64,000 bases of DNA, taken from IMG/VR virus record IMGVR_UViG_3300043399_000524, positions 75,308-139,307 of that record; one strand, 5' to 3'. A program made the position numbers and the translations under genes. This stretch comes from a virus. The notes beneath the pieces were generated by a model that was given only the letters and a program-made list of their open reading frames with translations, was not told the DNA's origin and did not search any database. Of this stretch, positions 1 through 64,000 are shown piece after piece. Numbering within the stretch: the first letter of the stretch is position 1; every line of letters begins with the position of its first letter.

Positions 1-2
1 TG

Positions 3-2132
3 ACAGTTGAAAATACTACTCCATATACAAATAAATTACCAGTTACTATTAGTGGCGCAAATGCAGATAATGCTAACTCAATTGTAAATGGACAAACCTT
101 CTTTGTTAAACTATCAGTAGATTTCCCTACAACTGGAAATGTTGAATTATATACCTCCTCTAATTTAGATATGGCTAATGCGGCAGTAGGTACAGGGTTA
201 AACAACTATGTTTCAAATTCAGGTATAGCAACTGCACTATTAAGTGCTGGGGTAGTACCCAATGCAGGCGGCTCCGTCAATACTATACAGTTTAATAACA
301 GTGGAATATTAGACGGTTCGGCAAACTTTACTTTTTCTGGTGGAAACTTAGTAACATTGAATGGTAATCTTATTGCTGGTAATGTGAACGGTGGAAATCT
401 AGTATCAGCAAATTACGTTTCGGGTGTGTTGACTACAGCATCACAACCTAACATTACTGCTACTGGTGTATTAGCAAATTTAAGTATTAGTGGCAACATC
501 AATGTTGGGGATATAAATGTTTCTGGTAATATAATACCCACTGCAAATGTAACTTATAATTTAGGTAATTCTACTAACGCATTTAAAGATTTGTATCTTT
601 CTGGTACAAGCATTTCACTAGGAACGCAAACAATAACGTCAAACGTTAACGGAGTAATATTATCTAATACAGTTTTTGCATCTGCTTTAAGTATAACCGG
701 TAATGCAGATATTGGAAATATTAATACTAGTGGCACAATAAGTTCTACTGGTACTGCTACAGTTGGTAATTTAAGCACAGGTGGCACAATAACTTCTACT
801 GGTACTGCTACAGTTGGTAATTTAACTACTAGTGGTACAATAACTTCTACCGGTACTGCTACAGTTGGTAATTTAACTACTGGTGGTACAATAACTTCTA
901 CTGGTAATATTGCCGGTGGAAACTTAACAACAAATGGAAACGTAACGGCTAATAACATTTCTGCTACTGGTAACGTTACCGCTGCAAATTTTATCGGATC
1001 AGGTAATGGATCTCCTACTATTAATAGTGCAAGCACTTTAACTATTTCTGCTAATTCAGGGGTGACATTAGGCAATGTTACTATTTTATCTACTGGCTCC
1101 AATACTACCGCAGGAACAATTGTTGGTAATTGGACGTTAGATGGAAGTTTTAATGCATCAGGTAATTTGGGTACATCTGGTAATTTGAGTTCAACTGGTA
1201 ATTTAAATATTACTGGTAACATGACAATTGCTACGAGTCCTGTTTTAAATAGTAAATTTGGTGTAATATCTTCTGGAAGATTATTGGGAGTATACACTAA
1301 TAGAGTCGGTATTGGTAGTTATTATGCTGATTATAATGGTACTAATGATATTACATCTGCTGATGCTACTAGCGTAAGTAGACTAGGTACTATTTTGGAT
1401 ACCGGAATAGCTTCATCAAATACTTCTGTTGCATTCGGTACCAGTTACGGCAGCAATCCGGCAGGTCTAGCATTTGTTTCTGGTACTGCACAGGACGTAC
1501 TTAGAATCGCTACTGGTTTACCGCCTACTTATACGGGAAATATCAATGCTGTTTTATTGGGGTACCCCAGCGGTGGACCAAGAATTCTAGTGCAGAATTA
1601 TGCACTTGTCGATGATTCACCGAATACTATCACTCATGTTGCTACTACACATAAATTTGTAGGAGAATTATCAACAACAAATATTACAACCGGCGCAAAC
1701 ACGACCGCAGGAAGTTTGACAGGAAATTGGACATTAACAGCAGGATCTCAATTACAAGCAACATACGCTGACTTGGCTGAATATTACGAAGCTGATGCTA
1801 CTTATGAACCAGGAACAGTTTTAGAATTTGGCGGACTAAAAGAAGTTACATTAGCTGAAGATGAAACAACTAAAGTAGCAGGTGTTGTTTCAACCAATCC
1901 GGCTTATGTGATGAATACCAACTGTAAAGGGTTTGCCGTAGCTATTGCTCTGCAAGGAAGAGTTCCAGTAAAAGTTAAAGGCAATATAAAGAAGGGTGAT
2001 ATGATGGTTAGTGCTGGTGATGGATTTGCAAGACCCACAAATAGCCCTAAATTAGGTACTATCATAGGAAAAGCATTGGCTGACTTCAATGGAATTGAGG
2101 GTATAATAGAAATTGCTGTAGGAAGATTGTAA
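3..2132 (+). CDS. Tail fibre/spike-like protein (5'-partial) with C-terminal intramolecular-chaperone (peptidase G2-like) domain
   Basis: Frame is open from position 3, upstream of the ORF-track ATG at 171; G/N/T-rich beta repeats; C-terminal YADLAEYY...EPGTVL.FGG..EVT...GVVST.PAY.MN...GRVPVKV motif typical of fibre auto-cleaving chaperones. Confidence 0.75.
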   Translation, partial: TVENTTPYTNKLPVTISGANADNANSIVNGQTFFVKLSVDFPTTGNVELYTSSNLDMANAAVGTGLNNYVSNSGIATALLSAGVVPNAGGSVNTIQFNNSGILDGSANFTFSGGNLVTLNGNLIAGNVNGGNLVSANYVSGVLTTASQPNITATGVLANLSISGNINVGDINVSGNIIPTANVTYNLGNSTNAFKDLYLSGTSISLGTQTITSNVNGVILSNTVFASALSITGNADIGNINTSGTISSTGTATVGNLSTGGTITSTGTATVGNLTTSGTITSTGTATVGNLTTGGTITSTGNIAGGNLTTNGNVTANNISATGNVTAANFIGSGNGSPTINSASTLTISANSGVTLGNVTILSTGSNTTAGTIVGNWTLDGSFNASGNLGTSGNLSSTGNLNITGNMTIATSPVLNSKFGVISSGRLLGVYTNRVGIGSYYADYNGTNDITSADATSVSRLGTILDTGIASSNTSVAFGTSYGSNPAGLAFVSGTAQDVLRIATGLPPTYTGNINAVLLGYPSGGPRILVQNYALVDDSPNTITHVATTHKFVGELSTTNITTGANTTAGSLTGNWTLTAGSQLQATYADLAEYYEADATYEPGTVLEFGGLKEVTLAEDETTKVAGVVSTNPAYVMNTNCKGFAVAIALQGRVPVKVKGNIKKGDMMVSAGDGFARPTNSPKLGTIIGKALADFNGIEGIIEIAVGRL
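732..905 (+). repeat. 51-nt (17-aa) in-frame tandem repeat, ~3.4 copies
   Basis: Units begin at 732, 783, 834, 885; encode TITSTGTATVGNL(S/T)T(G/S)G. Confidence 0.9.
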
Positions 2133-2136
2133 AAAT

Positions 2137-4149
2137 ATGAGTGAGAAAAAAGTTTATCAGATTGGATGTTATACTGAAGCCGGCTGGGATATAGTTCATG
2201 AATTACTAACTAGAGATGGAACATTAGAAGATAATATTCCTCCTAGGAGTGTTGAATTAGTAGACTATAAAGAGCATAGTCCAACTAGATCAACTTATCT
2301 TTTGTCTGATGAAGAAGCCGAAGAATTAAAAAAACGTCCTGAAATTAAATTTGTCAATATAGATTATACTAGCTACGGAGATCAATACAAACCACCGGCA
2401 AAAGATTTGTATTGCGACTATAGATATTCATCTAATGTAAAGTCTTATAGAAATTTTTATTCTCCCAATCAATTGCCTGCATCTCCGACTTCGGCAGACT
2501 TGAACAGAAATGGGTATCAATTATATAGGTGTACACAAAAATTAAATCCATGGGCGGGTGTAAGTGACACTACAGTTTTTAATGATAGAATACAAAAAAC
2601 CGGTACTGGTCTAGGAGTAGATGTTATAGTAAGTGATGACGGGTGTTGGTTTGGTCACTCTGAATTTCAAAACAATACAGGATCTGGTCCTACTGATTAT
2701 ATAGGTGGTAATGTATTGCCCGGAAACGGTACATGTGATTTGTTAGATTTATATCTGGACAGTCCTTATTATATTGACCCAGACTGGTTCAACGCAGATC
2801 CTGCAACTAGGCTAATTACAAGATGGGATGGAACCATTGTTCCAGTTGAGCAAGTCGCTAGAGATTGGTGGAGTAATCCCACAAAAAGGTCAGCCAAATT
2901 TGCAGGAATAGGAACTGTTCCGGAGCGCACTGCATATACAAGAGATACTTGTAATGGATCTAACACATTTAAACTGGGGATATTTGCTCAAGGAACACAT
3001 GGAACACCGTGTAGTTCTTTAGCATATGGTAGAACACTAGGATGGGCATATAATGCCAATAAATGGGCTGTCAATATTCTTGGTTTAAACTCTATATCAG
3101 AAGAATCATATTTTGATATGATGAAAATATTTCATCAAAATAAACCAATAAACCCTTCTTATGGAAATAAAAACCCTACAATAAGTTCTAATAGTTGGGG
3201 ATACAGATATGCAATAAGTACGTTTAGTTCATTTAATACTTATTACTATCGTGTAGGAACTACTGGTTCGGGAGGGATTAATAAACCCACTCTCCCTGGT
3301 TTTTTATATTATTTAGGTTATTTTGATAATTCAAGAATTTCTAGTGAAATGCTAGATAACTCAATTAGTGAAGCTGGAAAAGAAATGATAGATTCCGGGG
3401 TTATTTTTGTCGCGGCAGCCGGCAACAATAATCAAAAAATAGTAGGATCAAATCATCCTGATTACAATAATTATTGGGCAAATAATCAGAATGTACCTCT
3501 AGCAAATGCAACCTACACTGATTACTATGATAGGGTATATTACCAAACATCAAGCCGCCGCGGTTATCCTACCCAGTTAGGGAAATATACCAATACAGGT
3601 TCGGTTGTATATCCTGTAATTGCAGTTGGCGCATTAGATGGACGTATGTACTCTCCTAATACAATAGAATATATAGCCAACTATAGTATGCGGGGCGAGT
3701 CAGTTGATTTATATGCTCCCGGAGATGGTGTTTTGGCTGCAAGTACGTGGCAGGCAGATTCTGGCTATACACAATATAATAGGGCAGATACGTATCCTGG
3801 TGCTAATTTTACATTTCAGGATATATATTTTAATGGTACTAGCGCAGCATGTCCTGTCACAACAGGTTTAATTGCCACCGCATTACAATACAATAGAAAT
3901 TGGACTTGGCAAGATGTTAAAGCGTGGATAAACACATTAGAATTGCAGACTGAATCTGCTTTTTATCAAGGACCAGATCCCAATACTGCTGAAAGTCCAG
4001 ACTGGAGTAGTTTTACTAGTCTAATGGGAGGCTCAAGACGTATATTATATAACAATGTCACAATACCCACGCCTCCGGTTGTAACTAATCTTCGTATAGC
4101 TGGATCAGGACTTCGACTTGGTGGTAATGGTTTAACAATCAGTTTGTAA
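2137..4149 (+). CDS. Subtilisin-like (S8) serine protease
   Basis: Catalytic motifs in order: VDVIVSDDG (Asp), GTHGTPCSS (His), AAAGNNN (oxyanion Asn), NGTSAACP (Ser); N-terminal propeptide-like region. Confidence 0.85.
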   Translation: MSEKKVYQIGCYTEAGWDIVHELLTRDGTLEDNIPPRSVELVDYKEHSPTRSTYLLSDEEAEELKKRPEIKFVNIDYTSYGDQYKPPAKDLYCDYRYSSNVKSYRNFYSPNQLPASPTSADLNRNGYQLYRCTQKLNPWAGVSDTTVFNDRIQKTGTGLGVDVIVSDDGCWFGHSEFQNNTGSGPTDYIGGNVLPGNGTCDLLDLYLDSPYYIDPDWFNADPATRLITRWDGTIVPVEQVARDWWSNPTKRSAKFAGIGTVPERTAYTRDTCNGSNTFKLGIFAQGTHGTPCSSLAYGRTLGWAYNANKWAVNILGLNSISEESYFDMMKIFHQNKPINPSYGNKNPTISSNSWGYRYAISTFSSFNTYYYRVGTTGSGGINKPTLPGFLYYLGYFDNSRISSEMLDNSISEAGKEMIDSGVIFVAAAGNNNQKIVGSNHPDYNNYWANNQNVPLANATYTDYYDRVYYQTSSRRGYPTQLGKYTNTGSVVYPVIAVGALDGRMYSPNTIEYIANYSMRGESVDLYAPGDGVLAASTWQADSGYTQYNRADTYPGANFTFQDIYFNGTSAACPVTTGLIATALQYNRNWTWQDVKAWINTLELQTESAFYQGPDPNTAESPDWSSFTSLMGGSRRILYNNVTIPTPPVVTNLRIAGSGLRLGGNGLTISL

Positions 4150-4174
4150 TAAATACAATACAGGAATACAAAAA

Positions 4175-4462
4175 ATGGCGTCATACATATATACCGCGAC
4201 AGGCTCTAGTCAAAAATCAGCCGCAATTCAAACAGATAAGGTTAGAATCTCTACAACAACATCAGCTATAGCAATCGCCATTGGTGATGCCAATGTAACT
4301 GCTAATTTGACAGCATGTGAAATAGTTCCATCTAACACGGTTCTTAACAGTGTTATTGTTGGGCAAAATAATTATATAGCATTTATTAATGTCGCAGGGA
4401 CAGCAGGTGCTTTTAGTGTTACTGAATTAGGTGCTAATCATCCCGAAACTGGCACCGAATAA
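4175..4462 (+). CDS. Small putative virion protein
   Basis: 95-aa beta-rich ORF with late box AATAAATA and AGGA RBS upstream. Confidence 0.6.
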   Translation: MASYIYTATGSSQKSAAIQTDKVRISTTTSAIAIAIGDANVTANLTACEIVPSNTVLNSVIVGQNNYIAFINVAGTAGAFSVTELGANHPETGTE

Positions 4463-4474
4463 TTGTCCATTTCT

Positions 4475-4566
4475 GATAAATATATAGTACGCTCTTAATT
4501 CTGAGAGTTTATGCGGTCCCCGCCGCGTAGTGGAATAGAACCCACATATCAACAAGGAGAAAACAA
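4475..4566 (+). promoter_or_regulatory. Late promoter plus GC-rich three-hairpin 5' leader
   Basis: GATAAATA 4475-4482; hairpins CTCT/AGAG (4492-4507), TATGCGG/CCGCGTA (4510-4529), GTGG/CCAC (4530-4545); AAGGAG RBS. Confidence 0.55.
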
Positions 4567-5583
4567 ATGGGACGTCCTTTAAAAATCGCTAAGGCTCAAG
4601 CAGTCTTAACAATCACAGATACAACAGCAGCAACAGATACAGTTACAGTATCTCAAGATATTTCAGCACCACCAACAGGTGTTGGCATTATTGCAGGTAT
4701 GCCATTTGTAGTTGCATCAAACGTTGGTGGTCTAACAGCTAACACAACATATTGGGTTTTAGAAGTTATCGATGCTAATAATTTCACAGTTTCAGCAACT
4801 GATTTAAGTGCAAATAGAACTCGCACACCAGTATCATTGTCTGACACAACATCTCAAACAGTCTCCGCTTCCGTCGGTGTAGTTGACGCTTATTTCAACA
4901 ATCCAAACGGTGGCGCAGGTTTCCCAGCAACAAACGCTAACACATACAGTGTAGTTGGTGGTAATACAGCTATTATTGGTCCACAAGTACTAGCACGTGT
5001 TGCTATTGCACAAAATGGTGTAGGTACAATTACAGTAGCCGACGATAGTCCAAACATCACTGGTGTAGGTACAGACTTTGCTAACACGTTGACAGATGGA
5101 ACAGTAATTACAACAGCAGATGGCACATTATTAGGTTATGTAACTGATATCGCTAATGCTAACGCTACATTTGCTACGTTTGCAGCTAACAGCTTGTCTA
5201 ATGCTACAAATGTGAGTTTCGTATTTGCTAACAATGAAGCAGGATTTATTGTTCGCCAAAAAGGTAAACAGAAATATCTAGTACAAGGTACAACTTCAGG
5301 TTTAGTTGGCGCTTGCTTTACAGCTAACCTAGCTAATGCTGATTTATATCCAGGTACTATGAACATTGTTGGTACATATGCTAATGCTGCTACAGAAAAC
5401 GTACAGTCATTAAGCGATCACAATGCAGAATTGTTTACAGCAACCTCTGGCATAACAGCACTGCCAAACGAAACTGCAAACATCAATAATAGCTCACCAG
5501 CATACAGCACGTTCAACACTGCTTACGATGCTGATACATACGGTGGTCAACCATACCCAATCGTAACTATTTCTAATGCATAA
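4567..5583 (+). CDS. Putative structural protein (fibre/decoration-like)
   Basis: 338 aa, T/A/N/G-rich; contains GMPFVV...GGLTANTTYWV...NFTVS beta module also seen in ORFs 29513 and 32034; strong RBS. Confidence 0.6.
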   Translation: MGRPLKIAKAQAVLTITDTTAATDTVTVSQDISAPPTGVGIIAGMPFVVASNVGGLTANTTYWVLEVIDANNFTVSATDLSANRTRTPVSLSDTTSQTVSASVGVVDAYFNNPNGGAGFPATNANTYSVVGGNTAIIGPQVLARVAIAQNGVGTITVADDSPNITGVGTDFANTLTDGTVITTADGTLLGYVTDIANANATFATFAANSLSNATNVSFVFANNEAGFIVRQKGKQKYLVQGTTSGLVGACFTANLANADLYPGTMNIVGTYANAATENVQSLSDHNAELFTATSGITALPNETANINNSSPAYSTFNTAYDADTYGGQPYPIVTISNA

Positions 5584-5585
5584 TT

Positions 5586-5897
5586 ATGCCAGCAGCAAAG
5601 ACTATTAAAATGCCTAAGACAGAAACTGAGGTAGCAATCTTGCAAGTACAAGTTAAAAACATTGAAAATGATGTTTCTGAAATAAAATCAGAAATAAAAG
5701 ATGTTAAACAAGGCCTTGTGGAAAATATGGAAGAAACTAAAAAACTTCTTAGAGATATGAAGGATGCTAGTACCAATGCTCACAAGGCAATGTCTGAAAA
5801 AATCTCTGCGCTAGAAAAATGGCGATGGATGATGATGGGCGCTGGCGTAGTCATAGGATCTTTGGGATTCGATACGCTGGGAAAGCTGTTCAAATAA
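5586..5897 (+). CDS. Coiled-coil protein with C-terminal membrane anchor (XhlA/holin-like)
   Basis: Heptad-rich N-terminus followed by LEKWRWMMMGAGVVIGSL hydrophobic helix. Confidence 0.55.
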   Translation: MPAAKTIKMPKTETEVAILQVQVKNIENDVSEIKSEIKDVKQGLVENMEETKKLLRDMKDASTNAHKAMSEKISALEKWRWMMMGAGVVIGSLGFDTLGKLFK

Positions 5898-5923
5898 AAA
5901 AGGACTCTTAGGAGTCCTTTTTT
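5896..5923. terminator. Bidirectional intrinsic terminator
   Basis: AAAAAGGACTC-TTAG-GAGTCCTTTTT between convergent genes. Confidence 0.9.
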
Positions 5924-6324
5924 GTTAAAGTCAATAATTTAGATTGTACAACATCAAAATTTACGGTGTTAAACAATCCAGGATGTAATGGTTTAGGATA
6001 CTGATTATCACCTACCCAAGCATATCCGCAATGCTCATCATTTAGTATGGGCGTAAACTCTTTATCAACTTCACAAAAGAATGTATGATATGTGAATGAA
6101 TGATTTACAAATTTTTGAATTGGAATTAATTTTGCTTTTTTGGGAAAGTACCCAATTTCTTCCATACACTCACGTTCAACACCTTCAATAAGTGTCTCAC
6201 CTTCTTCAATCTTACCACCTGGTATACCCCAGTTACCGGGATTTTTGTGGTCAGTTCTCAACAGATATAGATACCTGTCTGTCTTTTTTGAATAAAAGAA
6301 AACTCCTGCTGAAGTATTACTCAT
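5908..6324 (-). CDS. NUDIX hydrolase
   Basis: Nudix box GGKIEEGETLIEGVERECMEEIG; likely start MSNTSAG at 6324. Confidence 0.9.
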   Translation of the reverse strand: MSNTSAGVFFYSKKTDRYLYLLRTDHKNPGNWGIPGGKIEEGETLIEGVERECMEEIGYFPKKAKLIPIQKFVNHSFTYHTFFCEVDKEFTPILNDEHCGYAWVGDNQYPKPLHPGLFNTVNFDVVQSKLLTLTKKDS

Positions 6325-6341
6325 ATTATGATTTATCATAA

Positions 6342-7715
6342 TTAAATCACAATAGAATAATCTCCTTGGTCATACCAACCTTCGTATGATTTCATCCAAA
6401 CACCATCGGGTGTATAGCGATATTGAATACCTGTGGTTAGATTAGTTACGTATTCCACTGTGTCACAGGCTTGACTGTCAAAAGAAACGAACCACTGGCC
6501 TGAGGTGGCATCATATTCAACAATGTCGTTAGCGTTAGCTATTAAATCACCCCACGCTACTGTAGAATCTCCCTCACTACCAATTGACTCTACCAACAAG
6601 TATCGAACGCCATTGACAGGTCCTGGCAATCCTGCATTCGGCCCCGAGATTAGAGGGTTAATTACACTGTTTACTGGTCCAAGTGTATTTTGGGGAAGGG
6701 TATCTGGGTCAATATTATAGATTAGTAATCTATCATCAGTTGGATCTTGTACAATAGTACCAACAATATCTGTATCCATATATGGATTTTGCAGCCATAT
6801 TTGACTAATACCCGGTCTGATGGTTCCGTATACATTCAATAATGATGACCAATATAAACTGGTATTAGGTGGGTTAGGATAATTTAAATCAATGTTACTC
6901 ACGAAGGGAGCATTATCCGCAGGTAATAATTGAAGTCTATTGCCCATCAATAATACTTTATAACCATAAGGCGTAATTTTTTGTCGAGTTCCTAACAACA
7001 AGTCATCATTTTGAATATCTTGTAATGCTGTTCCTTTGTAGATACTGGCGATAATTTTCTCAATGACACCCATCTTCTTGAGTTTAGCAGCAGTACTAAT
7101 CCATATAGGCATGTAAAATTTCCAACTCATTACATCGATGGGGTTCGCAGTACCTTGTGGTATTGTTCTACTACTGAATGTTAATCCATCTTGATATACA
7201 ACTGACAACGAAGTCCAATCAATAAAGTTATCAGTAGATTGAATCTCCATACTAGGATTAAATAATGTTCCTAACTGTTCGATTAATTCTAGTTTTTGAT
7301 TATAGTTTGTAGTCCAAAAATCAACTGTTACTCTTAATGTATATGGTACAGGCATCAGTCTTTCGACTGTAAATGCTTGACCTTGAACACTTTCATATTG
7401 CCCTGTATCTTCGTTGTATTTTCTTTGTCTAACGTTGATTCTATCAATATAAGTAGGATCTTGAGTTCTGCGCTGGTCATACTCTAGACCACTTATATAG
7501 TATGTAATCAAGGGTGCGCTAGGTAAATTACTTGCAGAGTTATTTGCTATTACTGTAGAGGCTTGACGACTTTGGTCACCGTACATTATAGGCACTCGCA
7601 CTAATATGTCGTTCCCATTAGGATCTTTGCCTTTAGTGACATACCAATTGCTAAAAATTTTTGCAAATTGAATTAAAAATCTGCGTATCTGATTATCGTA
7701 AAAAAACTGTGCCAT
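6342..7715 (-). CDS. Tail terminator / sheath stabiliser (T4 gp15-like)
   Basis: QIRRFLIQFAKIFS..RVPIMYG..SR and VPYTLRVTVDFW..N.NQKLELIEQ motifs; adjacent to neck gene; start MAQFFYD at 7715. Confidence 0.7.
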   Translation of the reverse strand: MAQFFYDNQIRRFLIQFAKIFSNWYVTKGKDPNGNDILVRVPIMYGDQSRQASTVIANNSASNLPSAPLITYYISGLEYDQRRTQDPTYIDRINVRQRKYNEDTGQYESVQGQAFTVERLMPVPYTLRVTVDFWTTNYNQKLELIEQLGTLFNPSMEIQSTDNFIDWTSLSVVYQDGLTFSSRTIPQGTANPIDVMSWKFYMPIWISTAAKLKKMGVIEKIIASIYKGTALQDIQNDDLLLGTRQKITPYGYKVLLMGNRLQLLPADNAPFVSNIDLNYPNPPNTSLYWSSLLNVYGTIRPGISQIWLQNPYMDTDIVGTIVQDPTDDRLLIYNIDPDTLPQNTLGPVNSVINPLISGPNAGLPGPVNGVRYLLVESIGSEGDSTVAWGDLIANANDIVEYDATSGQWFVSFDSQACDTVEYVTNLTTGIQYRYTPDGVWMKSYEGWYDQGDYSIVI

Positions 7716-7716
7716 A

Positions 7717-9432
7717 TTATAAAATCGGTGGTAGTGGATCTGGAGCAATAGTCAATATTGATGACAATGGCTGAGATTGTGTTGTCGTTGTTCCATCAGT
7801 TAGAACGGTTACATTACTGTTATTTATGAAGCTAGATAGTTGTGATTGATCTCCATCCATCAATCCAGTATCTGTTCTTACATTTTCACTAATTCTAACC
7901 CATATGACTCCGTCCCAACGATATAATATTTGCGGCAAATAGTCTATTCTTAGGAAATAATCTCCAACTTGTGGATTTTGTGGGAAGCTGATGCCTGCTC
8001 CGGTCGGGTAACCATTTGGAGCCTCTGATGTACCAGTCAAATAACCTGCACTATAACCGAAACTTCTTGGACTTGAACGTGCAATATATTGGAATCTAGG
8101 ATCACAATCCGCACGATAGTCCATTTCTTGAGTTATGTTACCAGTAAATCCCGGTGCTTCTGGGTTTTGATCTGCAAATGCGTATGTATTATCGGCAGTA
8201 CCATATGGACCAGTTATGGTCATCATACTATCGACAGTCAATATAATATCATTTTCAACTGCGCCTGAACCCCCGTCTGTCATCATTGGGGCTATTTCTT
8301 GGACTAAAAGCGAAGTTGTGATGTTTGTTTGACTGGAAGGTATTCCTGGAAATGCAGTGTCTAATATTTGATTCCATATTTTAGCTACTGTAGCAGCCGG
8401 TATTCTTAGATAAGGACTATCATTAACATATTTGGCATTGCTATAAATTTCAACTACCGGCGAAGGTGCACCGTCCTGTGCTGCACTCGTTACAACGTTA
8501 ACTGGTGGTGCAGGTTGATTTAATTTATCTGATAATAGATTATCCTCTTCATAGGGGCCGTATGTAGGAACAATATATAGGTTGCTCGTGTCATAACCTG
8601 ATTTAGGTAATAACCGTTTAGCCTCGTCGAGGTTAGCATTATTGATTTCAAGATTTTTATTATATGTAGACAATATATCTTTGAGATTTTGTTCTTCCGT
8701 TAATTTCCAATATGTTTCATTGGGTGGATTAATTCCTGCAGGCACTTCAATAATCGATTCGTAATTTTTATCACCGTAACTAATAATATAACCCGGTGGA
8801 TATGTTTTATCTTTATCCCATAATCCTAAATAATTATCTTGATTAATGGGCTCTTGTAATATTTGACTGAATTCTTGACTATCAACCAATGGCTCACATT
8901 TAATGCGCCATAAATGAGGGAACCAAGTTTGACTAAAACCCTCGCTGGCAAAATTAGCATCAGTAATCTGGTAAAATCTTTTTAATGCTACTGGAATAGT
9001 TTCTCTTAATGGATTATAATCTAATAAATGGGGTAATTCTAATACATCACCGACCATTAACTTTCTACCAACAATATCAATCATATCATTATAATGTACA
9101 TTAATGAATATAATATCGTTGTTTAAAAATAATCCAAATTGACTTAAATCGAAATCTAAATTCTGCACATTATAATGTCCACGTAATCTATATACATTTG
9201 GATCATATGTCCTATCTCTATTTTCTAAAAATAGTAAATCCTGTATATTAGTAGGACTTAATGTAGCATATTCAGGTTGAGTATAATCTATGCTCTGACC
9301 TTGATTTGTTGGTCCTAAATACTTGTGAATATATAAATCCGTGCCGCCCACACGCAATTCTTCGGATATTGTTCTATCAAAGAAACGGTAATCGTTTTGT
9401 TTATTTGGGCGGTATAGTGACAATTTTGGCAT
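7717..9432 (-). CDS. Neck / head-closure protein (T4 gp14-like)
   Basis: GGTDLYIHKY, DLLFLENRDRTYD, FGLFL..D..FI..HYN, GDVLELP motifs; late box TATTTATC (minus strand) at 9438-9445. Confidence 0.7.
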   Translation of the reverse strand: MPKLSLYRPNKQNDYRFFDRTISEELRVGGTDLYIHKYLGPTNQGQSIDYTQPEYATLSPTNIQDLLFLENRDRTYDPNVYRLRGHYNVQNLDFDLSQFGLFLNNDIIFINVHYNDMIDIVGRKLMVGDVLELPHLLDYNPLRETIPVALKRFYQITDANFASEGFSQTWFPHLWRIKCEPLVDSQEFSQILQEPINQDNYLGLWDKDKTYPPGYIISYGDKNYESIIEVPAGINPPNETYWKLTEEQNLKDILSTYNKNLEINNANLDEAKRLLPKSGYDTSNLYIVPTYGPYEEDNLLSDKLNQPAPPVNVVTSAAQDGAPSPVVEIYSNAKYVNDSPYLRIPAATVAKIWNQILDTAFPGIPSSQTNITTSLLVQEIAPMMTDGGSGAVENDIILTVDSMMTITGPYGTADNTYAFADQNPEAPGFTGNITQEMDYRADCDPRFQYIARSSPRSFGYSAGYLTGTSEAPNGYPTGAGISFPQNPQVGDYFLRIDYLPQILYRWDGVIWVRISENVRTDTGLMDGDQSQLSSFINNSNVTVLTDGTTTTQSQPLSSILTIAPDPLPPIL

Positions 9433-9453
9433 ACATGTATTTATCGGAATAGG

Positions 9454-9482
9454 TTGACAATAAATATGGTCTATGTTATACT
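9454..9482 (+). promoter_or_regulatory. Sigma70-type early promoter
   Basis: TTGACA-17 nt-TATACT with extended -10 TG. Confidence 0.85.
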
Positions 9483-9511
9483 AGCATTTAGTTGTAAATT
9501 TAGGAGAAACA

Positions 9512-10693
9512 ATGGCAACTCGTAAGCGTAATTCTGAGGATCACAGTCAAGTCAAAGCACTGAATCCCAAAAACCCTGATACAAAGTACATGGGTGATGA
9601 GCCACTATTTGTCATTCAACCTGATAGCGACCGTAGAACTTCTGCACTAAGTAATGCATTCTCTTGGTATAATTGGTTCTATACTAAAAAAGACGCTAAA
9701 GAACTACTTTGTCAATACCTAGATTTCAGCAACCGCCAATCCGAGGCTAAAATTGTACGCCGTGTTGCTGATAGCGAAATCATTAACACATATTGCTGGC
9801 TAGCTAGGATGAAGCTACGTGGTTTGGAACTTAATGAACACGAACTTAGTACCCTCGAAAACGAAATTTCACGACTTATTAAAGCTGTACACAAGCCTGA
9901 AGTCAAAGAAAGTATTACCTCTGTCACTAAGGAAGTAACAGAAGCACCTGCTCGTCCTAATATTCAGGACATTTTGCGTGAAAAAGCAAAAGATGCGGCA
10001 GGTGAACTTGAAGGCGTTTTTGATGACTTTATTCTAACTGGCAAAGCAAGTTCAAAAACAATGGACGTTGTTGCACGATTTAATGTTATGCCACAGCACA
10101 TCGGTTTGATTACTGAAATTTGGAAGAAAAAACAAAACGAATTTACAGAACTTCAAGGTGGCCTTGATAAACAACTAAATGAAGGTTATAATTATCTGAC
10201 AAAAATTCAGGTTCGCAACATCTTAAAATTTATCGATCAGGTACTTTCTGACCTCAATGCATATATCTCTGTCAAGAAAGCAAGCAAGGCCCCGCGCAAA
10301 CGTAAAGAGGTTCCTGTTGAAAAGATTGTCAGCAAACTCAAATACCTCAAGGCATTTAAAGATGCCGCAAGCAAACTTGACTTGGTTAGTATCAGCCCTG
10401 TAAAACTACACGGTGCAAGCGAATGCTATCTGTACGACACTACGAAACGCAAGTTGGTTTATTTGTGTGCTGATGAATATAGCAAAACTTTTACAGTAAA
10501 GGGTACTAGTATTCTTGGTATTGACACAAGTAAAAGTCAGATCAAAACTTTACGGAAACCCGGAGATCAATTGGGTGCATTTTTGAAACTAGGTAAACCG
10601 GCCGGAAGAAAGTTTTTTGACGAAATTAAAGCAGCAGGTACTACACCTAATGGCAGAACGAATGAAAATATGATTATTCTTAAGGCTTGGTAA
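9512..10693 (+). CDS. Hypothetical early protein
   Basis: 393-aa ORF, AGGAG RBS, downstream of sigma70 promoter; no motif recognised. Confidence 0.75.
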   Translation: MATRKRNSEDHSQVKALNPKNPDTKYMGDEPLFVIQPDSDRRTSALSNAFSWYNWFYTKKDAKELLCQYLDFSNRQSEAKIVRRVADSEIINTYCWLARMKLRGLELNEHELSTLENEISRLIKAVHKPEVKESITSVTKEVTEAPARPNIQDILREKAKDAAGELEGVFDDFILTGKASSKTMDVVARFNVMPQHIGLITEIWKKKQNEFTELQGGLDKQLNEGYNYLTKIQVRNILKFIDQVLSDLNAYISVKKASKAPRKRKEVPVEKIVSKLKYLKAFKDAASKLDLVSISPVKLHGASECYLYDTTKRKLVYLCADEYSKTFTVKGTSILGIDTSKSQIKTLRKPGDQLGAFLKLGKPAGRKFFDEIKAAGTTPNGRTNENMIILKAW

Positions 10694-10714
10694 CATACTT
10701 GATATCTTCAAATT

Positions 10715-10746
10715 CTCTCCTTATTTGATAAATAAAGTAAGGAGAG
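10715..10746 (+). promoter_or_regulatory. RBS-sequestering hairpin with late promoter in its loop
   Basis: 12-bp stem CTCTCCTTATTT / AAGTAAGGAGAG (one G-T pair), loop GATAAATA (10727-10734). Confidence 0.8.
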
Positions 10747-10752
10747 TTTTTT

Positions 10753-11850
10753 ATGGATGAAATTATTAATATTCTGAATAAGTGTTCTTTTAAAGGAAAA
10801 TATGTTACTGTAATTAAACAGGCTAATTTATGGCATTTGATAGAAAATAGCGTTGGTACTGTAGAAGTGTCCGATCCAGAAAAAGTTTATTTGTATCTTA
10901 ACCCTCTTGCGGAAATAACCTGTTCATCCGGTAATAAAAGGAAGTTCAAAGGTGTCCGAATCGGGTACAACTTATATTGTGAAAATAAAAAATGCGATAT
11001 TTGTAATACAAAGAAAAAGCAGGCAGTTAAACAAGGTGTATTTGAAAAATATGGAGTAGACAATGTAGGAAAACTACAATCAGCGATTATTAGTAGAGAT
11101 AAATTTTGGAATGACAAATCTGCCATCGAAGATGCTAATAGTAAAAGAAAACAAACTAATTTGACAAAATATGGATGCGAGAATGTTTTTCAGAATGAAA
11201 AAATTAAAGAAAATATTAAAAACCTATTCATAGAACGATACGGAGTAGAAAATCCGTCACAATCAGAAATTATTAAGGAAAAAAAGAAAAATACTTTGAC
11301 CGAGAATTACGGAGTTCCTTTTGGGCTACAATCACCTATAATCAAAGAAAAAATAAAGACTACGAATACTCGTAAATATGGCGTTCCGCATATTATGCAG
11401 GTTAACGAAATAAAAAATAAAATGATTGCAACCAAAATAGCAAAGGGCTCTTTTGGAAAAAGTAATTCTTCAATAGAGGCTACTACCTACTTCAAAAACT
11501 ATATAAAGACAAAGGGATACAATCTATCACAGGTAGCGTTTAATGATCCTAAAAATGGATTGTATGAATGGGGATTCAGGTTCGATAGATGGTACTTGTT
11601 TGATTTTGTTGCTTTTGAATTAGGTCATAGAGGAGACTATAAAAAAATTATAGAAATAATAGAATATCACGGACCATTCCACTATACAGAATCCGATGTG
11701 ATGATTAGGGGATCTGAAAAAGCCTATCCATGGAAATCTAATAATACTACAATTTTAGAATCTTACCAAAGAGATATACAAAAACAGGAATATGCTGTAA
11801 AATATCTTACTACAAACTACAATGTTATATGGAGCGAAAATGACAAGTAA
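10753..11850 (+). CDS. Putative homing endonuclease with KYG(V/C)xN repeats and C-terminal nuclease domain
   Basis: Repeats KYGVDNV, KYGCENV, RYGVENP, NYGVPF, KYGVPH; Cys cluster; C-terminal FDFV...IIEYHGPFHY PD-(D/E)xK-like motif. Confidence 0.65.
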   Translation: MDEIINILNKCSFKGKYVTVIKQANLWHLIENSVGTVEVSDPEKVYLYLNPLAEITCSSGNKRKFKGVRIGYNLYCENKKCDICNTKKKQAVKQGVFEKYGVDNVGKLQSAIISRDKFWNDKSAIEDANSKRKQTNLTKYGCENVFQNEKIKENIKNLFIERYGVENPSQSEIIKEKKKNTLTENYGVPFGLQSPIIKEKIKTTNTRKYGVPHIMQVNEIKNKMIATKIAKGSFGKSNSSIEATTYFKNYIKTKGYNLSQVAFNDPKNGLYEWGFRFDRWYLFDFVAFELGHRGDYKKIIEIIEYHGPFHYTESDVMIRGSEKAYPWKSNNTTILESYQRDIQKQEYAVKYLTTNYNVIWSENDK

Positions 11851-12259
11851 TGAAAATCAAGTAAACATGAAAAAGTATCTTAATTTTGTTGATACTTTGA
11901 CCTCTAATCCAAGTAAAGAACACGAATTATATTTGAAAAGGTTGAATGAGCTAAAAATACAAGGATGTGATATCACTCGGTTAGATACCGCTATTTCCGG
12001 GCTAATAGCTGAGTCAGGTGAGGCGATGGAAATCTTGAAAAAGATGAAATTTCAAGGGAAAGAGTGGTCAGAAGATATTAGGTACCATTTGAAAAGAGAA
12101 GCAGGCGATGTAATTTTTTATTGGATTAACCTTTGTATTGCACTTGGTTATGACCCCAACGATGTTATTGCTGAGAATGTAGGCAAACTTGAAGCACGAT
12201 ATCCGGGCGGACACTTTGACGCATTCTATAGCGAGAACCGAAAAGAAGGCGACCTGTAA
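11840..12259 (+). CDS. MazG-like nucleotide pyrophosphohydrolase
   Basis: GLIAESGEAMEILKK...REAGDVIFY...ENVGKLEARYP. Confidence 0.8.
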   Translation: MTSNENQVNMKKYLNFVDTLTSNPSKEHELYLKRLNELKIQGCDITRLDTAISGLIAESGEAMEILKKMKFQGKEWSEDIRYHLKREAGDVIFYWINLCIALGYDPNDVIAENVGKLEARYPGGHFDAFYSENRKEGDL

Positions 12260-12260
12260 A

Positions 12261-12479
12261 ATGGCTCCTTGGGATGAAGAACTGTACTTGTTCACTCCTG
12301 AGGAGTACGAACAGTTACCTGACGGTATTGAACTAACATCAATTAGTGGTGATTCCAAAATCAAGGGCAAAGATTACATTGACATGGATACACGATTCGG
12401 GCACATCGCCTATGGCGTGAAAGATCCATGGAATCATGAACTCAAAGACTTGTTCTTGATTTTCAAAATCAAACAATGA
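12261..12479 (+). CDS. Hypothetical protein
   Basis: Likely start MAPWDEE immediately after the MazG stop; coupled to the next ORF. Confidence 0.55.
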   Translation: MAPWDEELYLFTPEEYEQLPDGIELTSISGDSKIKGKDYIDMDTRFGHIAYGVKDPWNHELKDLFLIFKIKQ

Positions 12480-12670
12480 GATATGGATATACTCCCAGAA
12501 AGACAGTAGTACATCCCTGGGAGCGTTGGTTTGCGTGGTATCCTGTCAAAGTGCATGGAAAACGTACATGGTTAAAGATAGTATACCGTCGTTGTATTAA
12601 TACCTATGTTGATATGGAGGACTGGGAACGATACGAATATGGAAATGTATTTGATTTGCTAAAGGACTGA
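12476..12670 (+). CDS. Hypothetical small Trp-rich protein
   Basis: 64 aa, ATGA overlap with upstream ORF. Confidence 0.55.
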   Translation: MRYGYTPRKTVVHPWERWFAWYPVKVHGKRTWLKIVYRRCINTYVDMEDWERYEYGNVFDLLKD

Positions 12671-12699
12671 TTACCTGATAAATACATTATCAGGTAATC
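12669..12699. repeat. Perfect 13-bp inverted repeat overlapping a late promoter
   Basis: GATTACCTGATAA-ATACA-TTATCAGGTAATC; GATAAATA at 12676-12683. Confidence 0.85.
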
Positions 12700-12703
12700 C
12701 ATT

Positions 12704-13504
12704 ATGTCTATACCATCAATAACACCAAACATTCTTTCTACTCCCAATGGCATGACATTGGAAGAGCTAAAACAAGGATTATTTCAAAATCTACGTTATC
12801 GTTTAGGTGACGGAATCATCGACTTAGAATTAGATCCGCAACATTTTGAAGCGGCGTTTAACTATGCTATAAAAGTATATCGTCAAAGAGCGCAAAACTC
12901 TACCGCAGAATCATATACCTTGATGACAACAATCAAGGATATTGACACATATACATTGCCACAAGAATTTATTAACGTCAGAGCAATTTTCAGACGTACA
13001 GTTGGTCTTGAGACAGGCCCTAGTTCTACTAGCTTTGACCCATTCTCAAGTGCTATTCTAAACACATACTTACTCAATTACAACTGGGCTGGCGGTATGG
13101 CAACATACGATTTTTACGCCGGCTATGTTGAATTAGCTGCACGTATGTTCGGTGGATATGTCATCTACACTTTTGATCCTGTAACAAAAGTATTGCGTAT
13201 TGTTCGTGACCCGAAAGGAACAGGAGAACGTGTTCTAATATGGGCGGACGTTCAAAGACCTGAAATTGTACTATTACAAGATCCAGGAGCAGGTGTTTGG
13301 ATTGGTGACTTTACATTAGCAACACTAAAGATAATCATCGGTGAAGCCCGTGAGAAGTTCGGAACAATCGCTGGTCCAGGCGGCGGCACAACACTAAACG
13401 GTACAGCCATGAAGTCAGAAGGAACCGCCCTACAAGCACAATTAATTGACGAACTCAAGCGTTACGTTGATTACAGTCAGCCGTTAACTTGGGTCCAAGG
13501 TTAA
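12704..13504 (+). CDS. Neck / head-tail adaptor (T4 gp13-like)
   Basis: RLGDGIIDLELDPQHFEAA..YA..Y pattern; C-terminal KIIIGEAREKFG..GPGG..LNG. Confidence 0.65.
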   Translation: MSIPSITPNILSTPNGMTLEELKQGLFQNLRYRLGDGIIDLELDPQHFEAAFNYAIKVYRQRAQNSTAESYTLMTTIKDIDTYTLPQEFINVRAIFRRTVGLETGPSSTSFDPFSSAILNTYLLNYNWAGGMATYDFYAGYVELAARMFGGYVIYTFDPVTKVLRIVRDPKGTGERVLIWADVQRPEIVLLQDPGAGVWIGDFTLATLKIIIGEAREKFGTIAGPGGGTTLNGTAMKSEGTALQAQLIDELKRYVDYSQPLTWVQG

Positions 13505-13527
13505 CCTAAACACTTTTCTTTGTCACG

Positions 13528-13560
13528 CTCCTGTCATAGAATAAGTATCTCTGACAGGAG
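13528..13560 (+). promoter_or_regulatory. RBS-sequestering hairpin with late-box variant in its loop
   Basis: CTCCTGTCA / TGACAGGAG stem, inner AGA/TCT, loop ATAAGTA (13541-13547). Confidence 0.7.
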
Positions 13561-13567
13561 TTTCCAT

Positions 13568-14197
13568 ATGATTTTAGGTGTAACTGGACGTATAGGTTCT
13601 GGCAAGGATACAATTGCAGATTATCTATGTACATTTCACGGATTTAAAAGAGTTAGTTTTGCAGCGTCATTGAAAGATGCTGTAGCAGCAGTGTTTAATT
13701 GGGACAGAGAATTGCTTGAAGGGTCTACTAAATCAAGCAGAGAATGGCGAGAACAAATAGACGAGTGGTGGTCTGACAGACTAGGAATGAATATTACTCC
13801 TAGATGGGTTCTTCAATATTGGGGTACAGACGTTCTTAGAAACAATTTTCACAGTGATATATGGGTTGCTAGCGTAGAAAACAAACTACGAACTACTAAA
13901 GACAATATAGTGATAACCGACTGCCGTTTTGCTAATGAAGTCGAAGCGATCAAAAGAGCAGGCGGAATTACTTGCAGAGTTGAGCGCGGTGAACTACCCG
14001 AGTGGTACCAATATGCCATAGATCATAATAAAGGCCCCTCACATGTGGGCTGGTCATTAGGAAAATCTCGCCTTGACAAACTAAAAATACATGCTAGTGA
14101 ATATTCTAGTGTTGGTCTAGAATATGATTATTATATTGATAACAATAATACTATTGACGATTTACACAAACAAATCAACTCAATAATCAACTTCTAA
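13568..14197 (+). CDS. Deoxynucleoside monophosphate kinase (T4 gp1-like)
   Basis: P-loop GVTGRIGSGKDT, SFAASLKD, TPRWVLQYWGT, ITDCRFANE; start at 13568 after AGGAG. Confidence 0.9.
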   Translation: MILGVTGRIGSGKDTIADYLCTFHGFKRVSFAASLKDAVAAVFNWDRELLEGSTKSSREWREQIDEWWSDRLGMNITPRWVLQYWGTDVLRNNFHSDIWVASVENKLRTTKDNIVITDCRFANEVEAIKRAGGITCRVERGELPEWYQYAIDHNKGPSHVGWSLGKSRLDKLKIHASEYSSVGLEYDYYIDNNNTIDDLHKQINSIINF

Positions 14198-14524
14198 GTC
14201 ACCTCTGCGCCAGGTAACTTCTTTTTTCTTTACAACCTCAACGCAGTTTAGACAGATACTACGTAGATTGGTAAACTTACAGTTATCTAAGTTTCCGTCA
14301 ATGTGAAACACTGTAATTTGAGTAGGTAGTACACTTTTAAAGCCACATAAATCACATGTGGCTTTTTTCTTATATCCTGCAGCCTGCCACCTAGAAGTTC
14401 TAGGTTTTTGTTTATTCTTTTTGCGACCACATTCATCACATATACTTCTATAGTGGGTAGTCCCGTTACGCACATAATTTATAGCACAAAGATTTTTGTT
14501 ACAGTGCTTACATATTGGTCTCAT
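14180..14524 (-). CDS. Small Zn-finger HNH endonuclease-like protein
   Basis: CKHC, CDEC, CDLCGF, HIDGNLDNC...NLRSICLNC. Confidence 0.7.
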   Translation of the reverse strand: MRPICKHCNKNLCAINYVRNGTTHYRSICDECGRKKNKQKPRTSRWQAAGYKKKATCDLCGFKSVLPTQITVFHIDGNLDNCKFTNLRSICLNCVEVVKKKEVTWRRGDLEVDY

Positions 14525-14644
14525 GTTATATTTAGCAACTAACCTTCGAAGGTACGGTAAACCCATTATTTTTTCATTTTTAACTAAATAATAGTATGCA
14601 TTTTAGGTGGTAAACCTCATAATTTTACATAAAGGAAAAACAAA

Positions 14645-17600
14645 ATGGCATTAGTATCTCCAGGCGTAGAAGTTACAATCACAGACCAAAGTCAGTATCT
14701 TCCAGCCCCAACAAATTCAGTCCCTCTAGTCGTTTTAGCAACAGCGCAAAACAAAGCTAATGCTAGTGGTACGGGTGTAGCAGCCGCAACAACTGCTGCA
14801 AACGCAAATAAATTATATCAAGTAACAAGTCAGCGTGATTTAGTTAACTTATACGGAAAGCCGTTCTTTTACACAACAACCAATGGTACTCCTATTCAAG
14901 GTTATGAATTAAACGAATATGGTCTATTAGCGGCATATTCATTATTGGGAGTTACAAACCGTTGTTACGTACTCCGCGCTGATGTTGATTTAGCTAGTTT
15001 AGTTGGTCAGACAAGCCGTCCAACTGGTGCACCAGAAAATAATACTTATTGGCTAAATACCTCAACATCTACATGGGGTATCTATGAATTTAATTCTACA
15101 ACTGGCTCGTTTACACTTCAAAATCCTATTGTAATTACAGACTCTGGTTCGTTGTCTGGTGGTTTTCCTCTAGATAGCATAGGAAATATAGGCGATTACG
15201 CCGTTAACGCTATTCAACCAATCGGGGCGCCTGCTGCAACGACACCGAAGACATTTTTCTATAAAACTTCAAACAATGTTTGGGTAACTTTAGGTGGTGG
15301 CGCCTGGAGATCAGATATACCTACTGTACAAGGTACTATTTCTAATCCAACACTAAGTCCAACTAGTAATTTTACTATCAATGTAAGTGGAATTTGGACA
15401 GCTACTGTGAGCGTTGTAGGAACTTCAGTTAATGACGTTGCTACTGCTATTAACAACTTAAACACGCCTACAGTTATTGCTAGAGTTGTAAGTGGAAAAT
15501 TACAAATCTTATCAAACCAAATTACATCATCAGGAATACCTTCAATCGTATTAACAGACGGAACAAATACTCCATTGGCTAATTTGGGTATTGATGCTGG
15601 TACTTATTATCAGCCTGCTCTTGCGTATGGAACTTCCGCACAAATGCCATTATGGTCAGCAAGTCAAACATATCCTAGACCAACAGGTTCAGTATGGATT
15701 AAAATCGGTATTGCTGGAAATGGTTTATATCCTCAACTATCACAATATAAAACTTCTACAGCGTCTTGGACAACAAAAAATGTTTCACAGTATAATTCTG
15801 ATTGGGCAGCCATTGCTAATTTAGACTCTACTGGCGGCGCCCTTATCCCTGCTGGAACAATCTATGGTCAATATGATTTTGATGGACAGATATTGACTTC
15901 CCCTTACTATTTGTGGGAAAGAATTGCAACAGGTCCTACTGTTGTTACCGGTGATAATAATAGTCCTCTATTCAACTCTACAAATTTAGGAACTGCAGGC
16001 CCTTATACTTTAAATTTAAGAGTTAGTGTTCCCGCAAGTACTTCATTATCATCAGTATATACAGTTACAATACCTAATAATGCTGACGCTACTGATTTTG
16101 TTACAGCATGGTTCGCAGCAAATATACCATATACATCTGCTAGTGTAACAACAGATGGTGCTATTCAATTGACTCATACAGAAGGAGGCGTAATTATATT
16201 AGGCGACTTGTCAAACCAAGTAAGTAATGGAGTTATCGCTGAAGCTGGATTTTCGATTGGTTCGACACCAGGTGTAAAATATGGACCAGTGAATCAATAT
16301 TCATGGACTAATCTTGCATCATCAGGCGGAAGTGGTACTGGGGCAAGATTTGATGTGCTAGGAATCGGTGCCGCTTATTATCTAAATGGAGATGGAATTA
16401 ATGTAGGTGGTAGTGGATATACCGTAGGGGATATCATTACTATTAGTGGTACTATCCTAAGTGGTTCCTCCCCGGCAAATGACTTAAGATTAGTGGTGAC
16501 ATCTGTAGGTGCATCTAATGCTGTTACAGGAGTCGCATATTATTCAGGTAGTGGTGTGGGCGGATATACTACTCAATTGAGTAATTGGGTAGAATTTGCT
16601 TATACTAGCAACGAAGGTGCCCCTGTAATTAATCCTGTAAACAATACCAATTGGTTCTACTCAGTAATCGATGAAGTCGATATCATGGTTCAAAAGAACG
16701 GTTCTTGGGTTGGTTATAGAACAACTGCTTATGATTTTAACGGACATCCGGCAGCTAGTGGATCTGCAAACACTGATCCAAACGGACCTATTATTTCAGG
16801 ATCTGCGCCTACTACACAAAGTGATGGTACATCGCTTGTTTGGGGTGATCTATGGATAGACACAAGTGATTTAGAACTATATCCTGTTATATATCGTTGG
16901 CAAGAGGTTAATGGTATCGATCAGTGGGTACTAATAAACAATACAGACCAAGTTAGCCAAAATGGTATAGTATTTGCTGACGCTCGTTGGTCTAGTTCTG
17001 GTGCTATTGATCCTACAAATGATCCCATACCAACAATTACTAGTTTATTAACAAGTAACTATATTGATTTAGATGCACCGGAGCCAACTTTATATCCACA
17101 AGGCATGTTGTTGTTTAACACTCGTCGTAGTGGTTACAATGTAAAACAGTTTAGAACTAACTATTTTACTGGTGCTAATTATCCAGATGCAGGATCATAT
17201 AATCCAGCACAACCTACTAATACTAGTAACTTACCGGCGTACAGCTATACATGGGTTTCTGTAAGTGGTAATCAAGCAAACGGCGCCCCTTATATGGGCC
17301 GCAAAGCGCAGCGTGCAATGGTAGTCCAATCTTTGAGAGCCGCTATTGATACTAACTTAGCGATACGTGATGAAGATAATTATTTTAACTTAATTGCTTC
17401 ACCTAACTACCCTGAATTACAACCTAACATGGTTGTATTGAATGCGGATCGTGGTGAAACAGCATTTATCGTTGGTGACACCCCATTGGGTCTACCTGAT
17501 GATGCTACTGCAATTCAAGCCTGGGCAACTAATGCAGCAGGTGCAACAAGTACAGGAGAAGAAGGCTTAGTAACACGCAACACATATTTAGGTTTGTTCT

Positions 17601-18241
17601 ATCCAAGTGGAATTACTAACGATTTAGATGGCAACGAAGTTGTTGTACCAGCAAGTCACATGATGTTACGAACAATATTAAACAGTGATACTAAATCTTA
17701 TCCTTGGTTAGCACCTGCAGGTACTCGTCGTGGTAACATTGATAACGCATTGAATATTGGTTACTTAGACCGCGATACCGGAGAATTTGTTGCTATTAAA
17801 ACACGAATTGGTATCCGCGATGTTCTATATATTAATCAAATCAACCCAATGGTATTCTTTACTGGTGTTGGATTGTTGAACTATGGTAACAAAGTAAGTT
17901 TCAACTCACAATCTGCGTTAGATAGAATCAACGTTGCTCGTTTGATTAACTATGTACGTCGTCAGTTGACAATTGCTGCTCGTCCGTTTGTATTCGAACC
18001 TAATGACCAGCTAACACGTAATGAAATAGCAGGAGTTGTACAAACATTAATGGTTGACTTAGTTGCTAAACGAGGTATTTACGACTATCTAGTTGTATGT
18101 GACGAAAGTAACAATACACCGGCTCGTATTGATAGAAACGAACTATGGATTGATGTTGCAATTGAGCCAGTCAAGGCTGCTGAATTCATCTATATCCCTG
18201 TTCGTGTATTGAATACAGGTGAAATTTCAGGTGTAGTTTAA
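14645..18241 (+). CDS. Contractile tail sheath protein (T4 gp18-like), enlarged
   Basis: N-terminal ALVSPGVEV...DQSQY; C-terminal WLAPAG.RRG, DRINVARL, FVFEPND..TR, VVCDESNNT..IDRNEL..DV.IEP.KAAEFIY. Confidence 0.95.
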   Translation: MALVSPGVEVTITDQSQYLPAPTNSVPLVVLATAQNKANASGTGVAAATTAANANKLYQVTSQRDLVNLYGKPFFYTTTNGTPIQGYELNEYGLLAAYSLLGVTNRCYVLRADVDLASLVGQTSRPTGAPENNTYWLNTSTSTWGIYEFNSTTGSFTLQNPIVITDSGSLSGGFPLDSIGNIGDYAVNAIQPIGAPAATTPKTFFYKTSNNVWVTLGGGAWRSDIPTVQGTISNPTLSPTSNFTINVSGIWTATVSVVGTSVNDVATAINNLNTPTVIARVVSGKLQILSNQITSSGIPSIVLTDGTNTPLANLGIDAGTYYQPALAYGTSAQMPLWSASQTYPRPTGSVWIKIGIAGNGLYPQLSQYKTSTASWTTKNVSQYNSDWAAIANLDSTGGALIPAGTIYGQYDFDGQILTSPYYLWERIATGPTVVTGDNNSPLFNSTNLGTAGPYTLNLRVSVPASTSLSSVYTVTIPNNADATDFVTAWFAANIPYTSASVTTDGAIQLTHTEGGVIILGDLSNQVSNGVIAEAGFSIGSTPGVKYGPVNQYSWTNLASSGGSGTGARFDVLGIGAAYYLNGDGINVGGSGYTVGDIITISGTILSGSSPANDLRLVVTSVGASNAVTGVAYYSGSGVGGYTTQLSNWVEFAYTSNEGAPVINPVNNTNWFYSVIDEVDIMVQKNGSWVGYRTTAYDFNGHPAASGSANTDPNGPIISGSAPTTQSDGTSLVWGDLWIDTSDLELYPVIYRWQEVNGIDQWVLINNTDQVSQNGIVFADARWSSSGAIDPTNDPIPTITSLLTSNYIDLDAPEPTLYPQGMLLFNTRRSGYNVKQFRTNYFTGANYPDAGSYNPAQPTNTSNLPAYSYTWVSVSGNQANGAPYMGRKAQRAMVVQSLRAAIDTNLAIRDEDNYFNLIASPNYPELQPNMVVLNADRGETAFIVGDTPLGLPDDATAIQAWATNAAGATSTGEEGLVTRNTYLGLFYPSGITNDLDGNEVVVPASHMMLRTILNSDTKSYPWLAPAGTRRGNIDNALNIGYLDRDTGEFVAIKTRIGIRDVLYINQINPMVFFTGVGLLNYGNKVSFNSQSALDRINVARLINYVRRQLTIAARPFVFEPNDQLTRNEIAGVVQTLMVDLVAKRGIYDYLVVCDESNNTPARIDRNELWIDVAIEPVKAAEFIYIPVRVLNTGEISGVV

Positions 18242-18242
18242 C

Positions 18243-18264
18243 AAGATGCCCTTAGGGGCATCTT
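18243..18264 (+). terminator. Stem-loop between sheath and tube genes
   Basis: AAGATGCCC-TTAG-GGGCATCTT; weak U tail. Confidence 0.6.
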
Positions 18265-18299
18265 ATAATTAAGATAAATAGTATACAGGAGAAATAAAA

Positions 18300-18935
18300 A
18301 TGGCAACAGCCTCTCAATCATTATTCAACATGACCGTCGCTAGCGATAATGCAGGTGGCAACCAAGGTCTGTTGATGCCAAAATTACAATACCGTTTCAG
18401 AGTTAATTTCTTAAATTTCGGTGTTGGTCAAACAGTTGAGTTAACAAAACAAGTAATTGATGTCACTCGTCCCCAAGTTAGCTTCGGGGAAATTACTATC
18501 CCAGTTTATAACTCTACCTTGTATCTTGCTGGTCGTCACGAATGGCAAGCGTTGACTATTAACGTTAGAGATGACGCACAAGGTCAAGTTTCTAAATTAG
18601 TTGGTCAACAATTGCAGAAACAATTAGATTTTGTTGAACAAGCAAGCGCCGCAACAGGACAAGATTATAAGTTTCAAACAAACATTGAAATATTAGACGG
18701 TGGTAATGGTACTGTTGCACCGCAAGTATTAGAAACTTGGGAAGTTTATGGATGTTTCTTGCAACAAGCAAACTACAATAATTTGGCATACAGTGCAAAC
18801 GAAGCAGTTACAATTGCCCTAACAATTCGCTTTGATAATGCAATACAGAGTCCTCTAACTTCTGGTGTTGGCACAAGCATTGGTCGTGTATTAGGTGGTG
18901 CTACTGTAACAGGTATTGGCGCGCCACAAGGCTAA
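18300..18935 (+). CDS. Tail tube protein (T4 gp19-like)
   Basis: Follows sheath; PKLQYRFRV, W..LTINVRDD, ETWEVYGCF...Y..L.Y......I.LTIRFD. Confidence 0.9.
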   Translation: MATASQSLFNMTVASDNAGGNQGLLMPKLQYRFRVNFLNFGVGQTVELTKQVIDVTRPQVSFGEITIPVYNSTLYLAGRHEWQALTINVRDDAQGQVSKLVGQQLQKQLDFVEQASAATGQDYKFQTNIEILDGGNGTVAPQVLETWEVYGCFLQQANYNNLAYSANEAVTIALTIRFDNAIQSPLTSGVGTSIGRVLGGATVTGIGAPQG

Positions 18936-18950
18936 TATCAAGGCAGATAC

Positions 18951-20174
18951 ATGAGTGGATTTTTTCAAAATTTATTAAAAGATACCGTAAAGGGTTTTTT
19001 TGGTAATGAATATGTAAGAGATTATACTCATGCTGCCAAAACTTTTAGGTCGAATGCATATCAATACGCACCTAAATTAAAATTTTTATTTCATGTATAC
19101 TTTGAAATTAACCCTGCTGTCTATGCCAAAGGCATAGCCCAGGGTTCTAATTTTGGTCTTGCTGTAAAAACAATCGATTTACCTAAATATTCGATTGATA
19201 CAGCAATCATGAACCAATACAACAGAAAAAGACTAGTACAAACTAAAATTAAGTATCAACCCATTACCGTAGTATTCCATGATGATAACGGTAATATAGT
19301 CAACGATATGTGGTATAATTATTATACCTATTACTTTCAAGATGCGAATAAACCAGTAGTATCAAGTGCAGGTAGACAAACCACTAATGTCAGTAACAGT
19401 GGTTCAATCGATTTTAATTCTAGAAACTTATACAAACCTGATATATCAGGAGACGAAGATTGGGGATTCATTGGAGAAACTAGTACCCCCGCCGGAACAG
19501 CTAGCCAATTGGCACAGGGTATAAGTAAAATTCCTTTCTTTAAAAGTATACAAATATTTGGATTTAACCAACATAATTTTATACAGTACACATTAATTAA
19601 TCCAGTAATCACGGCGTTTAACCACGATACATATGATTATAGTCAAGGCAATGGCACCATGTCAAATACAATGACAATTGACTATGAAACAGTTAAATAT
19701 GCAGAGGGTGCGCTCGACGGCAGATCGCCAAGTAATATTGTCACTGGTTTTGGATTGGACGCAAATTATGACAGGACACCAAGTCCTATTCAGCGTCCCG
19801 GTGCTAATGGTACTATATTAGGTCAAGGTGGATTAGTAGATGCAGCGGGTGGTTTTATTAATGATTTGTCGAATGGAAACATATTGGGTGCAATTCGTAC
19901 TGCCGGAACTGCATATAATACTTTTAAAAATAAAGACTTAAAGCAAATAGCAACTTCTGATGTAAATTCTATTTTAACCAATGCGGTACAGCAACAACTA
20001 CCGAGCGCCGTAAGAACAAATACATATTATCCCGGTTATGGGACAACTCCAAATAATGTTGCCGGCGCACCAAACTCAGGCCTTTCACAACCACCACAAA
20101 TTTCAAGTACAGGAACGGGTGTCAATACAGCAGTACAACCCGCCGGCAAACAAACTATTCCTGGTCAAAAATAA
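18951..20174 (+). CDS. Tube-fold baseplate/tail-initiator protein (gp48/gp54-like)
   Basis: VKTIDLPKY...NQYNRKR.VQ.KI.YQPI.V.FHDD; tube-like beta pattern plus low-complexity C-terminus. Confidence 0.6.
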   Translation: MSGFFQNLLKDTVKGFFGNEYVRDYTHAAKTFRSNAYQYAPKLKFLFHVYFEINPAVYAKGIAQGSNFGLAVKTIDLPKYSIDTAIMNQYNRKRLVQTKIKYQPITVVFHDDNGNIVNDMWYNYYTYYFQDANKPVVSSAGRQTTNVSNSGSIDFNSRNLYKPDISGDEDWGFIGETSTPAGTASQLAQGISKIPFFKSIQIFGFNQHNFIQYTLINPVITAFNHDTYDYSQGNGTMSNTMTIDYETVKYAEGALDGRSPSNIVTGFGLDANYDRTPSPIQRPGANGTILGQGGLVDAAGGFINDLSNGNILGAIRTAGTAYNTFKNKDLKQIATSDVNSILTNAVQQQLPSAVRTNTYYPGYGTTPNNVAGAPNSGLSQPPQISSTGTGVNTAVQPAGKQTIPGQK

Positions 20175-20203
20175 TCTTGCATAAATACTCTACGGAGATT
20201 TAT

Positions 20204-20563
20204 ATGGCAAAAATTATTGATTCACGAACACAACTCGATCAAACAGTTCAAATTTTTGATGAATTCTATGAATTTAATTTAGTTGTAAGTGGTAGTGAAT
20301 ATGATATTGTTTTTTCATATTTCAAAAGTATCTGCGATACTACCCAAATTGCAGGAAATTTTACTGTCAAATTATTTAGAATTTCTCAAGAAACTCAAAT
20401 CCCTGTTTTAGACTTACTAAGATATATTCAAGGTAAAACACAGCTAGAAACAAATACCGTTATAGCATATTACCTAAACAGTTTTAAATCAAAAACTTCT
20501 CTTTATGGATTTGGTACTTTGCCACAACCAAATGAATCCGTTCAAAGAAACATAGTTCAATAA
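20204..20563 (+). CDS. Hypothetical protein
   Basis: Late box CATAAATA and GGAG RBS before ATG 20204. Confidence 0.6.
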   Translation: MAKIIDSRTQLDQTVQIFDEFYEFNLVVSGSEYDIVFSYFKSICDTTQIAGNFTVKLFRISQETQIPVLDLLRYIQGKTQLETNTVIAYYLNSFKSKTSLYGFGTLPQPNESVQRNIVQ

Positions 20564-21010
20564 ATGGGTAACTGGGCACAAGGGACATTTGCTCCCAAGA
20601 ATCCTGAAAAGTATGTAGGCAAACATGCTCCAAGATATCGTAGTGGCTGGGAACTAAGAGTAATGATGTTTTTAGATGAAAATAAACACATCAATCATTG
20701 GGCTAGTGAAGCGATATCCATTCCTTATAGAAACCCATTAACCGGGAAACTCTCAAGGTACGTACCTGATTTTTTTGTAGTATACGAAAATAAATTTCAC
20801 CAGATGAAGGCAGAAATTATTGAGGTTAAACCAAAAAGTCAAACTTCATTAAAAGAAGCAAGAACAAGACAAGATCAAGCACATGCTATAGTAAACCAGG
20901 CTAAATTTATGGCTGCAATGGCTTATTGCAAACAACATGGTTATGTTTTTAGAGTTATAAGCGAGGATTCTATTTTTATGAATACCAAAAGTAATCCTAA
21001 AAAGAGATAA
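20564..21010 (+). CDS. Head completion nuclease (T4 gp4-like, TnsA-N fold)
   Basis: PKNPEKYVG...YRSGWE..VM.FLD....WASE...IPY.NP......YVPDF...IEVKP..QT. Confidence 0.85.
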   Translation: MGNWAQGTFAPKNPEKYVGKHAPRYRSGWELRVMMFLDENKHINHWASEAISIPYRNPLTGKLSRYVPDFFVVYENKFHQMKAEIIEVKPKSQTSLKEARTRQDQAHAIVNQAKFMAAMAYCKQHGYVFRVISEDSIFMNTKSNPKKR

Positions 21011-21077
21011 ATAAAAGTGTAGTTCGCGGAATGGGGATTCCCAACTACTCTAACGCTACAAGGAGCAATCAGCAATG
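21006..21077 (+). ncRNA. Conserved structured endonuclease leader, copy 1
   Basis: GATAAATAAAAGT GTAGTT CGC GGAAT GGGG ATTCC C AACTAC TCTAA CGCT ACAAGG AGCA ATCAGCA ATG; related copies at 55203, 58007, 60633. Confidence 0.75.
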
Positions 21078-21818
21078 ATATTTATCAATAACCGCTATAC
21101 AGCAATCTATTATAGAATAATTGAAAATTCAATTCAACAAGAATCTACAAAGGATGGTAAAGAACGCCATCATATAATACCTGAGTCATTTTTTATTAAT
21201 AGGTCACGTCCGGGCCCGAAAGGTTGGCTAACCGGTAATCCCGAAGATTGTTCTAATATAGTATTTTTAACTCCACGTGAACATGCTTTTTGTCATAAAT
21301 TACTAGTACGAATGACAATAGGAAAAATGAAATCTAAAATGATTCTAGCAATTTGGCGAATGTTGAATAGTAAACACACAAAGTTGTTTTCTTCAAAAGA
21401 TTATGAAAAGTATAGATTATTGTTCATTGATGCAATCAAAGTTATGAATACCGGGAAAAGAAAACCTTTAAGCAACGAACATAAATCAAATATATCAAAA
21501 TCATCTAAAGGGACTCCTAAGACTGATCTCGCAAAAAACAACATGAAATTAGCATGGACGTCAAGGGATAGAACAGTAAAACAATCTACTAGGGAACTTA
21601 ACAGAATTGCTAGTAATAGATATTGGTCTTCTGATGAGGCGAGAAAAGTCCAGTCTGAAAAAAGAAAACAATTTATCCACTCAAATCCTTCCATAATAGA
21701 TGACCAAATAAAAAATCTTAACAAATTAAGTAAGTGTGAACATTGTGATAAAACTATGAATCTTGGAAACTATAAAAGATGGCACGGACCCAAATGTAAA
21801 CTAAATAAACTACTATGA
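21075..21818 (+). CDS. Free-standing HNH homing endonuclease
   Basis: ERHHIIP...N..NIVFLTPREHAFCHKLL; NUMOD3-like basic region; C-terminal CEHC...NYKRWHGPKCK. Confidence 0.8.
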   Translation: MIFINNRYTAIYYRIIENSIQQESTKDGKERHHIIPESFFINRSRPGPKGWLTGNPEDCSNIVFLTPREHAFCHKLLVRMTIGKMKSKMILAIWRMLNSKHTKLFSSKDYEKYRLLFIDAIKVMNTGKRKPLSNEHKSNISKSSKGTPKTDLAKNNMKLAWTSRDRTVKQSTRELNRIASNRYWSSDEARKVQSEKRKQFIHSNPSIIDDQIKNLNKLSKCEHCDKTMNLGNYKRWHGPKCKLNKLL

Positions 21819-22300
21819 CAAAAAAATTGCAGGAATTATTTGAATTACCAGAAGATGACCTAAAAGAGGTAAATGAATCTTTAATCGAAAAAGCTGAGGC
21901 TGATTTAATCACTGAAGAAGCATATAATACCATAGACAAAATAGAAAAAGCACTACCGCAAGTTAAAGGATTAGAAGCTAGTGACGGTGAAATGGACGAG
22001 TTAGCGCAACTTGCAACAAGTAGCTATAAAGACTTGATGGATTTGGGAATGCAAGTTGATAGTCGTTTTGCTAGCGAAATCTTCAATAGTGCGAGTTCTA
22101 TGCTAGGACATGCTATCACGGCAAAGACAGCAAAAATTAATAAGAAGTTGAAGATGCTAGACTTGCAGTTAAAAAAAGCACAACTAGACCAAAAAATTGC
22201 CGGAAAAACGGAAGAAATTGAAGCAACCCCATTGGGTGAGGGTAAGAGTTTGGATCGAAATGAACTACTTAAAATGCTAGCTGCTAAAAAAGACGAATAA
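21815..22300 (+). CDS. Helical protein, possibly terminase small subunit
   Basis: 161-aa coiled-coil; position among head genes; resemblance to gp16-like helix pattern is weak. Confidence 0.35.
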   Translation: MTKKLQELFELPEDDLKEVNESLIEKAEADLITEEAYNTIDKIEKALPQVKGLEASDGEMDELAQLATSSYKDLMDLGMQVDSRFASEIFNSASSMLGHAITAKTAKINKKLKMLDLQLKKAQLDQKIAGKTEEIEATPLGEGKSLDRNELLKMLAAKKDE

Positions 22301-22328
22301 AGATAAATACTGAATATAGGAATAACAA

Positions 22329-22958
22329 ATGAAAAGCCTAAAACAATATATTGTAGAAAGTGTTCACACATACAATTACACGATTAAAATTGCCGGTAAT
22401 GTAGACAAAAACTGGCTAGATATGTTCAAGTACAACTTGAAGAAATTTGATCCTGTAAAGATTGATGAACCAAAGACTACACCTATTCAGAAAGATCCAT
22501 ACGGATTTCCCAACATACACAACCAACCTGTTACTATCATTAAAGCAGAATTTCGTTACCCAGCTAACGAACCCATGATTCAACAAATTGCTCAATTGTT
22601 AGGTTATCAAGTTGATATGGTTCGTGTAATTGGATCAGACTATGACGATAGCATCAACAGCGAAGCAGAAGGCTATGCTAATGAAATGAGTCATAATCCA
22701 TTATTGCTACATCCTGAACTAGAAGAACAACCTGGTGCTAAGGAAGCAAATAAGAATTATTCTGATAGCTATTTAAGCTCTATCAAAGACCAAGCTAAAG
22801 ACAGTAAAATTGACATTCCATATGCAGGTACAAAGACTCCTGATGCATTTGATCCATTCAAACCTTATTTGGCAAATGATCCAAGAGGAATGAAGAGCCC
22901 AATGTCAACAATTAAACGTCCACCAAAGCCTGCAACAGGTGCAAGCGCATCAAAATAA
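22329..22958 (+). CDS. Putative head protein with capsid-targeting-like N-terminus
   Basis: MKSLKQYIVE start; late box GATAAATA at 22302. Confidence 0.5.
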   Translation: MKSLKQYIVESVHTYNYTIKIAGNVDKNWLDMFKYNLKKFDPVKIDEPKTTPIQKDPYGFPNIHNQPVTIIKAEFRYPANEPMIQQIAQLLGYQVDMVRVIGSDYDDSINSEAEGYANEMSHNPLLLHPELEEQPGAKEANKNYSDSYLSSIKDQAKDSKIDIPYAGTKTPDAFDPFKPYLANDPRGMKSPMSTIKRPPKPATGASASK

Positions 22959-22970
22959 GAGGAATTAAAA

Positions 22971-25235
22971 ATGAACTTCAAAGATATGTTAGAAAAGATT
23001 AGTCTACTAAGTGAAGCTACTAAAGAAACGCCAACGGGTAAAGTACACAAGGCTGAGCCAGGTGGATATGGTCGTAAATATGATACCGATGAAGAAGGTG
23101 ATGAAAAAAAAGCAGCCAAGGCAGATGCACCTAAGCGTGGACGCGGCCGCCCCAAGAAAGGCGCTGATGATGCAGGTGAAGTAAAAACATACGATACAAA
23201 AACATTGGGTGGTGTATTTGGTGGTGGAAAGAAACCCAAAAAAGAAGTAGGTAAAGTTTCTAAAAAGCATAGTTTAAAAGAATATTTTGATTCATTAGAT
23301 TCTGCACTTAATGAGATGCAAACGCAACAACCTATTCCGGTTGTTAGTAAACAGGGCGCTACACAATCAACCGGTGCAGGTTTTATTCATATCGATGATA
23401 CCAGCCCTGCAGGCAAAGCAATGAGCGATGCTTTAGGAAAATTGGCACAACAAAAGAAAGCACAGATTGTTGTTCCTACGGCACAACAAGCTACACAACA
23501 AAAGCCCACGGCTACTGCAGGCGGTGCAACAAATCAACCTGCCATGTCTGAAAAGTGGGAAGGTGGCGCAGAAGTTGAGAAGACCGGTGAGTATGCAGGT
23601 AAAACAACTGCTGAATTAAAATCTATGTTAGCTAAACTACATAAGAGTGGTCCTCACAAGCGAGGAAGTCCCGAAGAAAAGAAAATGCATCAAATCAATT
23701 TTGCACTACGAGCAAAGGGTGGTTGGAAAAAAGGTGAAGGTGCGGCATCTAGAGAAGATATGGCAGAAGCAGACATGCCACCGCAGGATTCAATGGCAAG
23801 TCCATTAACACTAGAAGGAAAAGGTTCTAAACCTGATTTCTTAGATTTAGACAAAGACGGCAACAAAAAAGAATCAATGAAGAAGGCCGCAAAAGACAAA
23901 AAGAAAGTTGATGAAGGTATGGAACATAAACTAAAGGCGGCACGCCATGCAGGCAAGGCACATGCTTTAGCTAAAGAGGGTTACAACTGCCGTTACGATG
24001 ACATGGAAGAAGCAAGACACTATCACGAAGGCTATAAAGAAGGCTTGGATGAGTGCTATGGACAAATGCCAATTCAAGGTTATGTAGGTGAAACAACTCC
24101 ACCTGCAACAGTTCCTGGTATGGCTAATCAAGCGGAACACGACGATGTAGAAGAAGGAAATGCTTTTACAGCAGCACTAGCTAAAACACCAAAAGGTGGT
24201 AAGTTCAGTGTAGGCGGTAAGACATTTACAGACAGAACAAACTATGATGCCAAAGTAACAGAAAGCCCATTTGCATTCGAAGCATGGGATAACCAATTAT
24301 CTGCTTTACTTGAAGGTAAAGAAGAAGTTGCCGAAGGCATGACTGTTTCTATCAGCAAGGGTCAACAAGGCATGCCCGACTCTGTTTCAGTAACAGCGCA
24401 AGACCAAGAAGCTGACCAACTATTAGGTCTAATCAAACAAGCAGGTTTGGGTCTATTTGGTGGTGACGAGGCACAACCAACAGCTTCTAGTCCAATGTCT
24501 CTACAACCAGCAGACGGGGAACATGGCGCTGAAGAAATTGGCGTTGTTGGTGACCATGATGGTATGATGGATTTAATAAAGAAGGTTACTGGTGCTTCGG
24601 TTGGTCCACAAGGCGGCGAAATCTCTGCTGACCACGATGCCGACTACGAAGAAGAAGGTGGTGAAACTCATGACCATGAGCACACTGATGAAGAAACATG
24701 CAACGAATGTGGTATGTACGAGTCAAAATGCGAGTGTGACCATGAAAAAGTTGATGAAGTTGAGTCAGAAGATCAAATGACTTATCAAGTTGCAGAAGAT
24801 AATCCTCCTGACAGTGGTGCAGAAGAATTTCAAGCAATGGATCAAGAAATAGCACAAGATAATGCAGCAGCTAGTTCACATGGTGGTGCACAAAATTCTA
24901 ACTTAGAAGAAGAATCTGAGGAAGAAGAAGACGACCATGCAGAAGAAGCCGGTGAAAAAGTTACTAAAGACATTGAATACGATGACAAGAAAGACAAGAA
25001 ACTTGACGAATGGGCTAACGAAGCAGGTAAAAAAGGTACAGATACTACATTTGAGCAAGACATTGATTACATGATGAATGTAATCACAGGTGGTTTGAAC
25101 AAGCGTAAAGTTACTGGTCAGACAACTATCCCTGTTATCGCAAGTCAAACAAACAGACAAGTTTCTCACAATACTACTGATATAAACGAATCAACAGATG
25201 ATGTTGCAGCATGGAAAAAACTAGCAGGTATTTAA
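22971..25235 (+). CDS. Acidic/basic prohead core or internal head polyprotein
   Basis: E/D/K-rich with many xxE sites; AT-hook KRGRGRPKK; EF-hand-like DLDKDGNKKE; His/Cys patch; ends WKKLAGI. Confidence 0.55.
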   Translation: MNFKDMLEKISLLSEATKETPTGKVHKAEPGGYGRKYDTDEEGDEKKAAKADAPKRGRGRPKKGADDAGEVKTYDTKTLGGVFGGGKKPKKEVGKVSKKHSLKEYFDSLDSALNEMQTQQPIPVVSKQGATQSTGAGFIHIDDTSPAGKAMSDALGKLAQQKKAQIVVPTAQQATQQKPTATAGGATNQPAMSEKWEGGAEVEKTGEYAGKTTAELKSMLAKLHKSGPHKRGSPEEKKMHQINFALRAKGGWKKGEGAASREDMAEADMPPQDSMASPLTLEGKGSKPDFLDLDKDGNKKESMKKAAKDKKKVDEGMEHKLKAARHAGKAHALAKEGYNCRYDDMEEARHYHEGYKEGLDECYGQMPIQGYVGETTPPATVPGMANQAEHDDVEEGNAFTAALAKTPKGGKFSVGGKTFTDRTNYDAKVTESPFAFEAWDNQLSALLEGKEEVAEGMTVSISKGQQGMPDSVSVTAQDQEADQLLGLIKQAGLGLFGGDEAQPTASSPMSLQPADGEHGAEEIGVVGDHDGMMDLIKKVTGASVGPQGGEISADHDADYEEEGGETHDHEHTDEETCNECGMYESKCECDHEKVDEVESEDQMTYQVAEDNPPDSGAEEFQAMDQEIAQDNAAASSHGGAQNSNLEEESEEEEDDHAEEAGEKVTKDIEYDDKKDKKLDEWANEAGKKGTDTTFEQDIDYMMNVITGGLNKRKVTGQTTIPVIASQTNRQVSHNTTDINESTDDVAAWKKLAGI

Positions 25236-25248
25236 TTAAAACTTGTAC

Positions 25249-25278
25249 AAAATACCCGGCTTAGCCGGGTATTTTTTT
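25249..25278 (+). terminator. Intrinsic terminator
   Basis: AAAATACCCGGC-TTA-GCCGGGTATTTTTTT. Confidence 0.9.
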
Positions 25279-25330
25279 GGGTACGACACTTTATGAAAAA
25301 ACGATAAATACTTAATAAGGTGATTTAAAA

Positions 25331-28300
25331 ATGGCACAACAGAACATTGACTTTGGTTCATTTCCAGACGATCCGTCAGCAGATGCAATAAGAACTGCGT
25401 TTTCGAAAGTACAAAATAATTTTACACAATTGTTTGATGCAACATCCGGCGCGGCAGTTACATCGGTTAACAGAAGCCCGGGAGCAGGTATAACAGTTAA
25501 TTATCCAACTGGAAACGTAGTAGTATCTGCAAATATCGCTAATATCACAGTATCATCGCCCAACTTACTATTTGGTACTAGCTTGGGTGTTTTAGCCAGT
25601 TCTTTAATATATACATCATCTACTCAAACATTATACATTGTTGTACCCAACACCTTTAGTGTAGGTAATATAGTCGCTTCAGGTAATATTAGCGTAGGAA
25701 ATACTCTCACCGTTTCAAAATCTTCCAATTTAGGTAACACTGCAACTGCCAACTATTTTATAGGTTCTGGTAATAACTTATCTAATATACAAGGGGCAAA
25801 TATTTCTGGCCCAGTAGGCAGCGCTGTCACTGCACAAACAGTAACCTCAAATGCTCAACCAAATATCACATCAACAGGTACATTAATATCAGTATCTGTA
25901 TCAGGTAATGCTAACATTGGAAACATTGGTACTGTTGGAATAATTACTGCTACTGGTAATATCACGGGTGGCAATTTAATAACAGGTGGTAGTCTATCAG
26001 TTACTGGTAATTCCAACGTAGGTAATATAGGTGCAACATTATTTGTAGGTGATTTATCTAGTACCGGAAACAGTAATGTAGGTAATATAGGTGCAACATT
26101 ATTTGTAGGTGATTTATCTAGCACCGGAAACAGTAATGTAGGTAATATAGGTGCAACAGGTGTATATGCTACTACAGTAAGTGCTACAGGTAATGTAACT
26201 GCAGGTAATATTATTACTACGGGTTCAATCACAGGTTCAGGTGGTAATATATCTGGAGCTAATTATGTAATTGCTAACTATTTTAGTGGAAGTGGTAATA
26301 ATCTAAGTAATATTCAAGCATCAAATATCACCGGTACAATCGCAAATGCAAACTATTCCTTATATGCAGGTACAGTTCTAACAAATTCTCAACCAAATAT
26401 AACTAGCGTTGGTACATTAACATCATTATCAGTTTCAGGTAATGCCAATATTGGTAATGTAGGGGCAACCTTATTTGTAGGTAACTTGACTGGTACTGGG
26501 AACAGTAATGTTGGTAATTTAGATGTGATCGGAGTATATGCGGTCACACTAAGTGCTACAGGAAACGCCAATGTAGGCAACATAGGTGCAACATATTTAA
26601 TCGGCAATTTATTCAGTGTCGGGGATAGTAATGCTAACAATCTAGCTGCTAGCGGGTTTATTTCAGCGAATGGTAATATCACCGGTGGTAATTTAATAAC
26701 AAGCGGTAATTTATCTGTTACAGGAAATGCTAATATTGGTAATGTTGGTGCAACATTATTTGTAGGTAATTTGAGTGGTACTGGAAACAGTAATGTAGGT
26801 AATATAGGTGCTACCGGTGTATATACTACCACGTTAAGTGCTACGGGTAATGTAACTGCAGGTAATATTGATATCACAGGTTCAATCACAGGTTCAGGTG
26901 GTAATATATCTGGTGCTAATTATGTAATTGCTAACTATTTTAGTGGAAGTGGTAATAATCTAAGCAATATCCAAGCATCAAACATAACAGGCGTTATCGC
27001 AAACGCAAATTATTCTTTATATGCAGGTACCGTCATTACTGCCTCGCAACCAAATATCACTAGTGTAGGTACATTAACATCATTGTCAGTTTCAGGTAAT
27101 GCCAATATTAGTAATATTGTAGGTGGCAATCTAGTAACAAGTGGTTTGATTACTACTACTGGTAATATCAATGGTGGAAATTTATCAATAACAGGAAATA
27201 CAAATTTAAATAATTTATCAGTATCTGGTAATCTGACTGCCGGAAGTATTATTATTGATAGCATTGTTAATGGAACCAGTAATGTTGATATTACAAATCC
27301 TAACGGTAACATTACGATGGGTGTCAGTGGTATTCCTAATATATTTACAGCTACTAGCACCGGTATTGTTATAACAGGAACATTAACTGCTAGTGGCAAC
27401 AGCAATGTAGCTAATTTAGAGGCTACCGGTTCAATTACCGGTGCTAATGTTATTGGTGGTAATTTAATATCAACTGGTATTTTATCGGTTACAGGAAATG
27501 CTAATATTGGTAATGTCAGTGCAACATTATTTGTTGGTAATTTATCAAGTACTGGTAATAGTAACATAGGTAATTTAAGTGCTAGTGGATACATAACTGC
27601 CTTTGGTAATATTTCCGGTGGTAACTTAATAACAAGCGGTAACTTATCTGTTACTGGCAATAGTAACATAGGTAACATAAATGCTACTCAAATTAATGCT
27701 ACAGCAAATATTACTGCACCGCAATTAATTTCAAATGTAACTACTGGCACTCCTCCCTTAATAGTCACATCAACAACTCAAGTTGCTAACTTAAATGTTG
27801 CAACTGCAGGAGCAGCTACGACAGCTGGCACAGTTACAACAGCCGCACAACCTAATATAACTAGTTTAGGTACCCTAACTGAGTTAACAAGTACAGGAAA
27901 TATTAATTTTAATGGTGCTTCAAACATATCCTTAGCAAATGCCAATGTACTACGAATAGGTGGCGGCAGCCTAAACACAGTATTGATAAGTGATGGTACG
28001 GGTGGAGTAAATTGGGGATCATACTCAGGTTTACCGATTGGTGGATCCAATACTCAAATTCAATTTAATGATGTCGGACTTTTCCAAGGCTCTGCAAATC
28101 TCACATTTAATAAAACAACAAACACATTATCTGCAACAAACATTACATCTAGTACTTTAAGTGCTACCGGAAATGCCAATGTAGGTAATTTGGGTAGTAT
28201 AGGTACTATTATTGCTCAAGGAAATATAAATGCCGGCAACTTAGGAACCGGTGGTTCACTAACAGTCACAGGAACGGCAAATGTAGGTAATTTAAACTCA

Positions 28301-28891
28301 TTGGGATCGTTGTCCGTCGCCGGTATAAGTAACCTTGGTGTAGTAGGAAACGTATACATCTCAGGTGGTGTTAATGGATATGTGTTGAGCACTGATGGGT
28401 CTGGTAACTTAAGTTGGGTAGCACAATCCGGTGGCGCATCAATTACAGTAACTAACGATACTACTACAAACAGTGATTTATTTTATCCCTCTTTGGCAAC
28501 AGCAACATCAGGTAATTTAACTGGGGTCACAGTTTCAAGTACAAATATGTATTTCAATCCCTTTACAGGACAACTAAACGCTGTTAACTTTAATTCATTA
28601 TCAGACGAGAATAGAAAAGCAAATATTACAATTATCACTGATTCACTAAACAAAATAATGGAATTAAAGGGAGTTACTTTTAATTTTATTGACAGCAATG
28701 AACCTAGCGCAGGCCTGTTAGCGCAGGACATTCAAAAAGTATTACCGGAAGCTGTTAAATACACAAAAGAAACGGATACACTAAGCGTTAACTACAACGG
28801 AGTAATAGGAATGTTAGTCGAGGCAGTAAAAGAATTAGTATCTAAAGTTAATATCCTTGAAACTAGATTGAAGGAGAATGGAATACAATGA
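25331..28891 (+). CDS. Long tail fibre protein with C-terminal peptidase S74-like chaperone
   Basis: G/N/T beta repeats; C-terminal SDENRKANI...L.KI..LKGVTF...AGLLAQDIQKVLPEAV. Confidence 0.85.
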   Translation: MAQQNIDFGSFPDDPSADAIRTAFSKVQNNFTQLFDATSGAAVTSVNRSPGAGITVNYPTGNVVVSANIANITVSSPNLLFGTSLGVLASSLIYTSSTQTLYIVVPNTFSVGNIVASGNISVGNTLTVSKSSNLGNTATANYFIGSGNNLSNIQGANISGPVGSAVTAQTVTSNAQPNITSTGTLISVSVSGNANIGNIGTVGIITATGNITGGNLITGGSLSVTGNSNVGNIGATLFVGDLSSTGNSNVGNIGATLFVGDLSSTGNSNVGNIGATGVYATTVSATGNVTAGNIITTGSITGSGGNISGANYVIANYFSGSGNNLSNIQASNITGTIANANYSLYAGTVLTNSQPNITSVGTLTSLSVSGNANIGNVGATLFVGNLTGTGNSNVGNLDVIGVYAVTLSATGNANVGNIGATYLIGNLFSVGDSNANNLAASGFISANGNITGGNLITSGNLSVTGNANIGNVGATLFVGNLSGTGNSNVGNIGATGVYTTTLSATGNVTAGNIDITGSITGSGGNISGANYVIANYFSGSGNNLSNIQASNITGVIANANYSLYAGTVITASQPNITSVGTLTSLSVSGNANISNIVGGNLVTSGLITTTGNINGGNLSITGNTNLNNLSVSGNLTAGSIIIDSIVNGTSNVDITNPNGNITMGVSGIPNIFTATSTGIVITGTLTASGNSNVANLEATGSITGANVIGGNLISTGILSVTGNANIGNVSATLFVGNLSSTGNSNIGNLSASGYITAFGNISGGNLITSGNLSVTGNSNIGNINATQINATANITAPQLISNVTTGTPPLIVTSTTQVANLNVATAGAATTAGTVTTAAQPNITSLGTLTELTSTGNINFNGASNISLANANVLRIGGGSLNTVLISDGTGGVNWGSYSGLPIGGSNTQIQFNDVGLFQGSANLTFNKTTNTLSATNITSSTLSATGNANVGNLGSIGTIIAQGNINAGNLGTGGSLTVTGTANVGNLNSLGSLSVAGISNLGVVGNVYISGGVNGYVLSTDGSGNLSWVAQSGGASITVTNDTTTNSDLFYPSLATATSGNLTGVTVSSTNMYFNPFTGQLNAVNFNSLSDENRKANITIITDSLNKIMELKGVTFNFIDSNEPSAGLLAQDIQKVLPEAVKYTKETDTLSVNYNGVIGMLVEAVKELVSKVNILETRLKENGIQ
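26018..26158 (+). repeat. 60-nt (20-aa) near-perfect tandem repeat
   Basis: Units at 26018, 26078, 26138; encode VGNIGATLFVGDLSSTGNSN. Confidence 0.9.
26126..27109 (+). repeat. ~325-nt internal duplication, copies 657 nt apart
   Basis: 26126-26452 vs 26783-27109, both encoding GNSNVGNIGATGVY...GGNISGANYVIANYFSGSGNNLSNIQASNITG...ANYSLYAGTV...QPNITSVGTLTSLSVSGNANI. Confidence 0.85.
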
Positions 28892-29511
28892 TTACACTAG
28901 AATTATTACAGGCAATGTGCCCTAAAACAAGAAAGTCAGTTTTAGAAGGTTATATTGAACCTCTTAATACTGTAGCAGAATATTATGACATGTTTGAAAA
29001 TCCAAAGCGTGTTGCGGGATTTTTAGCACAAATTGCACATGAGTCAGGTGGATTCAATGCTGTAGTTGAAAATTTAAATTATTCTGCTAAAGGTCTAATG
29101 ACCATATTTAAAAAATATTTTCCTACAGAAGAACTTGCAAAACAGTATGAACGTAAGCCTGAAAAGATTGCTAATCGTGTTTATGCTAATCGCATGAGTA
29201 ATGGTGATGAAGCAAGCGGAGATGGTTGGAAATTTAGAGGTCGTGGATTGATTCAATTGACAGGTAGAGCAAATTATACAAAGTTTGCACAAGATTTAGA
29301 CATGTCTATAGAAGATACAATAGCATATTTAGAAACACCTAACGGTGCTGTAGCAAGCGCAGGATGGTTTTGGGATAATAACAAATTGAATCAATTTTGT
29401 GATAGGGATGATTTTGTTACGTTGACAAAACGTATAAACGGTGGTACTATTGGTCTTGCCGATAGACAACATCATTATCATATAGCACTACAACATTTAG
29501 GCGCACATTAA
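28888..29511 (+). CDS. Glycoside hydrolase family 19 endolysin
   Basis: AGFLAQIAHESGGF..VENLNYS, GDGWKFRGRGLIQLTGRANY, SAGWFW, TKRINGG..GL.DR. Confidence 0.95.
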   Translation: MITLELLQAMCPKTRKSVLEGYIEPLNTVAEYYDMFENPKRVAGFLAQIAHESGGFNAVVENLNYSAKGLMTIFKKYFPTEELAKQYERKPEKIANRVYANRMSNGDEASGDGWKFRGRGLIQLTGRANYTKFAQDLDMSIEDTIAYLETPNGAVASAGWFWDNNKLNQFCDRDDFVTLTKRINGGTIGLADRQHHYHIALQHLGAH

Positions 29512-29512
29512 T

Positions 29513-32011
29513 ATGGCACAACCAATATGGAATACCGCTGCAGGATTTATAGGTAGTTTTCCTGCGTCAATTTACACTACATTTCAGTTAAGTGCCAGTC
29601 CAGTGTTACCTGCAGTATCTCTAACTTATACATTAATTAGCGGATCATTACCTAGCGGAATGACTATTGATTCTAATGGATTAATCAGTGGGACCCCCGG
29701 TATTGTTACTACCAACATAACTTCAACTTTTGCTGTTAGGGTCATTGATAATTTAGGAAATTTAAGAGATAGAACCTTTGACATGACCATTACAGGTTCT
29801 GCTATCCCGCAATTTGTTACACCAAACGGTAGTATATTGACAACGCCCGATAGCATATGGGTTGAAAACCCAATTGCATATAGTAATCCTAAATCAGATA
29901 ACCCGGTAATAATTCAAGTAAAAGAAGGATCGTTGCCTCCTGGTCTAGAAATAGACACTTTGGGTATCATCAGAGGTTACGCCGATCCTCCAGTGTTAGT
30001 GACTACACAATCTTTAGTTACAACAACTGCATTCCTGACCGCAAATTCCAACAATTCAATAACAGTTGGATCCACTACAGGATTTACTGTTGGTAGACCG
30101 ATTGTTTTTAGTGGATCAACTTTTGGGAACATAAACGCTAACGTGACTTACTATATCAAATCTATATTGAATAGTACAACATTTACAATAACCGATACAC
30201 AAAACGGGCCTACATACGTATTAACAGACGGTAATGGATCAATGCTAGTTACGTTACCTGCTGTCTCTACTGGAAATCCAGTAATTAGAACATATTCATT
30301 TACATTAGAATTATCTAGTCCTTTAGGGACTGACACCGCTGAATACTCTATAACTGTTATAAATCAAAATACTCCGTTCACGCAAGGCAACCCCAATCCG
30401 CAGCCACCAAACAGTAGATTACCGGTATTGTTTAACACAAGACCGCCAACATATGACATTAATGATACCGATCCATATTATGGGTACTACATATTACCAC
30501 CAGTATCTCCTATACAATCAGCCAATATGGGAAATTTTAAAAGCGGAGAATATTTTTCATTTAAAATGATAGGACATGATTTTGATGGTAGCCCAATTAA
30601 ATACTCATATAGTGATTTGCCAATGGAATTGACTGGTGATGTTGATACCGGTTGGATAACAGGAAATCCGTCATTGTCAACTGATGGACTTAGTAACTAC
30701 AGTTTTAGAGTAGGCGTGTATAAAGCAGATGCACCAGAATATGCAAGCCCGTTCTATAACTTTAATTTCACATTACAGCGCAATATCACTGGAGAAATTA
30801 TTTGGATTACAGGTAGTGATTTAGGACAAATATTAAATGGAACCATAAGCACACTATTTGTTAAGGCTACCAGTGATGTAGAATTAAGTTATGCGGTTGT
30901 ATCTGGAAGTTTACCACCTAATTTAACTTTATCTAGTAACGGAGAAATTATAGGAAGAGTAGCAGATCAACCAACAGATAACTATTTAAATCCCGGAGAT
31001 ACTAGTAGTTATACTTTTACTATACAGGCTTACTCTACCATATATCCTTCTATAGTTTCTGAAAAAACATTTACAGTGACAGTATTGCAAGAGTTTGAGC
31101 AACCAACAGATATTCTATATATTAAGGCTGCGCCTCCTGTTTTTGATAGAATTATATTAGAACAATTATTAACAGATGAAACAATAATACCTACAAATTA
31201 TTTATATAGACCGGATGACCAGTATTTTGGCAAGGCGACAAGTGTGATATACGAACATGCGTATGGTATATATGCAAGTGACATACAACAATATTTGGCT
31301 GCAGTAACTAGAAATCACTATTGGCGTTATTTAACTTTAGGAGAGTTAAAAACTGCTATTGCTAGAAATGATACAGGCGATATCATATATGAAGTTGTAT
31401 ACAGTGAGGTAATTGATAATTTAGTAAATCCTCAAGGTGTAAGCATACAAACTCCAATAGTATGGCCTAGAAAAATAGATTTAGGATTGGGTCCCTGGTA
31501 TACTAGCATGACTGATATATATACAAGTTATGTAGAAATTTTGGGACAACAATTTTATACTAGTTTAACTCCTGGCTATGCAAGGATATTATATCCAAAT
31601 AGTTTATACAACATGCGAAATAGAGTTGCTAATGTATTGGGGCAAGAATACAACAGTAAACTTTTACCACTATGGATGACTAGTCAACAAATAAACGGTA
31701 ACACATTGGGGTATACGCAGGCTTGGGTCATAGCTTACACTAAACCTGGCTATAGTGAAATAGTAAAAAACAATATTCAAACTAAATGGAAGGATCCTGT
31801 TGGAAATCCATATACATTAAATTTAATTAATTTTCAAATTGATAGGTTTACTGTAGATAAATCAGCAACATATAATTATGATAACAACACCGATCCTGAT
31901 GCCTGGACTGGGCTTCCTAGTGCAGACCCTGCTCCGAATCCATTAGATAGTAAAGATTTTTATGTCTTATTCCCAAGACAAACTATTTTACCGGATGAAA
32001 CCCAATACTAA
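29513..32011 (+). CDS. Ig-like (He_PIG-type) repeat virion protein, baseplate wedge-like
   Basis: Repeated Y.L.SGSLP.G.T...NGLISG.P Ig motifs. Confidence 0.6.
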   Translation: MAQPIWNTAAGFIGSFPASIYTTFQLSASPVLPAVSLTYTLISGSLPSGMTIDSNGLISGTPGIVTTNITSTFAVRVIDNLGNLRDRTFDMTITGSAIPQFVTPNGSILTTPDSIWVENPIAYSNPKSDNPVIIQVKEGSLPPGLEIDTLGIIRGYADPPVLVTTQSLVTTTAFLTANSNNSITVGSTTGFTVGRPIVFSGSTFGNINANVTYYIKSILNSTTFTITDTQNGPTYVLTDGNGSMLVTLPAVSTGNPVIRTYSFTLELSSPLGTDTAEYSITVINQNTPFTQGNPNPQPPNSRLPVLFNTRPPTYDINDTDPYYGYYILPPVSPIQSANMGNFKSGEYFSFKMIGHDFDGSPIKYSYSDLPMELTGDVDTGWITGNPSLSTDGLSNYSFRVGVYKADAPEYASPFYNFNFTLQRNITGEIIWITGSDLGQILNGTISTLFVKATSDVELSYAVVSGSLPPNLTLSSNGEIIGRVADQPTDNYLNPGDTSSYTFTIQAYSTIYPSIVSEKTFTVTVLQEFEQPTDILYIKAAPPVFDRIILEQLLTDETIIPTNYLYRPDDQYFGKATSVIYEHAYGIYASDIQQYLAAVTRNHYWRYLTLGELKTAIARNDTGDIIYEVVYSEVIDNLVNPQGVSIQTPIVWPRKIDLGLGPWYTSMTDIYTSYVEILGQQFYTSLTPGYARILYPNSLYNMRNRVANVLGQEYNSKLLPLWMTSQQINGNTLGYTQAWVIAYTKPGYSEIVKNNIQTKWKDPVGNPYTLNLINFQIDRFTVDKSATYNYDNNTDPDAWTGLPSADPAPNPLDSKDFYVLFPRQTILPDETQY

Positions 32012-32033
32012 ATAATAGACGGAACGAATAACT

Positions 32034-33830
32034 ATGACAAGCGCAATTAACACGAATGGAATAAATGTAAATTATCCAGTACCAGGTATCAATAATAGTT
32101 CTCAGGGTTTCAGAGATAACTTTGCTGCCATAAAAACTGACTTGAACACTGCTGCAACTGAAATAACAGATTTACAAAATAATGTTGTATTGAAACAAGC
32201 ATTAAGTGGTACTACCCTTAATAACGATATGGCTAACACATTGATTAGCAATGCTGTTACCCGCGGATTCAGAGCTAGTACATTTAACTTAGGTAATGCT
32301 ATTTCAGGAACATTAATAGTTAATGCTAGTTTAGGCGATGTGCAGTATGGTTCAATAACTGGAAATACTACTATTCAATTTACCGGTTGGGCACCTTCGG
32401 GTACACAAAGTAATGTAGAATTGCAATTGTCCGTAGCTAACAATTTAGCAGTTATATCATTGCCAACACAAGTATCAATGGACGGTGGCTATGGAATTGA
32501 AACAGTTGAAAACTTTTCAAATGTTTCTGGTACGCCCACACTAACGATTCCATATGGTGCTACCCGTGTGGATTATTGTTTTAGCACTATAGACTGTGGT
32601 AACACAATAACTATTGAAAATTACAATAGACCTAGACAGACCACACAAATTCAACAAAGAATTCCTAGTCCTATAGGTAGACAAGGGGATGTAAACGGCA
32701 CTGTTTGCGTAGATACTGCCACATCTACTGCTTTTGCTACTTGTACTTCAACTAATGGTACTTATGAAATAATAACTTGCGATAGCACTGCAGGATTTTA
32801 TTTAGATATGCCTATACAGTTTTCAGGTGTAGTTTTTGGTGGAGTTACTGCGGGAACTGTATATTATGTTCGAAGCATCCCGAGTTCGACAACGTTTACT
32901 ATATCTTCTGTACCGGGAACAAATTCAGGACCAGCAAGTGCGTTTAATTTAACGTCAGCTAGTGGATCAATGACAGTATCACCGGTGAGTTATATTTATG
33001 TTGCGACAGGAACATATGATGGTACTACTATAACAAAGTCTGTAACTTCCACCAATGTAGTGACAAATACAGTAACCTCAACAAACACAGCTTCCACTGG
33101 TAATCTTATTACTGTGTCAAGTACTGCTAACTTTGTCATTGGATATCCGGTATCGTTTTCTGGAACAACAACTAATGCTACTGCGACAGCTACATATGCA
33201 ACAAGTAATGTTATAACTGTATCTACTACTGCAGGAATGATATCAGGAGGAAGAATTACATTTTCAGGAAGTGTTTTTGGTAATTTATCCGCCACAACAT
33301 ATTACATAAAAAACATATATCCCGGTAACTCTAATATTACTGTAAGTACAACATTTGGTGGTGCAAATGTAGCACTAACTTCTGCTACTGGAACTGCTAA
33401 TATAACATATGGTAATATAATGGGAAATTTATCGACTACTACAAATTATTTTGTACAAAGCATTCCTTCAGGTACAACGTTTACTGTTTGTGCTAATACT
33501 CCTGGCGGAGCACCGGTGGCATTACTAGATGAAAATGGATCGATGCAAGTCACTGCTGTAACGAATTATAATGTAACATTAAACAGTACAACCAGTATTG
33601 CCAATAATAATCCAATAGTTTTTGAAGGTAATGTGTTTGGCGGAATAGCAGCTAACACTGTTTACTACGTTGCTAATGTAGAAAGCGGTACTAATATCAC
33701 AGTATCACAGACCAGATATAATGGTATTGCCGGGCAAAAAATGGCACTAAGTGCTGCTAATGGTACTGCAAGCATGACAGCGTATCAGGGAACCAGTATT
33801 TGGAAAAGAACTCAATTAAGTTCTTGGTAA
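32034..33830 (+). CDS. Putative virion structural protein with repeated beta modules
   Basis: N-terminal YPVPG.NN.SQGFRDNF..IK; four copies of a P(I/V).F.G..FG......Y(Y/F)V..I module. Confidence 0.65.
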   Translation: MTSAINTNGINVNYPVPGINNSSQGFRDNFAAIKTDLNTAATEITDLQNNVVLKQALSGTTLNNDMANTLISNAVTRGFRASTFNLGNAISGTLIVNASLGDVQYGSITGNTTIQFTGWAPSGTQSNVELQLSVANNLAVISLPTQVSMDGGYGIETVENFSNVSGTPTLTIPYGATRVDYCFSTIDCGNTITIENYNRPRQTTQIQQRIPSPIGRQGDVNGTVCVDTATSTAFATCTSTNGTYEIITCDSTAGFYLDMPIQFSGVVFGGVTAGTVYYVRSIPSSTTFTISSVPGTNSGPASAFNLTSASGSMTVSPVSYIYVATGTYDGTTITKSVTSTNVVTNTVTSTNTASTGNLITVSSTANFVIGYPVSFSGTTTNATATATYATSNVITVSTTAGMISGGRITFSGSVFGNLSATTYYIKNIYPGNSNITVSTTFGGANVALTSATGTANITYGNIMGNLSTTTNYFVQSIPSGTTFTVCANTPGGAPVALLDENGSMQVTAVTNYNVTLNSTTSIANNNPIVFEGNVFGGIAANTVYYVANVESGTNITVSQTRYNGIAGQKMALSAANGTASMTAYQGTSIWKRTQLSSW

Positions 33831-33841
33831 TAAATATTAGG

Positions 33842-34096
33842 ATGCAACACCCATTCATCACTAGCCTAAACGACAAGTCTTTAGATGAATTGTCCACGGC
33901 TCTAACTGACTTAACCAAAAAATTGAATTTTGCTTATAGGTCTCAAAATGGACCTATGATTCATCAATTGCAAATGATTCTAGAAAGCTATAAAGCAGAA
34001 TACAATAAAAAAATGGATGAGCTTATGAAAAAACAAAACATAAGAACAGCAGTCAAGGTCGAAAAAGAAGGTGAAATTAGTTCCAAAAATTCTTGA
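33842..34096 (+). CDS. Hypothetical coiled-coil protein
   Basis: Late box AATAAATA then ATG 33842. Confidence 0.6.
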   Translation: MQHPFITSLNDKSLDELSTALTDLTKKLNFAYRSQNGPMIHQLQMILESYKAEYNKKMDELMKKQNIRTAVKVEKEGEISSKNS

Positions 34097-34121
34097 TATT
34101 TTCTATGTAATGTTGTAAACT
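34093..34121 (+). promoter_or_regulatory. Probable sigma70-type promoter
   Basis: TTGATA-17 nt-TAAACT upstream of the 34128-37561 operon. Confidence 0.55.
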
Positions 34122-34127
34122 CATAAT

Positions 34128-34634
34128 ATGAGAACTGACATATACGGGCAACAAATCTATGATGAAATGGAGCTATGCTTACTGTATCTGCAGGATCCCT
34201 CACGTAAACTAAAAAAAGTTTTCGTAGAAAAAGAAATCAAGTTTGACGATACCCTACAACTACAAAACATCCCCGAACTTATAAAATACAACAGTAACAA
34301 CATTTCTATAGAAGAATTTGACACTATAAATCAAAATAATTGGTTTATGCCCGAAGAATATAAATCAATGGACATAGCCAAATTTGTATTAGACCAATGC
34401 AAAAATGAAGCAGAATTGCAAAGGGCAGGCGAAGAACTGTTGTTGTTTCAAGAAAGGAACATGTTTACATTGTTGTGCTACTTAAAATATTTGGTAGATA
34501 CAATGCGTAAAAATAATATTGTCTGGGGTGTCGGGCGAGGATCGAGTGTTGCTAGTTTCGTATTATTTTTGTTGGGGGTACACCGTATAAATAGTTTGTA
34601 TTACGACTTGTCTATCGCTGAATTCTTAAAATAA
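34128..34634 (+). CDS. Stand-alone fragment of DNA polymerase III alpha (DnaE-like)
   Basis: YLKYLVDTMRKNNIVWGVGRGSSVASFVLFLLGVHRINSLYYDL..EFL matches the DnaE GRGS region; stops before the PDxDxD catalytic motif. Confidence 0.8.
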   Translation: MRTDIYGQQIYDEMELCLLYLQDPSRKLKKVFVEKEIKFDDTLQLQNIPELIKYNSNNISIEEFDTINQNNWFMPEEYKSMDIAKFVLDQCKNEAELQRAGEELLLFQERNMFTLLCYLKYLVDTMRKNNIVWGVGRGSSVASFVLFLLGVHRINSLYYDLSIAEFLK

Positions 34635-34643
34635 GGAGAAATT

Positions 34644-34985
34644 ATGAAAAATTACAGAACCGCAATGGGAAAAACTGTAGATATGGCTGCATTAGCAGCA
34701 AAAAACGAACATACTAGAGCCGTGGGTAATATGAAAGTAAATGCCCGAGGTGACAAAATTGATAGCACCGGACGAGTCATACAACCAGTAAACGAGCGTG
34801 TAACACAAAATTATTCTCACACTGTAGGTAATAGGTCAGCGAATGCTAGTCGTACCCAATCAACTCCGCCCAAACCTAAAATTGTAGAAGAACTTACTCC
34901 TCAAGAACTTGAGTTGGAAGACAGCCTAGAGGATGATTTAGAAGTTGAGAAAATTAAAGCACAGGAACTAAAAGGAAAGAAATGA
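34644..34985 (+). CDS. Hypothetical protein
   Basis: 113 aa, AGGAG RBS. Confidence 0.7.
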   Translation: MKNYRTAMGKTVDMAALAAKNEHTRAVGNMKVNARGDKIDSTGRVIQPVNERVTQNYSHTVGNRSANASRTQSTPPKPKIVEELTPQELELEDSLEDDLEVEKIKAQELKGKK

Positions 34986-35362
34986 GCGAATATTCTAAAC
35001 CAGCATTCAGTCCCACGAAAGTAGACAAATTACGGTTCATGTACGACAACATTATTGTTTCGGATATGAAATTTGATGAACGCATCAGTCGAGGAGGTAT
35101 CGTTCTTTTGGACGATGACAAGAAAAGTTCTGGTATTCGCCCTCGTTGGGCAAAGATTTATGGTTTGGGTCCTGATGTAAAAGATCCACAACTTGAAATT
35201 GGGAAATATATTCTTATCAGTCACGGTCGTTGGACACGAGGTATCACTGTTGAAACTCCAGAGGGCAAAGTCACGTTGCGTAAAGTAGATCCTAATGATA
35301 TACTACTTGTGTCGGATGAGCCGATGGAAGATGAAACAATGAGTGATAAGGTTATAGCATGA
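34982..35362 (+). CDS. groES: GroES-like co-chaperonin
   Basis: D.IIV.....ERISRGGIVL.DD.K......A.IYGLGP......IG.YIL; ends LLVSD. Confidence 0.8.
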   Translation: MSEYSKPAFSPTKVDKLRFMYDNIIVSDMKFDERISRGGIVLLDDDKKSSGIRPRWAKIYGLGPDVKDPQLEIGKYILISHGRWTRGITVETPEGKVTLRKVDPNDILLVSDEPMEDETMSDKVIA

Positions 35363-35685
35363 TGAAATGGTTTTATAGATGGTTGGCTAGCAAGATTCAA
35401 GACAGTCAATATGCTGACGAGGAAGCACAAAATATCGGACTAATAATTGGTTCAAATAAAGTAAATAGAGTACGCAAAACTACCACCGTCCGTGAAAGTG
35501 ATGAACTTGGCTCTGAACCAATTGTATTCAAAATGTTCAAAGCAAGTGGTGGCTGGGCTATTGAGTTCAGACATTATGATAACAGAAATGACAGGGTAGA
35601 TACCAATCTTTATGTTGTCAATGATGAAGAAGAACTTGGTAGTCATATTTCTAAAATTATTACTATGGAGGCATTAAAAAGATGA
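35359..35685 (+). CDS. Hypothetical protein
   Basis: 108 aa, coupled overlaps on both sides. Confidence 0.65.
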   Translation: MMKWFYRWLASKIQDSQYADEEAQNIGLIIGSNKVNRVRKTTTVRESDELGSEPIVFKMFKASGGWAIEFRHYDNRNDRVDTNLYVVNDEEELGSHISKIITMEALKR

Positions 35686-36368
35686 GTTATTCAGATACAT
35701 TAGTATATCGTAGTGCGGCTCAAATCAATGAAGCAATGAGTCGTGTGTATGGCTACATGGGACTTGCTACATTAGTTAGTCTGTTTGTAAGCTATGTTGT
35801 AGGTTCTAGTCCAGAACTAGTACAATTTTTCTTTACAGGCTGGATGCGCTATGTAACTATTTTTTTACCATTGGTGGCAGTATTCCCAATTACCATTGCT
35901 TTGAACAGTAACCCACCAAAAGAAATGGCATTATTCATGCTAGTTCTTTTTGCTGGTATAATGGGCTTGAGTTTTGCAGTAATTTTTGCAGTTTATACAA
36001 TGGCAAGCATTGTTAGTGCATTTATGGGTTCAGCAGTATTGTTTGGAACTATGAGCTTTTATGGTTATTTTACCAAACAAAGTTTAGACAGTGTGGGCAA
36101 ATTCTTATTTGTAGGCTTGATTGCAGTGGTAATTGCTAGTATAATTAACGTCTTTGTGGGTAGTACCGTAGCACAAATGGTAATTTCAGCAATTGCAATT
36201 ATTGTATTCTTGGGACTTACTGCATACGATACACAAAAAATCCGTGAACAATTAATGGATTCTAAGGAGTCAACTGTTGCAGAAGTATCTGGAGCATTGA
36301 CATTATACCTAGATTTTATTAATATATTCTTGTCGTTGTTACAACTTTTTGGCAATAAGAAAGATTAA
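35682..36368 (+). CDS. YccA / Bax inhibitor-1 family membrane protein
   Basis: ~7 TM helices; RVYGYM, GLTAYDTQKIR, ALTLYLDFINIFLSLLQLFG. Confidence 0.9.
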   Translation: MSYSDTLVYRSAAQINEAMSRVYGYMGLATLVSLFVSYVVGSSPELVQFFFTGWMRYVTIFLPLVAVFPITIALNSNPPKEMALFMLVLFAGIMGLSFAVIFAVYTMASIVSAFMGSAVLFGTMSFYGYFTKQSLDSVGKFLFVGLIAVVIASIINVFVGSTVAQMVISAIAIIVFLGLTAYDTQKIREQLMDSKESTVAEVSGALTLYLDFINIFLSLLQLFGNKKD

Positions 36369-37292
36369 ATGAAGAATCAACTTTGGGTAGAAAAGTATAG
36401 GCCCGCTTCGGTAGACGAATATGTTTTTGTCGATGATCGTCAACGAGAGCAAGTCGCACAATGGATTAAAGACGGGTCTATACCCAATCTATTATTCAGC
36501 GGGGACCCTGGCACTGGTAAAACTACACTAGCTAAAGTTCTAATTAAAGAATTAGGTGTAGAAGATTATGATGTGATGGAAATCAACGCAAGTCGTGATA
36601 ACGGCGTTGACTACATCAGGTTCAAAATTGAGGGCTTTGTGCAAACTATGCCTTTCGGTAAGTTCAAAGTGGTTTTGTTAGACGAGGCAGATTATCTGTC
36701 CCAGCCCGGTCAAGCTATCTTGCGTGGATTGATAGAATCATATTCTGACACCGCACGATTCATATTGACTTGTAATTATGACTACAAAATCATCCCTGCA
36801 TTAAAATCTCGCTGTCATAATATGCATATTGCAAAAACTGATATGACAGAATTCACTGCAAGGGCGGCAACTGTATTAGTTAACGAGAATGTAGAATTTG
36901 ATTTAGATACACTGGATAACTATATTCGTGCCACATACCCGGATTTGCGTAAATGTTTAAATCAACTTCAAGTTAACAGCAATACAGGTAAGTTGTTATC
37001 TGCACAAGCACAAGGTTCTAGTGAACATGAATTATTGTTAGAGGCAACACAATTGTTTAAAGCTGGAAAAATTCTTGAAGGAAGACAACAGTTAATGCAA
37101 TATATCGCACTTTATCCTACACGAATTGAGGATACATATAGGTGGATGTACGACAATTTAGATTTGTGGGGCAAAGATCAGGAAAAGAAAGATGCAAGCA
37201 TTATCATTATACGAAATGGTCTTGCGAATCTTCCATTAGTTGGAATCCCCGAAATTAGCATGGCAGCAACATTAGTGGAGTTAACAAGTTGA
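36369..37292 (+). CDS. Sliding-clamp loader small subunit (RFC/gp44-like AAA+)
   Basis: LWVEKYRP, GDPGTGKTT, EINAS, VVLLDEAD, SRC, DLRKCLN. Confidence 0.95.
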   Translation: MKNQLWVEKYRPASVDEYVFVDDRQREQVAQWIKDGSIPNLLFSGDPGTGKTTLAKVLIKELGVEDYDVMEINASRDNGVDYIRFKIEGFVQTMPFGKFKVVLLDEADYLSQPGQAILRGLIESYSDTARFILTCNYDYKIIPALKSRCHNMHIAKTDMTEFTARAATVLVNENVEFDLDTLDNYIRATYPDLRKCLNQLQVNSNTGKLLSAQAQGSSEHELLLEATQLFKAGKILEGRQQLMQYIALYPTRIEDTYRWMYDNLDLWGKDQEKKDASIIIIRNGLANLPLVGIPEISMAATLVELTS

Positions 37293-37561
37293 GATATTTA
37301 CTTATTCAATTTCTTAGAAAGCCAGGCGGGCAGATTGATGAACAGGTTACTGTAGCTAAGAGAATAAAACCAGCGGACCTGCAAACATGTAATGTTATTT
37401 TAGATTATGGAACCAAACAACTTCAAAAATGTGTCATTGAAGGTAAAATTGTGGATACAACTTTTGAAAAAATGGATGCATATTACAAACAAGTTTATCC
37501 CAATCTTATCAGTCAATTAGAAAAAGAGGCTGTTATTACAGCCAATCATAAAGGGGCCTAA
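37289..37561 (+). CDS. Hypothetical protein
   Basis: TTG start overlapping the clamp loader stop; 90 aa. Confidence 0.6.
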   Translation: MRYLLIQFLRKPGGQIDEQVTVAKRIKPADLQTCNVILDYGTKQLQKCVIEGKIVDTTFEKMDAYYKQVYPNLISQLEKEAVITANHKGA

Positions 37562-37570
37562 GCCCCTTTA
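37549..37570. terminator. Bidirectional terminator
   Basis: TAAAGGGGC-CTAA-GCCCCTTTA between convergent genes (loop reads TTAG on the minus strand). Confidence 0.8.
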
Positions 37571-37571
37571 T

Positions 37572-38354
37572 TTAAGAATACATTTTCAAAATGTGTTCTA
37601 TAATTCGATGACGCTGAATATCCCGCGTATCGAATTTGCATGACGCCATGCCCGGAATCACCTCCTTCCCTTTTTCTAGCCTACTTAGTAAGTCTAGGAG
37701 CCCATTCTCAGGCGTGCGTCTATCTGTCTGTTCTACATCGCCAGTAATGACAATCTTGCTACCGATTCCGATGCGTGTCATAATCATTTTTAACTGACTA
37801 GGAGTTGCGTTTTGAGCCTCGTCTAATACAACCCAACTGTTTTTAAAGTTTCGACCTCTACAGAAAGCTAATGGAGCAATTTCAATAATCTGATCCTCTA
37901 GCATTTGTGCGATTTCTTTGGTTGTATAGTATTCTCGCAAAACATCCAATAACGGCCTTGTCCATGGTTCCATTTTTTGATTGATATCACCAGGTAAGAA
38001 ACCATGTTTTTCGTCGTCAACACCGACTGCAGGTCTAGTTAAAATGATCCTGTCGCATTCGCCGCTTTTCATTGCTTTGATGGCAGCTTGCATGGCCAAA
38101 TACGTTTTCCCTGTCCCTGCTGGTCCCGAAACCACAACTATGTCTGTCTTATCATCAAGTAATGCTATGATATATTTTTCTTGATTAATGGATTTGGGGA
38201 TGAGTTCTACGGGTTTGTGTACCCTTGACCTTTGCGTTGCTTGGTTAAAGTCGATAGTTTTATTCTCATTTGAATAGAATGTCTTGCTTTCCTTTTTATT
38301 GTGTGAAAAACGTGTGTCTGTACTACGTAATGCGCTAGTTTTTCTTTTGCTCAA
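37572..38354 (-). CDS. phoH: PhoH-like ATPase
   Basis: GPAGTGKTYLA, IILTRPAV, GFLPGD, PLAFCRGRNF, LDEAQNAT, TRIG..SKIVITGD; likely TTG start at 38354 after AGGAG. Confidence 0.95.
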   Translation of the reverse strand: MSKRKTSALRSTDTRFSHNKKESKTFYSNENKTIDFNQATQRSRVHKPVELIPKSINQEKYIIALLDDKTDIVVVSGPAGTGKTYLAMQAAIKAMKSGECDRIILTRPAVGVDDEKHGFLPGDINQKMEPWTRPLLDVLREYYTTKEIAQMLEDQIIEIAPLAFCRGRNFKNSWVVLDEAQNATPSQLKMIMTRIGIGSKIVITGDVEQTDRRTPENGLLDLLSRLEKGKEVIPGMASCKFDTRDIQRHRIIEHILKMYS

Positions 38355-38522
38355 GTTATTCTCCTTTGAAAGAGCATGAGTCCTCATACGACTCATTTTT
38401 ATTTAAGGTAGTTAAAACCTTATATACTAGTATACTTTTAACGCAAACTTTTAGCATAAATATTAGGCTAACCCCAAAATTCTTCAAAAGTTGTATTCGT
38501 TGAGAAAAAGATAAATACAACT

Positions 38523-39131
38523 ATGATTAAAACCGCCGACAGATTTTTTGATGACGTTGATTATGTCAGTATTATAGACACTGTAAAGGGTATCTTTACT
38601 AGTGACGGGTCTATGGCCGTTCTACTAGATTTTGAACGAGTATTAGACGAAGCAGATTTATATGCCTTCCGTAACTGGGAATTAGGAGAGTTGGTTCAGG
38701 GCCCCGTAGTAAAACGATACAGTGTAGGCTCCATGTTTATGTGGCCTTATAAATTGATGCCCGATCCTAGGGCATGCAAAAGATTAATACATTTAGGTTG
38801 TAAAATTTACTGGAAAAAAACGAAAATCAAGGTTCCGGTAGAAGTCCAAGATCCAGACGATTTCCAGCCCGGAACACGTTATCCGAAAATGAAACCTAAA
38901 ACAGTTTGGTTGGTTTATATAGAAATGCCCAAAGAACTTATGGACGATATTCGTGAGGGATCTATTGATTTGGCAGGACAGAATATTGACTTGAATGAAT
39001 TAGATGATTCATACGATGAAGATATGCAGAAAGAGGATAGTGACGGTACCGAACAAGGTGGAAATACTCAACAGTCTACACCTGATATGGGAGGTAACGT
39101 TGGAGATAATGAACAACTGCCGGCGATGTAA
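38523..39131 (+). CDS. Hypothetical protein
   Basis: 202 aa, late box GATAAATA at 38510. Confidence 0.7.
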   Translation: MIKTADRFFDDVDYVSIIDTVKGIFTSDGSMAVLLDFERVLDEADLYAFRNWELGELVQGPVVKRYSVGSMFMWPYKLMPDPRACKRLIHLGCKIYWKKTKIKVPVEVQDPDDFQPGTRYPKMKPKTVWLVYIEMPKELMDDIREGSIDLAGQNIDLNELDDSYDEDMQKEDSDGTEQGGNTQQSTPDMGGNVGDNEQLPAM

Positions 39132-39133
39132 TT

Positions 39134-39688
39134 ATGACTAATATATTAAATGAAGGCCTAGACTATCACGACTTAGAGGGTATCGTTACACCAACGGTTA
39201 CTGTTGATGAATACGCGGCTAAAATGGGCAAAGATAGCGAAATTGTTACGTTATCTTTCGTTGTTAATAATAAGCAAGCAGGATCAGATTTGAGTGACTG
39301 GTTTGAAAGAGGATATGATTTTGTACTAGATGCACAAGTTAGTGATGGTGAATTAAGTTCAGGAAAATATCTGGTATTTGTTGAGATGAATCGCAGAACA
39401 AGTGTTCCTGAAAGAATTATTAGACTTATAGATGACTTGGAAACATTAACTGACATCCCACTAAAAGATTGGACTATTGTAGTAGATGACGAAGAATATG
39501 AACCAGATGAGGAAGTGTTAAAACAAGTACTAACGTTATCACCACACCAATACCGCGAAACAGTAGAACCAGAAAAAGAAGAAGAATTAAACGAAATGCG
39601 TGAAAGAGCAGGCTTAGAAGTAAAATCACTTTATACAGATAAGCAAGATGCTGATATCAAAGCATTTAAATCAATGGCGGGGTTATAA
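39134..39688 (+). CDS. Hypothetical acidic protein (possible head protein)
   Basis: MTNILNE start; ends ...ERAGL...KSMAGL. Confidence 0.65.
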   Translation: MTNILNEGLDYHDLEGIVTPTVTVDEYAAKMGKDSEIVTLSFVVNNKQAGSDLSDWFERGYDFVLDAQVSDGELSSGKYLVFVEMNRRTSVPERIIRLIDDLETLTDIPLKDWTIVVDDEEYEPDEEVLKQVLTLSPHQYRETVEPEKEEELNEMRERAGLEVKSLYTDKQDADIKAFKSMAGL

Positions 39689-39689
39689 C

Positions 39690-40241
39690 ATGGCAACAAC
39701 AATATTAGCAAAAAAAGCTGGGGCAGAGACTCCAATTGCAACTGATGATGAACACCATCAAGTCTTAGCAGCAGATCCATCTATACAACAATTCCCACAA
39801 GGTAGTAGTTTTGGTGGATTCAGTTCACCGTCAAGTTCAAGTTTTGGAGGAACACAGATGAATAGTTTTCAATCTGCGGCAGTGAACAATTTTGCGAATA
39901 CTCCGGGAACAAATCAACCTCAACCAAATCTTACACAAGCAGGTTCAAATGCAGCACAAGGTGCAGATGTATTAGTAGCACATGACAAAGATAGCACCGA
40001 TTGGATTAATAAAAAATGGCGACCAGTTATGGGTTGGGTTTATATGTTAACATGTACTGTTGACTTTGTTTTATTTCCCATATTATGGTCTATATTACAA
40101 GCCCTAAGTAAAGGTAATGTCACAAGTCAATGGCAACCTCTAACCTTGCAAGGTGCAGGATTGTATCATATTGCAATGGGTGCCGTTCTTGGTATCGCAG
40201 CATATGGTCGTACCAAAGAAAAAATTGAGGGTAAATCTTAA
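39690..40241 (+). CDS. Holin-like membrane protein (3TM holin family)
   Basis: WINKKWRPVMGWVY...DFVLFPILW...LGIAAYGRTKEKI. Confidence 0.7.
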   Translation: MATTILAKKAGAETPIATDDEHHQVLAADPSIQQFPQGSSFGGFSSPSSSSFGGTQMNSFQSAAVNNFANTPGTNQPQPNLTQAGSNAAQGADVLVAHDKDSTDWINKKWRPVMGWVYMLTCTVDFVLFPILWSILQALSKGNVTSQWQPLTLQGAGLYHIAMGAVLGIAAYGRTKEKIEGKS

Positions 40242-40242
40242 T

Positions 40243-40271
40243 TTGACTAAAAACACGTAAGGTGTTATACT
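40243..40271 (+). promoter_or_regulatory. Sigma70-type early promoter
   Basis: TTGACT-17 nt-TATACT with extended -10 TG. Confidence 0.8.
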
Positions 40272-40277
40272 CATTTA

Positions 40278-41093
40278 ATGGATTACTATAAGACATTAGG
40301 GGTAGCTAAAACGGCTACTCCTGATGAAATCAAAAAAGCATATCGCAAACTAGCAAGTCAGCATCACCCGGATAAGGGTGGCGATACCGCTATGTTCCAA
40401 AAGATCGAAGAAGCATATCGTATTCTTTCAGACCCACAACAACGTCAACAATACGACAATCCAAATCCATTCGGACAACACCCATTTAATAATCAAGGTC
40501 CAGGATTCCCGGGCGGCTTCCATTTCAATTTTAATGGCGCTGATTTAAATGACATTTTTAGTCAGATGTTTAACCATCATCAGCAACGACACCCAAATTC
40601 TCCCCACACATATAGAACCGCAGTTTCTATTACTTTAGAACAAAGTTACATAGGCGGGTCTATGCCATTAAAATTACAAACCAATACACAAATGTATACT
40701 GTAAGTATTGACATACCCAAAGGAGTTTCAGATGGTGGTCAATTAAGATATGATAATCTCATACCCAATGCATCTTTAATTGTAGAATTTAGAGTGCAAC
40801 CTCATTTAAAATTCGAACGCAAGGGTGTGGATTTATATTGTAATCAACAAATATCAGTGTTGGATTTGATTGTTGGAACCACATTTGAATTCACTACGAT
40901 ATCTGGAAAAACATTAGAAGTTAGGGTTCCTCCCAAAACTCAACCACACAAACAATTAAAAATAGCAGGAGAAGGTATGCCTATAAATGGCTCTACATTA
41001 TACGGAGACCAAATCATATTGATTAAACCCTTCGTACCTGATAATATCAGTGACGAGATAACACAAAGTATTTTGCGTTCCAAATCCAAATAA
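40278..41093 (+). CDS. dnaJ: DnaJ-class co-chaperone (no Zn finger, CbpA-like)
   Basis: DYYKTLGV...[18 protein letters not shown]; G/F-rich linker; C-terminal substrate-binding domain. Confidence 0.95.
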
Positions 41094-41117
41094 ATATTTT
41101 TTTTAATAAAGGAAGTT

Positions 41118-43391
41118 ATGACTAATTCACCAGAAATTGAAAGCATTATCGAACAAGCCATTGTTTATGCTAAAGAACGCAAACACCAATACTGTACGGT
41201 AGAGCACTTATTGCTATCATTGATTACGCATACTCCATTCAAAAAATGTTTGGATAGCTTTGGTGCCGATAGTGATATGTTGATTCAGGAAGTTAGCGCA
41301 TATTTAGATAGTCTACATGCTATCGAAATTAAAAACGTAACTGCCGACGAAGTTCAACCTCGCAAGACAAACAGCCTTGAGCGCACGATGAACCGTAGCA
41401 TTACACAAGTATTGTTCACTGGTCGCCGTCAAGTCACAACTATCGATTTATATCTTAGCATTGCATCAGAGGGTAACAGTCATGCACATTATTTCTTGTT
41501 GAAATACGGAGTGAACAAACAAGAATTTGTCACGCATTGGCAAAAAACTTACAAAGGTGCTGAGTTTACTGCCAAGTTGTCTGAATCCCAAGCTGATGAA
41601 ATTCTCGAAGAATATACCACAAATCTTACTGACCTCGCAAGGCAAGGCAAACTAGAACCGTTGATTGGTCGTAGTAAAGAACTTGATGATATTGTTAATG
41701 TTCTTGCTAAACGATTCAAAGCAAACGTTCTCATGGTTGGTGATCCGGGTGTTGGTAAAACTGCAATTGCAGAAGGTCTTGCAAATATGATTGTTGCAAA
41801 TGAATGTCCTGAATTTATTCTCAATCATGAAGTTTATAGTCTTGAGGTCGGTGCATTGCTCGCAGGAAGTAAATATCGTGGCGACTTTGAAGAAAAAGTC
41901 AAGGCAGTATTAGAAGCACTTAACACCAAAAAGAAAGCAATTTTATTCATTGATGAAGCACACACCATGAGTGGTAGTGGTAACGGTAATGGTGGTAGTG
42001 TTGACTTCGCTAACATGATTAAGCCCGCGATTACTAAAGGCACACTAAAAGTTATCGCAAGCACAACATGGGAAGAATTCTACGAGAGTTTTGAAAAGGA
42101 CCGCGCACTAATGCGTCGATTCTATCGTGTTGGCATCGATGAACCCAATAAAGAAACTACTATTCGTATTCTAACTGGTTTGTCACAGAGACTAAGCGAG
42201 TTTCATAATGTTGCCGTTTCAGAAGAAGCAATTACAGCAGCAGTGGATTTGGCTGATCGTTACATTCACGACCGTAAAAACCCAGATAAATCCATTGATT
42301 TGATTGATGCAGCATGTGCTAAACAGCGTGTACTAGACAATAAAGGTGCAATAATTAACAAAGAGTTAATTTATGAACAAGTGGAACGGTTCACAGGGGT
42401 ACCTGCTGATAAACTTCAAGGTGATAACATGGATCGCATACAAACGCTTGAAGTTAACGTTAAAGGTAAACTTTATGGACAGGATGAAACTGTCGATAAA
42501 GTACTAGAACGTGTATATGTTAGTTTTGCGGGTATTGGTAATGAAACTAAACCCACAGCAAGTTTCTTGTTCTTGGGTCCAACAGGTACAGGTAAAACAG
42601 AATTGGCTAAGTTGTTGAGCAAGAACCTCGACATGCCATTACTCAAGTATGATATGTCAGAGTATAGCGAAAAGCACTCGGTTTCTAGCTTGATCGGTCC
42701 TCCACCTGGTTATGTTGGTTTCGGTGACAGTCAAGTTCAAGGTGGTCGATTAATTTCTGATTTGAGTAAGAACCCACATGCTATCATGTTGTTTGATGAA
42801 GTTGAAAAGGCTCACCCAGATATCTTTAACATCTTCTTGCAAATGCTCGACGAAGGTACTATTACTGGTAGTAACGGTAAAAAAGTTAGCTGCAAGAACA
42901 CTATCATTATCATGACCAGTAACTTGGGCAGTAGTGATAGTGAACGTAATAACATTGGTTTCGGTACCCAGGAAAAGACTGGCGAAGATGACAAGGCACT
43001 AAAAGAATTCTTTAAACCTGAGTTCCGTAATCGTTTGGATCTTGTCTGTAAGTTCAATAAACTTGATATGCTTGCGATTAAGAAGATTGTTGTTAAGTTT
43101 GCAGAAGACCTAAAGAAATCAGTACTTGACAAGCACAATATCACATTGAATCTGTCCGAAGAGGCAATTGAGTATCTTGCTGATAAAGGTTACGACAAGA
43201 AGATGGGAGCTAGACCTCTTGCTCGTAAAATTGATGAATTGATCCGTGTCCCTCTTTCAAAGAAGATTTTATTTGAACGAATTAAAAATGCAAATGTTAT
43301 GGTAAGACTAGAAAACAACGAAATTGTGTTTGATGTGCAACAAAAATTAACAGCTACGGTGAACCAAGATGGGATTATTGAAGTCAATTGA
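41118..43391 (+). CDS. clpA: ClpA-like AAA+ unfoldase
   Basis: Clp N-domain, GDPGVGKT, FIDEAH, GPTGTGKT, LFDEVEKAH, GARPL; no ClpB middle coiled coil; IGF loop present. Confidence 0.9.
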   Translation: MTNSPEIESIIEQAIVYAKERKHQYCTVEHLLLSLITHTPFKKCLDSFGADSDMLIQEVSAYLDSLHAIEIKNVTADEVQPRKTNSLERTMNRSITQVLFTGRRQVTTIDLYLSIASEGNSHAHYFLLKYGVNKQEFVTHWQKTYKGAEFTAKLSESQADEILEEYTTNLTDLARQGKLEPLIGRSKELDDIVNVLAKRFKANVLMVGDPGVGKTAIAEGLANMIVANECPEFILNHEVYSLEVGALLAGSKYRGDFEEKVKAVLEALNTKKKAILFIDEAHTMSGSGNGNGGSVDFANMIKPAITKGTLKVIASTTWEEFYESFEKDRALMRRFYRVGIDEPNKETTIRILTGLSQRLSEFHNVAVSEEAITAAVDLADRYIHDRKNPDKSIDLIDAACAKQRVLDNKGAIINKELIYEQVERFTGVPADKLQGDNMDRIQTLEVNVKGKLYGQDETVDKVLERVYVSFAGIGNETKPTASFLFLGPTGTGKTELAKLLSKNLDMPLLKYDMSEYSEKHSVSSLIGPPPGYVGFGDSQVQGGRLISDLSKNPHAIMLFDEVEKAHPDIFNIFLQMLDEGTITGSNGKKVSCKNTIIIMTSNLGSSDSERNNIGFGTQEKTGEDDKALKEFFKPEFRNRLDLVCKFNKLDMLAIKKIVVKFAEDLKKSVLDKHNITLNLSEEAIEYLADKGYDKKMGARPLARKIDELIRVPLSKKILFERIKNANVMVRLENNEIVFDVQQKLTATVNQDGIIEVN

Positions 43392-44091
43392 TAATGTGCC
43401 CGGTGTTGATTATTACGAATACCGTGATAATCAATACTATAACAAATATGAATACCGCCTAAGGGCAACTATTCCTTGTATTAAATATACATGGGATTGT
43501 AAGAATCCTGAGGATCTGGATAAAAAACTTCAAGGTAAATTTAGTGGTTACGGAAATGTGCGTAAAGAAGATAAACAAGATGTTATCGATAACTTACCTG
43601 CATTAAAATATATCATCGGTTTACAAAAAGAGAAAAAGAAAAAAGAAATAGGAATCCGTATCGAAAGCAACACTATTGCGATTTTTTCGAATGATCTATC
43701 TACTCTCAAGGATATCGAAACACTACTAGGTAGTCAATATAAATTTAATTATACACAGGTGCAAACCAGTCAGTATGCAGGTGTAAAACATTTTGTAAAT
43801 GACCCTCCGCACAAATACCGTGTTTATTTAAAATCAAAACGAGTAGATGACCAATTTCATGTCGAATTGCGTGAAATGTTCAAAAAACAACCTAATTTAT
43901 ACCCCAGTCCTTCACTAAAACGATGGATGTATAATGACGGTAAACGCTATGGAATTTGGTATTTCCGTTGGTCTAGTTCAGCACATTTCATTGATTACGA
44001 TGATGAAAGTACACTAAGTTATCTAGCACTTATGCACGGTGAAATGTTGGGTAAAAAGTACAAACTAGAAAAGCGTCCCGATAATATCTAA
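43369..44091 (+). CDS. Hypothetical protein
   Basis: 240-aa ORF overlapping the ClpA end. Confidence 0.7.
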   Translation: MGLLKSIDNVPGVDYYEYRDNQYYNKYEYRLRATIPCIKYTWDCKNPEDLDKKLQGKFSGYGNVRKEDKQDVIDNLPALKYIIGLQKEKKKKEIGIRIESNTIAIFSNDLSTLKDIETLLGSQYKFNYTQVQTSQYAGVKHFVNDPPHKYRVYLKSKRVDDQFHVELREMFKKQPNLYPSPSLKRWMYNDGKRYGIWYFRWSSSAHFIDYDDESTLSYLALMHGEMLGKKYKLEKRPDNI

Positions 44092-44127
44092 AAGTGATAA
44101 ATACTCTATTACTATAGGGTATTTACC

Positions 44128-44289
44128 ATGGCACAGGTTTTAGAAGAAGCAATCGTAATTAAAGTTAGCAAGTTAGTAAAAAATGGTTCAGGAGAAACTC
44201 TTGTTCCGGAAGAAACTTTGCAAGCATTAGAACAAGTCACCCAAGAATTATTGGGTGATTCCGTTATTGTTGAAGTGGAAAAAGCATGA
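44128..44289 (+). CDS. Small hypothetical protein (not in ORF track)
   Basis: MAQVLEEAIVIKVSKLVK...VEVEKA, 53 aa; late box at 44096; ATGA overlap with the next gene. Confidence 0.6.
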   Translation: MAQVLEEAIVIKVSKLVKNGSGETLVPEETLQALEQVTQELLGDSVIVEVEKA

Positions 44290-44675
44290 GCCAAACAACA
44301 ACACTAATACTATTACCACAAACAACTTGGAATGGTAATGTTTCCAATGTACAGATTTATGATGTTGTGGGTGACAAAAAACAAGCAGCAAGTTATTATG
44401 TAGGAAGCAAAGACCTACAAACTGTTAATATCAATTTAGCAGGTGTAACAGGAAATATCCTTATACAAGCTACATTAGCTACAGAACCAGTTGAAGTAGA
44501 TTGGTTTAACGTTTATAAAATAGAAGCTAATGCAGGAGCACCTGCAAATAGCGAGGGTAATTTAAACGCTTTCTTAAATGAAGCGATTAACGTTGAGGGT
44601 AACTTTGTTTGGATGAGGGCAAAGATACAAGATTTCAATGGTGGTATCGTTCAATATGTTAAACTGAGTTACTAA
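44286..44675 (+). CDS. Hypothetical beta-rich protein
   Basis: 129 aa. Confidence 0.65.
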   Translation: MSQTTTLILLPQTTWNGNVSNVQIYDVVGDKKQAASYYVGSKDLQTVNINLAGVTGNILIQATLATEPVEVDWFNVYKIEANAGAPANSEGNLNAFLNEAINVEGNFVWMRAKIQDFNGGIVQYVKLSY

Positions 44676-44676
44676 T

Positions 44677-46257
44677 ATGTCTATGATTGTTATTATGCCG
44701 GGCGGCTTTCATCCCTTTCACGCAGGTCATTATGCGTTGTACCAATCTGCATTAAAAGCCTTTCCTGGTGCAGAAGTTTATGTGGCCGCAACCAATGATA
44801 TGAGCGAAAGACCTTTCCCCTTCGCACTAAAAGAGAAACTAGCAAAGCTAGCAGGTGTTAAGCCGGGACATTTTGTACAAGTTAAAAGTCCATTCAAAGC
44901 GGAAGAAATTACAAAGAACTACGATCCAGAAAAAGATATATTAATATTTGTTCGAAGTGAAAAAGACAAAGACGAGAGTCCCAAACCAGGCGGCATTAAG
45001 AAAGATGGCACTCCTGCTTATTTCCAACCATGGACAGGAAAAGATGCTCAGCCATTTGCTAAACATGCATATTTTGCATATCTACCAACTGTTGAGTTTG
45101 GTCCTGGAATCACAAGTGCTACACAGATTCGTAAAGCATGGCCTACACTAAATGACAGACGCAAGACCGCACTTGTTATGAGTTTGTATCCTGGAGCACA
45201 AAAGAATCCTAAACTAGCACAAAATGTGGTTGGTATGTTTGACCAAGTTATGGGTGGACAAGTAAGTGAAGGTGTAGCAGAGAATAAAGAAAATAAATGT
45301 CCACCTGCTACACAAGATATTACATTAAATCTTAAAAATCGTCAAAAAGCAATTGATGAATATGGTTATGGTCCATTAAATCCTGACTTACCTAACACTA
45401 AGTTTTGGATGAAAAAAGTAGACGAGTGGAATCTAGATTCTGTAGAAGAAGCCAAACAAAGTTTGTGTGGTAATTGTGCAGCGTTTGATATACGTCAAGA
45501 TACATTAGATTGTATTGCTAAAGGTATAGATAGCGATAATCCCAGTGATGCTGAAGTTACAATTGATGCAGGTGAATTAGGTTATTGTAAGTTTTTAAAA
45601 TTCAAATGTGCTAGTCGCAGAACGTGTGACGCATGGGTAACCGGTGGACCACTTATAGACAAGAAAGACGTAACAGAGAGTACAGATAAAAAAGAAGCAA
45701 CTCGCAGAATACAAAAAATGTTAAATGATAAGTTTGGTGCTAATTTAGATATCGACGGTATCTTAGGACCACTTACATTACAATCAATAAACAAATTTAT
45801 GCCAAATGCCAAAGTAGGGCCTGCTGATGAACCTAATAAAACTACTGCTGTGCAAGGTAAAAAATATAAAGATGTATCAGAAGATAAAAGTGACGCAATT
45901 GCTAGAACAGTAAAAGACTTAACCAACCCACCCAAAGTCATGCAACATCGCAGCAAGCGTGATATGGAACGAGAAAAAGAATTACAATACAGAAACATTT
46001 CTAAAAGAACCAATGAAGGATTTGGTCCTGGATATCCTGAGACATACGAACAAGAAAACAAACCCTTCAAACACAAAGGTGGTTACCGTATCACTGATAT
46101 AACAAGTGAAGATGTTAACGAAGAACATGTTTATCGTGGTAATGCACCCGGTGAAGCAGTTAGAACTGCCAAACCCAAACGCATGCCTAGTCAAGTTGAA
46201 TTAAATAGAAAAAAGGGTATATTGCCTGAAAGTATCGATTACATAGACGAGATATAA
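44677..46257 (+). CDS. Multi-module protein: cytidylyltransferase-like (HIGH) domain, Cys-rich module, peptidoglycan-binding module
   Basis: PGGFHPFHAGH; CGNC...C...C; LDIDGILGPLTLQSINKF; xxE linkers. Confidence 0.7.
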   Translation: MSMIVIMPGGFHPFHAGHYALYQSALKAFPGAEVYVAATNDMSERPFPFALKEKLAKLAGVKPGHFVQVKSPFKAEEITKNYDPEKDILIFVRSEKDKDESPKPGGIKKDGTPAYFQPWTGKDAQPFAKHAYFAYLPTVEFGPGITSATQIRKAWPTLNDRRKTALVMSLYPGAQKNPKLAQNVVGMFDQVMGGQVSEGVAENKENKCPPATQDITLNLKNRQKAIDEYGYGPLNPDLPNTKFWMKKVDEWNLDSVEEAKQSLCGNCAAFDIRQDTLDCIAKGIDSDNPSDAEVTIDAGELGYCKFLKFKCASRRTCDAWVTGGPLIDKKDVTESTDKKEATRRIQKMLNDKFGANLDIDGILGPLTLQSINKFMPNAKVGPADEPNKTTAVQGKKYKDVSEDKSDAIARTVKDLTNPPKVMQHRSKRDMEREKELQYRNISKRTNEGFGPGYPETYEQENKPFKHKGGYRITDITSEDVNEEHVYRGNAPGEAVRTAKPKRMPSQVELNRKKGILPESIDYIDEI

Positions 46258-46313
46258 AATTTTTCGACACCCCTATTGCCATGTAAATAATCTTATCTTA
46301 TTAAGAGGAATTT

Positions 46314-47300
46314 ATGGCAACAAAGAAAAACGCATCAGAAACGGCAGCTAAGAAAACATCAAGTGCTGCTCCCAAAACTACAGCACCTAAGACTAAGAAG
46401 GCATCAAAAACTAAGGCGGCCGCCAAACAAGTAGCGGCTCAAGCTGTACCGGAAACTGCCAGCGTACAAACCAGTGAAAACAAAGAACAACTACAACAAG
46501 GTCAAGTTCAAGTCAATGTAGACTATCTACGTACTACCAGAGTACATATCGCAATGCCATGTTATGGTGGTATGCTAACCGAATCTACATTCATGTCTTT
46601 CATTAAGTGGGCAAATACAGCCCGTCAGCTTGGTATTGATTGGACACTAGAAACTATGGTCAACGAAAGTCTTATCAGTCGGGCCCGTAACACATTAACT
46701 GCTAAGTTCTTAGACATGCCCGAAGCAACACACTTATTCTTTGTTGATGCAGACATTGGTTGGGAACCATGGCATTTATTGGTTTTATTGAATCATGATG
46801 TTGATGTTATCGGTGGTTTATATCCAATGAAGACCATGCCCATTAAATGGGTTGTTAACGGATTTGAGGGAGCGGAAGAAGGGCCAGATGGTCTACAAGA
46901 AGTAAGTAAAGCAGGCACAGGTTTCTTGTTGATGAAGAAACATGTATTCGAAAAACTAAAATCGCACCCTGCAGTCAAGCAGTACAAGAACGATATCGGT
47001 CTAGATCCTAAGTACGACCAACATTTAAAGACTTACTTTGATACCGCGGTTCGTCAAAATCGTTATTACAGTGAAGACTGGACGTTCTGTGAAAACTGGC
47101 GTGATCTAGGTGGTAAGGTTTATGTTGACAAACGTGTCTTACTACGACACAGCGGTGCATATGTATTCTGTATGGAAAATCAACAACATTTGTTGAATAC
47201 TATAGGACCAATGTATCTGGAAGAACAAAAGAAAAAAGCAATAGAGCAACAAAAAATAGCTACTGATAATAACGGGAACGTTACTTTACAGACTACTTAA
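46314..47300 (+). CDS. GT-A fold glycosyltransferase with Lys/Ala-rich N-terminal tail
   Basis: IAMPCYGG, SLISRARN, FVDADIGW, YSEDWTFC..W. Confidence 0.8.
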   Translation: MATKKNASETAAKKTSSAAPKTTAPKTKKASKTKAAAKQVAAQAVPETASVQTSENKEQLQQGQVQVNVDYLRTTRVHIAMPCYGGMLTESTFMSFIKWANTARQLGIDWTLETMVNESLISRARNTLTAKFLDMPEATHLFFVDADIGWEPWHLLVLLNHDVDVIGGLYPMKTMPIKWVVNGFEGAEEGPDGLQEVSKAGTGFLLMKKHVFEKLKSHPAVKQYKNDIGLDPKYDQHLKTYFDTAVRQNRYYSEDWTFCENWRDLGGKVYVDKRVLLRHSGAYVFCMENQQHLLNTIGPMYLEEQKKKAIEQQKIATDNNGNVTLQTT

Positions 47301-47303
47301 AAT

Positions 47304-47324
47304 AGCCCCGAAAGGGGCTTTTTT
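47304..47324 (+). terminator. Intrinsic terminator
   Basis: AGCCCC-GAAA-GGGGCT-TTTTT. Confidence 0.9.
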
Positions 47325-47383
47325 GTGGCTATACATTAGAGTAGTTCTCTTAATATTCGATAAATATATAAAGAGGATTCAGC

Positions 47384-48112
47384 ATGGCAAACAATCAAAT
47401 AGAATATCCAATATCTGGAGCATATGACGGGAACATAATAACTACACCAGCTTTTATACCAGAGCCGCCGCCTCCTATAGATACAACTCCTACTATAGTT
47501 AAACCATTGGGTGTTGGGTCAGAATCTGAAACAAATATTATTCCTAAAAATATTAATTCAATGAGAAATCCAACAGGATTTGGTATTGTTTCGGTTACTG
47601 GTCAGGATTCCTTAATTGCTAATTCTTATATGGATCAGTTAAATATTGTGTCCGGTAACAATATCAATATAACAACTGATGCAGCTACAACTTCCGTAAC
47701 AATATCAGCAGAAACACTCAATGCAATTACTGATGTACTTCCCGGTACTGGAATCGGTGTAACTGGAAACAGCACTTCAGTTATAGTTACAAATACATTT
47801 ACTGAAATAGTATATTCAGGAGGAAATGCAATTGGCACACTCACCCCTAATAGAAACAACGGTACCGTTCAAAAATTTACATTAACAGGAAATATCGTAT
47901 TAGCTCCTCCTACCAATATGTTAGCCGGCCAAAGTTTGACATTAATACTTACTCAAGATTCTGTAGGAAACAGAATACTAGACGCAAATACTGCTTACTT
48001 GTTCGCTAGTGGATTTCAAACTTTGAGTACAGCATCAGGTGCAATTGATATGATAAACATTTTTACTGATGGCACAACATATTATGGTACGTTAACAGTG
48101 GGGTATTCATAA
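47384..48112 (+). CDS. Fibre-associated structural protein
   Basis: Beta-rich; C-terminal GQSLTLILTQD..G.R.L......F..G...LST..GAID motif. Confidence 0.55.
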   Translation: MANNQIEYPISGAYDGNIITTPAFIPEPPPPIDTTPTIVKPLGVGSESETNIIPKNINSMRNPTGFGIVSVTGQDSLIANSYMDQLNIVSGNNINITTDAATTSVTISAETLNAITDVLPGTGIGVTGNSTSVIVTNTFTEIVYSGGNAIGTLTPNRNNGTVQKFTLTGNIVLAPPTNMLAGQSLTLILTQDSVGNRILDANTAYLFASGFQTLSTASGAIDMINIFTDGTTYYGTLTVGYS

Positions 48113-48789
48113 TGCCTATAGGAGCCTCTCGATTAGGATTTTGGTTTGTACCTTCAAGTCCGCCGGATCCAGAAGATCCAGTAGAACAGTTCACAAATTT
48201 AGGTTTCGAAGAAGGAATATCTGGCTGGACGGTAGCTGCAACTAGGATTAGATTTAATGGTTTAAGCCTGTTAGCCGGGTTTCCTACTCCTACAGATCCA
48301 GATCCCCAAGGGGCCGGCGCCGGAGATGCTATCGTTGTAAACACAATGCCAACTTTTAGGTACCTTCTAAACACAGTTGACAAACCTCCATTAGGACAGG
48401 TGCAAAGTATGCATTTGATTATGGGTGATCCGCAAGAAGGTCAAGTAAATGCGTTCGGCGCCCTATACGGTCCAGCAATTTACAGTAATTTTTATGTCAA
48501 TTTCAATGCCGGCGATCAAGTGGCGTTTGATTGGAGAGCAAGACCATTGAGTGATGCTTATACTGTTTTTGCTTATATGATCGAAAAAGATACGGGTAAT
48601 GTTATCAATCTATTAAGATCATGGGGTCAAAGTTCTAGCTCAGGAACTTCGTGGACTACGACAACAGTAAATGTAACTACAACCGGAGCATACAAGTTTG
48701 TATTTGTAGCAGGTAGTTGGGACAGAACGGGCGGTACTATTATCGGCGGTGAAATGTTAATCGATAATATCAGAAGGATACAACCTTAA
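48112..48789 (+). CDS. Carbohydrate-binding-module-like protein
   Basis: FTNLGFEEG.SGW ... IDNIRR jelly-roll pattern. Confidence 0.5.
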   Translation: MPIGASRLGFWFVPSSPPDPEDPVEQFTNLGFEEGISGWTVAATRIRFNGLSLLAGFPTPTDPDPQGAGAGDAIVVNTMPTFRYLLNTVDKPPLGQVQSMHLIMGDPQEGQVNAFGALYGPAIYSNFYVNFNAGDQVAFDWRARPLSDAYTVFAYMIEKDTGNVINLLRSWGQSSSSGTSWTTTTVNVTTTGAYKFVFVAGSWDRTGGTIIGGEMLIDNIRRIQP

Positions 48790-48803
48790 TAAATATTTAA
48801 ACT

Positions 48804-50960
48804 ATGAATTTAAAAGAACTAGACTCCTTCAAAATTTCTGATGCTATTACTTTCCACGATAAGTTAAATCCTAAACTGTGGGCAGGTAATAAGTTGCGCC
48901 CTGAAGTTAAAAATCAACTAGAATCTATCGCAGAAGATTTTTTACAAGAAATGGGAATACATGATTTAGACGTTAGAGATATTACTATTTCTGGTTCTAA
49001 TGCAGCATACAGTTATAATAAACACAGTGATATTGACTTACATATTTTAGTCAACATGAATGATTTACCAAACAGTGACATTTATAAAGAGTTGTTTAAT
49101 GCCAAGAAAACAATATACAATGATTCACATGACATTACTATTCACGGTATTCCTGTAGAATTATATGTGGAAAATGCAGCAGAACCTGCAGTTACCTTAG
49201 GTGAGTACAGTATCAAAAATGACAAATGGTTACGAATTCCCACAAAACGCAGGGCAAATTTTGACCAAAAATCTACCAAGTTAAAATATGAGAAACTACT
49301 TGATATTGTTAAACGAGCATTAAAGTCTAAAGACTTAGATAAAATTCAAAAAGTTTTAAAGAAAATTAAACAATATAGACAAGCGGGATTAGATAAAGGC
49401 GGAGAGTTTGGTCCCGAAAATCTAGCATTCAAAGCATTGCGTAGTCAGGGCTGGATCACTAAATTATATGAATTACGTGATAAATTGCATAGCGAAAAGT
49501 TAAGCATTGAAAGCATGTATGCCAGCGAAGATTACAATCCAAATGGTCCACCACCTGGTCCTGAATTCAAACCAACTATGCCTAAGGGCACAGTCAAGGT
49601 AGACGTTAGTGACGTATATGATTGGTATAAACTAGGTCAACACATTAGCAATATGAAGGGCTTAGGGCAACATGACTTTGGTCAAGGACCACCTAGTACT
49701 ATATTATCTTTTGGTGATGAAGATACTGAACATCAATACATACAAGATTTAGAAAAAACAGGATTGACAACTACTGATGTTGACCCGCCCGCACATGATA
49801 AAATAAAAGGTCAAAAAACTGATCCAAGATTTAATGTCGAAGAAGCTAAAGTTCCTAATATTCGCCAACAAATAATTGATACTGTCAAAAAGTATGGTGG
49901 CGATATAAATGACTATTTTGTGCGATTCACAGATACCGATAAATTAGGATTCAGCGCAAAACAAGGGTTTGGTAAAACTCCAGATGTTGACAATCCTAAA
50001 TTTGATGTAGACTATATTGGTCAAGGTGAGGGTCGCAGAGCATTATGGTTTTATCCACTAAGTTATTATCTCAAGGACAAACGAGGTGTTTATGCCAGCG
50101 ATAATCCATATATTTGGTTAGTAAAATTAAAACCCAATGCATGGATGCAAACCGTTAAGCGTGGCGATAATAAAGTACAGCAAGCCCCTAAAGGTAAAGA
50201 GCGTGTGGGCATGTTAAGAATGAGTGATCCTCCCGCAGCTATCTTTTTTACATATGGATTTGACGTAGTTGGCCGCTATTATGACTATGCAGGGCAACAT
50301 AAAAGACACGGTGAAGTAAAAGGTCGTCCAGATCCTAGTTTCTTTGATAAAATCAGGGGTATTGACGAGGATTTTACAGGTCAGTACGCTAGTGAAAAAA
50401 CACCAGTTATAAGTCCATATGCAGGTGTTAAAGATAATCAATATCGTGGTGCAATATCAGAAAACTCAACATCAACGTTTGTCTATCATGTCACTCCCAC
50501 AAAGAATATAAAGTCAATAGCAAAGCAAGGTCTTACTCCGACAGTGGGTGATAGGGCAAGTCAAATTGCAGGTGAAAAATCTGGAATCTATGTATTCCCT
50601 GACAAAGTAAGCGCAGAAGATGCGGTTATGAATTGGTTAGGAGATGAATTCGATGACGAACCATTAACGATGCTAAAGATTGATATTTCTGGTTTAGAAA
50701 ACAACATCACTAAAGGTGCTGACTATGAATTGATAGTTGGTACTACAATTGAACCTAAACGAATCAAAAAAGTCAATATTCAATTAGAAGAAGCATCAGG
50801 TTATATACCCTCAGAAAAAGAAAAAAACGATCCTCGTTTTAAGACAGCATTAACAGTAGATATTAAGCCCTACACTATGAAGAAGGACGCTAAAAAGTTC
50901 GGAAACACAATAAGTCGTGCAGGTATACCCCCAACTCTCAAACCCTCAGGCAAATTCTGA
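48804..50960 (+). CDS. Multi-module protein: Pol-beta-type nucleotidyltransferase plus ADP-ribosyltransferase/Tpt1-like module
   Basis: ISGSNAAY...SDIDLH; later FVYHVTPTKNIKSIAKQGLTP...GIYVF...LKIDIS; xxE linkers. Confidence 0.7.
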   Translation: MNLKELDSFKISDAITFHDKLNPKLWAGNKLRPEVKNQLESIAEDFLQEMGIHDLDVRDITISGSNAAYSYNKHSDIDLHILVNMNDLPNSDIYKELFNAKKTIYNDSHDITIHGIPVELYVENAAEPAVTLGEYSIKNDKWLRIPTKRRANFDQKSTKLKYEKLLDIVKRALKSKDLDKIQKVLKKIKQYRQAGLDKGGEFGPENLAFKALRSQGWITKLYELRDKLHSEKLSIESMYASEDYNPNGPPPGPEFKPTMPKGTVKVDVSDVYDWYKLGQHISNMKGLGQHDFGQGPPSTILSFGDEDTEHQYIQDLEKTGLTTTDVDPPAHDKIKGQKTDPRFNVEEAKVPNIRQQIIDTVKKYGGDINDYFVRFTDTDKLGFSAKQGFGKTPDVDNPKFDVDYIGQGEGRRALWFYPLSYYLKDKRGVYASDNPYIWLVKLKPNAWMQTVKRGDNKVQQAPKGKERVGMLRMSDPPAAIFFTYGFDVVGRYYDYAGQHKRHGEVKGRPDPSFFDKIRGIDEDFTGQYASEKTPVISPYAGVKDNQYRGAISENSTSTFVYHVTPTKNIKSIAKQGLTPTVGDRASQIAGEKSGIYVFPDKVSAEDAVMNWLGDEFDDEPLTMLKIDISGLENNITKGADYELIVGTTIEPKRIKKVNIQLEEASGYIPSEKEKNDPRFKTALTVDIKPYTMKKDAKKFGNTISRAGIPPTLKPSGKF

Positions 50961-51005
50961 TTAAACGGTATTTTGATAAATACTATATAAATTCGGAATT
51001 TAGCT

Positions 51006-51794
51006 ATGAAAATCAATCAAATCATCAGTGAAACTACAACAGCGGGAGCAGTCGCACCCGTAAGTCAAAGTTTTGTTAAAATGTCAAGTCGCAATCCTGT
51101 CGTAAGCAGCAAAAAGGGTAATAATCTGTTGACTGGAAAAGTGACTAATAAAAAGTACGCAAACAGCGTTAACGAAAGCAAAATGAAAGACCTTGTAATG
51201 GATCTAAAGTCAGGTCCAGATGGTTTGACAGATGAAGAATTCAAAAAGAAATATAACAAGAGTAAAGCTGAAATGCGTAAAGCAATGCGTGATTCTGACA
51301 AAGAAATGAAGCAACAAAAGCCAGAACCAGTCAGTGAAGCAGATTTACACGAAGAAGATAAAATTATTGCTGTTGGTAAAGGTAACAAACTAAAGCCCGG
51401 GTTATTAGATAAGCCAATAAATTCAATGAACCCTACTGATACTGTCAAAGTTGATGTTCCATTTTTAATCAGACTATTAGAATTCGCAAGAGAAGATGCT
51501 AGTTCTGATATGGATCTACATGACCTAGCAGAAAAGTTAGTTGACAGAGGTCGTCGTGGTAAGACATTAACCATGAAAGACTATGAGTATGTTGTTGACA
51601 AACCCCAAGTTGACGAGAAAGCTGTCAGCAAAGCACAGCAAAGATTCATGGGCATGGTTCATGCTGTTCAAAAAGGCGAAATGAAGGCTCCTAGCAAAGA
51701 AGTAAGCAAAGTAGCTAAAGGCATGAGTAAGAAAGCAGGACATGACTATGCTGCAACTAAGCACAAGGGTCTACCAGAAAAGGTCAAAAAATGA
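51006..51794 (+). CDS. Capsid-targeting-sequence-bearing multi-module protein
   Basis: MKINQIISE start; VNE/VSE/VDE-delimited short modules; late box at 50975. Confidence 0.6.
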   Translation: MKINQIISETTTAGAVAPVSQSFVKMSSRNPVVSSKKGNNLLTGKVTNKKYANSVNESKMKDLVMDLKSGPDGLTDEEFKKKYNKSKAEMRKAMRDSDKEMKQQKPEPVSEADLHEEDKIIAVGKGNKLKPGLLDKPINSMNPTDTVKVDVPFLIRLLEFAREDASSDMDLHDLAEKLVDRGRRGKTLTMKDYEYVVDKPQVDEKAVSKAQQRFMGMVHAVQKGEMKAPSKEVSKVAKGMSKKAGHDYAATKHKGLPEKVKK

Positions 51795-53626
51795 GCAACA
51801 TTTTCAAAGGACTAAACGAAGCTATTGATATCGGCAGTATGCAAGCCGAGTATAGAACTCGCAAGGCAGAGATTGAAAAGAATGCTGAACAATACTCTAA
51901 AAAGTATAGCATTCCTACTGACGACCAATATTTTGCTCAGAAAGTTATGCAAGCGCAGGATCGTGAAAAAGATCAAGCTAGATTAGCACAGCAAAAGCAA
52001 CAATCGGCTGCTGCACAACAACAAAGTGTTGCTGGTGATAAACAAAATATTGAAGCACTAAAGCAACAATTGCAAAAGTTAAAGGGTCAACTTGATCCCA
52101 ACTATCAACAAAGTGACGATTACACATTCGTTAGTCAACAACAAAGAATTGCAAATGCTATTCAAGGTTTAGAAAAGCGTATCAGTGCTGCCAATGTATC
52201 AGAAGAAACAATACATGTAGGTCACCGTAACTCAAAAGGTGACTGGGTAAAAACCAGCACACATAGTAACTATGCTGATGCAGAAGCTGCAATGAAAGAA
52301 TTAGAGAAGGCTGGTAAGAAAGGTGTTCAACATCGTTATGACAACAAGGGCAATATTGATCCTGGTGCCATGATGACCGCAAGACCAGATTCTGGAATGT
52401 TAGAAGCAGAACAAGATTTAGGTCCTAAATATCAATCAGCAGTGGCAGCATTGAAACAAATGGCTAAACAAGGTCCGCGTAAAACTGTTTGGGATCCTGT
52501 CAAGCGTGTGTACAAGACTGTTCCAGTTAATCCACCTAAGAAAGAAGAAGGTGTGTCGGAAGGATCATCTACAGGCAATTTACTCTCAAGATCGGGATTC
52601 AAAGAAATTAGAAAAATAAAACACGGTGCTGAGTATAGCAATGGGCGTCAAGCAGTTAGTATTCAAATTGATCCATCGGATCCCGATTGGATTAATTGGG
52701 CGTTAGGTGAAATACGAGGAAAAAGAATAGATTGGATTGAAAGTGGTAATGATGATAAGCAAGAAGCATTGCACATCATAAAGACATTCACTAAGCAAGG
52801 TGTGGCAGAAGAGAAATGCCCAGAGTGCGGTGGACCAATGTTCAGCGATTTGATGTTAGCTGAAAAGAAAGATGCTTGCTACAACAAAGTTCGCAGTCGC
52901 TACAAAGTATGGCCGTCGGCTTATGCGTCGGGTGCTTTAGTTCAGTGCCGTAAAAAAGGTGCTAGTAACTGGGGCAACAAGTCAGAAAGCATGGCGAAAG
53001 GCTCGGAAAATATTCTTCCAAGAGGAACAGCCGTAACAGTCCTTCATAAAGGTAAACAAGTACCTGGTAAAATTGTTAGATATGATGCTGGTAAAGGTGG
53101 GTATTCAAACGCTTATGTAGTTGACATTGGTGAATATGAATCTATATTTGTGCCGACTAATAAAATTCAGCAAGGTGTGGCGGAAGAACAACTAGACGAA
53201 AAGTGCTGGGACACTCACAAGCAAGTTGGAATGAAAAAGAAGGGTGACAAAATGGTACCTAACTGTGTTCCAAAAGAGAGCGCAGTATTAGAAGGACTAC
53301 TTGAGTCTAAAAATTTAGATGAAAATCTACGCAAGTGGTTCAAAGAGAAGTGGGTTCGTTTCGGTCCTGACGGTAAAATTCGTGGCGCTTGTGCTAGGGG
53401 TGATGACAGTGAGGGTAAACCAAAATGTTTGCCACAAGCTAAGGCACATAGTTTAGGTAAGAAGGGTCGTAAGTATGCGGCTAGTAAAAAGCGCAGAGAA
53501 GATCCTAATCCAGAACGCAAAGGCAAAGCAATTAATGTTGCTACTAAAAAGAAAACAGATGAAGCACAAAATCTTAAACAACAAGCTGCCATTGCTATTG
53601 CGAAGAAAAAGGTAGACAAAAAATGA
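51791..53626 (+). CDS. Multi-module putative internal head polyprotein
   Basis: MSNIFKGLNE start; modules separated by VSE, EGVSE, QGVAE (x2), LAE, LDE; several small Cys-containing modules. Confidence 0.65.
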   Translation: MSNIFKGLNEAIDIGSMQAEYRTRKAEIEKNAEQYSKKYSIPTDDQYFAQKVMQAQDREKDQARLAQQKQQSAAAQQQSVAGDKQNIEALKQQLQKLKGQLDPNYQQSDDYTFVSQQQRIANAIQGLEKRISAANVSEETIHVGHRNSKGDWVKTSTHSNYADAEAAMKELEKAGKKGVQHRYDNKGNIDPGAMMTARPDSGMLEAEQDLGPKYQSAVAALKQMAKQGPRKTVWDPVKRVYKTVPVNPPKKEEGVSEGSSTGNLLSRSGFKEIRKIKHGAEYSNGRQAVSIQIDPSDPDWINWALGEIRGKRIDWIESGNDDKQEALHIIKTFTKQGVAEEKCPECGGPMFSDLMLAEKKDACYNKVRSRYKVWPSAYASGALVQCRKKGASNWGNKSESMAKGSENILPRGTAVTVLHKGKQVPGKIVRYDAGKGGYSNAYVVDIGEYESIFVPTNKIQQGVAEEQLDEKCWDTHKQVGMKKKGDKMVPNCVPKESAVLEGLLESKNLDENLRKWFKEKWVRFGPDGKIRGACARGDDSEGKPKCLPQAKAHSLGKKGRKYAASKKRREDPNPERKGKAINVATKKKTDEAQNLKQQAAIAIAKKKVDKK

Positions 53627-53742
53627 AAGATTACACATTTACAGCACAGTGCAAAAGTGGTCAAGTAAAAACTTTTAATTTTAAAGCAGAAGGTTATCTC
53701 GCTGCAAGAAGAAAGTTGCAAGAGTTAATAGAGGCAAATTGA
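53623..53742 (+). CDS. Small hypothetical protein (39 aa)
   Basis: MKDYTFTAQCKSGQVKTFNFKAEGYLAARRKLQELIEAN; ATGA overlap with the upstream stop. Confidence 0.45.
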   Translation: MKDYTFTAQCKSGQVKTFNFKAEGYLAARRKLQELIEAN

Positions 53743-53795
53743 ATGGATCAAGTTTGGGAATTCTATTGGCAATACAAAGGCTGCCCTCCTAACAG

Positions 53796-54512
53796 ATGAA
53801 GCCAGTATTAGTCTTAGAACATCAATTGCCCGAACGTTTGGCATACTTAGGAACATGGTTAACTAATCATGGCATACCTTATGTAGTCTTTAACGCTGAT
53901 ATTGACAAATCGTTCCCAGATAGTATTGAACCCTATTCAGCACTAGCAGTAATGGGTGGTGGTATGAGTGCTAACGATCCTCTACACACTAACCGGCAAG
54001 CTGAAATACTTATACTACAAGCAATCCTTAATGACATCCCTGTTATAGGTCATTGCTTGGGCGGTCAACTAATGAGCAAAGCATTAGGTGGCAAAATATC
54101 GAGTTCTCCTAAGCCTGAAATAGGATGGCAACCAATCAAATATGTGAACGAAGCTGCAAAAGAATGGTTTGGTGACGATCCAACGGACACAGTGATACAT
54201 TGGCATTATGAAAGTTTTAGTATTCCTAAAGGTGCTACATTACTAGCAAGTAGTGATGCATGTCCTAATCAAGCATTTAGTATAGGCAAACATCTAGCTA
54301 TGCAATTTCACATAGAAATTGACGAAAACAAGACAAAATCTTGGGTAGAAGATGTTGATAGTAAATGGGATCAGGCTAAGCAGGACTATGATACAGTTCA
54401 AAATAAAGAAGAAATATTGAATGGAATAAACACGCACTTATCAAAGCATCAAGCTACCGCTAATTCTATCTATACCAAATGGCTTGAGACCACAGAATGG
54501 GCCGTCAAATAA
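53796..54512 (+). CDS. Type 1 glutamine amidotransferase (stand-alone)
   Basis: MGGGMS, GHCLGGQL (nucleophile Cys), QFHIE (His-x-Glu). Confidence 0.9.
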   Translation: MKPVLVLEHQLPERLAYLGTWLTNHGIPYVVFNADIDKSFPDSIEPYSALAVMGGGMSANDPLHTNRQAEILILQAILNDIPVIGHCLGGQLMSKALGGKISSSPKPEIGWQPIKYVNEAAKEWFGDDPTDTVIHWHYESFSIPKGATLLASSDACPNQAFSIGKHLAMQFHIEIDENKTKSWVEDVDSKWDQAKQDYDTVQNKEEILNGINTHLSKHQATANSIYTKWLETTEWAVK

Positions 54513-55205
54513 TTAATCTGATAATAGTTTCCAACCCATGTGCGTTTTTGTTCTACCATGAATCATATTACTTAAACCGGCCTCTAAAAGATTATATTTA
54601 ATCAATAATTCTTGTCTTGTACAAACTTCTATTCTTCCATCATTGTGTTGAAAAGTATAAATGGTATGTTTATAGTTTGATGCTAGTTTTCCAACTTGGA
54701 GGGCCCGTTTTCTTTTTCTATCCTGGGTATTTTGTGCCCTAATACATGCATCACGATGTTTTTGTTTAAATTCAAGATCCAGAAATTTTCTTTTTACCCC
54801 ATCACTATTTTTCTTTTTTATATCAGGACGATTTTGAATTTCAGATTGAACCTTTTTTGAAGCAGTACTTTTCTTTTGTTTTACTTCAGGGCGATTTTGA
54901 ATTTCAATAGTTGAGCCGCCATCTCCTGATTCAGGTTTTAAATTAGCCCATATCTTCTTGCCATTTTCATCTCTAGCATTTACAATATCCCAAAGTTCAC
55001 TATAATACAATCCCCAATATTTTAATTCTTCTTTAGTTTGACACTCTTTAAGAATTTCTGTGGTTACATCATAACCGTGTTTTTTGATATGAGGCATCCA
55101 ATATTCTCCTGAACCTTTATATTTGTATGGATCTTTAGAAATAGTCTTACCTAAATATTTCAGTCCAGTAACATTGTGAATCTTTATGTATAGATAAATA
55201 GTCAT
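54513..55205 (-). CDS. GIY-YIG-like (Seg-type) homing endonuclease
   Basis: MTIYLYIKIHNVTGLKYLGKT...Y.GSG; NLKPE.GDGG; C-terminal HTH ending GWKL; true start 55205, not 55304. Confidence 0.8.
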   Translation of the reverse strand: MTIYLYIKIHNVTGLKYLGKTISKDPYKYKGSGEYWMPHIKKHGYDVTTEILKECQTKEELKYWGLYYSELWDIVNARDENGKKIWANLKPESGDGGSTIEIQNRPEVKQKKSTASKKVQSEIQNRPDIKKKNSDGVKRKFLDLEFKQKHRDACIRAQNTQDRKRKRALQVGKLASNYKHTIYTFQHNDGRIEVCTRQELLIKYNLLEAGLSNMIHGRTKTHMGWKLLSD

Positions 55206-55284
55206 GCTGGTGCTTCCTTTCATTGATTCAAGCATTAGAGTAGTCGGGGAGGTCAGAGTCTCGTGGACTACACTTTTATTTATC
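55203..55284 (-). ncRNA. Conserved structured endonuclease leader, copy 2
   Basis: Minus strand: GATAAATAAAAGT GTAGTC CAC GAG ACTCTGAC CTC CCC GACTAC TCTAA TGCTT GAATCAATGAAAGG AAGCA CCAGC ATG. Confidence 0.75.
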
Positions 55285-55318
55285 ATATATTCAGATAAAT
55301 ACATGATTGAGGCATAAA

Positions 55319-55759
55319 ATGTTAGCAGATAATTTAAAAATATTACTTGGTTCTACTTTTGTAGAGTATACAAAAATTCACGGATTTCATTTCAATATAG
55401 AAGGATCTAATTTCCCGCAATATCATGAATTTTTAAACACTTATTACAATGAAGTTTTTGAAACTATCGATACAATTGGTGAATATATTAGGATATTAGG
55501 ATCGTATACTCCCGGTAATTTATCAAGAATGATGGAGTTGAGTGTAGTTCAAGATCAATTAAAAATACCAAGAGCAGAACTCATGTTTGTTGAATTATTG
55601 CAAGACACTGAGATTATGATAGAATTAGTTAAAACTATATTTAATGAAGCAACTCAGGTTGAAGAACAATCTATAGCCAATTTTATGGCAGAACTACAAG
55701 ACTTGTACGGTAAGAAAGCATGGTTTATTCGCAGCATACTAAAAAAAGATCGTGAATAA
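55319..55759 (+). CDS. dps: Dps-family ferritin-like protein
   Basis: TKIHGFHFNIEG.NF..YHEFL..YY......D.IGEYIR.LG; late box at 55294. Confidence 0.85.
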   Translation: MLADNLKILLGSTFVEYTKIHGFHFNIEGSNFPQYHEFLNTYYNEVFETIDTIGEYIRILGSYTPGNLSRMMELSVVQDQLKIPRAELMFVELLQDTEIMIELVKTIFNEATQVEEQSIANFMAELQDLYGKKAWFIRSILKKDRE

Positions 55760-55950
55760 TGAAAGCTAAAGAAATCTACAAAGGATTTAAAACTTACACA
55801 GCTAAGATTTTAGTAAAGAATCCTAACTATTCTGTTCACATGGATGCGATTGTGTATGCCAAAGATGTTACACAGGCTCGCCAACTTATAAAGTTGCAGT
55901 ACAATGTAGATGACGGAAGAATCGGTACAATAAAAGAAATAAAACAATGA
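55759..55950 (+). CDS. Small hypothetical protein
   Basis: 63 aa, MKAKEI start, coupled on both sides. Confidence 0.6.
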   Translation: MKAKEIYKGFKTYTAKILVKNPNYSVHMDAIVYAKDVTQARQLIKLQYNVDDGRIGTIKEIKQ

Positions 55951-57287
55951 GAGCCAGTGAGTTTATCACAGAAGAAGCCAAAGCAATCAAAACTAAAGGC
56001 TTAACTTTAAAGTACGCATTCAATGACAGTGCGTTGCTTATGAAAGCGTTTGAACCTGTCACCAAAAGTCCATTAGCGTTCGTTAAGTTTGTAAAAGAAA
56101 AGAAAGAATTATATCCAGAGAATCTTTGGGTGCATGATGATTATCGTAGCCGCGGCATCGCAAAGACTATGTACGATACATTAAAGTCTGAAGGATATGT
56201 AATTAATAGAAGTCATGACCAGACCAAAGCAGGTAGTGGATTTTGGGATAAACATCGTGGTGAAGATGTGTATGTTTGGGAAGAAATAAATCCTGACATA
56301 AAAAATTATGATTTTAAGCATAAGCAAGAAATAGGTGATTATGTTTATACCGCAGAAGGTAGTCCTGCTGGACTTACTATTCGCTGTCTTGATAAAAAAG
56401 GGAATACAATAGGACGTGCCTCTTTTATGATTTATAAAAATCATTTAGAAAGCATGGATACTAAAGTAGCTTCAGAGTATCAAGGAAAGGGAATAGCCAG
56501 TACAATGTATGCTTATGCAAAAATGTTAGGTAATGATGTAAAGCCTAGCCCATATTTATTACCACCTGGTAAAAAAATGTGGGATGCTTGGAAAAAGTCC
56601 GGCGAGGCTAAACATATTATGCAGGCTAATGAAGAAGTACTTGACGAAATGCCTCTACCGGCAGACTGGGATCCTGCTCAATATCAACAAGGTACTACCT
56701 TCAAACAAAGATTAGCATACGCATTGGAAAGAGCAAAGAAATTAGGCACAGGATCAAGTCGTGTTGCTACAACCATTGAATATCAAGGTCGTCCTACAGT
56801 ATTAAAGATTGCTAAGAATCAAAAAGGTCTAGCACAGAACAGTGTTGAAGCAGACATATTAAGTGATGGATACGCAAGCCAATTAGGTATATTGATACCT
56901 ATCATTGACTATGATGAACAGAATCGTGAACCTACTTGGGTTCATACTGAAATGGCTACAAAGGCATCTGAGAAACAGTTGTGTAATATCATGGGTTGCG
57001 ATAATTTAGATCAATTAGTAAACATGGCTTGGGCTATTACTGGTAAGAAAACATATGTAGGTAACTATCAAAATTATGTAACCTTCTTACGCCAAAGAGG
57101 TAAGACGGACGAACAAATAGAAACAATGTCTGAATATGCTAACACATTAGCAGACTTAGCAACTTCATTTGATGTTGAACTGGGTGATTTTACTAGAGCA
57201 GCAAATTGGGGCATGTATAACGGTAAGCCAGTCATTATTGATGTTGGCTTCAATAGCAACGTTTTAAATCAGTATTACAAAAGATGA
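55947..57287 (+). CDS. GNAT-GNAT-protein-kinase-like multi-module protein with capsid-targeting-like N-terminus
   Basis: MRASEFITE; VHDDYRSRGIA and VASEYQGKGIA acetyl-CoA motifs; LGTGSSR, VLKIA, GDFTRAANWG, IIDVG kinase-like motifs. Confidence 0.75.
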   Translation: MRASEFITEEAKAIKTKGLTLKYAFNDSALLMKAFEPVTKSPLAFVKFVKEKKELYPENLWVHDDYRSRGIAKTMYDTLKSEGYVINRSHDQTKAGSGFWDKHRGEDVYVWEEINPDIKNYDFKHKQEIGDYVYTAEGSPAGLTIRCLDKKGNTIGRASFMIYKNHLESMDTKVASEYQGKGIASTMYAYAKMLGNDVKPSPYLLPPGKKMWDAWKKSGEAKHIMQANEEVLDEMPLPADWDPAQYQQGTTFKQRLAYALERAKKLGTGSSRVATTIEYQGRPTVLKIAKNQKGLAQNSVEADILSDGYASQLGILIPIIDYDEQNREPTWVHTEMATKASEKQLCNIMGCDNLDQLVNMAWAITGKKTYVGNYQNYVTFLRQRGKTDEQIETMSEYANTLADLATSFDVELGDFTRAANWGMYNGKPVIIDVGFNSNVLNQYYKR

Positions 57288-57343
57288 GAGCCACAGAATT
57301 TTTATCAGAACTATTTCAACCAGGAAAGAACACACTACCTTAG
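57284..57343 (+). other. 19-aa mini-ORF (MRATEFLSELFQPGKNTLP), possibly a truncated gene
   Basis: ATGA overlap with the upstream stop; N-terminus parallels MRASEFITE; ends at TAG inside a structured element. Confidence 0.55.
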
Positions 57344-57410
57344 GACCTTTGCGTTATAAAGTGTGAGCCGGGAACCCGGGCTTGAACATCAAATTCGCTA
57401 CTTGCTGTTC
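57331..57410 (+). ncRNA. Candidate structured RNA element
   Basis: CACA/TGTG plus CTTT/AAAG stems enclosing CTACCTTAGGAC; AGCC..GGCT GC-rich hairpin; GAACA/TGTTC hairpin with ATTCGCTAC loop. Confidence 0.4.
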
Positions 57411-58009
57411 TTAACAGGGTTCATTTTACATTTATCACCGTGCCATTGTAATATATTTGCGATGCCACCTTCAACCTTACAATGGATACAACACATTCTC
57501 CTTTTTGGTACACCTACTTGCCATAAAGAGTGATTTTTCTTATCCTCTTCTGACCATACCCATCCGCCTGTTGACCTACCCTTTAATACTTTTGGTTTTC
57601 TCACCTTACCTAATTTTAAATTAGATTCTTGTACTCCTTCACTTATTTTCTTTTTGTGTTCTTCGGTATGCGGTGTTATTTTGATACCCTTAACTCCGCC
57701 TCCTCTTAACCCATCTTCGGGTTTTAAATTAGCCCATTCGTTAGATTCTACAATGTTATTTTCAATGGAAAAATTTAAAGCAAATTCTTGTAGTTCTTTT
57801 TTGTTCGTGAATAGTTTGTACCATATCGTGTCAACTAATTTTCCGTGTTTTTCCAAATGCCTAGTCCAATAGGTGCCTGACCCTAAATATTTTATTGGAT
57901 TTTTACCGGTGGTTTTTCCAAAATATTTTAATCCAGTTATTTTATGTTGTTTTATGTATAAAAATGTTGGTTTGAAAACTCCATTCGGAGAATCGGAATA
58001 AATACTCAT
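57398..58009 (-). CDS. GIY-YIG-like homing endonuclease
   Basis: FKPTFLYIKQHKITGLKYFGKT...YLGSG; NLKPEDG; NUMOD3 HTEEHKKKIS; C-terminal CIHC...WHGDKCK. Confidence 0.8.
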   Translation of the reverse strand: MSIYSDSPNGVFKPTFLYIKQHKITGLKYFGKTTGKNPIKYLGSGTYWTRHLEKHGKLVDTIWYKLFTNKKELQEFALNFSIENNIVESNEWANLKPEDGLRGGGVKGIKITPHTEEHKKKISEGVQESNLKLGKVRKPKVLKGRSTGGWVWSEEDKKNHSLWQVGVPKRRMCCIHCKVEGGIANILQWHGDKCKMNPVKNSK

Positions 58010-58074
58010 GCTGGTGCTCCTTTATAGCATTAGAGTAGTTGGGCCGGCCAGCCGCGAACTACACTTTTATTTAG
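58007..58074 (-). ncRNA. Conserved structured endonuclease leader, copy 3
   Basis: Minus strand: CTAAATAAAAGT GTAGTT CGC GGCT GGCC GGCC C AACTAC TCTAA TGCT ATAAAGG AGCA CCAGC ATG. Confidence 0.75.
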
Positions 58075-58103
58075 TCCTAATAGGATATAATTTTGGAATA
58101 ACA

Positions 58104-58541
58104 ATGAAAAAAATAATAACAACAATTTTAATGCTAGTATCACTAACTGCTTTTGCACAAAAACAACCACAAGGTGTAACTTATGATGCACAAATCGTTC
58201 GAGTAAATGACGGGGACACTATAGTCATTTCAGCACCCTTTCTACCAGCACCATTAAAGCCAGAATTAGCTGTAAGGGTTTTTGGTGTTGATACTCCAGA
58301 AAAAGGATTCAGAGCTAAATGTCCTCAAGAAGATGCCAAAGGACAAGCAGCTACAAAATTCACTAAAGATGCAGTAGCAGCAGCACAAAAACGCCAAGTT
58401 GTATTATATGATTGGGATAAGTTCGGTGGTCGTGTGTTAGGAGATATTATTCTTAACGGACAAAGTTTACGTACCATGTTGATTCAAAACGGCTATGCCC
58501 GAGCATATTTCGGGGAAGCTAAACAGAGTTGGTGTAATTGA
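58104..58541 (+). CDS. Thermonuclease (SNase fold) with signal peptide
   Basis: MKKIITTILMLVSLTAFA signal; RVNDGDT, VRVFGVDTPE, DKFGGRVLG, GYARAY. Confidence 0.9.
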   Translation: MKKIITTILMLVSLTAFAQKQPQGVTYDAQIVRVNDGDTIVISAPFLPAPLKPELAVRVFGVDTPEKGFRAKCPQEDAKGQAATKFTKDAVAAAQKRQVVLYDWDKFGGRVLGDIILNGQSLRTMLIQNGYARAYFGEAKQSWCN

Positions 58542-58553
58542 TAAATATATATT

Positions 58554-59261
58554 ATGCGTTATACAGAATTTGTTACCGAACGAAAAAAGTCTAAAAAGAA
58601 AAGAAGTAAAAAATTAAGAAATTACTTCTTTCCTGGTTATGGATATTATGGTGTATTTGGTTCAGGTGAAGATTCTGGTGGCGATGGTGGCGGTGAAAGT
58701 GTTAATGAATCACCCGAAATAGAGTTAAGGAAGCGTTTGCCCTCCTTAAAGAAACATGATCGTACAACCATTGATGATCTGGTTCGTAAAGTTGCTTATA
58801 AACACAAAATATCTCACAAAGCCCTTGATGATTTATTTCAACGAACTTATAAAAAAACACCCTCTGATTGGATCAAAAATAAACTCGACGAAACTGACAA
58901 TGTAGAATGTGATTTAGAAAAAGAAATCGACAAATTTGCACAATGGACAGCTAAACGACTTAATCTTAAAAAAATTCCAAAGATAATACTTAGCCAAGAC
59001 ACTGAGGAAGCACAAACGAATCACCATACTGGAAGCCATCACATGGGTTCACACACAGTTTGGGTATACGCTAAGAACCGCAATTTGGTAGATATCCTTA
59101 GAACCGTTTTCCATGAATTAGTTCACGTAAGACAAGACGAATTGGGTATGATTAAGCCAGGTGACAGTTATCCCGGTAGCCCAATTGAAGCTATGGCAGA
59201 CATGTTAGCTGGAAAATTCATCAAAATTTACGGTGAAAAGAACCATCACATCTTTCAATAA
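58554..59261 (+). CDS. Zn-metallopeptidase-like multi-module protein with capsid-targeting-like N-terminus
   Basis: MRYTEFVTE; basic RKKSKKKRSKK; RTVFHELVHVRQ (HExxH) and downstream Glu in IEAMAD. Confidence 0.7.
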   Translation: MRYTEFVTERKKSKKKRSKKLRNYFFPGYGYYGVFGSGEDSGGDGGGESVNESPEIELRKRLPSLKKHDRTTIDDLVRKVAYKHKISHKALDDLFQRTYKKTPSDWIKNKLDETDNVECDLEKEIDKFAQWTAKRLNLKKIPKIILSQDTEEAQTNHHTGSHHMGSHTVWVYAKNRNLVDILRTVFHELVHVRQDELGMIKPGDSYPGSPIEAMADMLAGKFIKIYGEKNHHIFQ

Positions 59262-59284
59262 TTGTTAATCTGTGCTATAATAGC

Positions 59285-59881
59285 ATGATGATTAAACTAT
59301 TGGTCCCGTTACCCAAACAAGTCACTGTTGCATGTAGCGGTGGAGTGGATAGTATGGCTGTGGTTGACTTTCTAAAACGAAAGCACGATGTAACAATTGC
59401 TTACTTTCATCACGGTACAGAACACGGCGAAGAAGCATTCAAGTTTGTTGCAAATTATTGCACAGACCACAACTTGCCCATAATGTTCGGGACTATTCCT
59501 ATTGAAGAACGAACCAAAGATGAATCACAAGAAGAATACTGGCGCAGAAAACGCTATGATTTTCTGAGCAAGTGTGGGCCAGTTATCACTTGTCATCATT
59601 TGGATGATTGTGTAGAAACATATATTTGGTCAGCGTTACATGGCACACCCAAAGTGATTCCCATGATTCGTAACAATGTATTGCGCCCATTCTTAACTAC
59701 ACGCAAAGAAGAATTCAAGTCTTGGTGCTTGCGTCACAATGTACCTTGGATTGAGGATCAATCAAATCAGGATACCAAATACATGCGTAACTATGTCCGT
59801 AATATGTTAATGCCACATGCATTACACGTTAACCCAGGCTTGCATACGCTCGTCCGTAAAATAGTTGAAAAAACTAGATAA
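59285..59881 (+). CDS. tilS: tRNA(Ile)-lysidine synthase-like PP-loop protein (minimal)
   Basis: ACSGGVDSM, RRKRYDFL, HHLDDCVET, RPFL, WIEDQSN...RNYVR; extended -10 TGCTATAAT upstream. Confidence 0.85.
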   Translation: MMIKLLVPLPKQVTVACSGGVDSMAVVDFLKRKHDVTIAYFHHGTEHGEEAFKFVANYCTDHNLPIMFGTIPIEERTKDESQEEYWRRKRYDFLSKCGPVITCHHLDDCVETYIWSALHGTPKVIPMIRNNVLRPFLTTRKEEFKSWCLRHNVPWIEDQSNQDTKYMRNYVRNMLMPHALHVNPGLHTLVRKIVEKTR

Positions 59882-60635
59882 TTAGTTTCCAACCACGATG
59901 CGAGATCGCCTTCCTTTTAATCAACCTACATACTAGTACTTTACTTAGATTATATTTTTTAATAAAATCATATCTTGTTAGTGTCTCACGTATTCCGGAG
60001 TCGTGAACCCAATTATATAATGTGTGGTCAAAACTTGAATTGTTACTGCCAGTCGTTACACTACTCATTAATTGTCTGAATTCCGTTGTTGATGTTGCCA
60101 ATCTTAGTCCATCTAATCTTTTCTTCCTGACAACCGGATTCTTCCACGAAGAAGTTGTCATTTTCTTGTTTTTTTCTTTATAGTCCGAGTCGTTTTTTAA
60201 TATAGTTTGTTGCGAACTCATTTTTTCTTTGGCCTCAGGAGTACCCAATGCTTTTTTGATTGCGTTACCTCTTTTGATTTTTACTTGAGGATCACTCCAA
60301 CTATCTCTTAATTTTTGTTTGGATATTTCAGAGAATTCTGTCTGGCCGCCAGCAGTTTCTGGTATTATATTGGCCCATATTTTATTCCCATAATCATCCA
60401 CTGAAGTTGTTATTCTCCATAGATTGCTGTAATATCTGCCGATATCGCTTAATTCTTGTTTATTTGATGTAACGAATATGATTTCTGTCCGAATGGAAGT
60501 TCCGTGTATTTTTAGGTGCTTGATCCAATCGAGACCAGATCCTAAATATTTATGTGGATTTTTCTTTTTAGTTTGACACAAATATTTCAACCCAGTAATA
60601 TTATGGGTCTTAATCATCAAATAATAAATAGTCAT
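59874..60635 (-). CDS. GIY-YIG-like homing endonuclease (paralog of 54513)
   Basis: MTIYYLMIKTHNITGLKYLCQT...YLGSG; NIIPETAGG; C-terminal HTH ending GWKL. Confidence 0.8.
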   Translation of the reverse strand: MTIYYLMIKTHNITGLKYLCQTKKKNPHKYLGSGLDWIKHLKIHGTSIRTEIIFVTSNKQELSDIGRYYSNLWRITTSVDDYGNKIWANIIPETAGGQTEFSEISKQKLRDSWSDPQVKIKRGNAIKKALGTPEAKEKMSSQQTILKNDSDYKEKNKKMTTSSWKNPVVRKKRLDGLRLATSTTEFRQLMSSVTTGSNNSSFDHTLYNWVHDSGIRETLTRYDFIKKYNLSKVLVCRLIKRKAISHRGWKLII

Positions 60636-60704
60636 GCTGATTGCTCCCTTAAAGCGTTAGAGTAGTTGGGAATTCCCGTTCCGCGAACTACACTATTATT
60701 TATA
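60633..60704 (-). ncRNA. Conserved structured endonuclease leader, copy 4
   Basis: Minus strand: TATAAATAATAGT GTAGTT CGC GGAA CGGGAA TTCC C AACTAC TCTAA CGCT TTAAGGG AGCA ATCAGC ATG. Confidence 0.75.
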
Positions 60705-60767
60705 CCAAAGATATAGTTTTTTAGATTTAACTTCTATATAATAAGTACTTTATAGGAGAAACACATT

Positions 60768-61034
60768 ATGTCAGATTATAACCGCACATTTAATAACGAA
60801 GCCAAAATCAAATTAACACAACTTGTTAATGAGGGCATCGCAACACTACACGAAATTGATACACTATCCGGTGGACTCAATGACACAATCAAAGCAGTTG
60901 CCGAAGAATTAGAGATTAAGGCTTCTACATTAAAGAAGGCAATCAAAATCGCACACAAAGCAAGTTTGGGTCAGACTAACAAAGATCATGATGAATTAAA
61001 CACAATTCTTGAAACTGTGGGCAAGACTCTGTGA
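60768..61034 (+). CDS. DsbA/GapR-like dsDNA-binding protein
   Basis: 88-aa helical protein: KLTQLVNE...L..I......DTIKAVAEEL.I....LKKAIKIAHK. Confidence 0.6.
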   Translation: MSDYNRTFNNEAKIKLTQLVNEGIATLHEIDTLSGGLNDTIKAVAEELEIKASTLKKAIKIAHKASLGQTNKDHDELNTILETVGKTL

Positions 61035-61324
61035 CTGAAATGTTATCAGGAGTATTAGCTTGGATTAAAGAGGATTGGAAAAGTAACCCACTACGTTGTT
61101 TTCTCGAAATCTTAGCATGGGCACTGAGTATTGGTTGCAGTTTTACAATGATGCTCACCGTTCCTAATCCCCCGTTTTTAATTTTATACCCATTATTTAT
61201 TTTGCAATGTGCAATATTTGCATGGGCAGCGTGGACTCGAAAGAGTTCCGGTATGCTTGCTAATTACTTACTACTTGTTACAATAGATTCAATTGCACTG
61301 ATGAGGATGATTATTAACCCATGA
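61031..61324 (+). CDS. Small membrane protein
   Basis: GTG start; hydrophobic helices. Confidence 0.6.
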   Translation: MTEMLSGVLAWIKEDWKSNPLRCFLEILAWALSIGCSFTMMLTVPNPPFLILYPLFILQCAIFAWAAWTRKSSGMLANYLLLVTIDSIALMRMIINP

Positions 61325-64000
61325 GTTATGTAGATGCTATCCATGATAGAGATAGTGATAGAATCTTTGTAGTCGAAAGAGGTCAAGACCAAAAGCGACA
61401 TTACAAAGAGTATCCAGCCAACTATACTTTTTACTACACTGATCCCAAAGGTAAACATCGTAGTATTTTCAATGAGCCTGTAAGTCGTTTTAGTACTCGC
61501 AAACGAAGTGAATTCGAAAAAGAGCGTAGAATTCATGCAGGTAAGAAACTCTATGAAAGTGATGTTAACCCTGTTTTTAGGTGCCTCAGCGAAAATTATC
61601 TAGGTGTTGACTCACCAAAACTTCACACATGCTTTTTCGACATTGAGGTTGACTTTGATCCTGTTAAAGGATTTAGTCCTACCAGCGATCCATTCAATCC
61701 AGTTACAGCAATCAGTATGTATTTGGATTGGCAAGATACACTTGTAACACTGTGCGTTCCTCCCAAACACATGACCAGTGAAACAGCACAAGAAATTGTA
61801 AGCTGTTTTGAAAACACAATTGTTTTTAATTCGGAAAAAGAAATGTTTGATACATTCTTTCAACTAATTGAAGATGCTGATGTGTTAACTGGTTGGAACT
61901 CAGAAGGATATGATATACCTTACATGGTCAATCGTGTCACAAGAGTTATGAGTAAAGATGATACAAGAAAATTCTGTTTGCTTGGTCAACTTCCCAAACC
62001 AAGAACATACGAACGTTTCGGTAAAGAAGAAACTACTTATGACTTGATTGGTCGTATTCACATGGACTATTTGCAGTTGTATAAGAAGTACAACTATGAA
62101 AGTCGCCACAGTTACAAACTTGACTTCATCGGTGAAATGGAAGTCGGTGAGAACAAAACACAGTATGAAGGTACTCTTGACCAATTGTATAACAAGGACT
62201 GGCAAAAGTTCTTAGAATACAACAGACAAGATACTATGCTGTTGGTTAAGATTCATAACAAATTAAAGTTTTTGGATCTTGCTAACGCACTAGCACATGA
62301 AAATACTGTGTTGTTACCCACTGTTATGGGTTCTGTTGCTATGATTGAAATGGCAATTATGAACGAGTCGCATGAACGTGGATTAGTGGTTCCAGATAAA
62401 AAACGAAAGGACGATAGAAATGAAGATGAACAACAAGCGGCAGGTGCCTATGTTGCTACGCCCAAAAGAGGTATGCACGAGTGGGTCGGAGCAGTCGATA
62501 TCAACAGTCTCTATCCCTCGACTATTCGTGCCCTCAACATGGCACCAGAAACAATCGTTGCCCAAGTCAGACAAACACTCACCGACCAGTACATGAAAGA
62601 AAGGGGCGCTAAACTTGCCCGTGAAAAAAAGTACTATAAAGAAGGTGACGATGATGTAACCGGCGCAATCTTGTGGGAAGGATTGTTTGGTTCATTAGAA
62701 TATACAGCAGTCATGAACCAAGAGCGCGGCACTATTCTTACTGTTGACTATGAAGATGGTCGCAGTGAAGAAATGAGTGCAGCAGAAATCTGGAAACTTG
62801 TATTTGATAGTCATAAGCCCTGGATGCTCAGTGCGAATGGTACCATCTTTACTTACGAAAAAGAAGGTGTGATTCCTGGTCTACTTACACGTTGGTATAC
62901 AGAACGTAAGAGTATTCAGAAGCAAGCAAAAGAGGCATATGGAACTGACATGTATGAATATTACGATAAGCGTCAGTTGGTTCGTAAAATTTTGCTTAAC
63001 AGTGCATATGGTGCTCTGTTGAATGAACACTGTCGTTTTTATGATAAGCGCATTGGTCAGTCTGTTACATTGTCTGGTCGTCAAATTGTTAAACATATGA
63101 TGAGCCAAATCAATAGTGTTGTAACTGGTGAATATAATCACGATGGTCCCGCTATTGTTTATGGTGATACTGACAGTTGTTATTTCAGTGCGTATACTAC
63201 ACTGAAACCTCAGATTGATGCAGGTGAGTTAGAGTGGAACAAAGAAGTTTGTATTGGTCTGTATGATTCAATCGCAGAAGAAGCAAACAGTAGTTTCCCT
63301 CAATTCTTAGAGAAAGCATTTCACGCTCCTCGCAAGAATGGTGAAATTATCAAAGCTGGTCGAGAACTGATTGGTGATCGTAGTATCTTTATTACTAAAA
63401 AACGTTATGCTATCAATATCTTTGATAAAGAAGGTAAGCGTAAAGATAAAGATGGTCAACTAGGTGATATCAAGGCTATGGGTCTTGACTTGAAACGTGC
63501 TGATACTCCTAAATACGTACAAGAATTCTTAATGGATGTTTTGTCAATGGTCTTGCAATACGGTAAAGGTCGTGAAGATGTTATTGAGCGAGTGAAAGAT
63601 TTCAAGCGCACAATGGCAGCACAAGAGAGTTGGACTAAGGGTTCTCCTAAATCAGTCAACAACTTAACTAAGCATACACAAGTGTTTGAGAAGACAGGTA
63701 AGTGTGGTGTTGGTCATGCTCGTGCTGCTATCAATTGGAATTATTTGCGAAGGATGAACAGCGATAACTATAGCCAATCTATCGTTGATGGTATGAAAAT
63801 CATTGTTTGTAAGCTGAAGCCAAATCCACTTGGGTTCACTTCAATTGCATATCCAACTGATGAATTACGACTGCCAACATGGTTCAAAGAGTTACCGTTT
63901 GATGATGACGCTATGGAATCTACATTGGTTGACGAAAAGATTGATAACTTGTTAGGTGTCTTGGATTGGGACATTAAGAGTAATATCGATGTTAAGTCAA
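61321..64000 (+). CDS. Family B DNA polymerase (3'-partial; absent from ORF track)
   Basis: In-frame at all positions checked: ExoI FDIEVD, ExoII GWNSEGYDIPY, motif A DINSLYPS, motif B KILLNSAYG, motif C YGDTDS, KKRYA. Confidence 0.97.
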   Translation, partial: MSYVDAIHDRDSDRIFVVERGQDQKRHYKEYPANYTFYYTDPKGKHRSIFNEPVSRFSTRKRSEFEKERRIHAGKKLYESDVNPVFRCLSENYLGVDSPKLHTCFFDIEVDFDPVKGFSPTSDPFNPVTAISMYLDWQDTLVTLCVPPKHMTSETAQEIVSCFENTIVFNSEKEMFDTFFQLIEDADVLTGWNSEGYDIPYMVNRVTRVMSKDDTRKFCLLGQLPKPRTYERFGKEETTYDLIGRIHMDYLQLYKKYNYESRHSYKLDFIGEMEVGENKTQYEGTLDQLYNKDWQKFLEYNRQDTMLLVKIHNKLKFLDLANALAHENTVLLPTVMGSVAMIEMAIMNESHERGLVVPDKKRKDDRNEDEQQAAGAYVATPKRGMHEWVGAVDINSLYPSTIRALNMAPETIVAQVRQTLTDQYMKERGAKLAREKKYYKEGDDDVTGAILWEGLFGSLEYTAVMNQERGTILTVDYEDGRSEEMSAAEIWKLVFDSHKPWMLSANGTIFTYEKEGVIPGLLTRWYTERKSIQKQAKEAYGTDMYEYYDKRQLVRKILLNSAYGALLNEHCRFYDKRIGQSVTLSGRQIVKHMMSQINSVVTGEYNHDGPAIVYGDTDSCYFSAYTTLKPQIDAGELEWNKEVCIGLYDSIAEEANSSFPQFLEKAFHAPRKNGEIIKAGRELIGDRSIFITKKRYAINIFDKEGKRKDKDGQLGDIKAMGLDLKRADTPKYVQEFLMDVLSMVLQYGKGREDVIERVKDFKRTMAAQESWTKGSPKSVNNLTKHTQVFEKTGKCGVGHARAAINWNYLRRMNSDNYSQSIVDGMKIIVCKLKPNPLGFTSIAYPTDELRLPTWFKELPFDDDAMESTLVDEKIDNLLGVLDWDIKSNIDVKS

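Follow-up and report, generated by a model that had tools for sequence, protein, structure and literature searches.

Candidate capsid cargo polyproteins with a T4-type leader in an uncultured jumbo phage

In bacteriophage T4, the internal proteins IPI-III and Alt, a late, head-associated enzyme of the ART superfamily, remain with the DNA and pass into the host on infection. The motif cut by gp21 has a hydrophobic residue at P3 and Glu at P1. Asp at the cleavage position blocks processing, Alt carries a 7-residue N-terminal propeptide and is trimmed by gp21 at both ends, and basic internal proteins and scaffold-derived peptides remain in the head; loss of IPIII slows assembly (PMC9026906). Polyvalent proteins, which occur in phages and conjugative elements, combine many unrelated domains of effector type (ART, GNAT, kinase, zincin peptidase) in one rapidly shuffled chain. 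They are predicted to travel with the DNA as packaged cargo, and any processing is ascribed to a zincin peptidase domain of their own (Iyer et al. 2017, PMC5512222). In phiKZ, 201phi2-1 and SPN3US, the inner-body and ejection proteins lie inside the head and are cut after Glu during maturation by a protease of the gp21 superfamily, at the motif A/S/G-x-E; their long propeptides (20-254 residues) are discarded, and phiKZ-type propeptides are cut at several sites (PMC10052503). Retroviral Gag-Pol offers an analogue only, since it belongs to a different virus realm and has no sequence or evolutionary kinship with the proteins discussed here: one targeting part, a structural protein and not a nine-residue peptide, carries the precursor into the immature particle, where the viral protease frees enzymes in fixed proportion.

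We analysed a window of 64,000 nucleotides from an uncultured freshwater giant T4-type phage, a jumbo phage akin to Atu_ph07 and PA5oct; the window contig represents ~39% of a ~350-kb genome. We think it fairly probable that genes in the window encode capsid cargo polyproteins. Like the T4 internal proteins, they begin with a short leader (MRASEFITE in the contig, where MRAREFIAE is also present, against MKTYQEFIAE in T4) that ends in hydrophobic-x-Glu (h-x-E), and have variable, unrelated bodies and late-type expression; relatives possess a gp21-family protease and Asp appears to be barred at the cut position. They differ in that the cargo often consists of several modules in a row, separated by additional minimal cut motifs, includes enzyme folds, and follows a leader that is one residue shorter. 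Protein B is predicted to resemble Alt as a late, head-associated ART-superfamily enzyme and also has a short N-terminal stretch, the five residues M-N-L-K-E; however, its ART-fold module (~110 residues), one of about six in the chain, looks like the NAD lobe of Tpt1/KptA rather than Alt. The mixture of domains recalls polyvalent proteins, but the joints carry the head-protease motif, a T4-type leader lies outside the polyvalent definition, and the Pfam models Kinase-PolyVal and MPTase-PolyVal had no match in the contig. The phiKZ-type motif is only 1.8-fold enriched at the window joints, against 20-fold for h-x-E, and the window proteins would combine a nine-residue leader with several retained products.

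The leader, its protease and the late-type box

A preliminary description had quoted seven N-termini, starting at 22329, 48804, 51006, 51791, 55947, 57284 and 58554, and all seven were found there. Most carry the leader, but 57284 is a 19-codon remnant and 48804 has only M-N-L-K-E. The nine-residue consensus, M-R/K-A/I-x-E/Q/D-F/I-I/L/V-x-E, ends in a gp21-type motif and closely matches the N-terminus of T4 IPII and IPIII (MKTYQEFIAE), including the Phe, P3 and P1 positions, which bears out the suggested likeness to the T4 capsid targeting sequence (CTS). The pattern M-[KR]-x(2-6)-h-h-x-E was found at the N-terminus of 9 of 180 contig ORFs, where its internal frequency predicts 0.45, and of 214 of 2990 unique ORFs from related IMG/VR loci (10.7 expected), an enrichment of about 20-fold. 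One of the nine contig matches, an amidotransferase-like ORF at 53796, is probably due to chance. As an exact DNA pattern the leader has eight forward and no reverse matches in the contig, and the reversed control gave none. Synonymous sites of the leader codons vary, so conservation is at the peptide level. There are 5-13 leader genes per genome. In the cultured relative PA5oct, a gene starting MKINDIITE, located between portal and protease, is annotated as virion-detected by ESI-MS/MS.

The gp21-family protease (PF03420) is present in Slicko01 and XacN1, cultured phages that use such leaders, and in four of five large near-complete relatives; PF03420 was not matched in one relative of 99% completeness. 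In the relatives that have it, the protease gene is flanked by an acidic core-like protein on one side and a scaffold-like protein with many h-x-E sites on the other. A search of the window contig found neither a gp21-family protease gene nor a major capsid gene; as the contig is only ~39% of the genome, we infer the cognate protease from relatives.

Late promoters had been proposed for these genes. The T4 late box TATAAATA is not enriched in the contig (3 matches versus 9.8 expected). The enriched motif is GATAAATA, with 17 matches against 5.4 expected, a count reached in 0 of 100 shuffles. It precedes, at a distance of 15-35 nt, the tail tube gene (box at 18273) and genes 22329, 25331 (a 1186-aa structural gene, box at 25303), 44128, 47384, 51006, 55307 and 58554. 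The box at 44096..44103 (plus strand), late-type and promoter-like, heads the operon 44128-44286-44677, with sister boxes at 47359, 50975, 55294 and 58540. In favour of late expression, the late-type box is common to tail and structural genes; from the box positions, several candidates sit inside late-type operons and have no box of their own. The proposed cluster is interrupted by unrelated genes at 46314, 47384, 48112, 53796, 55307 and 58008 and by two endonuclease genes.

Hydrophobic-x-Glu at module joints

Modules found immediately behind a leader in one protein and in the interior of another defined 652 unique internal junctions. At 298 of these (45.7%, against a background of 2.3%; 20-fold) h-x-E ends exactly at the joint, bearing out the earlier claim that unrelated modules are joined at such sites; within one residue of the joint the figure is 59% against 6.8%. 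When upstream contexts were clustered, 151 of 413 clusters had the motif exactly at the joint and 254 within two residues. Other motifs behave differently: h-x-D is enriched 1.3-fold, h-x-Q 0.1-fold, h-x-K 0.5-fold and the phiKZ-type [AGS]-x-E 1.8-fold. Asp therefore appears unable to stand in for Glu at the joints, in agreement with T4 (PMC9026906).

The internal sites are not copies of the leader. A hydrophobic P4, present in nearly all leaders, occurs in 36 of 286 internal sites; P3 is L/V, not I, P2 is D/N/E, not T/S, and P6-P4 are acidic. A full internal leader occurs in only 12 of the 652 junction contexts. The internal joint sites look like the minimal motif without the targeting part. 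The junction Glu of the window proteins is kept in most aligned homologues. Sites of the h-x-E type, sometimes conserved, are also found inside folded modules (for example E96 of protein B and E519 of protein D), so the motif alone does not define a cut, and some module boundaries are without it, for example those around residue 400 of D and residue 235 of B. In cyanophage homologues the joints are present, but no leader can be recognised.

Proteins of the window and their modules

All the candidate genes are on the plus strand. Protein A (44677..46257, 526 aa) has no leader and starts directly with a nucleotidyltransferase strand. Its HxGH nucleotidyltransferase (44677-45282) is followed by a Cys-rich 'CPPATQ' module (45283-45678), a peptidoglycan-binding-like piece (45679-45882) and C-terminal pieces, with junction Glu codons ending at 45270, 45282, 45678 and 45882. 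In 20 leader-bearing homologues the aligned leader Glu falls on E202, which is conserved in 47 of 65 alignments. Protein B (48804..50960, 718 aa; phrog_36119) comprises a Pol-beta-type nucleotidyltransferase (about 48819-49508), an unknown stretch (49509-49844), a 175-aa module (49845-50369), a 31-aa piece (50370-50462), the ART-fold module (50463-50792) and a 55-aa tail (50793-50957). E347 and E522 are the start and end points of leader-plus-module homologues, and in P0122 a leader directly precedes the ART-fold module. Conservation at the joints of B is 24/25 for E347, 14/14 for E522, 14/15 for E553 and 40/48 for E663.

Protein C (51006..51794, 262 aa) has the leader MKINQIISE (51006-51032) below a box at 50975-50982. 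Its joints end at 51176, 51338, 51353 and 51617 (E57, 31/33; E111, 24/25; E116, 24/24; E204, 4/4), and its C-terminal DUF3008-like module (51618-51791) likewise begins after h-x-E in the S-CAM22 homologue. Protein D (51791..53626, 611 aa) opens with a 10-residue leader variant, MSNIFKGLNE (51791-51820), and a coiled, low-complexity N-terminal half precedes small basic Cys modules; the four joints end at 52810, 52864, 53200 and 53323 and are conserved in 30/39, 68/76, 50/59 and 72/84 cases. E340, E470 and E511 are leader-anchored junctions, and about 28 standalone homologues begin at the E470 joint. Residues 330-600 had tblastn matches in 376 phage records, mostly T4-like cyanophages.

Protein E (55947..57287, 446 aa) consists of the leader MRASEFITE (55947-55973), two GNATs (55974-56282 and 56283-56648) and a protein-kinase-like domain (56649-57284). 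Joints E112 and E234 are anchored by leader-plus-GNAT2 and leader-plus-kinase homologues. XacN1, Slicko01 and over 100 proteins in the databases have the kinase-like domain as leader plus domain; h-x-E immediately precedes it in 112 of 115 standalone homologues, and many homologues have two tandem sites there. Modules are shuffled between proteins: P0130 is GNAT-GNAT-ART, whereas E is GNAT-GNAT-kinase. Protein F (58554..59261, 235 aa) has the leader MRYTEFVTE (58554-58580; box at 58540-58547), a Lys/Gly-rich piece (58581-58709), a 61-aa piece (58710-58892) and a C-terminal domain with HExxH at 59112-59126. In at least seven homologues a leader directly precedes the module that begins after E52 (conserved 15/17; E113, 24/30).

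The leader-bearing ORF at 57284..57343 (MRATEFLSE...) ends in TAG after 19 codons and adjoins a minus-strand homing-endonuclease-like gene (57398-58009); it is what remains of a gene found intact (374 aa) in a related locus (L010, 10996-12120). Outside the cluster, a 209-aa late protein (22329..22958) has a 10-residue leader, MKSLKQYIVE, and a box at 22302-22309. Acidic proteins flank it, one of 161 aa (21815-22300) and a low-complexity one of 754 aa (22971-25235); a homologue was not found among the related loci compared.

The preliminary description saw a cocktail of enzymes in these bodies, and this holds in part. The GNATs of E score 34.4 bits (Acetyltransf_7, 27-bit cut-off) and 33 bits (Acetyltransf_1) in Pfam, its kinase-like domain was modelled by AF2 at pLDDT 91.9 with kinases or APH enzymes as all 89 of 89 strong Foldseek matches, and the ART fold of B is Tpt1/KptA-like (E 1.2e-5). 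The cytidylyltransferase-like domain of A barely exceeds its cut-off (CTP_transf_like, 21.1 versus 21 bits; PPAT-like, E 0.02). The nucleotidyltransferase of B is sub-threshold (NTP_transf_2, E 0.003), and the putative peptidase of F is recognised by its HExxH motif, the one family hint being YodL (E 0.06). C and D are largely made up of small, basic, Cys-containing modules in strings, not of enzymes. These Lys/Arg-rich modules are common to cyanophage late genes between gp15 and gp16 and more likely bind DNA; the enzyme-like modules may be suited to host takeover or counter-defence.

A proposed packaging and cleavage model and its alternatives

We propose that the leader acts like the T4 CTS and would dock the precursor on the scaffolding core during prohead assembly. 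A gp21-family prohead protease, encoded off the contig, would then cut after the Glu of h-x-E, removing the leader, and may also cut the minimal motif at module joints. If so, one precursor would give several products in fixed proportion inside the head. By analogy with IPI-III and Alt, these products would remain with the DNA and pass into the host on infection. We consider it probable that the chains are loaded into the head, separated there and delivered along with the DNA. The cargo would be mixed, with two GNATs, a T7-kinase-like fold, a Tpt1/KptA-like ART fold, two nucleotidyltransferases, a zincin-motif domain and small basic Cys modules. A and B have no leader, a point against the model.

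The proteins might instead be packaged and lose the leader yet stay uncut at the joints, as intact multidomain 'polyvalent' proteins in which the motif is a slowly decaying relic of fusion. Tandem leader genes with overlapping stop and start codons do occur, so a small deletion could fuse two and leave the last residues of a leader; a whole leader persists inside 12 junction contexts, the motif is missing at some boundaries and lies within folds elsewhere, and intact packaged multidomain effectors such as the N4 virion RNA polymerase are known (PMC5512222). We nevertheless regard this as unlikely, since the internal sites are unlike leader ends in composition yet keep h-x-E over 413 upstream contexts, P1 excludes Asp and Gln, and the tandem pairs before the kinase-like domain fit selection for cutting better than a relic.

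Still less probable is that the leader is no capsid address but serves for cytoplasmic processing by another Glu-specific protease, as a tag for degradation or localisation or as a context for translation initiation, with the proteins acting late in the infected cell. This would suit the contig without a protease gene, the lack of a leader on A and B and the ordinary metabolic neighbours (amidotransferase-like 53796, Dps-like 55307). Against it stand the close match to the T4 CTS as defined by experiment, which extends to the residues that targeting and processing require, the co-occurrence of leader and gp21-family protease in complete genomes, the PA5oct leader protein detected in virions and the late-type box common to tail genes; synonymous variation speaks against an RNA-level signal. 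We give equally little weight to products that are packaged and cut but mainly serve head assembly or DNA condensation, as scaffold- or histone-like components. Small Lys/Arg-rich Cys modules dominate C and D, as in cyanophage late genes, and the T4 head retains basic internal proteins as well as peptides derived from the scaffold, with slower assembly when IPIII is lost (PMC9026906). The GNAT, kinase-like, ART-fold and nucleotidyltransferase modules, however, have no obvious assembly role, and the precedents for such enzymes, T4 Alt and T7 kinase, are host-directed.

Leader peptides and h-x-E joints

Every N-terminus quoted in the preliminary description was recovered in place. A leader, here a peptide of 9-10 residues that follows the pattern of the T4 capsid targeting sequence (CTS) and ends in (L/I/V)-x-E, opens the genes at 55947, 58554, 51006, 22329 and 51791; the suggestion of a T4-like leader holds for these genes and fails at 44677 and 48804, where the leader is absent. 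Four more leader genes lie upstream of the window (contig positions 26543, 40326, 40718 and 41982). The pattern stands at the N-terminus of 9 of 180 contig ORFs, against 0.45 expected, one of the nine probably being a chance match. Among relatives, for which four of the proteins were used to retrieve 3.2 Mb of related loci, 214 of 2990 unique ORFs begin with it, where 10.7 would be expected.

The leader logo reads M-R/K-A/I-x-E/D/Q-F/I-I/L/V-x-E. T4 IPII and IPIII start MKTYQEFIAE (NC_000866), and the Phe, the hydrophobic residue at P3 and the Glu at P1 all coincide with those of the leader. Among paralogues the leader codons vary at synonymous sites, so the peptide is the conserved entity. 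Searched as a DNA pattern, the leader gave 8 coding-strand matches in the contig and 5-13 in near-complete relatives, against 0-1 for a reversed control. In a positive control, a variable-gap version of the DNA pattern picked up the three ip genes of T4, but it was noisy and missed the 12-residue leaders of two cultured phages, Xanthomonas phage XacN1 and Alishewanella phage Slicko01. Slicko01 carries a tandem row of five leader genes (L008).

The earlier proposal that the modules are joined at hydrophobic-x-Glu (h-x-E) sites was borne out by a junction test, in which modules found directly behind a leader were aligned to all other proteins and the sequence preceding their internal copies was read. 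The motif sat exactly at 298 of 652 unique internal junctions (45.7%, background 2.3%), and within one residue of the joint in 59% of the 652 contexts (background 6.8%). When the upstream contexts were collapsed to 413 clusters, 151 were exact and 254 lay within two residues. Enrichment was specific: 20-fold for h-x-E, as against 1.3 for h-x-D, 0.1 for h-x-Q, 0.5 for h-x-K, 1.7-fold for a non-hydrophobic residue followed by x-E and 0.9-fold for the reversed motif. The leader and joint pattern is real and lies far beyond chance.

Joints of this kind could be relics of leaders captured inside longer proteins, or could resemble the sites in phiKZ-type phages, where long propeptides are cut at A/S/G-x-E (PMC10052503). 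The internal h-x-E sites are not relic leaders: a whole internal leader occurs in just 12 of the 652 junction contexts, P4 is hydrophobic at 36 of 286 internal sites whereas leaders have F/I there, and positions P6-P4 of the internal sites are acidic or polar. The phiKZ-type motif [AGS]-x-E is enriched 1.8-fold at the joints against 20-fold for h-x-E, and (S/A/G)-x-E does not describe them. In the T4 CTS the upstream residues serve targeting and residues 8 and 10 serve processing, which is blocked by Asp at position 10 (PMC9026906). Internal sites that lack the targeting part, with Asp not enriched at the joints, mirror these genetics.

Small leader genes occur elsewhere on the contig. Three paralogues of about 130 aa that start MRAREFI(A/T)E and have a common basic end, F-K-G-Y-K-R/K-K, lie around a 292-aa gene (contig 40326-42383, L003:326-2383). 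The 123-aa leader protein encoded at contig 26543-26914 (L002:6543-6914) weakly resembles the Exotoxin-A-catalytic (ART) family (E 0.2), and may itself be ART-like, which would make it the second small cargo protein of this kind. Within 21815-25235 the leader protein at 22329 has an acidic neighbour on either side, one of 161 aa and the other a low-complexity protein of 754 aa holding some 30 h-x-E sites; these two matched no family except phrog_16202 and phrog_24078, and may belong to the head core or scaffold.

Modules and their shuffling

The preliminary description had named a range of small enzymes. Its calls stand for two GNAT acetyltransferases, a kinase-like domain and, at threshold, a cytidylyltransferase-like domain; the nucleotidyltransferase is sub-threshold, the ART a moderate fold match, and the peptidase an HExxH motif that has no family match.

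The protein starting at 55947 is organised as leader, GNAT, joint E112, GNAT, joint E234 and kinase-like domain. E112 is conserved in 22 of 23 alignments, and homologues exist in which the leader is joined to the second GNAT. Acetyltransf_7 scores 34.4 bits (cut-off 27) and Acetyltransf_1 33 bits (cut-off 20.7); the second copy, at residues 151-189, is under the Pfam cut-off. The C-terminal domain has no Pfam match but was modelled by AF2 as a bilobal kinase fold (pLDDT 91.9), and every one of its 89 PDB hits with E <= 1e-3 is a kinase or an aminoglycoside phosphotransferase, with TM scores of just 0.32-0.44. Its BFVD hits include T7-type phage kinases as well as RaK2 and CBB proteins. K52, D179, N185 and D197 never vary among 69 sequences, giving D-x5-N and D-x-G motifs. 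XacN1 ORF170, a Slicko01 protein and more than 100 database proteins carry this domain as the sole module after a leader; in 112 of 115 such proteins h-x-E, often as two tandem sites, comes immediately before the domain. Module order is shuffled among phages: a homologous protein, P0130, reads leader-GNAT-GNAT-ART where the 55947 protein reads leader-GNAT-GNAT-kinase.

In alignments of the protein starting at 48804, the joints are conserved at E347 (24/25), E522 (14/14), E553 (14/15) and E663 (40/48). The C-termini of standalone homologues map to E522, and E553 is supported by the homologue P0122, in which the ART-fold module comes immediately after a leader. The structural model of this module (residues 554-663) resembles first the NAD lobe of KptA/Tpt1 (E 1.2e-5, 26-28% identity, TMq 0.58) and next bacterial ART toxins; the model has a moderate pLDDT of 73.8 and covers the NAD lobe alone, and by sequence alone the module reaches E 0.16. 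The N-terminus of the same protein carries sub-threshold Pol-beta nucleotidyltransferase matches together with a G-S...D-x-D signature.

The protein starting at 44677 begins with the cytidylyltransferase-like domain, at the Pfam threshold, and has joints at E198/E202, E334 and E402; 20 leader-bearing homologues map to E198/E202. The protein starting at 58554, in which the HExxH motif lies, matched no family and has joints at E52, within an E-S-V-N-E peptide, and E113. PDB sequence searches with the 44677, 48804 and 55947 proteins gave weak hints only.

The proteins starting at 51006 (joints E57, E111, E116 and E204) and 51791 (joints E340, E358, E470 and E511) consist mainly of small basic Cys-containing modules. 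Each joint of the latter is conserved in 77-89% of alignments, and about 28 standalone proteins begin at E470. Modules of both recur in late genes of T4-like cyanophages between gp15 and gp16 (P-SSM2 PSSM2_123 and S-CAM22 gp139). Strings of these modules that have h-x-E joints and no recognisable leader are found at P-SSM2 105913-106728 (L005) and S-CAM22 94186-96096 (L006). A search of a cyanophage supplement for T4-GC119 found nothing.

A probable cargo system of the T4 type

The best explanation of these patterns, which come from sequence comparison, and in our judgement a moderately probable one, would be that the proteins are capsid-addressed cargo chains jointed for cleavage by a protease. 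In T-even phages a conserved CTS ahead of diverse internal proteins, cut by the prohead protease gp21, is established (PMC3012670, PMC9026906), and the present system is a variation on that theme, not a new kind of system. Multidomain packaged effectors have been proposed as 'polyvalent proteins' (Iyer et al. 2017, PMC5512222), which carry at least two unrelated effector-type domains per polypeptide. The 55947 protein (GNAT, GNAT and kinase-like) and the 48804 protein (nucleotidyltransferase, ART fold and others) both have such a composition. The polyvalent hallmarks MPTase-PolyVal (PF18818) and Kinase-PolyVal (PF18762) had no match at E <= 10 in the whole contig; for the latter there was just a lead from a language model. 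The proposed processing of polyvalent proteins is autoproteolytic, whereas the joints here carry a head-protease motif. Leader-tagged chains jointed by such a motif in T4-type phages had no prior description that we could find in an incomplete literature search.

It is evenly balanced whether T4-type capsids share a general plug-in cargo grammar, in which one short leader is followed by any number of modules split by a minimal head-protease motif. If they do, a single address would take into the head, at a fixed ratio, a whole set of freely reshuffled enzymes and DNA-binding peptides, and maturation would free the modules as separate proteins, making the chains a phage counterpart of retroviral Gag-Pol. 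Cargo would then evolve by module swaps at protease sites, a simple route to fast change in host takeover or counter-defence. The system seems to be common among uncultured giant phages of freshwater and marine habitats, and its leaderless form to reach T4-like cyanophages. Were the chains cut as predicted, the protein cargo of T4-type phages would be far more varied than the few T4 internal proteins, and a leader with h-x-E joints would provide a search rule for injected effectors in metagenomic phages. The grammar would also offer a natural model for packing several proteins simultaneously into T4-based delivery particles.

Phage, protease and predicted late expression

The window is the final 64 kb of a linear IMG/VR contig of 139,307 bp, 39% complete according to CheckV. 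Its tail sheath has its nearest matches, at ~46% identity, in the sheaths of three jumbo phages (Atu_ph07, Phosso and PA5oct), and homologues of window genes are present on contigs of 338-352 kb; the window therefore belongs to a genome of roughly 350 kb, that of a giant, uncultured T4-type myovirus. When the region was compared with cultured phages by megablast, nothing useful came back. Neither a gp21-family protease (PF03420, Peptidase_S77) nor a gp23-type capsid gene was found in the 139-kb, 39%-complete contig, which we attribute to its being a fragment. PF03420 is present in both cultured leader phages, Slicko01 and XacN1, and in four of five large relatives with homologous modules. In these large relatives its gene is flanked on one side by that of an acidic core-like protein and on the other by that of a scaffold-like protein of 366 aa with many h-x-E sites, a placement as in T4. 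A 670-aa subtilase (Peptidase_S8, 75 bits) is encoded at 2137-4149 within the virion gene region.

The sole experimental hint comes from PA5oct gp333, a 73-aa leader-like protein that starts MKINDIITE, is encoded between portal and protease, and is annotated as detected in virions by ESI-MS/MS; it is a small protein in the core position, not a polyprotein. PA5oct has two annotated 'head maturation protease' genes, at 84079-84711 (L216) and 180349-181020 (L217), both MS-detected. The second adjoins the leader-like gp213, which was undetected by MS. The XacN1 paper analysed excised gel bands alone and never mentions ORF170.

Late promoters had been assigned to the cargo genes. The T4 late box TATAAATA was rejected, with 3 matches against 9.8 expected; a different box, GATAAATA, occurs 17 times where 5.4 are expected, a count that no shuffle reached, and is common to tail and structural genes. 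It lies upstream of the tail tube gene, other structural genes, and 22329, 44128, 47384, 51006, 55307 and 58554. This placement puts the candidates in late-type transcription units, some merely as downstream operon members, and the motif suggests late expression of the cargo genes together with virion genes. Directly upstream of the cargo region, inspection by eye showed two genes, one DnaJ-like (40278-41093) and the other resembling the AAA+ protein ClpA/B (41118-43391).

One supposed polyprotein gene, at 57284, had to be withdrawn, as it runs for only 19 codons before TAG. Amber read-through (a suppressor tRNA is reportedly present) would add 13 residues before TGA and still leave a remnant. 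Its intact counterpart encodes 374 aa (L010:10996-12120). The remnant adjoins a minus-strand GIY-YIG-like endonuclease gene at 57398-58009, whose insertion probably destroyed the leader gene. Three free-standing endonuclease-like genes, at 54513-55304, 57398-58009 and 59874-60635, lie on the opposite (minus) strand among the cargo genes and have a common N-terminal motif. At 58008-58541 there is a gene of the staphylococcal nuclease family (Pfam 42.5 bits) with a signal-peptide-like start at 58106; its position between leader genes is kept in several relatives (L009, L010, L013 and L014).

Follow-up and report, generated by a model that had tools for sequence, protein, structure and literature searches.

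Large phages carry homing endonucleases as their main selfish elements. To our knowledge, how these are restrained has been worked out for just a few T-even genes, with a separate hairpin for each. In IS10/Tn10, a backward promoter in the 5' end of the transposase gene yields RNA-OUT, a stem-loop RNA of ~70 nt that is complementary to the 5' end and the RBS of the RNA-IN mRNA.

Control by a late promoter combined with an RBS hairpin is described for I-TevI, I-TevII, I-TevIII, segB and Aeh1 mobE (PMC2988022). In these T-even and Aeh1 nuclease genes the hairpin hides the RBS only in read-through transcripts, as the late start drops its 5' arm (PMC2988022). In cyanophage S-PM2, the ~225-nt antisense RNA CfrI links psbA and a nuclease gene (Millard et al. 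2010, as described in PMC2984593). The PeSL elements of T4-like phages join a terminator to an early promoter and border ORFans in hyperplastic regions (PMC2839356, PMC4122927).

The window (the whole stretch of 64,000 nucleotides that was analyzed, part of a 139-kb viral contig) carries four copies of a portable cassette of ~80 bases. A first-pass annotation had described one architecture ahead of four genes (21075+, 55205-, 58009-, 60635-), and it recurs in full, from late box through ATG, at all four. Each copy begins with a sense late box (ATAAATA or CTAAATA), followed by 5 nt, GTAGTY, an inner hairpin, RACTAC, TCTAA and YGCT, then by a purine-rich Shine-Dalgarno sequence (SD), AGCA, 1-3 nt, CAGC and ATG. 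A fifth copy lies outside the window on the same contig (contig positions 48706-48787, + strand), where it precedes a GIY-YIG-like ORF. The window contains the 12-mer AGTGTAGTYCRC 5 times, where 0.69 would be expected, and 0 of 100 shuffled versions had as many.

Cassette 1 (21007-21085, + strand) heads an HNH-type homing endonuclease gene at 21075-21818 (+ strand; 247 aa, MIFI start; phrog_655, E 2e-37) that is co-oriented with its neighbours. Its late box occupies 21007-21013, with a predicted sense start at G 21019 and the ATG at 21075; the hairpin P1/J/P2 spans 21019-21048 and P3 spans 21054-21067, with the SD purines in the P3 loop. A late box on the opposite strand, TATTTAT, is found at 21079-21085 and predicts an antisense start at the complement of C 21073. 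The other three cassettes are on the - strand, as are the genes that they head, each antisense to its neighbours (+ strand neighbours for the gene at 54513-55205). Cassette 2 (55194-55283; the GTAGTC/GACTAC subtype, with a long P3 loop) heads the homing endonuclease gene 54513-55205 (230 aa, MTIY start; phrog_314), with its sense box at 55277-55283, hairpin at 55240-55271, P3 at 55211-55234, ATG at 55203-55205 and opposite-strand late box at 55194-55200. Cassette 3 (57998-58074) heads the homing endonuclease gene 57398-58009 (203 aa, MSIY start; phrog_314); its parts are the sense box CTAAATA (58068-58074), hairpin (58035-58062), P3 (58015-58029), ATG (58007-58009) and opposite-strand late box (57998-58004). 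Cassette 4 (60624-60703) heads an endonuclease-like gene at 59874-60635 (253 aa, MTIY start), and has its sense box at 60697-60703, hairpin at 60662-60691, P3 at 60642-60656, ATG at 60633-60635 and opposite-strand late box at 60624-60630.

All four genes had been taken for endonucleases, and PHROGs assigns three of the four to homing endonuclease families; gene 60635- has no PHROGs family match, and its N-terminus resembles that of gene 55205-. None of the four window ORFs matched Pfam at E≤0.01. Among 107 ORFs downstream of cassettes in the wider family, Pfam recovered NUMOD3 (31), HNH_3 (13), HNH (13), GIY-YIG (7) and SegE_GIY-YIG (5), and the PHROG homing endonuclease families were phrog_314 (64) and phrog_655 (40). 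All tested downstream ORF families are homing endonucleases (HNH, GIY-YIG/SegE, NUMOD3), and one type of cassette heads more than 100 unrelated nuclease genes.

This family of mobile nuclease cassettes, which the first-pass annotation had proposed, comprises at least 143 distinct copies on IMG/VR contigs, and all five copies of our contig are members. Bit scores separate cassettes (≥58) well from non-cassettes (≤21). The carriers are uncultured giant T4-like phages forming a clade with genomes of 250-360 kb, and complete genomes (330-360 kb) hold 5-14 copies each. The cassette is found in both orientations relative to neighbouring genes, as expected of a self-contained unit. Pairwise identity among the five cassettes of the contig is 73-91%, while the ORFs behind them share 49-62% nucleotide and 16-35% protein identity; the leaders are thus far more alike than the ORFs. 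A search of the whole window against Rfam 15 (gathering scores, both strands) gave no match overlapping any cassette, and neither did a search of 54400-60800 on both strands at E≤10. Against cultured phages, the 7.5-kb region (megablast) and a single cassette (blastn) had no match. A pattern search of GTDB genome contigs yielded 3 true cassettes among the 120 matches listed, the others being chance matches, and our literature search found no published description. The cassette is an undescribed, conserved, covarying module.

The three stems read from the four window copies, including the compensatory change in the outer stem, all hold on the large alignment, and all three covary. The outer stem (P1) occurs as GTAGTT/AACTAC, GTAGTC/GACTAC, GTGAGT/ACTCAC and GTAACT/AGTTAC. 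Four pair types occur at one position of the inner stem, and the sequence of this stem is different in almost every copy of a genome with pairing kept. The YGCT/AGCA stem (P3) covaries through GATT/AATC, GTC/GAC, GATC/GATC, AGTT/AACT and AATT/AATT. Single-sequence folding z-scores are weak (-1.9 to +0.6). A model (R1) in which GCT pairs with the second AGC (CAGC) was rejected, as variant copies show the partner to be the first AGC (GGAGC), and an extension of P1 by AG/CT past a T.T mismatch was set aside with mixed results (-2/+2 favours the antisense strand, -3/+3 the sense strand).

The sense TAAATA is kept in at least 90% of copies, and the spacer between box and stem is 5 nt in 112 of 138. 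Since the late box of T4 occupies -13 to -6 (PMC1524935), this spacing places the predicted sense start at the first base of P1, and the stems therefore lie downstream of the sense promoter, as had been claimed from the window copies. ATAAATA behaves like a promoter in the genome of the window: it occurs 59 times against ~104 expected, and 42 of these copies are ≤120 nt upstream of a start on the same strand, typically 18-28 nt away. No sigma-70-like site coincides with a cassette.

The covarying fold is under selection on the strand opposite the nuclease gene. In the antisense alignment (A6), which was fitted to the antisense structure and whose counts are of cells and not of independent evolutionary events, 97.0% of 2320 cells are paired, compared with 86.5% for the same pairs on the sense strand; both sides change in 17 of its 20 pairs, which 0 of 500 shuffles reach. 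For the core 18 pairs, pairing holds in 2086 of 2088 cells when read on the antisense strand and in 1861 of 2088 when read on the sense strand, with 109 antisense-only G.U cells and 0 sense-only wobbles. Stem intermediates consistently read A.C on the gene strand and G.U on its complement, with no case the other way round, which assigns the fold to the antisense strand. The G.U carriers are spread over many different sequence backgrounds, and the junction pair, read on the antisense strand, follows the classical path (G-C in 98 copies, G.U in 14, A-U in 4). The asymmetry persists in alignments fitted to the sense-strand model (31 antisense-only vs. 0). Mean hairpin energy is also lower for the antisense than for the sense strand (-9.36 vs. 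-8.64 kcal/mol; Wilcoxon p 4e-5), and single-sequence folds of the window copies give a first stem of 7-8 bp on the antisense strand only.

These data bear on the possibility that the fold works in the nuclease mRNA, as a cis-regulatory leader that a common protein might bind, with a 5'-terminal hairpin that stabilises or gates the message from +1 and a small SD hairpin next to it. The exact coincidence of the predicted start with the first base of P1 speaks for such a leader, as does its length (~56 nt, against 12-22 nt for other late genes of the genome); mirror-image helices can form in most sense RNAs, and the conserved unpaired CGCG and UCUAA would fit a protein site. However, all 109 one-step intermediates are mismatches on the sense strand, where none is G.U, and the sense P3 has just 3-4 bp, in which 74 of 143 copies carry a C.A mismatch. 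We therefore consider a sense-strand leader unlikely. The first-pass reading of a dedicated regulatory RNA survives insofar as the module is conserved and covarying; its placement of the selected fold in the 5' UTR of the nuclease mRNA does not.

A sense leader would also leave unexplained another late box, situated within codons 2-4 of the nuclease genes and reading TATTTA (TAAATA in reverse complement). It lies 5 nt past CAGC in 92 of 114 copies, in all three frames and wherever the ATG sits. Among genes starting with MxIY (n = 80), codon 2 ends in T in 80/80 (39.9 expected) and the Ile codon is ATT in 80/80, against a background share of 0.40. TATTTA is thus constrained at the nucleotide level, frozen at synonymous sites in three frames. 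Both late boxes share one geometry (box, 5 nt, G), and the opposite-strand box is a putative outward-facing promoter in the 5' end of the nuclease gene; the two facing putative late promoters are ~65 bp apart.

Other readings of the ATAAATA/TATTTAT repeat were rejected. A long-range ATAAATA/UAUUUAU helix closing the structure in read-through transcripts would be energetically negligible (7 A-U pairs around a ~65-nt multiloop), and the repeat is better accounted for by the equal geometry of the two promoters. A MITE-like element bounded by inverted ends of 7 bp would have one of them within codons 2-4 of diverse ORFs. The opposite box is absent from the first-pass annotation.

The best explanation, which we hold to be evenly balanced between right and wrong, combines two facing late promoters with a small antisense RNA that restrains the nuclease. 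From the sense late box, the endonuclease mRNA would begin with the hairpin's first base; from the opposite box, an antisense RNA would begin at the complement of CAGC, immediately ahead of the start codon. This RNA is predicted to be ~65-70 nt long, with two hairpins, and to cover the Shine-Dalgarno sequence and the start codon. The first hairpin would be an 8-bp stem (CUGR.UGCU/AGCRUUAG) presenting an anti-Shine-Dalgarno CCUU in a 7-nt loop; the second, a two-tier hairpin of 12 bp, would run into the U-rich sequence complementary to the sense promoter. Such an RNA would be fully complementary to the mRNA 5' UTR, SD and start codon, and would thereby restrain translation or set off degradation of the nuclease mRNA; transcriptional interference between the head-on promoters may contribute. 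We infer from the sequences that both boxes fire, that antisense transcripts stop at the hairpin and that repression results.

The tail after the antisense hairpin is U-rich but imperfect, with a mean U fraction of 0.57 and with UUU within 8 nt in 71 of 116 copies; a simple scan for consensus terminators did not flag the cassette hairpins. Further points count against an antisense RNA: both promoters would be active at the same infection stage, which bears on the timing of regulation, and primary conservation of P1, the TCTAA linker and the CGCG junction exceeds what an antisense RNA acting in cis needs. Besides acting in cis, the antisense RNAs might work in trans, the RNA of any copy pairing with the mRNAs of other copies, an extension that we regard as doubtful. 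The 5-14 cassettes of a genome hardly differ in the linker, the P3 stem and the segment from SD to start, so cross-pairing among cassette RNAs and mRNAs is possible. If trans action were true, inhibition would depend on copy number ('multicopy' inhibition) and set a ceiling on the total homing-endonuclease load that a giant phage genome bears, the inner hairpin with its variable sequence would be a scaffold for folding and termination only, and the conserved cassette would double as a recombination handle for capturing new nuclease ORFs.

The opposite-strand promoter and RNA could instead serve host genes, either as a replacement late promoter and leader for a neighbour displaced by the insertion, or as a PeSL-like terminator or insulator sealing the inserted unit. 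Of 131 cassettes, 78 have a divergent ORF as their nearest upstream neighbour, which places the fold on the host-gene strand, and 8 of 10 truncated ORFs behind intact cassettes are decaying nuclease genes. T4 seg and mob genes contain host promoters, which favours their retention (PMC2988022). However, in 41 of 131 cassettes the neighbour is co-oriented, and the opposite-strand RNA would enter the 3' end of the upstream gene; neighbours often own a late box between cassette and start (e.g., 55295-55301 in the window), within 50 nt in 25 of 143 copies; and the U-rich tail after the hairpin also argues against service to host genes, which we think improbable.

We consider it quite improbable that the cassette acts at the DNA level, as a recombination or gene-conversion site through which nuclease ORFs swap behind one promoter, or as a single-stranded DNA hairpin in replication or recombination, with the RNA fold incidental. 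Unrelated catalytic families (HNH, GIY-YIG, SegE-like) do stand under one cassette, the start codon floats over three frames within a fixed nucleotide frame, and gene shuffling of this kind has been proposed for PeSL cassettes (PMC4122927). DNA hairpins also tolerate G.T, but the strand asymmetry would require a single-stranded form of one particular strand. Recombination wants identity and not compensatory change, and the inner stems differ yet pair; two exact late boxes of equal geometry would be left unexplained. A small ribozyme, an earlier suggestion, or a ligand-sensing riboswitch is highly improbable: linker and junction nucleotides are conserved and unpaired, but Rfam has no match on either strand, the inner loop sequence varies freely, and the fold consists of two simple hairpins lacking conserved internal loops or a pseudoknot signal.

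If facing promoters and an antisense RNA do restrain these genes, nuclease families unrelated to each other would share, throughout a clade of uncultured phages of 250-360 kb, a common portable control module, and this would be the first case of phage selfish nucleases under a dedicated antisense RNA unit. The cassette is a clean natural example of how the asymmetry between G.U and A.C tells the functional RNA strand of a covarying element, and its covariance model is ready for annotating such genes and promoters in metagenomes.

The cassette shares with the T-even and Aeh1 nuclease genes a T4-type late box (a late promoter by sequence) immediately upstream of a homing endonuclease ORF, RNA structure at the translation start and the apparent purpose of keeping a selfish nuclease low. 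It differs in that all stems (P1/P2 and P3) lie past the predicted late start, positions upstream of P1 have no covarying partner that could form an I-TevI-type 5' arm, and the main hairpin does not include the SD, whose purines sit in the P3 loop and not in a sequestering stem with an upstream arm. Moreover, selection acts on a fold of the opposite strand, the unit includes another late box that faces the first, and a single module is common to more than 100 unrelated genes. Like PeSL, the cassette is a short, conserved, repeated promoter-plus-stem-loop module beside variable genes, probably shuffled via recombination; unlike PeSL, defined by an early sigma-70-like promoter plus a terminator, it has two boxes of the late type, is tied to homing endonucleases and reaches into coding sequence. 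With CfrI it shares an antisense RNA (predicted, for the cassette) overlapping a homing endonuclease gene in a T4-like phage; CfrI is longer, confined to a single locus and not repeated or portable, with no two-promoter geometry reported. The cassette would resemble RNA-OUT in its gene-internal backward promoter and its selected, stable antisense fold. The two have no sequence relation: the cassette is a pair of phage late promoters with a predicted RNA only, and that RNA has two hairpins, the first of which carries the anti-SD in its loop.

Reading of the sequence bears out the same architecture at all four endonuclease genes named by the first-pass annotation, at 21075 (+), 55205 (-), 58009 (-) and 60635 (-). 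Each is headed by a cassette with the order late box, 5 bases, GTAGTY, inner hairpin, RACTAC, TCTAA, YGCT, SD purines, AGCA, 1-3 bases, CAGC and start codon. The sense late box is ATAAATA (CTAAATA in one), and a diagnostic 12-mer has 5 occurrences in the window (0.69 expected). A fifth cassette lies beyond the window on the same IMG/VR viral contig (139,307 bp), which derives from a myovirus with T4-like tail and baseplate genes, PhoH and NUDIX. As first noted, the leaders are more alike than their ORFs: identity is 73-91% among the five cassettes but 49-62% (nucleotide) and 16-35% (protein) among the ORFs 3' of them. Three of the four window ORFs have a homing endonuclease call (PHROGs); the fourth has an N-terminus in common with one of these three. 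An ORF at 58008-58541 (+) has an endonuclease match (phrog_452). Its mechanically called start, 58008, is an artefact created by the CATG palindrome where the nuclease gene begins; 58104 is the likely true start (MKKII..., signal-peptide-like). A small antisense ORF without a cassette (14180-14566, -, 128 aa) matches HNH endonucleases weakly (E 9.5e-4); it may represent a nuclease gene that is not part of the cassette system.

An IMG/VR pattern scan gave at least 119 loci, and a covariance model built on 113 copies, run against five large records, found 5, 14, 14, 1 and 8 copies; two of the records are complete genomes (349 and 361 kb). Bit scores in the covariance-model search split cleanly (≥58 vs. 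≤21), and at least 143 distinct copies are known in total. Most full-length ORFs behind cassettes match homing endonuclease families (PHROGs, n = 107), with NUMOD3, HNH, HNH_3, GIY-YIG and SegE-type domains (Pfam, n = 107), while 8 of 10 short ORFs are frameshifted endonuclease genes. At L105:8059, L132:1575, L049:3539, L051:6092, L074:4585, L061:4782, L037:7875 and L131:1576 (stretch:position) an intact cassette precedes an endonuclease gene broken by a frameshift or a stop; such broken genes represent ~7% of distinct ORFs and reflect either nuclease decay or errors of assembly. Rfam, searched with both strands, holds no family matching the cassette, a sequence search found none in cultured phages, and a literature search found no paper describing it. 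Three true cassettes are on GTDB contigs filed as bacterial genomes or MAGs (L233, L239, L268), one a 1954-bp contig in an ‘uncultured proteobacterium’ bin; these contigs are probably mis-binned phage DNA and no reliable pointer to host.

All three stems, proposed from four copies, covary on large alignments. One inner-stem position has the pair types AU (55), GC (44), UA (33) and CG (9). Outer-stem variants, which come from model-found rather than pattern-found copies, are GTGAGT/ACTCAC, GTAACT/AGTTAC and GAGGAT/ATCCCC. In the third stem YGCT partners the first AGCA, with variants GATT/AATC, GTC/GAC, GATC/GATC, AGTT/AACT and AATT/AATT; the clearest compensatory evidence is a subfamily in which linker and third stem are exchanged together (L069:6805-6889, L061:11376-11464, L137:1501-1587, L038:5264-5343), with TCTATGATT...AATCACAGC in place of TCTAAYGCT...AGCAxCAGC. 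A function as DNA recombination handle is probably the source of cassette sharing among unrelated ORFs, but leaves these compensatory changes unexplained. Within one genome the inner hairpin differs in almost every cassette, and sometimes the outer stem too, while the same hairpins reappear across genomes (the window's contig G000 and viral records G001, G002, G003 and G005), a pattern that may stem from ancient orthologous insertions or from selection that keeps copies distinct.

A rival reading is that the cassette serves the neighbouring host gene, given that cassette and neighbour are divergent in 60% of cases and that T4 offers a precedent in embedded host promoters. However, 31% are co-oriented, and neighbour genes frequently have their own late box, as at 55295-55301 (+), between an inverted cassette and a DNA-binding protein gene (18 nt ahead of ATG 55319). 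An opposite-strand TATTTAT lies ≤50 nt upstream in 25 of 143 cassettes. ATAAATA is rarer than expected in this genome (59 vs. ~104); 42 copies lie ≤120 nt ahead of a start on their own strand, mostly 18-28 nt from it and in front of tail and baseplate genes. The box at 4476-4482 (+) has a predicted start at ~4488, which would make a freshwater-2 RNA (RF02980; 4492-4569, +; Rfam, 62.2 bits) essentially the whole 5' UTR of a late ORF (4567-5583, +, 338 aa, no PHROG match).

Aligning copies to a sense-strand model yields core pairs with 31 A.C cells and no G.U on the gene strand. The third stem closes with C.A in 74 copies and with U-A in 56. An A.C mismatch read on the gene strand becomes a G.U wobble on the opposite strand. 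We built an antisense model and realigned 116 copies to it: 97.0% of 2320 cells are paired and 17 of 20 pairs change on both sides, values equalled by 0 of 500 shuffles, whereas the identical pairs read on the gene strand are 86.5% paired. For the 18 core pairs, 2086 of 2088 cells pair antisense vs. 1861 on the gene strand. Wobble cells are antisense-only in 109 cases and sense-only in 0 (one invariant G.U left out), in copies of many different sequence backgrounds. The first antisense stem has 8 bp (CUGR.UGCU/AGCRUUAG), its gene-strand equivalent only 3-4 bp, and mean hairpin stability is greater antisense. The stems and covariation of the first-pass annotation stand, but its placement of the fold in the nuclease mRNA is not supported, since the wobble asymmetry favours the opposite strand.

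TATTTA, which complements the TAAATA core of the late box, is conserved just 3' of the start codon at a fixed spacing from CAGC, with 5 nt between them in 92 of 114 copies. As the position of the start codon varies by 0-2 nt, TATTTA is read in all three frames (N-termini MxIY, MIFI and MYL). Codon 2 ends in T in 80 of 80 MxIY genes (39.9 expected), and Ile is ATT in all 80 (background share 0.40). On the opposite strand TATTTA is followed by 5 nt and a G, exactly as the sense box is (112 of 138 copies); given the T4 late box at -13 to -6 (PMC1524935), transcription is predicted to start at the G in both directions. This frozen TATTTA, together with the wobble asymmetry, disfavours a purely sense-strand leader. 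Nothing supports a riboswitch or ribozyme, including the small ribozyme suggested earlier.

The sequence most likely encodes two facing late promoters ~65 bp apart, giving two transcripts. The nuclease mRNA would start at the hairpin base. The predicted antisense RNA (65-70 nt) would present CCUU, the anti-SD, in its first hairpin loop, then form a two-tier second hairpin followed by U-rich sequence complementary to the sense promoter. It is complementary to the mRNA leader, SD and start codon and would limit translation or stability of the nuclease mRNA; interference from head-on transcription may come on top. The putative terminator at the antisense hairpin is imperfect (consensus scan and tail inspection), and primary sequence is strongly conserved in the outer stem, linker and CGCG junction, beyond what an antisense mechanism explains.

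Overall, the original observation is confirmed and its interpretation supported in part only. The cassette is undescribed in Rfam and the searched literature; control of selfish nucleases by antisense RNA and by late promoters is already known. T-even homing endonucleases are kept down at the RNA level (PMC2988022), a theme of restraint that the proposed antisense RNA would extend, working in a manner like that of IS10 RNA-OUT.
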